Assembly (NCBI RefSeq): GCF_009914755.1
Contig: NC_060925.1
From: the human T2T-CHM13v2.0 reference genome, Homo sapiens
Strand: one strand, 5' to 3'
Length of the DNA stretch: 64,000 nucleotides
Shown here one piece after another: positions 1-64,000 of the stretch. The notes below the pieces were generated by a model. The model did not search any database and was not told the origin of the DNA. It saw nothing but the letters and a program-made list of their open reading frames with translations. The translations under genes and the position numbers were made by a program. Within the stretch, counting starts at the first letter, position 1, and every line of letters begins with the position of its first letter.

Positions 1-163
1 CTGGGTGTTCAGTGTAGAGATATGTCACAATGCCCCCATAGGCAGAGCCTAGACAAAAGTCTCATCACCTGGGTGATCAGTGCAGAGATATGTCACAAAG
101 CCCCTGTAGGCAGAGCCTATACAAGAGTTACATCACTTTGTTGATAAGTTGAGAGATGTGTCA
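1..163 (+). repeat. Beta-satellite (68-bp Sau3A/BSR) monomers, about 2.4 copies, running off the window start
   Basis: Tandem ~68-bp units of the form catcacctgggtgatcagtgcagagatatgtcacaatgcccctgtaggcagagcctagacaagagtta. Abrupt switch to GC-rich D4Z4 sequence after ...gagatgtgtca at ~163. Confidence 0.93.
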
Positions 164-773
164 TGCTGACTGTTTGCTCCCAGAGCTCTGCGGGCACCCG
201 GAAACATGCAGGGAAGGGTGGAAGACCCGAATGGTGCCTTCGCTCTCCTTGCCAGTTTCCAAACCGGCCACACTGCAGACTCCCCATGTTGCCGCACACG
301 GGAATCCATCGTCAGGCCATCACGCTGGGGAGGCACCTTCTCTCTGGGGTCTCGCTCTGGTCTCCTACATGGAAATTAACGAGAGCCACACGCCTGGGAG
401 TGTGAGACTGTCCTGGCAACGGCGACTGCCACAGGCACTGCCTCCTTCACGGAGAGAGGGCCTGGAACACTCAAGACTCCCACGGAGGTTAAGGTTTACA
501 CTCCCCTCCACCCTCCCAGGCCGGTTTCTCCCTGCTGAAGAGGCGTGGGAGCCCAGAGATCGGCTTCCATTTCCCGTGGGATTCCTGGAGAGGTCCGGAG
601 AGCCAGCCCGCGAAATGCGCCCGCCTCACCCCTTCCCCCTCACCCCCTTCCTCTTCGTGTCTCTGGCCTCACCAGCGACATCACCACGCCCTCCCCCCCC
701 ACCACCCCCAGGCCGCAGGCCTCGACGCCCTGGAACCCTTCCGGGGTGGGGTGGGCATTCCCAGGGTTCACCG

Positions 774-2223
<1,450 letters not shown>

Positions 2224-2362
2224 GACGCGGGGTTGGGACGTGGTCGGGTCGGGGCAGGGCGGTGGCCTCTCTTTCCCAGAGAACACCTGGCTGGCTATGG
2301 AGGGTTGTATCTTCCCCCGCCCCCACAACCGGGCTGACCAGCCTGGGATTCCTGCCTTCTAG

Positions 2363-2454
2363 GTCTAGGCCCAGTGAGAGGCTTCACACAGTGGAGAACA
2401 GCCATTCTTTCCTGGGCATCCTGGGGATCCCAGAGCCAGCCCAGGTACCAGCAG
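2363..2454 (+). other. Homolog of DUX4 3' UTR exon 2, containing the KpnI site
   Basis: Acceptor cctgccttctag|gtctaggc at 2362/2363 and donor cagcag|gtgggc at 2454/2455. The intron-1 donor gcggg|gttggg is preserved at 2231/2232. Confidence 0.75.
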
Positions 2455-2740
2455 GTGGGCCGCCTACTGTTCAAGTGCATGTTGCGGGGTAGCCGCCTGG
2501 GCTTTGGGAGCAGCCCGGGCAGAGATCTCATGCCTTTCCACCACCCCAACCCCGCCTGACCAACACCCCACACCCCCACCCCCCATCCACGGAAAATGCG
2601 TCCTCCCCTGGGCAGGGTGGAGACCCCCGTCCCATGAAACACTGGGCCCGCGCAGCGTCCAGGCCTGACACGCCTCCGGCGGCTCACCTCCTCTGCGCCT
2701 CTGAGCCACCGTCGTCGGCCCGCCCGTGCCCCTGCAGCCT

Positions 2741-3010
2741 CCCAGCTACCACCTTGGAGCGCCTGGCGGCAGAACGCAGACCTCTAGCTCTCTTTGCCAG
2801 CCTCCTGGCTAGACCTGCGCTCATTGCGCACCCCGGCTGATGTGCAAGGCAGCCCGCTGGCCTCTCTTTGTCCTTGTCTGTCTGTGAAATTCCGGCTGAG
2901 GCTCTCCCAACACCTTGCGATGCTCTTAAGTCAAAGCCTGGAGAATACTTACATCTCCTGGATGATCGGTTCAGAAGTATGTCACAATGCCCCCTCCCTG
3001 CAGAGCTTAG
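2741..3010 (+). other. pLAM-like region / DUX4 exon 3 homolog, merging into beta satellite, without the ATTAAA signal
   Basis: Acceptor cctggctag|acctgcgc at 2812/2813, then ccccggctga..gtgcaagg..gtgaaattc..ttacatctcctggatgat..ttcaga..atgccccctccctg as in pLAM. The hexamer position reads GTCACA (2981-2986). Confidence 0.82.
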
Positions 3011-6000
3011 AGACGATTTGCATCATTTGGGTGATCAGTGCAGAGATATATCACAAGGTCCCCTGTACAAAAAGCCTGGAAATGATTTACATCACCTCAT
3101 TGATCAGTGCATAGGTGTGTCAGAAATCCCCAGTAGGCTGAACCTAGAAAAGGGTCACATCATTTAGGTGATCAGTGTAGAGATATGTGAAAATTCCCGT
3201 GTAGACAGAGCCTAGACAAGTGTTACATCACCTAGTGATCAGTGCAGGGATAAGTCATAAATCCTCCTTTAGGAAGAGTGCAGACAAGTGTTTCCTCCCT
3301 GGGGTGATCAGTGCAGAGCTATGTCACAAATCCCCTGTAAGCAGAACCTTGACAAGGGTTACATCACCTGTTTGATCAGTGGAAATGTATATCACAAAGC
3401 CCCCTGTAGGCAAAGCTCAGACAATTGTTACATCACCTGGGTGAGCATTGGAGAGATCTGATACAATGCCCCTGTAGGCAGAGCTTAGACAAGGGTTACA
3501 TCACCTGGGTCATCAGGGCAGAGATATGTCAAAACGCTCCCGTTGGTTGAACCTAGACAGGAGTTACATCACCTGGGTGATCAGTGCAGAGATGTGTGAG
3601 AATTCCCGTGTAGGCAGAGCCTAGACAAGTGTTAAATCACCTAGGTTATCAGTGCAGGTATAAGTCATAAAGATTCCTGTAGGCAGAGCGTAGACAAGAG
3701 TTCCCTCCCTAGGGTGATCAGTGCAGAGATGTGTCACAAAGCCCCTGTAGGCAGAGCCTAGACAAGAGTTTCATCACCTGTGTGATCAGTGCAGAGATAT
3801 CTCACAATACCCCCTGTAAGCAGAGCCTAGACAAGAGTTATATCACCTGGGTGATCAGTGCAGAGATACGTCATAAATCCCACTGTAGGCAAGCCTAGAC
3901 AAGTTTTACGTCACCTCAGCGATCAGTGCAGAGATATGTCCCAATGTCCCTCTACACAGAGCTTAGACAAGTGACACATCTCTTGGGTGATCAGTGCAGA
4001 GATAAGTCACAATGCCCACGTAGACAGAGGCTAGACAAGAGTTAAATAACCCGTGTGATCCGTGCAGAGTGATGTCACAACGCCCTCTGTAGGCAGAGAC
4101 TAGAAAAGAGTTACATCAAATGGGTGATCAGTGCAGAGATATGTCACAATGCCAAATGTAGGCAGAGCATTGAGAAGAGTTGCATCACCTGGGTTATCAG
4201 TGCAGACATATGCCACAATGTCCCCTGTAGGCAGAGCATAGACAAGAGTTCCTTCCCCAGGGTGATCAGTGTAGAGATGTGTCACAAAGCCCCTGTAGGC
4301 AGAGCCTAGACATGAGTTTCATCACTTGGTTGATCAGTTCAGAGATGTATCACAATGTCCATGTAGGCAGATCTCAGACAAGAGTCCATCACCTGGGTGA
4401 TCAGTGCAGAGTTATGTACCAATGTCCCCTGTAGGCAGTGCCTAGACAAGAGTTGCATCACCTCAGAGATCAGTGCATAGATATGTCACAAAGCCTTCTG
4501 TAGGCAAAGCCCATACAAAGCTTATATCACCTAGGTGATCAGTGCAGTGATATGTCACAAAAATCCCTGTAGACAGAGCCTAGAAAAGAGGTACATCACC
4601 TGGGTGATCAGTGCAGATATTTGACACAATGCCCCCATAGACAGAGCCTAGACAAGACTTCCATCACCTGGGTGATCAGTGCAGAGGTATGTCACAAACC
4701 CCTTCTAGGCAGAGTATAGAGAAGAGTCGCATCACCTGGGTGATCAGTGCAGAGATGTTTCACAATGCCCCTGTAGGCAGAGAGTGGACAAGTGTTATAT
4801 AACCTAGGTGAGCTGTGCAGAGCTATGTCAAAACGCCCCTGTAGGAAGAGCCTAGATAAATGTTACATCACCTGGGTGATCAGTGCAGAGATACGTCACA
4901 ATACCCCCTGTAGGTGGAGCCTAGACAAGAGTTACTTCACCTGGGTGATCTGTACAGACATATGTCACAAAGACCCTGTAGGCCGAGCCTAGACAAGTGT
5001 TACATCTCTTGGGTGATCAGTGCAACGATATGTCACAAAGCACCCTGTAGACAAATACCAGAAAATTGTTACATCACCTGGGTGATCAGTGGAGATATCT
5101 TTCACAATTCCCCTTTTGGCGCAGCTTAGACAAGCGTTACATCATATGAGTGATCAGTGCTGAGATATGTCATTATGCCCCCATAGGCAGATCCAAGACA
5201 AGAGTCCATCACCTGGGTGATCAGTGCAGAAATATGCCGCAATGCCACCAGTAGGCAGATATAGACAAGAGTTACATCACCTGCATGATCAATGCAGAGA
5301 TATGTCACAATGCTCCTGTAGGCAGAGCCTAGACAAGAGTCCCATCACCTGGGTGATCAGTGCAGAGTTATATCACAATGCCCCATTTTGGCAGAGCCTA
5401 GACAAGGATTACATCACCTGGGTGATCAGTGCAGAGATATATCACAATGCCACTGTAGGTAGAGCCTAGACAAGAGATACATGACCTATATTATCAGTGC
5501 AGAGATACATAGCAAACCCCTTGTAGGCAGAGCTTTGACAAGTGGTACATCACCTGGGTGATCATTGCAGGGGTATGTCACAAAGCACCGTGTAGGCGGA
5601 TCCTAGACAAGAGATACATCACCTGGGTGATCAGTGCAGAGATGTGTCACAAGCCCCCTGTAGGCAGAGCCTAGACAAAGGTTATATCACCTGTGTGATC
5701 AGTGCAGTGATATGTCACAATGCCATGTAGCCCGAGCTTAGAGAAAAGTTACAACACGTGAGAGATCAGTGCAGAGATATGTCACAATGCCCCCAGTAGG
5801 CAGAGCCCAGACAACAGTTGGATCACCTTGGGATCAGTGCAGAGATATGTCTCAACGCCCCTGTGGGCACAGCCTAGAGAAGAATTACATCACCTCGGTT
5901 AACAGTGCAGAGATATGTCAAAATGCCCCTGTAGGCAGAGCCTACACAAGTGTTACATCACTTACGTTATCAGTGCAGAGATATGTTACAATATCCTCTG

Positions 6001-6790
6001 TAAGCAGAACCTAGACAACAGTTACATCACCTGGGTGATCAGTGTAGACATATGTGACAAGGCCCCTTTAAACAGAGCCTAGACAATAGTTACATCAGCT
6101 GAGTGATCAGTACAGAGATCTGTCACAATGCCACTTTAGGCAGAGCTTAGACTAGAGTTACATCACCTGGGTGATCAGTGCAGAGATATGTCACAATGCC
6201 CCCATGGGCAGATCCAAGACAAGAGTCCATCACCTGGGTGATCAATGCAGAAATATGTGACAATGCCCCCAATAGGCAGAGCCTAGAGAAGAGTCCCATC
6301 ACCTCGGTGATCAGTGCAGGGTTATGCCACAAAACCCCCTGTAGGCAGAGCCTAGACAAGACTTAGATCACCTGGTTGATCAGTAAAGAGATATTTCACA
6401 ATGCCTCTGTAGACAATGTGTAACCAAGAGTTACATCAAGTAGATGATCAGTGCAGAGATATGTCACTGGGCCTTCTATAGGTAGAGCCTGGGCAAGAGT
6501 TACATCATCTCAATGATCAATGTAGTGATATGTCACTATGCCCCAGAATTCACAGCCTAGTCAAGCGTTACATCACCTGGGTGATCAGTGCAGGGATATG
6601 TCACAAACACCCCATATACAGAGCCTAGACAAGAGTCCCAACACCTGTGTGATCAGTGCAGAAATATGTCATGATGCCCCCTAGGCAGATCCAACACAAG
6701 AGTTACATAACCTGGGTGATCAGTGAAGAGATATGTCACAATGCCACTGTAGGCAGAGCCTAGACAAAAGTCCTATCACCTGGGTGATCG
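2930..6790 (+). repeat. Beta-satellite (68-bp) array, about 57 diverged monomers
   Basis: Continuous tandem ~68-bp units with a GATC (Sau3A) core in cctgggtgatcagtgcagag, in the same orientation as the array at 1-163. Confidence 0.96.
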
Positions 6791-9700
6791 TGTGTGACAG
6801 ATGGAGACCCTGTTGAAATAAAGGAGTGGAATGGAAGGGATTGGAATGGAATGGAATGGATAGGAGTGGAGTGAAGTGGGATTGAGTGGAGTGGAGTGGA
6901 GTGGAGTGCATTGGAATGGAATGGAATGGAATGGTGAAATTATGGGTTGAGATTGTGCCACTGCACACTATCCTGGGTGACAGAGTGAGATACTGTCAAA
7001 AGAAAGTACTGGAATGGAATGGAGTGGAATGGAATGGAATGGAGTGGAATGGAATGTAATGGAATTGAGAGAAGTAGAATGGAGTGGAGCAGAAAGGAGT
7101 GGAATGGGAAGGAAAGAAAAGGACAGGAGTGGACTGGACTGGGGTGGAGTGGAGTGGAATGGATTGGAGTGGAGTGGAGTGGATTGGAATTTAATGGAGT
7201 AGAATGCAATGGAATGGTGAAATGAAATGTGAGCTGAGATTCTGCCACTGTGCTCCAGGCTGGGTGACAGAGTGAGATACTCTCGAAAGAAAGGAATGGA
7301 ATTGAATGCAGTGGAATGGAATGGCATGGTTTGGAGTGGAGTGGAGTGGAGCGGAGTGGAGTGGAGTGAAGTGGAGTAGAGTGCAATCGAAAGGAATGGA
7401 AAAAGATGGAATGGAATGGAATGAAGAGGAGTGGAGTGGGGTGGAGTGGAGTGCAGTGGTATGGAGCGGAATGGAATGGGATGGATTGGAATAGAGTGGA
7501 GTGGAGTGCAGTGGAGTGGAGAGGGCTGGAATGGAGTGGAATGGGATCGGGTGTAATGGAATGTAGTGCAGTGCAGGGGAGTGGAGTGGAACAGAGTGGA
7601 ATGGAATGGAATTGAATGGAATGGAATAGAATGGAAAGGACTGGAATGGAATGGAATGCAATGGAATGCAATGGAATAGAATGCAAAGCAATGGAAAGAT
7701 GACATGTAACGTGAGCTGAGATTGTGCCACTGCACTCCAGCCAGGGTGACACAGTGATATCCTGTTGAAAGAAATGAATGGAATGCAACGGAGTGGAATG
7801 GAGTGGAGTTGAGTGGAATGGAAAGGGAAGGAGTGGAACGGAATGGAGTGTAGTGGGGTGGAGTGAAATAGAGTGGAATGGAATAGGATGGAATGGAATG
7901 CAATGGAATGGTGAAAAGAAATGTCAGCTGAGACTGTGCCACTGCACTCCAGCCTTTGTGACATAGTGAGATCCTGTGGAAAGAAATGAATGGAATGGAA
8001 TGGAGCGGAATGGAATGCAGTGGAGTGGAGTGGAGAGGAGTGGAGTGGAGTGGAGAGGAATGGAGTGGAGTGGAGTGAAATGGAATTGAGTGGAGTGGAA
8101 TGGAGTGGAGTAGAGTGGAATGGAATGGAGTGGAGTGGAGAGGAATGGAGTGTCATGCAGTGGAATGCAGTGGAGTGGAATGGAGTGGCATGGAGTGGAA
8201 TGCAGTGGAGTGGAGTGGAATGGAGACGAGTGGACTGGAGTGAAGTAGAGTGGAATGGAATGGAGTGGAGTGGAATGGATTGACATGGATTGGAATGGAG
8301 TGGAGTGGACTGGAGTGGAATGGAATGAAATGGTGAAAATAAATGTGTGACACAGGGAGATCCTGTTGAAAGAAATGAGTGGAGTAGAAGGGATTGGAAT
8401 GGAATAGAATGGAATTGATTGGAGTAGAGTGGAATGGAATTGACTGGAGTGGAGTGGAGTGCAGTGGAATGGAATGGAATGGAGTGGAATGGTGAAATGA
8501 AATGTGAGCTGAGATCGTGCCACTGCATACCAGCCTGGTTGATAGAGTGAGATCCTGTCAAAAGAAAGGAATGGAATGGAATGGAGTGGAATGGAATGGA
8601 TTGGAGTGGAGTGGAGGGGAGTGGAGTGGAAAGGAATGGAAGGGAATGGGATGGAATGGAAAGGACTGGAATGGACTGGAATGGAGTGGAGTGGAGGGGA
8701 ACGTACTGGAGTGGAGTGGTGTGGAATAGAAAGGAAGAGAATGGAATGGAATGGTGAAATGTAATATGAGCTGAGATTGTGCCACCACGCTCCAGGCTGG
8801 GTGACAGAGTGAGATACTCTCGAAAGAAAGGAAAGGAATGGAATGCAGTGTAATGGAATGGAATGGAGTGGACTGGAGAGGAGTGGAGTGGAGTGAAGTG
8901 GAGTGGAGTGGAATGGAGAGTAATGGAATGAGATGGAATGGAATGGAATGAAGAGGAATAGAGTGGGGTGGAGTGGAGTGCAGTCGAATGGAGCGGAATG
9001 GAATGGGATGGAGTGGAATGGAGTGGAGTGGAGTGCAGTGGAGTGGAGACGAGTGGAATAGAGTGGAATGGAATCAGATGAAATGGAATGTAGAGGAGTG
9101 GAGAGGAGTGGAGTCGAACGGAGTGGAATGGAATGGAATGGAATGGAAAGGAATGGAATGCAATTGAATGCAAAGCAATGGAAAGTTGACATGTAAGGTG
9201 AGCTGAGATAGTGTCACTGCACTCCACCCTGGGTGACACGGTGATATCCTGTGGAAAAGAAGCTATGGAATGCAATGGAGTGAAATGGTATGGAACGGAA
9301 TGGAATGGAGTTGAGTGGAGTGGAGTGGAGTTTAGTGGAATGTTGTCGAATGGAATGGGATGGAGTGGAATGGAATGCAGTGGAGTGGAGTGGAGTGAAA
9401 TAGAGAGGAATGGAATGGGATTGAATGGAATGCAAAGGAATGGTGAAAAGAAATGTGAACTAAGATTGTGCCACTGCACTGCAGCCTCTGTGACAGAGTG
9501 AGATCCTTTGGAAAGAAAGGAAAGAAATGGTATGGAATGGAATGGAGTGGAGTGGAGTGGCGTGGAATGGAATGGAATGGAATGGAGTGGAGTGGAATGG
9601 AATGGAATGGACTGGAATGGAATGAAATGGAAAGCAATGGAATGCAATGGAATAGAATGCAGTGAAATAGAAAGTTGACATGTAATGTGAACAGAGATTG

Positions 9701-12700
9701 TGCCACTGCACTCCAGCCTGGTGACACAGTGATATCCTGTTGAAAGAAAGGAATGGAATGCAATGGAGTGAAATGGAATGGAATGGAGTGGAGAGGAGTG
9801 GAGTGGAGTGGATTAAAGTGGAGTGGAGTGGAATGCAATGGATTGGAATAGGGTGGAGAGGAATGGAATGGAGTGGAATGGAATGGTATGGAACGGAGCA
9901 GAGTGGAGTGGAATGGAGAGGAATGGAGTGGAGTGGAGTGGAATGCAATCAAATGGAATGTAATGGAAAGGAATGGAATGGAGTGGAATTGAATGAAATG
10001 GAATGGAGTGGAGTGGAATGGAGTGGAGTGGAGAGGAATGGGGTGGAGAGGACTGGAATGGAGTGGAGTGGAGTGGAATGGAATGGAGGGAATGGAATGG
10101 CATAGATTGGAATGGAGTGGAAAAGAGTGGAATGGAATGTAGTGGAATGAAATGGAGTGGAGTGCACTGGAGTAGAGTGGAATGGAATGCAGTGGAGTGG
10201 AATGGAATGTAGTGTAATAGAATGGAATGGAATGGAACGGAATGGAATGGAATGGAATGAAATGGTGAAAAGAAATGTGTGCTGAGACTGTGCCAATGCA
10301 CTACAGCCTGTGTGACAGAGTGAGATCCTGTCGAAAGAAAGTCTTGGAATTGAAGGGATTGGAATGGAATGAATTGGACTGGAGTGGAGTCGAATTGAGT
10401 GGAGTGGAGTGCAGTGGAGTGCAGTGGAATAGAACGGAATGGAATGGAATGCTGAAGTGAAATGTGAGATGAGACTGTGCCACTGCACACCAGCCTGGGT
10501 GACAGAGTGAGATTCTGTCAAAAGAAAGGAATGGAAAGGAATGGAGTGGAATGGAATGGAATGGAGTGGAGTGGAGTAGAGTGGAGTGGAAAGGAGTGGA
10601 ATGGCGTGGGATGGAATGGAGTGTAGTGGAGTGGAGTGGACTGGAATGGAGTGGAGTGGAGTGGAGTTGAAAGGAGTGGAATGGCGTGGGATGGAATGGA
10701 GTGTAGTGGAGTGGACTGGAATGGAGTGGAGTGGAGTGGAATGGATTGGAGTGGAGTGGAGAAGAGTGGAGTGGAGTGGAGAAGAGTGGAGTGAAGTGGA
10801 ATGGAATGGAATGGAATGGAAACGTGAAATGAAATGTGACCCGAGATTGTGTCACTGTGCTCACAGGCTGGGTGGCAGAGTGAGATTCTTTCAAAAGAAA
10901 GGAATAGAATTTAATGCAGTGGAATGGAATGGAGTGGACTGCAGTGGAATGGAGTGGGGTGAAGTGGAGTAGACTGGAATGGGATGGAATGGAATGGAAT
11001 GAAATGGAGATGAGTGGGGTGGAGGGGATTGCAGTGGAATGGAGCAGATTGGAATGGGAAGGAGTGGAATGGAGTGGAGTGCAGTGGAGAGGAGAGGAGT
11101 GGAATGGAGTGGAATGGAATCGGATGTAATGGAATTAAGTGGAGTGGAGTGGAGTCGAACGGAGTGGTACTGAATGGAATTGAATGGAATGGAATGGAAT
11201 GATGAAATGAAATGTGATCTAAGATTGTGCCACTGAACTCCAGTCTGGTTGATAGAGTGAGATCCAGTAGAAATAAAGGAACGGAATGGAATGGAGAAGA
11301 ATGGAATGGAATGGAGTGGAGTGCAGTGGAATAGAGTAGAGTGGAATGGAGAGGACTGGAATGGAGAGGAATGGAATGGCATGGAATGGAATGGAATGGA
11401 GTGGAGTGGAGGGGAGTAGAGTGGAATGGAGTGGAGTGGAATGGAGTGGACTGGAATGGAGTGGAGTGGAGAGGAGTAGAGTGGAATGGAGTGGAGTGGA
11501 ATGGAATGGAAAGGAGTGGAGTGGAATGGAATGGCATGGAATGGAGTGGAATGGAATGGAATGGAGTGGAGTGGAGAGGAATAGAGTTGAGTGGAGTAGA
11601 GCGGAATGGAGTGGAGTAGAATGGAATGGAAAGGAGTGGAATGGAATGGAATGGAATGGAATGGAGTGCAATGGAACGGAATGGAGTGGAATGGAATGGA
11701 GTGGGGTGGAGTGGAGTGCAGTGGAGTGGAATGGAGTGGAATGGAGTGAAATGCAGTGGAGTGGAATGGGGTGGAATGGAGTGGAGTCCAATGGAATGGG
11801 ATGGAGTGGAATGGAACGGAGTGGAGTGGAACGGAATGGAGTGGAGTGGAGTGGAATGGAATAGAGTGGAATGGAATGCGATGGAATGGAATACTATGGA
11901 ATGGTGAAAAGAAATGTGAGCTGAAATTGTGACACTGCACTCCAGTTTTGTGACAGAGTGAAATCCTCTGGAAAGAAAGAATGGAATAGAATGGAATGGA
12001 GTGGAATGTAATGCAGTGGAGGGGAGTGGAGTGGAGAAGAATGTAATGCAGTGGAGGGGAGTGGAGTGGAGTGGAGAGGAGTGGAGTGGAATGGAGTGTA
12101 GTGGAGGGGAGTGGCATTGAGTGGAGTGGAGTGGAATAGAGTGGAATGGAATGGAGTGGAGTGGAGTGGAGTGGAGTGGCAAGGAGTGGAATGGAGTGGA
12201 ATGGATTGGAGTGGAATGGAGAGGAGTGGAGTGGAATGGAGTAGAGTGGAATGGAATGGAGTGGAGTGGAGTGGAATGGAGTGGCATGGAGTGGAATGGA
12301 GTGGAGTGGAGGGGAATGGAGAGGAGTGGAGTGGAGAGGAGTGCAGTGGAAGGGATTGGAATGGAAAGGAATAGAGTGGAATGGAGTGGAATCAAATGGT
12401 GAAAAGAAATGTGTGCTGAGATTGTGCCACTGTGCTACAGCCTGTGTGACACAGGAAGATCCTGTCAAAAGAAAGGAGTGGAATGTTAGGGATTGGAATG
12501 GAATGGAAAAGAATGGATTGGAGTGGAGTGGAATGGAATTGAGTGGAGTGGAGTGGAGTGCAGTGGAATGGTGAAATGAAATATGAGCTGAGATTGTGCC
12601 ACTGCACACCAGCCTGGGTGACAGAGTGAGACCCCGTCAAAACAAAGGAATAGAATGGAGTGGAATGGAATGGAGTGGATTGGAGGGAAGTGGAGTGGAA

Positions 12701-15700
12701 AGGAGTGGAATGGAAAGGAGTGGAATGGAATGGACGGGAATGGAGAGGAGTGGAATGCATTGGAGTGGAGTGGAGTTGAATCGAATGGAATGGAATAGAA
12801 TGGAAAGGAATGGTGAAATGAAATGTGTGCTGAGATTGTGCCACTACACTCCGGGCTGGGTGACAGAGTGAGATACTCTCGAAAGAAGGGAGTGGAATGG
12901 AATGCAGTGGAGTGGAGTGAGTGGAGTGGAGTGGAGTGGAATGGAGTGAACTGGAGAGGAGTGGACTGGAGAGAAGTGGAGTGGAGTGGAATGGAGGGGA
13001 ATGGAATGGGATGGAATGGAATGGAATGAAGTGGAGTGGAGTGGGGTGGCGGGAAGTGCAGTAGAATGGAGGGGAATGGATTGGAATGGAGAGGAATGGA
13101 GTGGAGTGGAGTGTAGTTGAATGGAGAGGAGTAGAATGTAGTGGAATGGAATCAGATGTAATGGAATGTAGAGGAGTGGAGTGGAGTCGAACGGAGTGGA
13201 ATGGAAGGGAAAGGAATGGAATGGAAAGGATGTAATGGAAAGGAATGGAATGCAATTGAATGCAATGGAATAGAATGCAATGCAATGGAAAGTTGACATG
13301 TAATATGAGCTGAGATAGTGCCACTGCACTCAAGCCTGGGTGACACAGTGATATACAGTGGAAAGGAAGCTATGGAATGCCATGGAGTGAAATGTTATGG
13401 AATGGAATGGAATGGATTTGAGTGGAGTGGAATGGAGTTTAGTTCAATGGAATCGACTGGAATGGGATGGAGTGGAATGGAGTGGAGTGGAGTGAAATAG
13501 AGGGGAATGGAATGGGATGGAATGGAACGTAATTAAATGGTGAAAAGAAATGTGAGCTGAGATTGTGCCACAGCACTCCAGCCCCTGTGACAGAGAGAGA
13601 TCCTTTGGAAAGAAAGGGAAGGAATGGTATGGAATGGAATAGAATGGAATGGAAAGGAATGGAATGGAGTGGAGTGGAGTTTAGAGGAGTGGAGTGGAGA
13701 GGAGTGGAGTGGAATGGATTGGAGTGGAATAGAATGGAGTGGAGTGGAATGGAATGGAATAGAGTGGAATGGAATTGAATGGAGTGGAATGGAATGGAAT
13801 GGAGTGGGATAGAATGCAATGGAAATGAATGGAATGGAATGAAACGGGATGGAAAGGAATGAAATGGAGTGGAATGGAATCGTGAAAAGAAATGTGTGCT
13901 GAGATTGTGCCACTGCGCTACACCCTGTGTGAGAGAGGGAGATCTTGTCAAAAGAAAGGAGTGGAATGGAAGGGATTGGAATTGCACGGAATGGAATAGG
14001 TTGGAGTGGAGTGGAGTGGAATTCAGTGGATTGGAGTGGAGTGCAGTGGAATGGAAAGGAATGGAATGGTGAAATGAAAAATGGGGTGAGATTGTGCCAC
14101 TGCACTCCTGCCTGGGTGACAGAGTGAGATCCTGTCAAACGAAAGGAATGCAATCTAATGGAGTGCAATGGAATGGAATGGAGTGGAGTAGAGTGGATTG
14201 GAGAGGAAAGGAGTGCAATGGAATGGGATGGAAGGGAAAGGAGTGGAGTGGAATGGAATGGAGTGGAGTGAAGTGAATGGATTGCAATGGAGTGGAGTAG
14301 AGTAGAGCAGAATGGAACCGAATGGAACGGAATTGAATGGAATGGTGAAATGAAATGTCAGCTGAGATTGTGCCACTGCTCTCCAGGCTGGGTGACGGAG
14401 TGAGATACACTCGAAAGAAAGGAACGGAATGGAATGCAGTGGAATGGAATGGAATGGAATGGAGTGGACTGGAGTGGAGTGGAGTGAAGTAGAGTGGAGT
14501 GGAATGGAGAGGAATGGAATGGGATGGAATGGAATTGAATGAAGTGGAGTGGAGTGGGGTGGAGGGGAGTCCAGTGGAATGGAGCGGAATGGAATGGGAT
14601 GGAGTGGAATGGAGTGGTTTAGAGAGAAGGGGAGTGGAGAGGAGTGGAATGGAGTGGAATGGAATTGGATGTGATGTAATGTAGTAGAGTGGAGTGGAGT
14701 GGAATGGGATGGAATGTTGTGGAGTGGAGTGGAGTGGAAAGGAATAGAATGGAATGGAATGGAATGCAATAGAATGCAATGGAATTCAATGGAATGCAAT
14801 GGAATAGAATGCAATGAAATGGAAAGTTGTCATGTAATGTGAGCAGGGACTGTGCCACTGCTCTCCAGCCTGAGTGACACACTGACATAGTGTCGAAAGA
14901 AAGGAATGGAATGCAATGGAGTGAAATGGAATGGAGTGGAAAGGAGTGCAGTGAAGTGGAGTGGAGTGGAGCAGAGTGGAGTGGACTGCAATGGAATGGA
15001 AAGGAGTGGAGTGGAATGGAATGGTAAGGAATGGAATGGTAAGGAATTGAGTGGAGTGTAATGGAAGGGAGAGGAAACGAGTGGAGTGGAGTAGAATGCA
15101 ATGGAATGGAATGGAATGGAAGGGAAAGGAACGGAGTGGAAGGGAAAGGAATGGAGTGGAATGGAATGAAATGGAATGGAGTGGAGTGGAATGGAGTGGA
15201 GTGGAGTGGAATGGAGTGGAGAGGAGTGGAGTGGAGTGGAATGGAATGGAGTGGAATGAAATGGAATGGAGTGGAATGGAGTGGAAAAGAGTGGAAAAGA
15301 GTGGAATGGAATGCGGTGGAATGAAATGGAGTGGAGTGGACTGGAGTAGAGTGAAAAGGAATGCAGTGGAATGGAATGAATTGTAATGGAATGGAATGGA
15401 ATGGAATGAAATGGAATGGAATGAAATGGTGAAAAGGAATGTGTGCTGAGATTGTGCCACGTGCTACAGCCTGTGTGACAGAGGGAGATCCTGTCGAAAG
15501 AAAGGAGTGGAATGGAAGGGATTGGAATGGAATGGAATGGAATCGATTGGAGTGGAGTGGAGTAGAATTCAGTGGAGTGGAGTAGAGTGCAGTGGAACAG
15601 AATGGAATGGAATGAAATGGTGAAGTAAAATATGAGATGAGATTCTGCCACTGCACACAAGCCTTGGTGACAGAGTGAGATCCTGTCAAAAGAAAGGAAT

Positions 15701-16290
15701 GGAAAGGAAAGGAGTGGAATGGAATGGAGTGGGGAGGATTGGTGTGGAGTGGAAAGGAGTGGAATGAAATGGGATGGAATGGAAAGGAGTGGAGTGGAAT
15801 GGACTGGAGTGGAGTGGAGTGGAATGGATTGGAGTGGAGTGGAGTGGAGTAGAGTGGAATAGAGTGGAATGGAATGCAATGGAATGATGAAATGAAATGT
15901 GAGCTGAGATTGTGCCACTGCGCTGCAGGCTGGGTGACAGAGTGAGATACTTTCGAAAGAAAGGAATAGAAGAGAATGCAGGGAAATGGAATGGAATTGA
16001 ATGGAGTGGACTGAAGTGGAGAGGAGTGGGGTGAAGTAGAGTTGACTGGAATGGAGAAGCATGCAATGAGATGGAATGGAATTGAATGGAATGGAATGAA
16101 GTGGAGATGAGTGGGGTGGAGAAGATTGCAGTGGAATGGAGCAGAATAGAATGGGATGGACTGGAATGGAGCGCTGTGGAGTGCAGTGCAGAGGAGAGGA
16201 GTGGAATGGCATGGAATGGAGTTGGATATAATGGAATTTAGTGTGGTGGAGTGGAGTAAAGTAGAACGGAGTGGTATGGAATGGAATGGA
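6791..16290 (+). repeat. Divergent HSat3 (GGAAT/GGAGT)n composite with about 28 interspersed Alu 3'-end fragments
   Basis: Pentamer runs are interrupted every ~150-700 bp by aatggtgaaa(t/a)gaaatgtgagctgagattgtgccactgcactccagcctgggtgacagagtgagatcctgtcaaaagaaagg or close variants. Confidence 0.92.
12583..12645 (+). mobile_element. Representative Alu right-end fragment (~60 bp, non-autonomous, amplified with the satellite)
   Basis: tgagctgagattgtgccactgcacaccagcctgggtgacagagtgagaccccgtcaaaa aligns with the recalled Alu 3' end GTGAGCCGAGATCGCGCCACTGCACTCCAGCCTGGGCGACAGAGCGAGAC..GTCTC-A(n), mostly differing by CpG to TpG. Other copies start near 6791, 6945, 7228, 7710, 7921, 8343, 8502, 8766, 9198, 9453, 9685, 10275, 10462, 10834, 11212, 11914, 12409, 12823, 13304, 13550, 13892, 14081, 14355, 14837, 15439, 15630 and 15897. 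Confidence 0.88.
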
Positions 16291-19200
16291 ATAGAAGAGA
16301 ATGGATTCGAATGGAATGGACTGGAATGGAATGGAATGGAATGGAATGGACTCAAATGGAATGGAATCGAATGAAATGGAATCTAATGAAACGTAATCGA
16401 ATGGAATGGACTTGAATTGAATGGAACGGAATGGAACGGTCTGGAATGCAATGGAATCACATGGAATAGAATCGAGTAGAATGGAATGGACTCGAATGGA
16501 AAGGAATGGAAATGAAAGGAATAGAAATGGAATGGACTTGAATGGAATGGACTGGAATGGAATGCAATCGAATGGAATGGAATTGAACAGAATGGAATCA
16601 AATGGAATGGAATGGAATCGAATGGAATGGACAGGAATGGAATGGTCCTGAAAGGAAAGGAATGGAGTGGAAAAGAATGGAATGGAATGGAGTGGAATAG
16701 AATGGAATAGAATTTAATGGAATGGAACGGACTCGAATGAAATGGCCTGGAGTGGAATGGAATCGAATGGAATGGAATCGAATGGAATGGAATCGAATGG
16801 AATGGAATGGAATGGATTGGAATGGAAAAGAATCGAATCAAATCAAATGGAATGGAATCGAATGGAAGGGAAGGGAATGGAATGGAATATAATGGAATGG
16901 ATTCAAATGGAATGGAATGGAATTGAATGTAACACAATGGAATGGAATAGAATCTAATGGCATGGAATGGAAAGGAATGGAATAGATTTGAAAGGAATGG
17001 AATGGAATGGACTCAAAAGGAATGGACTTAAATGGCATGGAATGGAGTGGAATGGTATGGAATGGAATGGAATGGAATGGAATGGAATGGAATGGAATGG
17101 AATGGATTTGAACGGAATGGAATGGAAAGGAAAGGAATGGAATGGACTGGAATGGAATGGACTGGAATGAATTGGAATGGAATGGAATGGAATGGAATGG
17201 AATGGAATGGAATGGAATGAAATGGAATGGATTTGAACGGAATGGAATGGAAAGGAAAGGAATGGAATGGACTGGAAAGGAATGGACTGGAATGAATTGG
17301 AATTGAATGGAATGGAATTGATTGGAGTGGAATGCAATGGAATGGACTGGAATGGAATGGACTCTAATGGAATGCAGTGTAATAGAACGGTCCCAAATGG
17401 AATCTAATCGAATGGAATGGAATCAAATGGAATGGAAAGTAATAGAATGGAATCGAATGGAATGGACTCGAATGAAATGTACTGGAATGGAAAGGACTCG
17501 AATGGAATGGACTGAAATGGAACAGATTCAAAGGGAATGGAATTGAATGGAGTGGAATGAAACGGAACGGACTGGAATGGAATGGAATGGAATGGACTCT
17601 AATGGAATGGAGTGTAATAGAACAGTCCCAAATGGAATCTAATCGAATGGAATGGAATCGAATGGAATGGAAAGGAATAGAATGGAATCGAATGGAATGG
17701 ACTCGAATGAAATGTACTGGAATGGAATGGACTCGAATGGAATGGACTGAAATGGAACAGATTCAAAGGGAATGGAATTGAATGGAAGGTACTCGAATGG
17801 AATAAAATGGAATGGAATGGAATGGATACGAATAGAATGGATTCTAATAGAATGGACTGAAGTGGAATGGATTCAACTGGATGGACTCAAATGGCATGTA
17901 ATCGAACGGAATGGAATCGAACGGGATGGAATCGAATGGAATAGAATCGAATGGAAAGGAATCGAATGGAATGGACTGGAAGGAAATGGAATTGATTAGA
18001 ATGTACTCAAATGGAAAGGACTCGAAAGGAAAGGAATTGAATAGAATGGAATAGAATGGAATGAAATCTAACTTAATGGAATGGAATCGAATGGAATGCA
18101 ATCAAATGGAATGCAATGGAATGGAATGAAATGGAATGGAATCAAAAGGAATGGAATCGAGTGGAAGTATTGAATGGAATGGAATCTAATGGAATGAAAT
18201 GGTCTCGAATGGAATCCACTGGAATAGAATGGACTCGAATAGAACAGACTAAAAAGGAAAGAAATCGAAAGGAATGGAATCGATGGCAATAGAACCGAAT
18301 GGTATGGAATAGAAAGGAATGCAATCGAATGGAATGGAATGGTATGGAATGGAATGGAATCGAATTGAATGGAATGTAATTGAGTGGAATGGAGATAAAT
18401 GGCAAAGAATCTAATGGAATGTAATCTAATGGAATGGAATCGGACAGAATGGAATGGAATGGAATGGAATAGAATGGAATGAAATGGAATGGACCCAAAC
18501 GTAATGGACTGGAATTGAGTGGACTCGAATGGAATGGATTGGAATGGAAAAAACTCGAATGGAATGCACTAGAATGGAATGGAATCTAATGTAATGGAAT
18601 CAAATGGAATGGAATTCAATAGAATGGAATCGAATGGAATAGACTGGAATGGAATCGACTCGAATGGATTGGAATCAAATATAATAGAATGTAATGTAAT
18701 GTAATATAATGGAAAAGAATGGAAGCAAATGGAATGAACTCGAATGGAATGGACTGGAATTGAATGGACTCGAATGAAATGGACTTGAACGGAATGGAAT
18801 CTAGTGGAATTGAATTAAATTGAATGGAATCGATTGTAATGGACTGGAAAGGAATGGACTGGAAAGGAATTGAATGGAATGGAATGGAACGGAACGGAAT
18901 GGAATCCAAGGGAATGGAGTGGAAGAGAATCGAATGTAACAGAATCGAATGGAATGAAATCAAATGAAAAGGGATCGAATGGAATGGAATCAAATGGAGT
19001 GGAATCTAATTAAATGGAATGGAATCGAATGGAATGGAATCAAATGGAATGGAATCAAATTGAAAGGAGTCGAACGGCACCAAATGGAATCGAATGGATT
19101 GCGTTGAAGTGGAGTGGAGTGTAATAGACTGGAATGGAATGGGGTGGAATGGAATTGAATGTAGAGGAGGGGAGTGGAGTTCAATGGAGTCAAATATAAT

Positions 19201-22200
19201 GGAAGGGGAAGGAGTGGAATTGAACGGAATGGAGTGTAATGGAGTGGAGTGGAATGTAATGCAATGGAATGGAATGGAATGGAATGGAATGGAATAGAAT
19301 GGAATGGAGTTAATGGATTCCAAAGGAGTGGAATGGAAGGAAATGGAGTGGATGGAATGGAGTTTAGTGCAGTGGAGTGGAATGGAATGAAATGGAATGG
19401 ACTTCAAAGCACTGGAGCCGAATGAAATGGAATTGAATGCAATGGAATGGAACGGAAAGGAATGGACTCCAAAGGACAGGAGTCGAATGGAATGGAATTG
19501 AATGCAATGTAATGGAATGGAATGTAATGGATTGGAATGGAATGGAATTGAATTGAATGCAATTAAATGGAATGGAAAGGAACGCAATGGAATGGAATGG
19601 AGTGGAATGCAATGGAATCAAATTGAATGGAATGGAATCGAGTAGAATGTAAATGAATTGAATGGAATGGAATGAAATGGAATGGAATCGAATGGAATGG
19701 AATGCAATGAAATGCAATAGAAAGGACTGGAATGGAATGGAATCGAATCAAGTTTAATGGAATCAATTAGAATGGGACTGAATGGAATGGACTGGACTGG
19801 AATGGAATGGAGTGAAACGGACTCGAATGGAATGGAATGGAATGGGCTCGAATGGATTGGACCCGAATGGAATGGAATCGAATGCAATGGAATGCAATGG
19901 AACAGAATAGAATGGAATGGAATGGAATGGACTCTAATGTAATGGAATGGAATGCTATGGACTCGAATAGAATGAATTCGAATGGAATGTACTCGAAAGG
20001 AATGGACACGAACGGAATGCAATCGAATGGAATGGAATCTAATAGAAAGGAATTGAATGAAATGGACTGGAAGGGAATGGTTTCGCATGGAATGGAATGG
20101 AAGAGAATGGAATGGATTCGAATCGAATCAAATGGAATGGACTGAAATAGAATGGACTCGAATGGAATGGACTCCAATGGAATGGACTTGAAAGGAATGC
20201 AATTGAATGGAATGGAATCAAATGGAATGGATTCGAAGGGAATGAAATGCAATCAAAAGGAATGGAATCAAACGGAGTGGAATGGAATGCAATGGAGTCG
20301 AATGTAAAGGACTGTAATGGAAAGGACTGGAATCAAATGGACTCACATGGAATGGAGTCAAATGGAATGGAATCAAATAGAATAAAATGGAATGGAATGG
20401 AATGAAATCGAATGGAAAGGAATATAATTGAATATAAGGGACTGGAATGGAATGTACTTGAATGAAATGGACTTGAATGAAAAGGATTTGAATGGAATGG
20501 ATTCGAATGGATTGGAATTAAACGAAATGGTCTCGAATGGAATGCAATCGAGTAGGATGGACTCGAATGGGATGGAATCTTATGGAATGGAGTGCAATGG
20601 AATGGACTCGAAAGAATGGACTCAAATGGAATGGATTTGAATGCAATGAAATGGAATGGAATCGTAAATAATGGAATGGACTCGATTGTAATGGATTGTA
20701 TTGGAATGCACTAGAATGGAATGGACTCGAATGGAATGGAACAAAATGGAATGGATAGGATTGGAATGTACTAGAATGTAAATGACTAGAAGGGAATGGA
20801 CTTGAATGGAATTGACTCGAATGGAACACAATCGGATGGAATGGAATGCAATGGAAAGGAATGGAGTGGAATGGAATGGACTGTAATCGAATGGACTTGA
20901 AAGGAAGGGACTCGAATGGAATGGACTCGAATGGAATGGAATCGAATGGAATGGAATCAAAAGGAATGGACTGGAATGCAATAGAATCGAATGGAATGGA
21001 CTCGATTGGAATGGAATGGAATGGAATGGAATGGACTCAAAAGGAATGGAATAAAATGGAATGCAATCAAATGGAATAGAATGGAATGGAATGGAATGCA
21101 ATGGAATGAAATGACATGGACTCGATGGAATGGACTAGAATGGAGTGGAATGTACTCACATTAATGGACTGGAATGGAATGGACTCAAATGGAATGGAGT
21201 CGAATGGAATAGAATCAAATGGAATGGAATCCAATGGAATGGAATCACAATGAATGGTAAGGACGGGAATGGACTCAAATGGAAGGGAATCGAATGGAAT
21301 GGAATGGACTGAAGTGGAATGGAATGGACTCGAAATGGATGGACTGGAATGGAACCGTCTCCAATGAAATAGACTCGTATGGATTGGAATCAAATGGAAT
21401 AGAGTCAAATGGAATGGACTAGAACGGAATGTAATAGAATAGAATGGAATCAAAAGGAATGGAATAGAGTGGAATGGAACGAATTTAAAGGACTTGAATG
21501 GAACAGTCTCGAATAGAATGGAATCAAATGGAATGGAAAGGAATGGAATGGAATGGACTCGAATGGCAGGGAAAGGCAAGGATTGGAATCAAACGGAATG
21601 GAATCGAATGGAATAGAATCAGATGGAATGAAGTGCAATGGAATGGAATTAATACGAATTTATTGGACTGGAATGGAATGGAATCACGTAGAATGGAATG
21701 GAAGGAATGGACTCAAATGTAATAGACTTGAATGGAATGGACTCGAACGGAATGGAATGGAATGGATTCGAATATAATAGAATGAAATGGCACAGACTTG
21801 AAGGGAATGGACTCGAATGGAATGGAAAGGAAAGGAAAGGAAAGGAAAGGAATGGAAAGGAATGGAGTAGAATGGAATGGAATGGAATCGAATGTAATGG
21901 ACTGGAAGGGAATGGAATCGAACTCAATGGACTGGAATGCAATGGACTCGTATGGAATGGACTTGAATGGAATGAACTCAAACAGAATGGACTCGAATGG
22001 AATGCAATCGATTGGAAAGGAATCAAATGGAATGCAATCGATTAGAATGTAATCTATCAGACTCGAAAGTAACGGACTCCTTTGGAATGGCCCCGAATAC
22101 AATGCACTTGAATAGAATGGATTCAAATGGAATGGAGTCGAATGGGATGGAATCGAATGGAATGGACAGGAACGGAATGGACACGAATGGAATGGACTGG

Positions 22201-25200
22201 AATGGAATGGTCTCGAGTGGAAGGGAATGGAATGGAATGGAATGGAAAGGAATGGAAAGGAATGGAATGGAATAGAATGGAATGGAATGGAATGGAATGG
22301 AATGGAATGGAAAGTAATTGAATGCAATGAACAGGAACAGACTGGACTCGAATGGAATGGACTCGAATGGAATGCATTCAAATGGAATGGACTCGAATGG
22401 TCTTAAATGGAATGGACTCAAAAGGAATGGTCTCCAATGGAATGGATTTGAATGAAATGCAGTCGAATGGAATGGAAGCGAATGGAGTGGAAAGGAATGG
22501 AATGGACTGGAAGGGAAAGGACAGCAATGGAATGGACTCGAAAGGAATGGACTGGAATGGAAAGGACTCGAAAGGAATGGATTCAAAAGGAATGGAATGG
22601 AATGGAATGGAATGGAATGGAATCAAAAGGAATGGACTAGAATGGAACAGTCTCGAATGGAATGCAATTCAATGGAATGGAATCGAATGCAATGTAATTG
22701 AATGGAATGGAAAGGAATGGAATGAAATGGAAAGGAATGCAATGGAATGGAAATGAATGTAATGGAATGGCATGGAATGGAATCAAACGTACTGGAATCC
22801 AATGGAATAGAATCTAATGGAATGGAATGAAATGGAATGGAATTGATCAGAATGGAACGGACTGGAATGGAATAGAATGGATTGGATTCGAATGGAATGG
22901 ACTCGAATGGAATAGACATCAATGGAATGGTCTCGAATGGAATGGAATGAAATCGTATAGAATCAAATGGAGTGGAATGGAATGGAATTGAATGGGAGGG
23001 AATCGACAGGAATGGTTTGGAATTGAATGGAATTGAATGGAATGGACTCCAATGGAATGAAGGCAAATGGAATGGAATCGAACGGAATGGAATCCACTGG
23101 AATGGAAGGGTAAGGAATGGAGTCAAATTGAGTCTACTGGAATGGAATGGAATGGAATGGAAAGGAATGGAATGTAACCGAATGAAATGGAAACGAATGG
23201 AATGGAATGGAAAAGAATGTAATAGAATGGCATGGAATGGAATCAAACGTACTGGAATCGAATGGAGTAGAATCCAATGGAATGGAATGAAATGGAATGG
23301 AATTGATTTGAATGGAATGGACTGGAATGGAATGGAATCGCATGCAATGTAATATAAAGGAATGGAATGGAATTGAATGGACACCAATGTAATGGACTGG
23401 AATGCCATAGACTCGAAGGGAATTGACTCAAACGGAATGGAAAGTAATGGAATGGAATGGAATGGAATCAAATGTGATGGAATGGAATGCAATGGGCACC
23501 AATGGGGTGGACTTGAATGGAATGGACTCTATTGGAATGGAATCGAATGGAATGCAATAGAATGTAAAGGAATCGAAAGGAATGGAATCGAATCGAATGT
23601 AATCTGATGGACTCAACTGGAATGGACTACTTTGGAATGGAATAGAATGAAATGTTATCGAATGGAAAGGAATTGAATGGAATGGAATCGACTGAAATGG
23701 AATAAACTCGAATGGAATGGACTAGAATGGATAGTTGTCGATTGAAATGGAATGGAATTATATTGAATGAAATGGAATGCAATGGAATGGAATGGAATCG
23801 AATGAAATGGACTGGAATGGAATGGACTCGAATGGAATGGACTCGAATGGAATGGATTCGAATGGAATGGATTCCAATTGTCTGAAATGGAAAGGACTCG
23901 AATGGAATGGTCTCCAATGGAATGGACTTGAAAGGAATGCAAACGAATGGAAAGGAATCAAATGTAATATAATCGAATGGAGTGGAATGCAATGGAATGG
24001 ACTGGAAGGGAATGGACTGCAATGGAAAGGAGTCGAATGGAATCGACTGTAATGGAATGGACTCCAACGGAATGGACCCGAAAGGAATGCAATCGAAAGG
24101 AATGGAAGCAAATGGAATGGAATGGAGTCGAATGGAATGCACTCGAATGGAATAGTCTCCAATGGAAAGGACTCTAATGGAACGCAATTAAATGGAACGG
24201 ATTTGAATGGAATGGAATCCAATGGAATGGAATGGAATGGGATTGAATGCATTCAAAAGGAATTGAAAGGAATGAAATGGAATTTTAAATGAATGGAATA
24301 TAATAGAATACAATAAAATGGAATGAAATGGAATTTAATTGAATGAAACGGAATAGAATGGAATGGAAAGGAATGTAATGGAATCTAACGGAATGAAATA
24401 GAATGCAAAAGAATCGAATGGAAAGGAAAGGAATGGAATGGAAAAGAATGGAATGCAATTGAAAGGAATGCACTGGAATGGAATGGAATCGAATGGAATG
24501 GAATCAAATAGAATGGACTGGAATGGAATGGACTCGAATGGAACGGTCTCGAATGGAATGAAATGCAATGGAATGGAATGGAATCGATTCGAATGGAATG
24601 GAATGGAGTGGAATGGAATCAAACGGAAGGGAATCTAATGGAATGGTCTGGAATTGAATGGACTCGAATTCAATGCACTCCAATGGAATCAACTCGAATT
24701 GAATTGACAGGAATAGAACCGACTCAAATAAAATGGACGTGAATGTATTGGAATTGAAAAGAATGGACTTGAATGGAATGGAATTGAACGGAATGGAATC
24801 GAATGGAATAAAATTGAATCAAAATGAATCGAATGGATTGGCATGGAATGGAGCATAATTTAATGAAATGGAATGGAATGGAATGGAATGGATTCGAATG
24901 GAATGGAATGGAATGGAATAGAATGGCACGGAATGGAATCGAACTTAACAGAAAGGAATGAAATAGAATCAAACTGATTGGAATGGAAATGTTTCGAATG
25001 GAATGGACTGGAATGAAATGGAATCGAACAAAATGGAATGGAATTGAATGGAGTGGAAAGGAATGGAGTGAATTGGAATGGACTGGAAAAGATTCGAATG
25101 GAATGGACTGGAATGGAGAGGCAATGTATAGAATGGAATGGAGTGGAATGGAATGGACACAAAAGGAAGGGACTGGAATGCAAAGGTCTCAAATGGAATA

Positions 25201-28200
25201 GAATCAAATGGAATGGAATCGAACGGAATGGAATCAAAAGGAATGGAATGAACTGTAATGGAATGGAATGGACTGGAATGCAATGGATTGGAACGGAATG
25301 GACTCAAAAGGAATCTAATAGAATGGATTGGAATAGAATTGAATGGAATCGAATAGAATGGACATTAATAGAATGGACTGGAATGCAACTGTCTTGAATG
25401 GAATGGAAAGTAACAGAATGAATTCGAATGGAATGGATAGGAATGGAATGGAGTGGAAAGGAAGGGAATCGAATGGAACAGCATGGAATCGACATGAATG
25501 GAATGGAATCGATTGGAATAGAATCGAACAAAATGGAATGGAATGAAATGGAATCCAATGGCATGGAATCGAAAAAAATGGAATGGAATCGAATTGAAAA
25601 GAAAGGAATGGAACAGAATGGAATGGAAGGGAATGGACTCCAATGGAATGGACTGTATTAGAATGGACTGGAATGGAAAGGACTGGAATGGAATCTAATC
25701 AAATGGAATGGAATCGAATGGAAAGGCATAGAATGGAATACAATCAAATCAAATGTAATGGAATCGCATGGAATGGAATCGGATGGAATTGAATCAAAAA
25801 GAGTGGAATGGAATGGAGTGGAATAGAATGGAATTGAATGGAAACGACTTGAATGCAATGGAATCGAATGGAATGGAATTGAATGGAATCCAAAGGAATG
25901 GAATGGAATAGAATGGAATGAAATGGAATGGAATGGAATGGAATCAAATGGAATGGAGTAGAATGGAATGGAATAGAATGGAATGGTCTCGAATGGAATG
26001 GACTCGAGTGGAATGTATTCGAATGGAATGGACTCAAATGGAATGGACACAAATGGAATGGACTCAAATGGAATGCAATCGAAAGTTATGGAATAGACGG
26101 GATGGAATGAAATGAAATGGAATTGAATGGAATGGACTGGAATGTAATGGAGTGTAAAGGAAAGAACTCGAATGGAATGGACTGGAAAGGAATGGACTCG
26201 AATGGAATGGCCTAAAAAGGAATGTAAGCGAATGGAGTGGAATCAAATGGAATGGAATATAATGGAATGGACTGGAATGGAATGGACTCGAAAGGAATGG
26301 ACTGTAATGGAACTGTCTCGAATGGAATGGATACGAAAGCAATGGAATTGAATGGAATGGAAACGATTGGAATTGAATTTAATGTAATGGAACAGAGTAG
26401 ACTGGAATGGAATGGAATTGAAAGGAATGGACTGGAATGGAATGGTCTCGAATGGAAAATAATTGAAAGGAATGGAATTGAATGGAATGGAATGAAATGG
26501 AATGGAATCGAATGGAATTGAATGGACAGGATTTCAATACAATGGGCTCGAAAGTAACGGACTAGAATCAAATGGCCTCTAATGGAATGGAATGGAATGG
26601 TGTCGAACGGAATGAAATAAAATGGAATGAAAACAAATGGAATAGAATCTAATGGAGTGGAATGGAATGGAATGGAATCTAATGGAATGGAATCAAACCG
26701 AATAGACTCGAATTAAATTGACTGGAATGGAACGGTCTCGAATGGAATGGAATGGAATGGAATGGAATCAAATGGAATGAAACGGACTTCAAAGGAATGG
26801 AATCGAATTGAATGGAATTGAATATAATGCAATGGAAGGGAATGAAATAGAATGGAATGGAGTGAAATGGAATGGAATAGACTCGAATGTAATGGACCGA
26901 AATGAAATGGACTCGAAGGGAATGAACTCGAATGCAATGGTAGCGAACGGAAAGGAATGGAATGGACTCGAATGGAATGGACTGGAATGGTATGCAATGG
27001 AATGGAATGGAAACGAATGGAATGGAATTCAATGGAATCGAATGGAATCAAATGGAATGGAATGGAATGGAATGGAGTGGAATTGAACAGAATGGAATGT
27101 AATGAAATAGAAAGGAATGGAATAAAATTGAATGGAATGGAACGGAAAGGAATGGAATGCAAAGGAATGGAACGGAATGGAATCAAAAGGAGTGGAATGG
27201 AATGGAATTGAATAGAATGGAATGGAATCGAATGTAACGGAATGGAATGGAATTAATGGTAATGGAATGGAAAAGACTCGAAGGGAATGGAATCGAAAGG
27301 AATAGAAAGGAATGGAATGGAATGGACTGGAATGGAATGGAATGGAATGGAATGGAACGGAATGGAATTGAAAGGACACGAATGAAATGGAAAAGAATGG
27401 TAAAGAATTGAATTGAATGAAATGGAATGGAAAGGAAAGGAATGGAATCAAATGGAATGCAATGGCATGGAATACAATAGAAAGGAATGGAAACGAATGG
27501 AATGGAATTGAAGGGAATGCAATGGAATGGACTGGAATGTAATGGACTGAAATGCAATTAACCCGAATGGAATGGACTCGAATGGAATGGAATCAAATGG
27601 AATGGATTGGAATCGGATGGAATAGAATGGAATGGAATGGACTTGAAAGGAATGGAATGGAATGGAATGGGCTCAAAGGGAATGGAGTCGAATGGAATTT
27701 ACTGGAATATTATGTAATGGAATGGATTTGAATGGAATACACTCTACTGGAACAGAATGGAACGGAACGGAAAGGAAGGGACTCAAATGTAATGGACTGA
27801 ATGGCAATGCAGTCGAATGGAATTGACACGAATGGAATGCACTGGAATGGAATGGACTCGAATGGAATGGACTCTAATGGAATGTCCTGGAATGGAATGG
27901 ACTCGAATGGAATGGACTCCATTGGAATGGACTCGAATGGAATGCAATCGAATGGAAGGTAATCTATTGGAATGGAAACGAATGGAATGGAGTTGAATGG
28001 AGTGGACTCGAGTGGAATGGATTGCAAAGGTACGGTCTCAAATGGAATGGATTTGAATGCAATTGAATGGAATTGAATCGAATAGAAAGGAAAGGAATTG
28101 AGAGGAATGGAATGGAATGGAATGGAATCAAATGCAATCGACTGTAACTGAATGGACTCAAATCGAACGTACTCGAATGGAGTGGAATTGAATGAAGTGG

Positions 28201-31200
28201 ATCCAAATGGAATGGAATCAAATCTTATGTAATGGAATCGATTGGAATGGAATCGAAATGAATGGAATCAAAAGGAATCGAATGGAATGGAAAGGAATGG
28301 AATGGAATTCAATGGAACTGAATGTAATCGAATGGAATGGACTCAAAAGCAATGTATTTGAACAGAATGTAATCGAATGGAACAGAATCCAATTAAATGG
28401 AAAAGAAAGGAATGGAATGGAAAGAAATGGAATGGAATGGACTCAAACGGAATGGACACGAATGGAATGGAATTGAATGGAATGGAATCGAATTAAATGG
28501 AATGGAATGGAACGGAATAGAATGGAATGGAATGGAATAGAATGAAATCGAACGGAATGGAATGGAATGGAATGGAATGGAATCGAATGGAATGGAATCG
28601 AATGGAATGGAATTGAATGGAATGGAATCGAACCAAATTGAATGTTATTGAATGGAATGGAATGGAATGGATTGGCAAGCAATGGAATCGAACGGAAAGG
28701 AGTCGAATGGAATAGAATTGAATTGAATGGAATGAACTGGAATTAAACGGAATTGAATTGAATGTAATGGAATTTACTCGAATGTAATGGATGGGAATAA
28801 AATGGCCTCGAATGAGATGGACTCGAATGGAATAGAGTTGAAAGAAGTTGAATCCATAGGAATGGACTCCAGTGGAATGCAATCAAATGGAGTGGACTGG
28901 AATGGAAGGGATTCAAAAGGAGTTGCCTGGAATAGAACGGTCTCGAATGGAATGGAATCGAATGGAGTGAAATGGAAAGGAATGGAATAGAATGAAATGG
29001 AATAGAATGGAATGGAATGGAAAACACGAACGTAATGGATTGGAATGGAATGGAATCCACTGGAATAAAATCGAATGGAATAGAATCGAAAGGAAAGGAA
29101 TCAAATCAAATGCACATGAATGGAATGGACAAGAATGAAACTTTCTCGAGTGGAATGGTATTGAATGGAATGGAATTGAATGGAATGGAATAGAGTGGAA
29201 TGGAATGGGATGGAATGGAATACAATGGAATGGAATGGAATCAAAAGGAATGAAGCGGAATGGAAATGAATGGAAAGTAATGGAATGGAATAGAATGGAT
29301 ATGAAAGGAAGGGAATGCATTGGAATGCAAGGAAATGGCATGGAATGGAATTGAATGTAATGGACTGGAATGAAATGACCTCTAATGGAAAGCTGTCAAA
29401 TGAAATGGAATGGAATGGAATAGAATGGAACTGAATGAAATGAAATCGAACATAATGGACTGGAATGGAAGGTAGTCGAGTGGAAAGGACTCAAATGGAA
29501 TGGACTCGAATGAAATTGAGTGCACTGGAATGGATTCCAATGGAATGCATTCAAATGGAGTGGACTGCAATGGAATGGATTCAAATGGAGTAGACTGGAA
29601 TAGAATTGTCTTGAATGGATTGGAATAAAACGGAATGAAATGGAAAGGAATGGAATTGAATGCAATGGAAAACACTCGAACAAAATGGACTGGATTGGAA
29701 TGTACTGAACTGGAATAAAATCGAATGGAATGGAATAGAATGGAATAGAATCAATCGAATGATCATGAATGGAATGGACGAGAATGCAACTTTCTCGAAT
29801 GGAATGGCATTGAATGGAATGGAATCGAATGTAATGGGATGGAATGGAATGGAATGGAATCAAAAGGAATGAAATGGAATGGAAACGAATGGAATGGAAT
29901 GGAATGGAATGGAAAAGAATGGAAATGCATGAAATGGAATGGAATGCAATGGAATGGAATGGAATGAACTCAAATGTACTCGACTGGAATGGAATGGCCT
30001 CGAATGGAATGGTGTCAAATGGAATGGAATGGAGTTGAATACAATGGAATTGAATGGAATGAAATTGAACGTAATGGACTGCAATGGAATGGACTCGAAT
30101 GAAATGGACTCGAATGGAATGGACTCGAATGTAAAGGACGCCATTGGAATGGATTCCAATGGAATGGAATAAAATGGAGTGGACTGGAAAGTAATGGATT
30201 CAAAAGGAGAAGACTGGAATAGAAAGGTCTCAAAAGGAATGGGATCAAATAAAATGAAATTGAAAGGAATGGAATTGAATAGAATGGAAACCAAAGGAAT
30301 GGAAAACACTCGAACGTAATGGACTGGAATGGAATGGACTTGACTGGAATAAAATAGATAGGAATAGAATTGAATGGAATGAAATCAAATCGAATGTAAA
30401 TGAATGGAATAGAAAAGAATGCATGTTTCTCGAACGGAATTGCATTGAATGGAAAGGAATCTACTGGAATGGATTCGAATGGAATGGAATGGGATGGAAA
30501 TGGATGGAATGGAAAGGAATGGAACTGAATCAAAAGGAAAGAAATGGAATGGAATCGATTGGAATGGAATGGAATGGAATGGAATAGAATGGAAATGGAA
30601 GGAATGGAATGGAATGCAATGGAATGGAATGGAAAAGACTTGAATGTGATGTACTGTAGTGGAATGGACTCGAATGGAATGGAATTGAATGGAATCCAAT
30701 GGAATGGAATAGTATGGAATCGAATGGACTCGAATGGAATGGAATCGTATAGAATATTATTGAGTGGAATGGGATCAAATGGAATGGAATCAAATAGATT
30801 TGAATGGACTGCAATGGTATGGAATGGAATCGAATATAACGAACAGCAATGCAATAGAATCGAATGGAAAGGAATAGGAAGGAGTGGAATCAAAAGGAAT
30901 GTAACCGAATCAAATGGACATGAATAGAATGGACGGGAATGCAACTTTGTCAAATAGAATGGAATCGAATGGAATGTAATCGAATGGTACGGAATGGGAT
31001 GGGATGGAATGGAATGGAATGGGATGGAATGGAATGGAATGGAATGGAATGGAATAGAATGCAATGGAATGCAATGGAAACCAATAGAATGGAATGGAAT
31101 GGAATGGAATGGAATGGAAATGAAAGGAAGGGAATGGAATGAAATACAATAGAATAGAATGGAATTCACTAGAATTGAATGGACTATAATGGAATTGACT

Positions 31201-34200
31201 AGAAAGGAATGGAGAGGAGTGGAACAGTGTTGAATAGAATGGAATCGAAATGAATGGAATTGAGTGCAATGGGATCGAATGGAATGGAATCAAATGGAGT
31301 GGAATGGATTTGAATGAAATGGACTCGATTGTAATGGACTGGAATGGAATGGACTCGAATGATATGGAATCGAAAGTAATAGAATTGAATGGAATGGAAT
31401 CTACCAGAATGGATTCGAATAGAATGGATTGGAATGGAAGAGTCTTGAATGGAACGGAATTGAATGGAATTGAGAGGAATGGAATGGAATGGAATGGAAT
31501 GGAATGGAATGGAAACTATTGGAATGGACTCGAATTGAATGGAATGTAACGGAATGGTCTCGAATAGAATGGAATTGAGTGGAATGGAATCGAATGGAAT
31601 GGAATCAAATGGATTGGAATGGAATGGAATGGAATGGAATGGAATGGAATGGAATTGAATGGAATTGAAAGGAATGCAGTGGAATGTAAGAGAGTGGATC
31701 AGAGTCGACCCGAATATAATGGACTGGGGTGGAAAGGATTCGAATGGAATGGACACATATGCAATGGAATCGAAAGGAATGAAATCAAATGTAATGGAAT
31801 CCAATGGAAAGGAATAGAATAGAATAGATTGGAGTGGAATGGACGGGAATGGATTGGACATCAATGGAATGGACTTGAATGGAAGGGAATCAAATGCAAC
31901 AGAATGTAATGGAATGGAAAGGAATGGAATGGACTCGAATAGAATTGACAGGAAAGGAAAGTTCCCGAATGGAATGGAATTGCATGGAATGGAATGGAAT
32001 GGAATGGAATGGAATGCAATGGAATGGAATGGAATGCAATGGAATGGAAGGACACGTATGTAATGGACTGGAGTAGAATGGATTGGACTGGAATTTAATG
32101 GACTGGAATGGAATGGACACGAATGGAATGGTTTCAGAAGTAATGGAAAGAACGGAAAGGAATGGACTCGAAGGCAATGGACTAAAATGGAATGGACTTG
32201 AATGGAATGCAATGGAATGGAATGGAGACGAAAGGAATGGAATCGAATTGAATGCAATCGAATCAACTCGAATCGAATGGAATGGAATGTTTTAGAATTG
32301 AACGGAATGGAATGGAATGAAATCGAATAAAACGGAATTGAATGGCAAGGAATCGAATGGAATGGAATGCGATGGTATGGAAAAGAATGGAATCAAACTG
32401 AATGGAATTTACAGGAATGGAATGGAATTCAATGTGATGGAATCGAATGTAATAGAATGGAATGGAATTGAATGGAATGGTATAGAAAGGACTCGAAAGG
32501 AATGGAATGGCATGGAATAGAATCGAATGGAATGGAATGGACTTGAATGGAGTGGAATGGAATGGAATGTAAAGGAAATGAATGGAATGGATTGGAATGC
32601 AATAGAATGGAATTGAAGGAAATGGAATGGAAAGGAACCGAATCGAATTGAATGGAATGACATGGAATTGAATCGAATGGAAAGGAAATGAATAGAATGG
32701 AATGGAATGGAATGCAATGGAATGGACTCGGATGTAATGGAATGAAACGAAATGGACTCGAATGGAATGGACTCAAATGGAATGGAATCGAATGGAATGG
32801 AATGGAATCGAAAGAAATGGAATGGAATGGAATGCAACGCAATGGAATAGAATGGAATGCAATGGAATGGAATCAAAAGGAGTGGACTAAAATGAAACGC
32901 AATGGAATCGAATGGAATTGAATGGAATGGATTTGAATGGAATGGACTCGAATGGAATGGATTCGAATGGAATGTAATCGAATGGAATGAAATTGAAAGG
33001 AATGGAATCGAATGGGATGGAATCGAATGAAATGGAATAGAATTGAATGTACTGGAAAGGAATGGACTGTAATTGAATGAATTCTAATGGAATATACTAG
33101 AATGGAATGGACTCGAATGGAATGGACTCGAATGGAATGGACTCAAAAGGAATGTAATTGAATGCAGAGGAATTGAATGGACTTGAATAGACTGGACTGG
33201 AATGGAATGGACTCGAAAGGAATGGACTGTAATTGAACGGTCTCGAATGGAATGGAATCGAATGGAATGGAATGGAATGGAATGGCATGGAATTAAATGG
33301 AATGGAATGGACTGGAATGCAGAGGAATGGGCTTGAATGTAATGGACTGGAAAGGAACGAACTTGAATGAAATGGACCCAAATGAAATGGAATCAAATGG
33401 AATGGAATTGAATGGATTGAAATTTAATGGAATGGAAGTGAATGGAATGGAATCGAATGGAATGGAATGGTATGGAATTGAATGAAATGGAATGGAAAGG
33501 AATGGAAAGGAATGGTCTCAAATGGAATGGAATGGAATGGAATGGAATGGAATGGAATGGAATGGAATGGACACGAAGGTAATGTACTTCAATGGAATGC
33601 AATCGAATGAATTCTAATGAAATGGACTCGAATGGAATGGGGCTCAAATGCATTGGAATTTAATGGAAAGGAATAGAATGGAATGGACTTGAAGGGAATG
33701 GACTCGAATGGAATACAATGGAATGGAATGGAAGCGAATGAAATGGAATTGAATGGAACGGAATTGAATGGAATGCAATGGAATGGAATGGAATTGAATG
33801 GAATGGAATGGAATGAAATCGAATGCAATGGAATGGGCTCGAATGTAATGCACTGGAATGGAAAGGACTCAAATGAAATGGAATTGAACGGAATGGAATC
33901 GAACGGAAAGGAATCTAATAAAATGGAATAGAATGGAATGGAATCGAATCAAATGGAATAGAAATGAATGGAATCGAATGGAACGGAATCAAATGAAATG
34001 GAAAGGAAACGAATGGTCTGTAATTGAATGCAATGGAAATGAATGGAATGGAAAGGAATGAAATGGAATGGACACGAAAGTAATGGACTTGAATGGAATG
34101 GAATGGAATGGAATGGAATGGAATGGAATGGAAAGAATGGACTGAAATGTAATGGAATGGAATGGACTCGAATGGAATGGACTCAAAGGTAATTGAATCG

Positions 34201-37200
34201 AATGGAATACAATGGAATGGAATGGAATGGACTGGAATGGTTTCGAATAGAATGGACTCGAAAGGAATGCAAAGCAGTGGAATGGACACGGATGGAATGG
34301 AATCGAATGGAATGGAATCTAGTCAAATGGAATTGAATGGAATGGAATGGAGATGAATGGAATGGAGTTTAATGGAATGAAACGGAATGAAATCGAATGG
34401 AATTGAAACGAATGGAATGCAATTGAATAGAATGGACTCTAATCAAATCGAATGTAATCAAATGGAATGGAATCAAAGGGAAGGGAGTTGAATGGAATGG
34501 AATGCAATGGAATGGAAATGAATCGAATGGTGTGGACTGGAATGGAACGTACTGGAATAGAATGGACGCAAACGGAATGGACTCGAATGGCAGGGAATGC
34601 AATTGAATGGAATTCAATGGTCTGGAATGGAATGGAGTGTTATGGAATGGTCTCCAATGGAATGGAATTAAACAGAATGCAATCGAAAGGGATGGAATCG
34701 AATGGAGTGGATTCGAATGGAATGGAATGGAATGGACTCGGAAGGAACAGACTAGAATGGAACGGTCTCGAATGGAATGAAATCGAATTGAATGGAATTG
34801 AATGGAATGGATTCAAAGGAATGAAATCGAAGGGAATCATATGATCTGGAGTGGAATAGAATAAACTTGAATGTAATAGACTGGAATGGAATGGAATCGA
34901 ATGGAATAGAATATAATGGAATGAAATCGAATCAAATGGACACGAAGGGAATGAAATGGAATGGAAAGGTCTCAAATGGATTGGAATCGAACGGATTGGA
35001 ATGGAATGGGACGGAAACGAATGGAATGGAATGGAATGGAATGCAATGGATTCGAATTCAATGTAACGGAATGAAACGGAATGGAAATGAATGCAATGGA
35101 ATAGAATGAAATCGAATGGAATGTCATGGCATGGAATGGAATGGAATGTACTCGAATGGAATGGAATGAAATAGACTGCAATGGAATGGAATGGAATCGA
35201 ATATAATGGAATGGCACGAGATGGAATCAAATGCAATGGAATCGAATATAATGTAATGTAATGGAATGGAAAGGAAACGAATGGTATGGCACAGAAAGGA
35301 ATGCAATGGATTCGAATTGAACCGAAAGGAATGTAATGGAATGGAATGGAAAGGATTGGTTTGGAATGAAATGGAAAGGAATGGAATGGCAAGGCATGGA
35401 ATGGAATGGAAAGGAATGGAATTGAATGTACTAGAATGGAATGGAATGGAATGGAATGGAATGCAATGGAATGGAATGGAATGGAAAGCAATGGAATGGA
35501 ATGGAATGGAATAGAATCGTACAGAATGCAATGGCATGGAATGGAATTGAACAGAATGGAATGGAATGGAATGGAGTGGAATGCAGTTGAATGAAATGGA
35601 ATCGAATGGAATGGTATCTAATGGAACGGAATTGAATTCAATAAATTGGAATGTAATGGCCTCGAAATTAATGGAATTGAAAGTAATGGAATGAAAGGCA
35701 ATCAAATGGAATCAAATGGAATTAAATGGACTGGAATGGAATAGACTGGAAATTAATGTACTGGAATGGAATGGAAACGAAAGGAATGGAATCGAATGGA
35801 ATTGAAATAAATGGAATGGAATCAAATGGAAGAGAAACGAATGGAATGGACTCTAATGGAATGGATTGGAATGGAATGGTCTCAAAAGGAATGGAATTGA
35901 ATGAAATGAAATGGAATAGTATGAAATGGAATGGAATGAAATGGAATTGAATGGAATGGAAAGGAATGGAGTGGGATGGAATGGAAACAAATTGAATGGA
36001 ATGGAATGACATGGAATGGAATCAAAGGGAATGGAATCGAATGAAATAGAATCTAATGGAATGGAATGGAATGGAATGGAATGGAATGGAATTGATTCAA
36101 ATGGAATGTACTCGAATGGAATACACTCAAATGGAGTGGAGTGTAATGGAATGGAAAGGACTCGAATATTATGGGCTGGAATGAAATGGAATCGAATGGA
36201 ATGGACTCGAATGGAATAAAATGGATTGGAATGGAATGGAAAGGAATGGACTTGAATGTAATGGAGTGGAATGTAATTGATTGTAATGGAATGGATTTGA
36301 ATGAAATGGTTTCGAATGTAATGTTATATAACGGAACGGAATGAAATGGCATGGAATGGAAAGGAAAAGAATGGATTGGAAAGGACTCGAATGTAGTGGG
36401 CTCCATTGGAATGGAATCCAATGGAATGAAATAGAATGGAATGGAATCCAATGGAATGGAATACAATGGAATGGAATCCAAAGGAATGGAATCAAATGGA
36501 ATGGACTGGAATGAGATGGACTCAAATGAAACGGACTGGAATGGAATGGTCTCTAATGGAAAGCAATGGAATGGAATGGAATGGAATAGAATGGAATCGA
36601 ATCAAATCGAATATAATGGATTCGATTGGAATAGAATGGTAGTGAAAGGAATGGACTCCCATGGAATGTACTCGAACGGAATGCAATCAAATGGAATCGA
36701 ATCAAATAAAATAGAATGGAATGGAATGGAATCAAATGGAACGGAAAGGAACTGATTGAAAACCAACTGAATGGAAAGGAATGGAATCCAAAGGATTCGA
36801 ACGGAATGGAATTGAATGAAATGGAATTGAATGGAATGGAAAGGAATGGAATGGATTCGAATGGAATGGAATTGCATGGAATGGAATCGAATAAAATGGA
36901 ATGGAATTGAATAGAATGGGATGGAATGCAGTGGACTGGAAAGGATTCAAAAGGAGTGGACTTAATTGAGTCGAATCGTATGGAATGGAATGGAATGGAA
37001 TGGAATGGAATAGAATGGAATGGAATCGAATGAAATGGCGTCGAATTGAATGTATACGAATCGAACCTGTCCAGTCTAATGTAATGGGATAGAATGGAGT
37101 GGAATTTAATGCAATGGAAAGACTAGAATGGAATTAAATGGAATGGAATGGAATGGAATGGAATAGAATGTAATGGATTGGAATGGAATGGACTCGAGTG

Positions 37201-40200
37201 GAATGCACTCGAGTGCAAAGGAATCGAATGCAATTTTATTGAATGGAATGAAATCCAATGGAATAGAAAGGAATGGAATGCATTGGAATGGACTGGAATG
37301 TAATGGACTCGAATGGATTGAAATTGAATGCAATGGATGCGAATGGAATGGAATCGAATCGAATTGAATGGAATGAAATGGAATAGAATAGATTATAATG
37401 TAAAAGAATAGAATGGAATGGAATGGAATTGAGAGGACTCGAATCAAATGGACTCAAAGGGAATGGAATAGAACAGAATAGAATGGAAAGGAATGGAATT
37501 GACTCGAATGGAATAGAATGGATTGGAATGGAATGGAATTGATCGGAATGGATTCCAATGGAATGAAATAGAATGGAATTGAATGGAACGCAATGGAATC
37601 AAATGGAATGGAATGGCATGTAATAGAATCTAATGGAATCGAATTGAATGGAAAAGAATCGAAAGAAATGGAAAGGAATGGAACAGAACGGATTCGAATG
37701 GAAAGGAATGGAATGGAATCTAATGGAATGGACTGGAAATGAATGGATTCGAATGGAATGGAATCGAATGGAATGGAGTCATATGGAATGGAATGGAATG
37801 GAACAGTCTCAAGTGGAATGGAATGGAATAAAATGAAACTGAATGGAATCTCATGGAATTGAATGGAATGGAATGGAATCGAATAGAAGGGAACCAAATA
37901 GAAGGGTGTGGAATTGAATGGACTAGAAGGGAATGGACTCCAATGAAATGAACTCGAATGGAATGGAATGAAATTGAATGGAATGTTATAGAACGGAATC
38001 GAATGGAGTCAAATGGAATGGAATGGATAGGAATGGAATGGAATGGAATAGAATAAAATCGAATGGAATCACATGGAATGGACTGAAACACAATGAACTG
38101 GAATGGAATGAACTCGAATGGAACGAACTCCTGTGGAATGGATTGCAATGGAATGGATTCTGATGGAATGGAATAGAATGGAATGGGCATGAATGGACTG
38201 AACTGGAATGGAAAGGTCTTGAATGGAATGGAATCGAATGGAATGATATCAAATGGAATTGAATGGAACGGAAAAGATTGGAGTGGAATGGAATGAAATT
38301 GACAAAACTGAATTGACTGGAATGGAATGGAATGTATTCGAATGTAAAGGACAGAATGAAATGGGCTCGAATGGAATGGAGTTGAATGGAAAGGAATCGA
38401 AAGGAATGGAATCCGAAGGAATGGAATCACAAGTAATGGAAAGGAATGGAATGGAATCAAATGGATGGGAATCGAATGGAATGGGAAGGACTGGACTGGA
38501 ATGGAATGGACTCGAAAGGAATAGACTGGAATGGAACCCTCTCGAATGAAGTGGAGTCGAATGGATTGGAATTGAAAGGAATGGATTCAAATAGAATGGA
38601 AAGGAATTGAATGGAATAGAATGGACTCGAATGTAATTGACTGAAAGGAATGGACTCGACCAGAATGAAATCAAACGGAATGGAATCAAAAGGAATTGAC
38701 TCGAAAGGAAGGTAATCGAATGGAATGGAATCATATGGAATAAAATCGAACGGAAAGAACTAGGATTGAATGGATCGGAAAGGAATGGTATCAAATGGAA
38801 TGGAATTGAATGGAATGGAATGGAGTGGAACGGAAAAGAATGGAATAGAATCGAATGGAATGGAAAGGAATTGAATGGAATGGAATGGAATGGAATGGAA
38901 TCGATTGGAATGGAATGGCATGGAATGGAATCGAATGGATTGGAAGTGAATGGAATACTATGTAACGGAATGCAATGGAATGGAATGGAATGGATTCGAA
39001 CGTAATGGACCAGAATGGAATGGAATCGAAAAAAATGGAATGGAATGGAATGGACTCGAATGGAATGGACTCAAAGGGAATGGAATAGAAAGGAATACAA
39101 AGGAACAGAATGGTATCGACTCAAATGAAATGGAATGGAATGGAATGGAATGGCATGCAATGGAATCAAACTGAATGGAATCGAATGTTAAAGAATCAAA
39201 TGGAATGGAAAGGAATGGAATGGAATGGATTCGAAACGATTGCACTGGAATGCAATAGAATCGAATGGAATGGAAACGAAAGGAATAGACTGGAATGGAA
39301 TGGAAGGGAATAGAAAGGAATCGAATCGAATGGAATAGAATCTAATGTAATGTAATGTAATCGATTGCAAAAGAATGGAAGGGAATCCAATGCAATTGTC
39401 TGGAATTTAAAGACTTGAATGGAATGGACTCCAGTGGAATGAACTGGAATTTTATGGAATCGAATGGAATAGAATCGAATGAAATGGAAGTGTATGGAAT
39501 GGAAACGAATCTAGTCTAATGCATTGGAATGGAATGGATTGGAATCGAATGGAATTCACTGGAACGGAATGGACTGGAATTCAATGGACTCGAATGGAAT
39601 GGACTCGAATGGAATGGATTTGAAAGGAATGGACGTGAACGGTATGGAATTGAAAGGATTCGTATGGAATTGTCTCCAATGGAATTTGCTCAAATGGAAT
39701 GCAATCGAGTGGAATGGGTTAGAATGGAATGGTATCGAATGGAATGGAATTGAATGGAACAGAATTGAATGGATACAAATGGAATGAACTGATATGAAAC
39801 TGTCTCAAATGGAATGGAATGGAATGGAATGGAAAACAATGGAATGGAATGGAAGGCTCTGGAAAGGAATGAAATGGACTCAATGTAATGGACTGGAATG
39901 GAATGGAATGTACTGGAATGTAATGGACTGGAATGGAATGGATTAGAAAGGAATGGAGTAGAATGGAACAGAATCGAATGGAATGAATTCTAATGCATTT
40001 GAATCCACAGAAAGAAAAAAAATCGAATGCACTCTAATGAAAGGGAATTGAATGGAATGGAAAATATTGGACCCGAATGGAATGGACTCGAAAGGAATGG
40101 ACTTGAATGGAATCGTCTTGATTAAAGTGGACCCAAATGGATTGGAATAGAAAGGAATGGAATCGAAAGAAATGGAATCAAATGGAGTTGACTTGAATGG

Positions 40201-43200
40201 AATGTAATCAAATGGAAAGGAATCAGATGGAATGGAATAGAATGGAATGCACTTGAATTGAATGGATTGGAATGGAATTGTCGCGAATGGAATTGAATGG
40301 AATGGACTGGAGTGGAATACAATGGAATGGAATGGAATCAAATGGAATGGAAAAGAATGGAATGGAATGGAATGGAATCGAAAGGAAAGCAATGGGACTG
40401 GAATGGAACTGCAGGGAATGAAATCGAACGGAATAGAATCTAATGAAATGGAATGCAAATGATTCGAATATATTGGACTGGAAAGGAATGGAATAGAACA
40501 AAATGAAATGGAATGGAATGGAATGGAATGGAATGGAATGAAATGGAATGGAATAGAATGGAATTCAATGGACTGGAAAGGATTCAAATGGAATGGAATA
40601 GAATTGAGTGGAATCGTATGGAATGGAATAGAATGCAATGGAATGGAATGGAATGGAATGGAATGGAATGGAATGGAATGGAATGGAATGGAATGGACTC
40701 GAATGGAATGCAATCAAATAGAATGGCATCTAATGGAATGGAATGGAATGGACTCTAATTGAATGAATCTGAATGGAACTTTCTCGAATGCAATGGAATG
40801 GAATGAAAAAGACTCGAATGGAAAGAAATGGAATGGCAAGGAATGGAATGGAAATGAATAGAAATTAATTGATTCGAATAGAATGGACAGGAGTGGAATG
40901 GAATCACATGGCATGAAATGGAATGGAATGGAATGGAATGGAATGGAATGGAATGGAAGGGAATGGACTCAAATGTAATGGACTTCAATGGAAAGGACTC
41001 AAATGGAATGGAGCGGAATGAAATGGAATGAAACGGAATAGACTCAAATGTAATGGACTGTAATGGCATGGACTCGAAGGGTATGGACTTGAATGGAATG
41101 CAATGGAATACTATGGAATGAAATGGAATCGAATGTAATGGACTGGAATGGAATGTGCCCGAATGTAATGGACTCGAATGCAATGGATTCCGTTGGAATG
41201 GAGTCGAATGGAAAGCAATTGAAAGGAAAGGAATGGAATGGAATGGAATCAAATGGAATGGAATCAAATGGAATGGAATCATGCATTCGAATGAACTGGA
41301 CTCCTTTGGATTGCACTCGAATGGATTCCAATGATAAGGAATGGAATTGAATGGAATGGAATCAAATGGAATGGAATCAAATCAAATGCATTGGAATGGA
41401 AGGGACTCAATTGGAATGGAATGGAATGCAATGGTCTTGAATGGAATGGAATCGAATGGAATGCATTACAATCACAGGGACTCAAATGGAATGGACTGGA
41501 ATGGAACGGTCTTGAAAGGAATGGACTCGAATGGAATGGAATGGAAAGAATGGCATGAAATACAATGGAATGGAATGGAATCGAATGTAATGGACTGGAA
41601 TGGAATGGACTTGAATGAAATGGACTCGAATGGAATGGACTCCATTGGAATGGACTGCAATGGAATGCAATCGAATGGAATGCCATCGAATGGAAGGGAC
41701 TGGAATGTAATGGATTCGAATGGATTGGAATGGAATGGAATGGTATAGAAAGGAATGGAATGAAATGGAAGGCTATGGAATAGTATGGAATGGAATGGAA
41801 TGGAATCGAGTGGACTGGACTCGAATGGAATGGACTCAAATGGAATGGATATGAATTTAATGGACTCGAATGTTCTGCAATGCAATGTACTCGAAAGGAA
41901 TGGTCTCCAATGGAATGGACTCATATGGAATGCAATTGAATGGAATGGAATTCAATGGAATGAAACCGAATGGAGTGGAATGGAATGTACTCTAATTGAA
42001 TGCACTCTAAAGGAATGCAATAGAAATAATGGAGTGGAATGGAAAGGAATGGAACAGAATGGAATGCAATGCAATAGAATGAGATGGAATGGAATGGACT
42101 CGAGAGGTGTGGAATGGAATGGATGCAAATGGAATGGTCTGCAATGGAATGGACTCGAATGGAATGCAACCTAAAGGAATGGTATCAAATGGAATTGAAT
42201 CAAATAAAGTGGAATTCAATGGAATTGAAAGGAATGGATTTGAAAGGAATGGATTATAATGGAACAGTCTCGAATGAAATGGAATCAAAGTGAATGGAAT
42301 TGAATGGAATGGATTTGAAAGGAGTAAAATGGAATGGAATCAAATGACCTGGAATTGAGTAGAATCGACTTGAATGTAATGGACTTGAATGGAACGGACT
42401 CGAATGGAATAGATTCCATTGGAATGGAGTCGAATGGAATGCAATTGAAAGGAAACATATCGAATGGAATGGAATCAAATGGAATGTAATCATGTACTCG
42501 AATGAAATGAACTCCTTTGGATTGGAAGCAAATGGATTCCAATTGAATGGAATGGAATTGAATGGAACGGAATCAAATGTAATGGAATTGAATCAAAAGC
42601 AATGGAATGGAAGGGACACAAATGGAATGGACTGGAATGGAATGGTCTTGAATGGAATGGACTCGAATGGAATGGAATGGAAAGAATGGAAGGGAATAGA
42701 ATGGAATGGAATGGAAACAAATGTAATGGAATGGAATGTAAAGAATGGAATGGAATAGAAAGGAATGGAATTGAATCGAATGTAATGGACTGGAATGGAA
42801 TGGACTCAAATGAAATGAACTCGAATGGAATGGACTATGTTAGAATGGACTGGAATCTAATGGAATCGAATGAAATGGTCTCGAATGGAATGGACTCCAT
42901 TGGAATGGACTGGAATGGAATGCAATCAAATGGAATGCAATCGAATGGAAGGGACTGGAATGGAATGGACTCGAATGGATTGGACTGGAATGGAACAGTA
43001 CAGAAAGGAATGGAAAGAAATGGAATGGAATGGAATGGAATGGAATGGAATGGAATGGAATGGAATGGAATGGATTTGAAAAGAATGGACTCGAATGGTC
43101 TCCAATAGAATGGAATCAAAAGGAATGCAATTGAATGGAATGGAATCAAACGGAATGAAATCGAATGGAGTGGAATGGAATGGATTCGAATTGAATACAC

Positions 43201-46200
43201 TCTAAAAAAAATGCAATAGAAAGAATGCAATGGAAAGGAAAGGAAAGGAATGGAAGAGAATGGAATGGAAGGCAAAGGAATGAGATGGAATGGAATGGAA
43301 TGGAATGGACTCGAGCGGTGTGGAATGGAATGGACGCAAATGGAATGGTCTGCAATGGAATGGACTCGAATGGAATGCAATCGAAAGGAATGGAATCGAA
43401 TGGAATTGAATCAAATAAAGTGGAATTGAATGGACTTGAAGGGAATTTACTAGAATGGAACGGTCTCCAATGGAATGGAATCAAAGTGAATGGAATTGAA
43501 TGGAATGGATTCTAAAGGAGTGACATGGAATGTAATCGGATGATCTGGAATTGAATAGAATCGACTTGAATGTAATGGATTCGAATGTAATGGACTCGAA
43601 TGTAATGGACTCGAATGGAATGGATTTGAATGCAATAGAATCGGATGGAATGGAATCAAATGGAATGGAATCGAATCAAATGAACACGAAGGGAAAGAAC
43701 TGGAATGGAAAGGTCTAATGTGGAATGGAATGAAAAGGAACAGAATGAAATGGCATAAAATGGAATGCAATGGAATGGAAACGAATGGAATGGAATTGAA
43801 TGGAATGCAATGGATTCGAGTTGAATGGAAAGAAATGAAATGGAATGAAATGGAATGGAATGGAATGGACTCAAATGGAATGGAATGGCATCTCATGGAA
43901 TGGAATTCAATGGAATGTACTAGAATGGACTGCAATGGAATGGAATACAAAGGAATGGAATGGAATGGAATTGAATGGAATGGAATGGCATGGCAAGGAA
44001 TCAAATAGAATGGAACTGCATGGAATGGAATGGAATGGAGTCTAATAGAATGGTAAAAATTGAATAAATTGAAATGGAATGGTCTCGAATGGAATAGAAT
44101 AGAATGGAATGGAATGGAATGCAATCAAATGGAGTCGAATGGAAAAGAATGGACTGGAATGGAACGGAATAGACTGGAAAGTAATGGACAGAAATGGAAT
44201 GGACTCGAATGCAATATATTCGAATAGAATGGAATAAAATGGAATGTAATCAAATAGAATGGACTCAAATTGAATGGATTGTAATGGAACGGTCTCGAAG
44301 GAAATGGAATTGCATGGAAAGGAATACAATGGAATGGAATGGAATCGAGTGGAATGGAAAGGAGTGGAATGGGATGGAATGGAATTGAAAGGAAAGGAAA
44401 TGAATGGATTGGAAGCAAATGGAATAGAATCCAATGGAATGGAATGGAATGGAAATGAATGGAATGGAATGGAATGGAATGGAATGGAATGGAATGGAAT
44501 GAAATAGAATGGAATGGAATGGAATGGAATTCACTCGATTGTAAAGTACTGGAATGGAATGGAATGGACTCAAAAAGAATGGACTCGAATGGAATGGAAA
44601 GGAGTGGAATGGAATGCAATAGAATGGACTTGAATGTAATGGACTGGAATGTAATAGAATGGAAAGGAATGGACTAAAATTTAATGGACTCCATTGGAAT
44701 AGACTCCAAAGGAATGCAATCAATGGAATCAAATGGAATGGAATGGAATGGAATGGAATGAACTTGAATTCAATGTACTCGAATGTAACTGACTTGAATG
44801 GAATGGACTCGAATGGAATACACTCGACTGCAAAGGAATTGAATGGAATGTAATGGAACGGAATGAAATGCAATGGTATTTATTGGAATGGAATGGATTG
44901 AAATGGATTGGAATGGACTAGAAAATAATGGAGTTGAATGCAACAGACTCGAATGGAATGGAATTGTATGGAATGGATACGAATGGAATGGAATCGAATC
45001 AAATTAAATCAAATGGAATGCAATAGAAGGGAATACAATGGAATAGAATGGAATGGAATGGAATGGACTTGAAGCGAATAAACTCAAATGAATGGAATAG
45101 AAGAGAATAGAATGGAAAGGAATGGAATAGAATGGAGTGGAATTGAATGGAATGGAATGGATTCGAATGGAGTGGAATGGAAAGAATAGGAATGGAATGG
45201 AATGGAATGGAATGGAATGGAATGGAATGGAATGGAATGGAATGGAATTGCTTGCAATGGAATTGCTTGCAATGGAGTCTAATTGAATGGAGTCGAATGG
45301 AAAAGAATGGAATGGAATGGAATGGAATGGATTTGAATGGAATGGAATGGACTTGAATGGAACGGAATGGCATGTAACAGAATCTAACAAAATGGAACGG
45401 AATTGAATGGAAAGGAATGGACTCGAATGGAATGGAATCGAATGGAATGCACTCGAGTGCAATGGAATCGAATGGAATGTAATAGAATGGAATGAAAAAC
45501 AATGGAATGGATTGGAAGGGAGTGGAATGGACTGGAATATAATGGAGTCGAATGGAATGAAATTGAATGGAATGGATTCGAATGGAATGGAAACCAATCG
45601 AATTGAATCAAATGGAATGAAATGGAATGGAATAGAATGGAATGGAACTGAATGGAGTCGAATGGAATAGAATAGAATGGAACAGAAGGGAATGGAATAG
45701 AATGGAATGGACCAGAACGGAATGGACTGGAATGGAATGTGCACAAATGCAACGGACTCGAATGGAATGAATTCGATCAGAATGGACGTGAATGGTATGT
45801 AATGGAATGGACTCGAATCGAATGGTCTGCAACGGAAGGGACTCAAACGGAATTCAATCGAATGGAATGGACTCGAATGGAATGGAATCTAATGGAATGC
45901 AGTAGAATTGATTAGACACAAATGGAATGAACTGGAATAGAATGGTTTCGAATGGAATTGAATTCAATAGAATGGAATCAAATGGAATGGAATGGAATGG
46001 AATTGAATGGAATGGACTGGAATCGAATGGAGTGGACCAGAATGGAACAGCCTCGAATGGAATGGAATGGCATGGAATGGAATTGAATGGAATGGAATGC
46101 AATGGAAACGAATGGAATCGAATGAAATGGACTGGAATGGAACATACTGGAATGGAATGGATTCGAATGGAATAGACTCGAATGGAATGGATTCAAAAGG

Positions 46201-49200
46201 AATGGACTCGAATGATCTCTAATGCAATGGGCTCGAATAGAATTTTCTCCAATGGAATGGACTCAAATTCAATGCAATCGAAAGGAATGGAGTCGAATGG
46301 AATGGAATCGAATGGAATGGAATCGAAAAAACTGGAATGGAATGGACTCGAAAAGAATGGACAAGAAGGGAACAGTCGCGAATGGAATGGAATTGAATGG
46401 AATGGAATGGAACGGACTTGAATGGATCGAAATCAAAAGGAATGGAGTCTAATGGAATGCAATCGAATGGAATGGACTTGAATTCAATGGATGCGAAAGT
46501 AACTGTCTCGAATGGAACGGAATGGAAAGGAATGGAATGGAAAGGAAAGAAGCGAATGGAATAAAATTGAATGGAATGGACTCGAATGTAATGGACTGGA
46601 ATGGAATGGACTCGAATGGAAGGGACTCGAGTGCAATGGAATCAAATGGAATGTAATAGTATGGAATGAAATCCAATGGAATGGAATTAAATGCAATGGA
46701 ATTGAATGCAATGTAGTGGATTGGAATGAACTGGAATGTAATGGATTCGAATGGAATGGACTCAAATGGAATGGAATTGAATGGAGTGAAATGGATTGGA
46801 ATGGAATCGAATCAAAGTAAATGAAAAGGAAACGAATGGAATCGCATATATTGGTATATAATGTAACGTAAATAAATGGAATGGAATCGAATTGAACTGA
46901 ATGAAATGGAATATAATGTAATAGAATGGAATGAGATGGAATGGAATAGACTTGAATGAAATGGACTCAAAGGGAATCAAATAGAACGTAATAGAATGGA
47001 ATGGAATGGAATGGCATGGCATGTAATGGAATCAAACGGAAAGGAATCTAATAGGAAAGAATCGAATGGAATGCAAAGGAAAGGAATGTGATGGAATGGA
47101 ATGGATTTGAAAGCACTGCAATGGAACGGAATGGACTCGAATGGAATGGACTGGAATGGAACAGTCTCGAATGGAATGGAATGGAATGGAATAGAATGGA
47201 ATGGAATCTAATGGAATGCAATGAAATGAAAGGAAACGAATGTAAGGGAACTGAAAGCAATGGTCTGGAGTTGAAAGGACTCGAATGGAATGGACTCCAA
47301 TGGAATGAAGATGAATGGACCGGAATCAAATGGAATGGAATCGAATAAAATGGAAGGGTATGGAGTGGAATCAAGTGGAGTCGAATGGAATGGAAAGGAA
47401 TAGAATCGAATGGAATGGAATCGAGTGGAACGGACTAGAACGGAATGGAGTGGAGTGGAATGGACTCGAATGGAATGGATTTCAATGGAATGGAAGCGAA
47501 TGGTATGGAATGCAATGGACTCGAATGGAATGGACTCAAATGGAATGGACTCAAATGGAATGCAATGGAATGGAATTGAATGGAATGGAATGGAATGGAA
47601 TAGAATCAAATGCAATGGAATAGAAACGAAAAGACATGAATGGAATGAAAGGAATGGAACGGTCTCAAATGGAATGGTAAGGAATGCAATATAATCGAAA
47701 GGAATGTAATCAAATAGAATGGAATCGAATGGAATGGACTTGAATGGAATGCATTGGAATGGAATAGTCTCAAAAGGAATGGAATAGAATGGAATGGATT
47801 GTAGTGGAAAGAAATGGAATGGAATGAAATCAAATGGAATGGAAAGGAATGGAATGGAATGGAACCAAATGGAAAGTAATGGCTTGGAATGGAATCTAAT
47901 GGAATGGAATCGAATGGAATATAACCTAATGGAATGGAATTGATTCGAATGGAAAGGACTGGAAAGGAATGGAATCGAACAAAATGGAATGGAATGGAAT
48001 GCAAAGGAATGCAATGGACTGGAAAGGTTTCGAAAGGAAAGGACTGGAATTGAGTGAAAGCGTATGGAATGGACTCGAATGCAATGGAATGGAATGGACT
48101 GGGCTATAATGGAAAGGAATGGAATGCAATGGATTTGAATGGAATGGAATGGACACAAACGGAAAAGAATGGGAGGGAATGAAATAAAATGCAATGGTAT
48201 GGAATGAAATGGAATAAAATGGAATGAAATGGACTCGAATGGAATGAACTCCAATGTAATGGACTCCATTGGAATGGACTCCAAAGGAATGCAATCAAAT
48301 GGAAAGGAATCAAATTAAATGGACTGGAATGTAATGGACTCGAATGGAATGGTCTCAAATGGAAAATAATGGAATGGAATGAAATGGAATTGAATCAACT
48401 GGAATGTAAACAAATAGAGTAGAATACAATGGAAACTATGGAATGGAATCGAAAGGGAATGAATGGAATGGAATAAAATAGAATGCAATGGAATGGACTG
48501 GAAACAAATGGAATGGAAAGGAATAGAATGGAATTTAATTGAATAGAATGGAATGGAATGGAATTGGCACGAATGGAATGGAATGGCATGGAATGGAATG
48601 GACTCGAATGGAATGGAATGGAATGGAATCTAACGGAATGGAATGGCATGGAATGGAATGGAATGCAATGGAATCTAATGGAATGGAATGGAATGGAATG
48701 GAATGGAATGGAATCTAATGGAATGGAATGCAATGGAATGGAATTGAATGGAATTGAATCGAATGAAATGGCATTGAATGGAATGTAACAAAATGGAATA
48801 AAATTTAATGGAATGGAAAGGAATGGAATGGAATGGAATGAAAACAAATGGAAATGAATGTAATGGAATGGAATGCAACGGAATTGATTCAAATGGAATG
48901 GACAGGAATGGAATGGAATGGAATGCATTGGAATGGAATCGAATGTAATGGACTGGAATGGAATGGACTCGAATTAAATGGACGGGAATGGAATTGACTC
49001 AATTGGAATGGAAAGGGGTGGAATAGAATGCAACAGAATGAACTTGAATGCAATTTAATGGAATGTAATTAAATGAAATGGACTAAAACGGACTGAAAAA
49101 GAATTGAGTGGAAAGGAACGGACTGGAATGGAAAGGAATGGAAGGGAATGGAATGGAATAGAATGGAATGGAATGGGCTCGAATGTAATGGACTGCATTG

Positions 49201-52200
49201 GAATGGACTACAACCTAATGCAATCAAAGTGAATGGAATCAAAAGGAATGGAATCGAATGGAATGGACTGGATTGCAATGGACTCATTTGGAATGGACTG
49301 GAAAGGAAAGGTCTTAAAAAGAATAGAATGGAATGGAATGGAATGGAATCTAATGGAAAGGAATGGCATGGCATGGAATGGAATGGAATGAAATGGCATG
49401 GAATAGAATGGAATGGACACCAATGGAATGAATTCGAATCGAATGCAATCAAATGGAATGAAATTGAAAGAAATGGAATGGAATGGAATGGAACGGAATG
49501 GAATGGAATGGAATGGATTGGAATGGAATGGATTGGAAACAAATGGAACGGAATGGAGTGCAATGGATTCGAATGAAATGGAATCGAATGAAAAAGAATG
49601 GAATGGAATGGAAGAGCATGCAATGGAATGGAATGGAAGGACATGAAATGGAATGGAATTGAATGGATTGGACTCGAATGGAATAGAAAGGAATCGAATG
49701 GGGTGGAATGCAACGCAATGGAATGTAATGGACTGAACAAAATGGAATTTAATTGAATGGAAAGGAATTTAATGCAGTGTACTGGAAAGGATTAGAATGG
49801 AATGGACTGGAATTGAGTGGAATCATATGGAATGGAATGGAATGGATTGGATTCGAAAGGATTGGAATGCAATCGAATGGAATTGAATGGAATGGAATGG
49901 ACTCGAACGAACTTGAATGAATTGGAAAGTAATGGACTGGAGTGGAATGGACTTGAGTGGAATGGCATCAAATGGAATGGAATCGAATGGAATGGACATG
50001 AATTGAATAGGTTGTAATGGAACAGTTTTGATTGGAATGGAAATGAATGGAATGGAATGGAATGGAGTGGAATGGAATGGAGAAGAATGGATTCGAATGG
50101 AATGGATAGGAATGAAATGGAATGGAATGGAATCGAATGGAATGGCATGGAATGGAATTGAATGGAATGGAATCAAATGGAATAGAATCTAATAGAATGG
50201 AAAGGAATGGAATGGAATGGTATGGAATGGAGTGGAATGGAAGTGATTCGAATGGAATGGACTGAAATGGAAAGGAATAAATTGGAATGGAATGGATTGG
50301 ACTCGAATGTAATGGGCTGGAATAGATTAGACTCGAATGGAATGGATTCGAATGCGATGGATACGAAGGGAATACAATTGAATGGAAAGGTATGGAATGG
50401 ACTTGAATGTAATGGACTGGAATGTAATGGATTCAAATGGAATGTATTCCAATGGAATATACTCGAATGGAATGGATTCAAATGGAATCAAATAGAATGG
50501 AATGGAAGGCAATGGAACAGAATGGAATGGAACGGACTCGAATGTCGTGGACACCATTGGAACGAACTCCAATGGAATGTAATGGAATGGAATGGAATCT
50601 AATGGAATGGAATAGAATGCAGTGGACTCGAAAGGAATGGACTGGAATGGAATGGTCTCGAATGGAAAGTAATCAAATGGAATGGACTTGAATGGAGTGG
50701 AATGGAATCGAAAGGATTGGAAGTTAATGGACTCCAATGGAATGGACTCGAATGGAATGGACTGGAATGGAATGGACTCGAATGGAATGCATTCAAAAGG
50801 AATGCAATCAAAAGGAATGGAATGGAATGGAATGGACTCAAATGGAAAGGACTATAAAGGAAAGGTCTCGAATGGAAAGCAATAAAAGAAAATGGAATTG
50901 ATTGTAATGGAATCGAATGGAATGGAATTGAATGGAATAGACTGGAGTGGAATGGACTCGAATGGAATGGACAGGCATGGAACGGTCTCGAATGGAATGG
51001 AATGGAACGGAATGGAATGGAATGGAATGAAACGGAATGGAATGCAAAGGAATCGAATGGAATGGACTGGAATGGAATGGACAGAAACGGAATGGATTCA
51101 AATGGAATGAATTCGAATGGAATGGATTCTAATGGAATGGACGCGAATGGTCTGGAATGCAATGGACTCGAATGGAAAGGTCTCCAAAGAATAGACTCGA
51201 ATTTAATGCAATCGAAAAGAATGCAATCGAATGGAATGGAATCGAATAAAATGGAATGGAATGGAATTGAAAGTAATGGAATAGAATGGAACGGTCTTGA
51301 ACAGAATGGAATCGAATTGAATCGAAATGAATGGAATGGATCTGAATGGAATTAAATCGAATGAAATCGAATGGTTTGCAATGGTATAGAATGGATTCGA
51401 ATGTAATGGACTGAAGTGGAATGGACTTCAATGTAATGGACTGGAATGGAATGGAATCGAAAGGAATGGAATCTAATGGAATGGAATAGAATCGAATGGA
51501 CAATAATGGAATGTACTGAAACGGAAATGTCTTGAAGGGAATGGAATGGAATGGAATGGAATCGAATGGAATGGACTGGAATGGAATGGTTAAGAATGGA
51601 ATGGACTCGAATGGTATGGAATGCAATGGACTCGAATGGAATGGTCTCCAATGGAATGGACTAGAATGGAATACAATCGAAAGGAGTGGAATCAAATGGA
51701 ATGGAATAGAATAAAGTTGAACGGAATGGTCTGCAATGGTATAGAACGGACTCGAATATAATGGACTGGAGTGGAATGGACTTGAATGTAATGGACTGGA
51801 ATGGAACGGAATCGAAAGGAATGGAATCTAATGGAATGGAATCAAATCAAAAGGACACTAATGGAATGAACTGAAATGGAAAGGTGTCGAAGGGAATGAA
51901 ATCGAATGGAACGGACTGGAATGAAACGGACATGAATGGAATGGATTCGAATGGAATGGACTCGAATGGAATGGTTAAGAGTGGAATGGACTCGAATGGT
52001 ATGGAATGCAATGGACTTGAATGGAATGGTCTCCAGTGAAATGGACTAGAAAGGAATGCAATCGAAAGGAGTGGAATCGAATGGAAAGGAATAGAATAAA
52101 ATTGAATGGAATGGACTTGAAAGGAATGGACTAGAATCGAACGGACTGGAATGGAATGGATTCGAATTGAATGGAATAGAACGGAAAGGATTCAAATGGA

Positions 52201-55200
52201 ATGAAATGGAATGGAATCGAATGGTCTGGAATGGAATATATTGGATTCAAATGCAATGGACTGGAATGTAATGGACTTGAATGGAATGGATTCGAATGGA
52301 ATGGAACCGAAAGGAATGGAATATAACGGAATGGAATCGAATGGAAGGGAGTCGAATGGAATGGAATCGAATCAAATGGACACAAATGGAATGAACTGAA
52401 ATACAAAGGTCCCAAATGGAAAGGAATGGAATGGACTCGAATGGTGTGGAATGGAAAGGACTCGAATGGAATGGTCTCCAATGGAATGGACATGAAGGGA
52501 ATGCAATTAAAAGGAATGGAATCGAATGGAATTGAATCGAATAAAGGGGAATTGAATGGACTCGAAAAGAATGGACTAGAATGTAATAGTCTCGAATGGA
52601 ATGGAATTGAAGTGAAATAATTGAATGGAATGGATTCAAACGGAATGAAAAGCAATGGAATAGAATGTTCTGGAATGGAATAGAATCGAATGGAATGTAA
52701 TGGACTCGAATAGAATGGACTCGAATGCAATGGAATTGAATGGAATAAAATCGAATGGAATGTAATCTGATGGAATAGAGTTGAATCAAATGGACACGAA
52801 TTGAAAGAACTGGAATGCAATAGTCTAAAATAGAATGAAATGGAATGGTATGGAATGGACTACAAAGGAATGGAAAGGAATGGAATGGAATAGAAAGGAA
52901 TGGAATGGAAACGAATGGAATGGAATTGAATGGAATGCAATGGATTCGAGTTGAATGGAAAGGAATGGAATGGAATGGAATGCACTCGAATGGAATGGAA
53001 TGGCATGGCATGGAGTGGAATGGAATGGAATGTACTCGAATGGATTGGAATGCAATGGAATGCAACGCAATGGAATGGAATGGAGTCGAATAGTATGGAA
53101 TGGCATGGGATAGAATCAAACGGAATGGAATGGACTCGAATTGAATAGATTCAAATGGAATGGTCTCGAATGGAATGGAATGGAATCGAATGGAATGGAA
53201 AGAAATGGAATGGAATGGAATCGAATAGAATGGAATCAAATAGAATGGAATGGCATGGAATGACATCGAAGGGTATGGAATCGAATGGAATAGAATCAAA
53301 TGGAATGGAATGGAATGGAAATGATTCGAACAGAATGGACTGGAATGGATGGTATCAAATGCAATGTATTGGAATGGAATTGAATGGAATGGAGTCACAT
53401 GTAATGCAATGGAATGGAATGGACTAGAATGGAATGGATTCGAATGGAATGGATTCGAATTGAATGGACTCGAATTGAATGGAATGGAATGCAGTTGAAT
53501 GTAATGGACTGCAATGTAACATACTCGAATGGAAAGGAATAGAATGGATTGGAATGGAATGGAAAAAAATGGAATAAAATGGACTCGAATGTAATGGACT
53601 CCATTGGAATGGACTGCAATGGAATGAAATAAAATGGAATGGAATGGAATCGAATGGAATGGAGTCGAATGTAATGGATTGGAATGCAATGTACTCGAAT
53701 GGAATGGACCCAAATGGAATGGTCTCGAATAGAATTGAATGGAATGGAATGAAATGGAATTGAATCGAATGGAATGGAATTGAGTGGATTGGAATGGAAT
53801 AGAATGAAATGGAATCAAATGGAATGGAATCAAAAGGAAATGAATGGAATGGTATGGAATGGAATCAAATGTAATCGAATGGATTGGAATGGAAACAAAT
53901 GAAATGGAATGGAATGGAATGCAATGGATTCGTATGGAAAGGATTGGAATGAAATGGAATGGAATTGAAGGGAGTGGAATGGAATGGAATGGAAAGGATT
54001 CGAACGGAATGGAATGGCATGGAATGGAAGGTAATGGAATGGATTGGAATTGAATGGAATGCAATGGAAGGAAATGGAATGGATTCGAGTGGAATGGAAG
54101 GCAATGGAATGAAACGGAATGGAATGGAATGGAATAGAATGGAATGAAATGTAATTGAATTGATTGGAATGGAATAGAAATGATTCGAATAGAATGTACT
54201 GAAATTGAGTGGAATCATATGGAATGAAAAGGAATAGAATGGAATGGTATGGAATCGAACGGAATGGAAGCTAAATGAATGGAATTTAATGCAATGGAAT
54301 CGAATGGAATGAACTCGACTTGAATGAATCCGAATGGATCTGTCTTGAATGGAATGGAATAGAATGGAATGGAATGGAAAGATTGGAATGGATTGAAATG
54401 GAATGAAATGGAATGGAATGGAATGGAAAGGAATGGAGTAAAATCTAATGGATTGGAATGGGATGGCATAGAATGGATTCGAGAGGAATGGAATCGAATG
54501 GATTGGATTCGAATGGAACGAATTCGAATTGTTTGCAATGCAGTTGAAACGAATGGAATGGTCTCCATGGAACGGATTCGAATGGAATGCAATCGAATGG
54601 AATGGAATCGAATGCAATGTAATTGAATGGAGTGGAATGAAATGGCAAGGACAGGAAGGGAATGGACTGCAATTGAATGGACTCACATGGAATGGACTCG
54701 AATGGAATGCACTCAAAAGGAATGCAAATGAAATGAATGGAATCGAATGGAATGGAATGGACTCGAAAGGAATGGGCTAGAATGGAACGATCTCGAATGG
54801 AATGCAATAAAATGAAATGGAATCGAACGGAATGGAATCGAATGGAATGAAATTAAATGGAATGGACTGGAATTGAATGGAATTCACTGGAATGAAACGC
54901 ACTGGAATGGAATGGATTCAAATGAAATGGACTCGAATGGCATGGATTCGAATGGAATGGATTCATATTAAATGGCATGGAATCGAATGGATTCTAATGG
55001 AATGGACTCGAATGGTCTCTAATGCTATGGATTCAAATATGATGGTCTCCAATGGAATGGACTCTAATTGAATGCAATTGAAAGGACTGGAATCGCATGG
55101 GATTGAATCGAATAAAGGGGAATCGAATGGACTCAAAAGGAATGGACAAGAATGGAATGGTCTGGAAAGGAATGGAATCAAATTGAATTGAATTGAATTG

Positions 55201-56770
55201 AATGGATTCGAATATAAACAAATGGAATGGAATCGAATGTTCTCCAATGAATAGAATCGACTTGAAAGTAACTGACTTAAATGGATTGGACTCCAATTGA
55301 ATGTAATCGAAAGGAATGGAATCATATGGAATGGAATCTAATGGAATGGAATCAAATCGAATGGCCATGAATGGAATGAACTGGAATGGAAAAGTCTTGA
55401 ATTTAATGGAATGGAATGCAATACAATGGAATACAATGAAGTGGAATGGAAACCAATGGAATGGAATGCAATGGATTCCATTTGAATGGAAAGGAATGAA
55501 ATGGAACGGAATTGAATGGAATGGAATGGACTAGAATGGAAAGGAATGGCGTGGCATGGAATGGAATGGAATGGAATGGAATGTACTCGAATGAATTGGA
55601 ATTGAATGGAATGGAATGGACTCGAATGAAATGGAATCGAATGGAATAGAATAAATGCAATATTATCGAAAAGAATAAATTGAAATGAAACAGTCTTGAA
55701 TGAAATAGAATTTAAGAGAGTGAAATGGAATGAAATGCAACGCAAATCGAAAGGAATTGAGTGGAATGGATTGGACTGGATTGGATTGGAATGGACCAGA
55801 AAGTAATGGACAGGAATGAAAAGGACACGAATGGAATGGAATCGAATGGAATGGAATCAAAAGGAATGGAATCGAATGGATTGGACTCTAATTGAGCGGA
55901 TTGGAATGGAACGGTCTGGAATGGAACGGAATTGAATTGAATGCAATGGAATGGAATGGAATAGAAAGGAATGACATGGAATGGAATTAAATGGAATGGA
56001 AAGAAATTGAATGATACGAAATGGATTTGAATGGAATGGAATGGCATGGAATGGAATCGAAGGGAATGGAATTGAATGGAATACAAAATAGTGGAATGGA
56101 AAGGAAAGGAATACAATGAAAACGAATGGACTAAAGAAATGGACAAGAATGGAATAAACTCGAATGGAATGGACTCGAATGGAATGGGCTAAAATGGATA
56201 GGAATGGAATGGAATGGACTTGAATATAATGGACTGGAATGTACTGGAGAGGAATGGAATGGAATGGAATGGATTCGAATATAATGGACTACATTGGAAT
56301 GGACTCCAATGGAATGCAATCGAATGGAAAGGAATTGAATGGAAAGGAATCAAATAGAATGGACTGGAATGCAATTGAGTAGAACGGAAAAGACTGGAAT
56401 GGAATGGTATCGATTGGAATGGAATGGAATGGAATTAAACGGAATCAATTCGAATGGAATGCAAACGAATGGAGTGGAATGGAATGGAATGGAATCAATG
56501 GAATGGAATCGAAAGGAAAGGAATGGAATGGAATCAAATGGAATGGAATGGAATAGATTGGAAAGAAATGGAAGGGAATGGATTGGAATGCAATGGATTC
56601 GAATAGAATGGAGTGGAATGAAATGGAATGGAATTGAATGGAATGTAATGGACTGGAATGGAATGGACTCGAATGGAATGGAATGGCATAGAATTGAATG
56701 GACTCGAATGGAACAAAATGGAATCGAATGGAAAGGAATGCAATGAAAAGGAATGGAATTCAATGGTATG
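16291..56770 (+). repeat. Human satellite 3 core array, (GGAAT)n with GGAATCGAAT / GGACTCGAAT / GGTCTCGAAT variants
   Basis: About 40 kb of in-phase GGAAT pentamers with frequent TCGA-containing variants. No Alu fragments or strand switch were seen, and the ATCATC spacing typical of HSat2 is essentially absent. Confidence 0.94.
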
Positions 56771-59700
56771 GGAATGGAGTAGAGTGGAATGGAGTGGAGA
56801 CGGGACGAGAGGAATGGAATTGAAAGGAATGGAATGAAATGGAATGGAATGGAGTGGAATGGAAAGGAAAGGATAGGAATGGAATGGAATGGAATAGAAT
56901 AGAATGCTATGGAGAAGAGTGGACTGGAGTGAAGTGGAATGGAATGGACTGGAAAGGAATTGAATGTAATGGAGTGGAAAGGAATGGAGTGGAGTGGAAC
57001 GACATGTAATGGTGTGGAATGGAAAGGAGTGGAATGGAGTGGAGTGGAGTGGAAAGGAATGGAGTGGAATGCATAGGAATTTAGTGGAATGCAATGGAGT
57101 TGAAGGTAGTAGAGTGGAATGGAATGGAATGCATTCTAGTGTAATGGAATCTACTGGAATTGATTGGAATGGAATGGAGTGGAATGGAGTGGAGTGGAAT
57201 GGAATAGGTTGGAAAGGAATGGAGTGGAATGGAGTTGAGAGGGGTGGAATGGAATAGATTGGAAAGGAGGTGAGTGGATTGGAATGGAATGGAGTGAAAT
57301 GGAGTTGAGTGGAGTGGAATGGAATGGAATGGAATGGAGTGCACTGGAGTGGGGTCGAGTGGATGGGAATGGAAAGGAATGGAGTGGAATGGAATGGAAT
57401 TTAAAGGAGTTGAGGGGATTGGAGTGCAATGGAATGGAATAGAATGTAGTTGAGTGGTGGGGATTGGAATGGAAAGTAGTGGAATGTTATGGAAAGGAGT
57501 GGAAAGGAATGGAGTGGAATGGTATGGAAAGAATGGAATGTAATGGAATGGAACGGAATGGAGTGAGGTGGAGTTGGATGGAATAGAGTGGAGTGGAATA
57601 GAATGTAACAGAATGGAAAGGAATCGAGTGGGTTCGGGTCCAGTACAGAAGAATGGAATGGAGTGGAGTGGAAGGATGTGGAATCAAATGGAAAGGAATG
57701 GAATGGAATACAATTCAATGGAATGGAGTGGATAGGAAGGGAAGGTAGTGGAGTGGAATGGAATTGATTGGAGTGGAATGGAATGGAAAGGCATTGAAGG
57801 GAATGGAATGGAACGGAAAGGAGTGGAGTTGAATGGAATGGAATGGAGTGGAGTGGAATGGAATTGAATGGAACTGAATGTAGTGGAGTGGAATGGAATT
57901 GAGTGGGATGGAATGGAATGGAGTAGGGTGGAGTAGAATAGAATGGAGTGGCATGGAGTGTAGTTTAATGGAATGGAATGGAGTGGAGTGGAATGGAATG
58001 GAATGGAGTGGAGTGGAATGGAATGGAATGGAGTGGAGTGGAATGGAATGTAGTTTATGGAATGGAATGGAGTGGAGTGGAATGGAATGGAATGGAGTGG
58101 AGTGGAATGGAATGGAATGGAATGAAAACGAGGGGAGTGGATTGGAATGGAATGGACTGGAATGGAATGTAGTTGATTGGACTGGAATTTAATGTAGTGA
58201 AATTGAGTGGAGTAGAATGGAATGGAAGGGATTGGAGAGGAATGGAATGGAATGGAAAGTAATGGAATGGAGTGGAGTGGAATGCAGTGGTATGGAATGC
58301 AGTGGAGTGGAATGGAATGGAGTGGAATGGAATGGAATGGAATAGAGTGGAATGAAATGGAATGGAGTGGAATCGAATGGAATCGAGGGGAATGGAATGG
58401 AATAGAATCGAATGGAATGGAATCAAATGGAATGCAGTGCAATGAAATGGAATGTTTTGGAATGGAATGGAGGGGAATGGAGTGGAGTGGAGAAGAGTGG
58501 AATGGAATGGAATGGAATGGAATGGAATGGAATGGAATGGAGTCGAATGGAATGGAATGGAATCAAATGGAATGGAATCAATTGGAATGCAGTGGAATGA
58601 AATGGAATGTTTGGGAATGGAATGGATTGGGGTCTAGTAGAGTCGAGTGGAGTGGAATGGAATGGAATGGAAAGGAGTGGAGTGGAATGGAGCGGACTGG
58701 AGTGGAATGGAGAGGAGTGGAGTGGAATGGAATGGAATGGAATAGAATGGAATGCAATGGAATGGAATGCAGACGATGGGAGTGGAGCTGAAAGGAATGG
58801 AGTGGAATGTAGTAGAGTGGAGTGGATTGGAATGGAACGGAGTTGAATGGCATGGAATGGAGTGGAAAGGAATGGAAAGGAATGGAATGGAATAAAATGA
58901 AAGGGAATGGAATGGAAAGGAATGGAGTGGGTTGTAGTGGAATTGAACTGATTGGAGAAGAATGGAATGGGATGGAATGGAATGGAATGAAATGGAATGG
59001 AATGGAATGGAGTGGAGTGGAATGAAATGTAATTCAGTGGCGTGGATTGGAATGGAATGGAGTGGAGTGGAATGGAATGGTAAGGAATGGATTGGAATGG
59101 AGTGGAATGGAATGGTGTGGAATGGCATGGAATGGAGAGGATTTGAAAGGAATGGAATATCACGGGGTGTAGTTGAAAGGAATGGAACGGTGTGGAGTGG
59201 AGTGGAATGGAACAGACTGGAATGGAATGGAGTGGACTGGACTGGAATGGAATGGATTGGAGTGGAGAGGAATGGAATGGAGTGGAATGGAATGGCATTC
59301 AATGGAGTGGAAAGGAATTGAGCGGACAGGAACGGATTTGAATGGAATGGAGTGGAGTGGAGTGTAATGGAATGGAATAGAATGGAACGGAGGGGAAAGG
59401 AATGGCATAGAATAGAGTGGAATGGAATGGAGTGTAGTGTAGTGAAGTGGAATGGAATGCAAGGGCATGGAACAGAATGGAATGGAATGTATTGGAGTGG
59501 AATGAAGTGGAGTGGACTGGAATGGAATGGAGGGGAATGGAATGGAGAGAAGTGGAATGGAAAGGAGTGGAGTGGAATGGAATGGAATGGAATGGAGTGG
59601 ATTGGAATGTAATGGATTGGATAGGAGTGAAATGGAATGGAATGGAATGGATTGGAGGGGAATGGAGGAGTATGCAATGGAGTGGAATGGAATGGATTGG

Positions 59701-62700
59701 AATGGAATGGAATGGAATGGAAAGGAATGGAATGGAAGGGAGTGGAAAGGTAAGGAATTGAATTTAATACAGTGGAATTGAATGGAATGTTACGGAATGT
59801 AATGGAGTGGATGGGAGTGGAGTGAAATGGAATGGAATGGAGTGGAGTGTAATGCAATGGAGTGGAATGTAGCGGAGTTGAGTGGATTGTAATGGAATGG
59901 AGTGGAATTGAATGTCATTGAGTGGAAACAATGAAATGAAAAGGAATGGAATGGAATGGAATGGAATGGAATGGAGTAGAGTGGAGTGGAATGGAATGGA
60001 ATAGAATGGAAAGGAATGGAATGGAATGGAATGGAATGAAAAGGAGTGGAGTGGAATGGAATGCAATAGAGTGGACAGGAATGCAATGGAATTCAACGGA
60101 ATGGAATGGAATGGAATGGAAAGGAATGGAATGCAGTGGAATGGAATGGAAATGAATGGAGTGGAGTGCAATGGAAAGAAATGGAGTGGAATGGAATGCA
60201 GTGGAATGTAATGTAAAAAAGGTCAGTGGAGTGGAATGGAATTGAGTGCGATGGAGTGGAATGGAGTGGAGTGGAATGGAATGGAATCGAGTGGAGTGGA
60301 GTGGAGGGCGGCCGATTGTAATGGAGTTGAATGTAATGGAATGGAATGGAATTTAATGGAATGCAATGGAATGCAATTGAGTGGAGTGGATTGGAGTGAA
60401 GTGTAAGGGAATGGACCAGAATGGAACAGAATGGAATATAGTGGAATGGAATGGAGTTGATTGGAATGGAATGGAATGGAGTGGAATGGAATGGAGTGAA
60501 ATTGAATGGAGTGGAACGGAATGCAATGGAGTGGAGTGGAGTGGAATGGAATGGAATAGAATGGATTGGATTGGAATGGAATGACATGGAAAGGAGGGGA
60601 ATGAAGTGGAGTGGAGTGGAGTGAGGTGGAATGGAATACAACAGCATGGAACAGAACGGAATGGAATGAAGTGGAATAGAATGGAATGGAGTGCAGTGGA
60701 GTGGAATGGAATTGAGTGGAGTGGAAAGGAATGGAATGGAGTGGAATACAATGGAGGGGATGGAGTGGAGGGTGGTTAAGTGGAATGGAATTCAATGTAA
60801 TGGAATGGAAAGAATTTAATGGAATGGAATGGAATGCAATGGAGAGGAGTGGAGTGGAGTGGAGTGAAATGTACTGGACCGGAATGGAATGGAATGGAAT
60901 GGAGTGGGATGGAATGGTGTAGAATGGAATGGCACAGAAGGTAGTGGAATGGAATGCAGTGGAATGGAATGGACTGGACTGGAGAAGAATGGATTGGAAT
61001 GGAATGGTATGGAATGGAAGGGGATGGGAAAGAATGGAAGGGTGGGGAATGGAGAGGAGTGAAATGGAATGGAATGGTGTGGAGTGGAATCGAATGGAAA
61101 TCAGTGGAAGGGAATGCAAATGAGTGGAATTCTGTGGATTGGAATGGAATGCAATGGAGTGGAATGGAATGGAATGGAATGGATCAGAGTGGAATTGTAC
61201 AGAATGGAGTGGAGTGGAATGGAATCGAATGGAAGGGAATGTAGTGGAATAGAAAGTAAAGGAGGGGAGTGGATTGGGGTAGAATGGAGTGGAATGCAGT
61301 GGAATAGAATGGAGTGGAATGGAGTGGAATGGAATGGAGTGGAATGGAATGGCACCGAATGGAGAGGAATGGAATAGAGTGAAATGGAATGGAGTGGAAT
61401 GGAATGGAGTAGAGTGGCTAGGAAAGGAAAGGAATGGAATACACTGGAATTGAAAAAAATGGAATTTAATGGAATGGAGTGGAATGGCGTGGAATGGAGT
61501 GGGGTGGAATGAAATGGAATGTTGTGGAGTGGTAAGGAATGGAATTCAGTGGAATGGAATGAAAGGGAATGGAATGCAACGGAATTGAATGGAATGGAAT
61601 GGAATTGAGTGGAATGGAATGGAATGGAGTGGAGTGGAATGGAATGGAATGGAGTACAAAAGAATGGAATGGAATGGAGCGCAAAAGAATGGAATGGAGA
61701 TGAGTGGAATGGAATGGAATGAAATTTAGTGTAATGAAATGAAATTTAGTGTAATGGAATGGAATAGAGTGTAGTGGAATGGAATGGAATAGAATGGAAC
61801 GGAACGGAATGGGACGGATGGAACGGAAAGGAATAGAAAAGAATGGAATTTAATGGATTGGACTGGAATGGAATGTAGTGGAATGGAGTTTAGTGGAATG
61901 GAATGGACTGAAATGGAGTGTTGTGGAATGTTAGAGATCGGAATGAAATTGAGTGGAATGGAATCGAGTCGAGTGGAATGAAGTGGAGTGGAATGAAGTG
62001 GAATGAAGTGGAATGGAGTGGAGTGGACTGGAATAGAATGGAATAGAATGGAACGGAGTGGAAAGAACGGCATGGAATAGAGTGGATTGTAGTGAAGTGG
62101 AATGGAATGTGAAGGAATGGAAAGGAATGGAATGGAATGTATTGGAGTGGAATGGAGTGGAGTTGACTGGAATGGAATGGAGTGGAATGGAATGGAGAGA
62201 AGTTTAATGGAAAGGAGTGGAGTGGAATGGATTGGAATATAGTGGATTGGAATGTAATGGATTGGACAGGAGTGGAATGGAATGGAATGGAATGGATTGG
62301 AGGGGAATGGAGGTGTATGGAATGGAGTGGAATGGAATGGAATGGAAGGGAATGGAAAGGTATGGAATTGAATTTAATACAGTGGAATTGAATGGAATAT
62401 TATGGAATGGAATGGAGTGGATTGGAGTGAAGTGGAAGGGAATGGACTGGAGTGGAGTGCAATGCAATGGAGTGGAATGTAGTGGTGTTAGGGTGGATTG
62501 TAATGGAATGGAGTGGAATTGAATGTAATGGAGTGGAAAGAATGAAATGAAAAGGAATGGAATGGAATGGAATGGAATGGAATGGAATGGAATGGAATGG
62601 AGTGGAATGGAAAGGAATGGAATGAAGTGGAATGGAATGGAAAGAAATGGAGTGGAGTGCAATGGATTGAAATAGATTGGAATGGAATGCAGTGGAATGT

Positions 62701-64000
62701 AATGTAAAAGAGGTGAATGGAGAGGAATGGAATTGAGTGCGATGCAGTGGAATGGAGTGGAGTGGAATGGAATGGAATGGAATGCAGAGGAGTGGAGTGG
62801 AGGGCGGCCGATTTTAATGGAGTTGAATGGAATGGAATGGAATTTAATGGAATGTAATGGAATGCAATAGAGTGGAGTGGATTGGAGTAAAGTGGAAAGG
62901 AATGGACCAGAATGGAACAGAATGGAATATAGTGGAATGGAATGGGTTTGAATGGAATGGCATGGAATGGAGTGGAATGGAATGGAGTGAAATTGAATGG
63001 AGTGCAACAGAATGGAGAGGAGTGGAGTGGAATGGATTGGAATAGAATGGAATCGAGTGGAATGGAATGGAATGGGAAGGAGTGGAATGAAGTGGAGTGG
63101 AGTGGAGTGAGGTGGAATGGAATACAACAGCATGGAACGGAATGGAATGGAATGTACTGGATTGGAATGGAGTGGAGTGGAGTGGAGTGGAATGGAATGG
63201 AATGAAATGGAGTCGAGTGGACTGGAATGGAATGGAGTCGAGTGTACTGGAACAGAATGGCTTGGAATGGAATGGCACAGATAGGAGTTTAATAGAGTGG
63301 AATGGAAATAAATGGAATGGAGTGGAGTGGAATGGACAGGAACGCAGTGGAATCGAACAGAATGGAACGGAATGCAATAAGATGTAGTGGAATGGAATTG
63401 AGTGGAGTGGAGTGGAATGGAATGGAGTGGAATGCAGTGGAGTGGAGTGGAGTGAAAAGAAATGGAGTGGAATGCAGTTGAGAGGAAGGAATGGAATGGA
63501 ATGAAATGGAGTGGAATGCAGTTGAGAGGAAGGAATGGAATGGAATGGAATGGAGTGGAATGCAGTGGAGTGGAGTGGAGTGAAAAGAAATGGAGTGGAA
63601 TGCAGTTGAGAGGAAGGAATGGAATGGAATGAAATGGAGTGGAATGCAGTTGAGAGGAAGGAATGGAATGGAATGGAATGGAGTGGAATGGAATTGAGTG
63701 GAGTGGAATGAAATGGAATGGAATGGAATAGAATGGCGGGGATGGAGTGGAGGGTGGTTAAGTTAAATGGAATTGAATGTAATGGAATGGAATGGAATTT
63801 AATGGAATGGAATGGAATGCAATGGAATGGAGTGGAGTGGATTGGAGTGGAGTGGAGTGGAGTGGAGTAGAGTGGAAAGTACTGGAGCAGAATAGAACGG
63901 AATGGAATAGAGTGGGATGGAATGGTGTGGAATGGAATGACACAGAATGGAGTGGAATGGAATGGAATGGAATGGAGTGGAATGGAGCAGAATGGACTGG
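56771..64000 (+). repeat. Divergent GGAGT-rich HSat3 layer without Alu fragments, running off the window end
   Basis: Sharp return of GGAGT, GTAGT and GCAGT pentamers, with near loss of GGACTCGAAT. Internal duplication is marked by gagggcggccgatt (~60304 and ~62800) and aatacaacagcatggaac (60635 and 63121). Confidence 0.88.

What the first reader, a model, noticed from the sequence alone, without database searches (positions are those of the whole stretch)
6791..16290. Alu-fragment/HSat3 composite satellite with an ordered five-type higher-order cycle
Seen: about 28 copies of the same ~60-bp Alu end fall into types A (ctacagcctgtgtgaca..ggagatcctgt), B (cacaccagcctgggtgacagagtgagatcctgtcaaaag), C (ccaggctgggtgacagagtgagatactctcgaaag), D (preceded by gaaagttgacatgtaa, with gtgacacagtgatatcctgt) and E (cctctgtgacagagtgagatcctttggaaag). 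The order is ABCDE (6791-7985), ABCDE+D (8343-9750), ABC-x-E (10275-11980), ABCDE (12409-13617), ABCD (13892-14904) and ABC (15439-15964). C-to-C spacing is about 1540, 2070, 1990, 1530 and 1540 bp. The layout resembles conserved repeats separated by elastic pentamer spacers. Inference: two-tier amplification, first of [Alu end + pentamers], then of a ~1.5-kb five-mer. This is the most structured unexplained element in the window. Whether the higher-order cycle is already described cannot be judged without a search.
Basis: partly seen in the sequence, partly recalled or inferred. Interest (0 to 1): 0.8.

Follow-up and report, generated by a model that had tools for sequence, protein, structure and literature searches.

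The report
Old Alu-end/HSat3 higher-order satellite relic
This is a decayed satellite block whose roughly 1.5-kb repeat unit holds five versions of one Alu tail-end between GGAAT/GGAGT pentamers; it is real, but it is one copy of a block shared with many acrocentric and pericentromeric sites, and the link between this satellite and Alu fragments is already published.

Summary
Window 6791-16290 carries 28 same-strand copies of a ~78-bp element (26 full, 2 truncated) and there are none elsewhere in the window. The element is an Alu 3' end (~63 bp) with a short (GAAAT)-like leader. Every full copy shares the same breakpoints, so it entered once and was amplified. The spacers are also type-specific, so this is a true higher-order (nested) repeat and the spacers are not elastic filler.

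The array is old. Units within the block are 73-83% alike, whereas the whole block, including its beta-satellite junction, is 94-95% alike to chr21:6.01 Mb. One unit is 97% alike to chr14:5.42 Mb. The same irregular type order recurs at nine other loci on chr3, 4, 13, 14, 15, 21 and 22. The A-E cycle also holds in non-collinear arrays on chr16 and Y.

The leader/Alu junction has 2,255 near-matches genome-wide. T2T papers already report HSat3 mixed with Alu fragments. I found no description of the five-type cycle in the papers I could read.

A side result is a chr15q minisatellite of [Alu end + (GAAAT)n] starting at a full Alu. It shares the breakpoint and may be progenitor-like.

The parts
2935..6789 (+). 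68-bp beta-satellite array abutting the block. The junction is part of the shared duplicon.
   Evidence: TRF gives period 68 and 56.5 copies. Window 5500-6792 is 95-96.5% alike to chr13, 14, 15 and 3 loci, and is contiguous across the junction with chr21.
6791..16290 (+). Alu-end/GGAAT-GGAGT composite satellite block: six higher-order units, the last one partial.
   Evidence: GGAAT is 24.9 and GGAGT 20.8 per 100 pentamer slots, with GC 0.472. The next zone has GC 0.383 and GGAGT 1.8.
6791..8329 (+). Unit 1: A(truncated at the beta-satellite junction)-B-C-D-E
8330..10262 (+). Unit 2: A(internal deletion)-B-C-D-E-D'
   Evidence: D' (9673) groups with the D at 14825 (89/75).
10263..12396 (+).
12397..13879 (+). 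Unit 4: A-B-C-D-E
   Evidence: It is 97% alike to chr14:5423853-5425315.
13880..15426 (+). Unit 5: A-B-C-D'
15427..16290 (+). Unit 6 (partial): A-B-C, followed by the transition to Alu-free HSat3
6791..6822 (+). Fragment 1, type A, 5'-truncated at the beta-satellite junction
6932..7005 (+). Fragment 2, type B
7215..7292 (+). Fragment 3, type C
7700..7774 (+). Fragment 4, type D
7909..7986 (+). Fragment 5, type E
8330..8377 (+). Fragment 6, type A, with an internal deletion of the Alu-derived 5' half
   Evidence: An A copy is also not detected at this position in five collinear loci.
8490..8567 (+). Fragment 7, type B
8752..8829 (+). Fragment 8, type C
9187..9261 (+). Fragment 9, type D
9441..9518 (+). 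Fragment 10, type E
9676..9749 (+). Fragment 11, type D' (followed by a 590-bp monomer, then A)
10263..10340 (+). Fragment 12, type A
10450..10527 (+). Fragment 13, type B
10824..10900 (+). Fragment 14, type C (diverged)
11200..11277 (+).
11902..11978 (+). Fragment 16, type E
12397..12474 (+). Fragment 17, type A
12569..12646 (+). Fragment 18, type B
   Evidence: The local alignment ends at 12631; the alignment carries on.
12811..12887 (+). Fragment 19, type C
13294..13368 (+). Fragment 20, type D
13538..13615 (+). Fragment 21, type E
13882..13957 (+). Fragment 22, type A
14067..14144 (+). Fragment 23, type B
14343..14420 (+). Fragment 24, type C
14832..14902 (+). Fragment 25, type D' (followed by a 602-bp monomer, then A)
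15427..15503 (+). Fragment 26, type A
15618..15695 (+). Fragment 27, type B
15885..15962 (+). Fragment 28, type C

Best explanation
The block is a relic of a higher-order (nested) tandem repeat belonging to an HSat3-like GGAAT/GGAGT satellite. Each sub-unit of that satellite contains the last ~63 bp of one Alu plus a short (GAAAT)-like remnant of an Alu tail.

Proposed history, with each step marked as shown or inferred:

1. Shown: one Alu 3' end became part of a short tandem unit. All copies share the same breakpoints, the same strand and the same CpG-decayed variants.
2. Inferred, by unequal crossing-over: the sub-units diverged into five types, A-E, each with its own spacer, and a ~1.5-kb A-B-C-D-E block was amplified. 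That the types and their spacers are distinct and cyclic is shown; the mechanism is inferred.
3. Partly shown: unequal exchange between sub-units produced variant units, such as an extra D', a B' in place of D, and loss of D-E. The array then stopped being homogenised and decayed to 73-83% identity between units.
4. Shown: the decayed array, together with its beta-satellite junction and the flanking Alu-free HSat3, was copied as a segment among acrocentric short arms and several pericentromeres. The chr1 block is one such copy.

I expect no sequence-specific function. It behaves as neutral heterochromatic satellite DNA. The ordered pattern records an amplification history and does not point to a working device.
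For: Alu identity. The non-pentamer part aligns to the 3' end of 10 dispersed elements within one 10-kb chr19 stretch, most of them followed directly by an A-rich tail.

Single origin.
- 26 of 26 full copies are on the + strand with the same leader and the same 3' junction.
- The window copies and the chr15q copies form one clade (94/91), separate from 12 ordinary Alu ends.

Higher-order structure.
- The five types are clades.
- 19 of 25 successions are cyclic, against a shuffled mean of 5.3.
- Spacer ends are type-specific, with 0 of 3000 shuffles reaching the difference.
- Rare 18-mers taken from spacers only: 714 are shared within a type and 1181 between types, although same-type pairs are only 61 of 378.

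Age. The best unit-to-unit HSPs are 72.6-83.3% identical.

Copied block.
- chr21:6.01 Mb is collinear with window 5500-17992 at 93.8-95.4% and covers 9500 of 9500 bases of the block.
- Loci on chr13, 14, 15, 4, 22, 10 and 3 cover 1380-7867 of the 9500 bases at 87% identity or more.
- Unit 4 is 97% alike to chr14:5.42 Mb. Same-position units in paralogs are 87-97% alike; other units are 69-81%.
- The irregular type string (…BCDE BCDED ABC B E ABCDE ABCD ABC) recurs at nine other loci on chr3, 4, 13, 14, 15, 21 and 22.

Family-wide cycle.
- In arrays that are not collinear with the window, cyclic successions are 19 of 34 on chr16 and 15 of 24 on chrY, with 0 of 2000 shuffles reaching either.
- Type-specific flanks are conserved on chr7, chr16 and chrY.

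Abundance.
- A C-type 32-mer has 168 matches at up to 2 mismatches.
- The junction 33-mer has 2,255 matches at up to 3 mismatches.
- The reversed controls gave 0 matches in both searches.
Against: - Background identity between any two pentamer stretches is already ~72-76%. The spacer homology signal is therefore modest (0.80 against 0.75-0.76) and rests on shuffle tests.
- Type labels for copies on other chromosomes were assigned by similarity to the window copies. Their clustering by type is partly circular. Only the order test and the flank conservation are independent.
- The chr7 array does not follow the five-type cycle: 8 of 25 cyclic successions, with 272 of 2000 shuffles as high. It shows a C-C-D pattern instead.
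- No transcription, chromatin or population data could be examined, so 'no function' is an assumption.
- Only 40 of 1469 candidates and 11 of 9754 candidates were scored, so closer paralogs or a large homogeneous array may exist that I did not see.
Confidence: 0.85

Rival explanations
1. The fragments are independent Alu insertions, or independent truncations of them, into a pre-existing HSat3 array.
For: Alu elements are abundant and do insert into satellites. [quoted passage not shown]
Against: - All 26 full copies share the same 5' breakpoint, the same 3' junction and the same strand, and none has its own poly(A) or flanking duplication.
- They share derived changes that 12 ordinary Alu ends lack, forming a clade with 94/91 support.
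- They follow a cyclic order.
Confidence: 0.02
2. The block is a chr1-specific array that is actively homogenised, that is, a young higher-order repeat formed in place.
For: The order is regular and the ~1.54-kb spacing occurs three times.
Against: - Units are only 73-83% alike.
- The same irregular order, the same truncated A copies and the same beta-satellite junction occur on other chromosomes at 87-97% identity.
Confidence: 0.03
3. The fragments are kept because they act as functional elements within pericentromeric heterochromatin, for example as a small-RNA source, a protein-binding site, or a spacing or boundary element.
For: - The fragment core and the type-specific flanks are recognisable across many chromosomes.
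- The block sits at a beta-satellite/HSat3 boundary.
Against: - Divergence between copies (end branches 0.01-0.15 per site) looks like neutral decay.
- Truncated and internally deleted copies persist.
- chr7 copies lack the leader.
- There was no Rfam match at E up to 10.
- No expression or binding data could be examined.
Confidence: 0.07
4. The whole family grew from an Alu-tail minisatellite. A [Alu 3' end + (GAAAT)n] array like the one on chr15q was the seed, and the GGAAT/GGAGT spacers arose later. They arose either from the tail repeat itself or after the seed landed in HSat3. This concerns origin and is compatible with the best explanation.
For: - chr15:28.64 Mb holds a full-length Alu followed by ~24 tandem [Alu end + (GAAAT)n] units set in non-satellite DNA.
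- These units have the same 5' breakpoint and the same derived variants as the chr1 fragments.
- A 92.5%-identical paralog at chr15:25.88 Mb has the same Alu with a plain poly(A) tail and no array.
- The satellite copies and the chr15q copies form one clade, and the chr15q C-like units group with window type C at 91/77.
Against: - Homology between the two chr15 paralogs stops exactly at the Alu 3' end.
- That Alu's last 57 nt are identical to two array units, yet differ by several substitutions from the paralog's Alu. The Alu could therefore be a recombinant joined to a pre-existing array.
- No satellite locus examined has GAAAT-rich spacers: 1.3-4.7 per 100 slots, against 36.5 on chr15q.
- The T2T-Y preprint derives the fragments from PAR1 AluY.
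Confidence: 0.35

Closest known systems
HSat3 blocks intermingled with Alu fragments on chrY and the acrocentric short arms (T2T-Y preprint 10.1101/2022.12.01.518724; passages read). Also the general statement in the T2T centromere preprint 10.1101/2021.07.12.452052 that HSat3 units often include fragments of ancient transposable elements (passages read).
   Same: The material appears to be the same: Alu fragments inside HSat3 on the acrocentrics and Y. My junction matches fall mostly there, with 74 of 95 exact matches on chr13, 14, 15, 21 and 22 and 10 on Y. Their remarks that there is 'no local homogenization' and 'no clustering by chromosome' agree.
   Different: The passages I read do not mention a five-type ordered cycle, type-specific spacers, the chr1 copy or a chr15q minisatellite. 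They derive the fragments from PAR1 AluY, which I did not test. I could not see their supplements or figures.
HSat1B (DYZ2), whose 2.47-kb unit contains an Alu-derived part (named; Frommer 1984 appears there only as a citation).
   Same: Both are composite satellites in which a fixed piece of an Alu is part of every repeat unit.
   Different: HSat1B is AT-rich, has one larger Alu-derived sub-unit per unit, and is highly homogenised on Y. Here a ~63-bp Alu end occurs five times per unit among GGAAT/GGAGT pentamers, and the array has decayed.
Acrocentric satellite III subfamilies with kilobase higher-order units, such as the 1.37-kb GGAAT/GGAGT unit of chr14 and chr22 (Choo et al. 1990) and the subfamilies of Bandyopadhyay et al. 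2001. I know both only from reference lists and from recall; the texts are not held.
   Same: GGAAT/GGAGT pentamers, kilobase-scale higher-order periodicity, and acrocentric location.
   Different: I could not compare sequences or check whether those clones contain the Alu end. The unit length here is ~1.5-2.1 kb, not 1.37 kb.
Nested tandem repeats (NTRs) of HSat2 and HSat3, as defined in the T2T centromere preprint
   Same: Both have a longer repeat unit built on a simple pentamer background, with sub-units of unequal length.
   Different: Here the sub-units are delimited by a recognisable transposon-derived marker, so the unit can be read as an ordered five-mer, much like an alpha-satellite higher-order repeat.
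WaluSat (Hoyt et al. preprint 10.1101/2021.07.12.451456; passages read)
   Same: Both are satellites linked to an Alu that spread by segmental duplication to the acrocentric short arms.
   Different: The WaluSat repeating unit is a 64-nt non-Alu sequence lying beside an AluSx3. Here the Alu end itself is the repeated element.

Membership tests
Human satellite 3 (HSat3) | Built from diverged (GGAAT)n / (CATTC)n pentamers | tested here: met
   TRF reports period 5 across 7010-63986. Within the block, GGAAT is 24.9 and GGAGT 20.8 per 100 pentamer slots.
Human satellite 3 (HSat3) | Pericentromeric or acrocentric short-arm location | tested here: met
   The window is chr1:128.59 Mb next to beta satellite (hub note). 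Relatives lie on acrocentric short arms and at pericentromeres.
Human satellite 3 (HSat3) | Assignment to one of the 14 published subfamilies by its subfamily-specific 24-mer (Table 1 of PMC4022460) | tested here: inconclusive
   12 of the 14 24-mers were tested; HSat3A3 and A6 were left out. There are 0 exact hits anywhere in the window. In the block there is one hit each for A2 and A4 at 1 mismatch, and at up to 2 mismatches 4 hits for B5, 4 for A2 and 5 for A4. One 24-mer per subfamily is too thin a test.
Higher-order / nested tandem repeat | Distinct sub-unit types recurring in a fixed cyclic order | tested here: met
   Five clades. 19 of 25 successions are cyclic, with 0 of 2000 shuffles reaching that.
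Higher-order / nested tandem repeat | Same-position sub-units, spacers included, closer to each other than to their neighbours | tested here: met
   identity 0.80 against 0.75-0.76, with 0 of 3000 shuffles reaching the difference.
Higher-order / nested tandem repeat | High identity between successive higher-order units, as in actively homogenised arrays (criterion recalled from alpha-satellite practice) | tested here: not met
   Units are 72.6-83.3% alike, so this is a decayed relic and not an active array.
Composite satellite with a transposon fragment in the unit (HSat1B-like) | The same transposon-derived segment, with the same breakpoints, in every unit | tested here: met
Independent Alu retrotranspositions | Own target-site duplications, own poly(A) tail, variable truncation and orientation | tested here: not met
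   The breakpoints are uniform, all copies are on one strand, and none has its own tail.
WaluSat | A 64-nt non-Alu monomer adjacent to an AluSx3 | not testable with these tools
   No WaluSat sequence was available. By its description, the repeated element there is not Alu-derived, unlike here.

The most novel reading that the evidence does not exclude
The HSat3-associated Alu fragments number at least ~2,000 junction copies on the acrocentrics, Y and several pericentromeres. They may all descend from one Alu-tail minisatellite, with a near-ancestral form surviving on chr15q: a full Alu, a (GAAAT)n tail and ~24 tandem Alu-end units.

Under this reading, the fragments' phylogeny is structured by position in an ancient five-type higher-order unit. 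That would explain why published trees show no clustering by chromosome. It would be a case of a satellite sub-family born from an Alu tail, with a surviving intermediate.
Probability: 0.3. Interest if true: 0.55.

Novelty: new member of a known kind. Interest (0 to 1): 0.3.

Why it matters
As it stands, the finding matters little for function. It is a decayed satellite relic, and the HSat3-Alu association is already published.

It has some value as a marker. Each sub-unit carries a typed Alu-derived tag, so the irregular type string works as a barcode. That barcode shows which pericentromeric and acrocentric blocks are copies of one another; for example, chr1 matches chr21 and chr14 at 94-97%. 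It also gives a simple reason why published trees of these fragments do not sort by chromosome: they sort by position in the unit.

If the chr15q array proves to be ancestral, it would document a stepwise birth of a satellite sub-family from an Alu tail.

Tried and rejected
- A simple offset self-identity profile showed only the 5-bp ladder. Indels between units hide the ~1.5-kb period, so I switched to typed fragments, rare k-mers and BLAST.
- Semi-global spacer alignment gave a weak contrast (0.847 against 0.815), because short pentamer stretches align anywhere. I replaced it with fixed 90-nt ends and label shuffles.
- Rfam scan of 6700-16400 at E up to 10 gave 0 matches, so there is no known structured RNA family there.
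- A search of the genome with the 7SL/SRP family returned no usable answer and was not repeated. I established Alu identity instead from a chr19 stretch.
- Subfamily 24-mers from PMC4022460 gave no exact hit, so the subfamily is left open.
- Papers not held: PMC9233505, PMC332295, PMC1682629 and PMC310467.
- Literature searches that found no description of the five-type cycle. These cover only open-access text; figures and the bioRxiv supplements could not be seen.
- WaluSat was considered and set aside on its description.
- No structure, complex or protein tools were used, because nothing here is coding.
Full report
**What is in the window**

Window 2935-6789 is a 68-bp beta-satellite array of 56.5 copies. 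From 6791 the sequence switches to G-rich pentamers. TRF reports period 5 across 7010-63986, and GC skew jumps to about +0.75.

Between 6791 and about 16290 the pentamers are roughly half GGAAT and half GGAGT: 24.9 and 20.8 per 100 pentamer slots, with GC 0.472. From 16291 to 56000 GGAGT almost disappears (1.8) and GC falls to 0.383. From 56001 to 64000 GGAGT returns (15.0).

**Checking the observation**

I scanned the window by local alignment with one copy as probe. It found 26 full copies of a ~78-bp non-pentamer element, all on the + strand and all between 6932 and 15962. It found none on the - strand and none elsewhere in the window.

One abuts the beta satellite at 6791. The other, at 8330-8377, has an internal deletion.

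**What the element is**

Its core aligns to the 3' end of 10 dispersed elements within a single 10-kb chr19 stretch. Most of these matches are followed directly by an A-rich tail, which is the signature of Alu 3' ends. About 63 bp are Alu-derived. Upstream lies a ~14-nt leader (…GTGAAATGAAATGT). Downstream lies AAAGAAAG and then pentamers. There was no Rfam match.

**Types and order**

The labels need the minimum of 5 changes, against a shuffled mean of 18.0, and 0 of 200 shuffles were as low.

Each is followed by a long 590-602-bp monomer and then by A.

The units therefore read:
- Unit 1: A-B-C-D-E
- Unit 2: A-B-C-D-E-D'
- Unit 3: A-B-C-B'-E
- Unit 4: A-B-C-D-E
- Unit 5: A-B-C-D'
- Unit 6: A-B-C (partial)

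When each copy is typed against the other copies, 19 of 25 successions are cyclic. The shuffled mean is 5.3, and 0 of 2000 shuffles reached 19.

**The spacers are part of the unit**

- Monomer lengths are type-specific.
- The 90 nt after a fragment are 0.799 identical within a type and 0.757 between types. The 90 nt before a fragment are 0.805 and 0.745. In both cases 0 of 3000 label shuffles reached the difference.
- Rare 18-mers taken from spacers only are shared 714 times within types and 1181 times between types, although same-type pairs make up only 61 of 378 pairs.

The contrast is modest, because any two pentamer stretches already align at ~72-76%.

**Age, and copies elsewhere**

The best unit-to-unit alignments within the block are 72.6-83.3% identical. 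The window's own assembly could be searched.

- A C-type 86-mer has 94-100% matches on chr3, 4, 10, 13, 14, 15, 16, 21, 22 and Y. All 30 loci fetched around these matches show recognisable A-E stretches.
- chr21:6.01 Mb (- strand) is collinear with window 5500-17992 at 93.8-95.4%. It runs across the beta-satellite junction and covers 9500 of 9500 bases of the block.
- Loci on chr13, 14, 15, 4, 22, 10 and 3 cover 1380-7867 of the 9500 bases at 87% identity or more. The chr16, chr7 and chrY arrays have no such stretch.
- Unit 4 is 97% identical to chr14:5423853-5425315. Same-position units in other paralogs are 87-91% identical, and other units 69-81% (only 11 of 9754 candidates were scored).
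- The irregular type string of the window recurs almost letter for letter at nine other loci on chr3, 4, 13, 14, 15, 21 and 22. This includes the failure to detect the two truncated A copies in five of those loci.

So the variant units and the junction predate the spread between chromosomes. The chr1 block is a copied relic and not a locally evolving array.

**The family as a whole**

In arrays that are not collinear with the window, the cycle still holds. On chr16, 19 of 34 successions are cyclic. On chrY, 15 of 24 are. In both cases 0 of 2000 shuffles reached the observed count.

chr7 instead shows a C-C-D pattern, with 8 of 25 cyclic successions and 272 of 2000 shuffles as high. Type-specific flanks are conserved on chr7, 16 and Y: the D leader …gttgacatgtaatg, and the A trailer ggagtggaatggaagggattgg.

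In a tree of 112 fragments from chr1, 7, 16 and Y, chromosome labels need 44 changes, of which chr1 accounts for 21 among its 26 rows. Type labels need 9, but those labels were assigned by similarity, so that figure is partly circular.

Abundance:
- A C-specific 32-mer has 168 matches at up to 2 mismatches.
- The leader/Alu junction 33-mer has 2,255 matches at up to 3 mismatches.
- The reversed controls gave 0 matches in both searches.
- Of the 95 exact junction matches, 74 lie on chr13, 14, 15, 21 and 22, and 10 on Y (my count from the rows).

**Origin lead**

Five exact junction matches lie on the chr15 long arm at 28.64 Mb. That locus (L052) holds a full-length Alu, 81% identical to a chr19 Alu over 246 aligned nt. 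The Alu has a (GAAAT)n tail and is followed by ~24 tandem units of [Alu 3' end + (GAAAT)n]. TRF periods are 91-141, with a 232-242-bp dimer.

The array sits in non-satellite DNA and contains no GGAAT or GGAGT. Its 5' breakpoint (…GAAATGT|GAGCTGAGATTGTGCC) and its CpG-decayed variants are those of the chr1 fragments. The chr1 'leader' is therefore best read as a remnant of an Alu-tail (GAAAT)n repeat.

The upstream flank has one paralog, at chr15:25.88 Mb (92.5% identity). It carries the same Alu with a plain poly(A) tail and no array.

Satellite and chr15q fragments form one clade (94/91), separate from 12 ordinary Alu ends. The chr15q C-like units group with window type C (91/77).

Evidence against a simple founder reading:
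- Homology between the two chr15 paralogs stops exactly at the Alu's 3' end.
- That Alu's last 57 nt are identical to two array units.
- No satellite locus examined has GAAAT-rich spacers.

An Alu-Alu recombinant joined to a pre-existing array is therefore equally possible.

**What is in print**

[quoted passage not shown] It points to its figure of this chr1 region and defines nested tandem repeats (passages read).
[quoted passage not shown] It reports no local homogenisation and no clustering by subgroup or chromosome, and derives the fragments from PAR1 AluY (passages read).
- WaluSat is a different element.
- Eight full-text searches found no description of a five-type ordered unit.
- The classical clone papers (Choo 1990; Bandyopadhyay 2001) are not held, and I could not see figures or bioRxiv supplements. 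These may well contain it.
- Subfamily assignment by the published 24-mers was inconclusive, with 0 exact hits for the 12 of 14 tested.

**Verdict**

The structure is a decayed higher-order (nested) repeat of a multi-chromosome HSat3/Alu-end family. The chr1 block is one segmental copy of it.

It is a new member of a known kind, or at most a newly spelled-out unit structure. I expect no function. The chr15q minisatellite is the most interesting loose end.

Noticed in passing
L052 = own genome chr15:28637500-28642499 (array at about L052 1131-4218); paralog in L053 = chr15:25873500-25878499: On the chr15 long arm, a full-length Alu with a (GAAAT)n tail is followed by ~24 tandem [Alu 3' end + (GAAAT)n] units set in non-satellite DNA. 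The breakpoint is the same as in the chr1 fragments. A 92.5%-identical paralog has the same Alu with a plain poly(A) tail and no array, and the homology stops at the Alu's end.
   Followed up: partly
window 16291-56000: The adjoining Alu-free HSat3 is a different flavour. It has GGAAT 35.4, CGAAT 6.9, GGACT 5.8 and GGAGT 1.8 per 100 slots. In the two stretches tested (16291-26000 and 30000-40000), self-identity is strongest at offsets of 15, 30 and 45 bp. None of the 12 published subfamily 24-mers tested matches exactly.
   Followed up: partly
window 56001-64000: A second GGAGT-rich zone (GGAGT 15.0 per 100 slots, GC 0.432, GC skew 0.81-0.88) with no Alu-end fragments.
   Followed up: no
window 1-2934: A short beta-satellite piece (1-163), followed by a GC-rich stretch (GC 0.64 in 1-2000) upstream of the main beta-satellite array. 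Its identity was not examined.
   Followed up: no
own genome chr22:5.96-6.01 Mb (L042, L043; hits listed): C-type hits recur four times at ~12.6-kb spacing. This suggests that part of the block sits inside a larger tandem super-repeat on the chr22 short arm.
   Followed up: no
own genome chr7:57.73 Mb (L045, L046): A related array has a C-C-D pattern instead of the five-type cycle. Its C copies lack the GAAAT leader.
   Followed up: partly
window 42398-42588: TRF reports a 98-bp period (1.9 copies, 78% matches) inside the HSat3. It was not examined.
   Followed up: no
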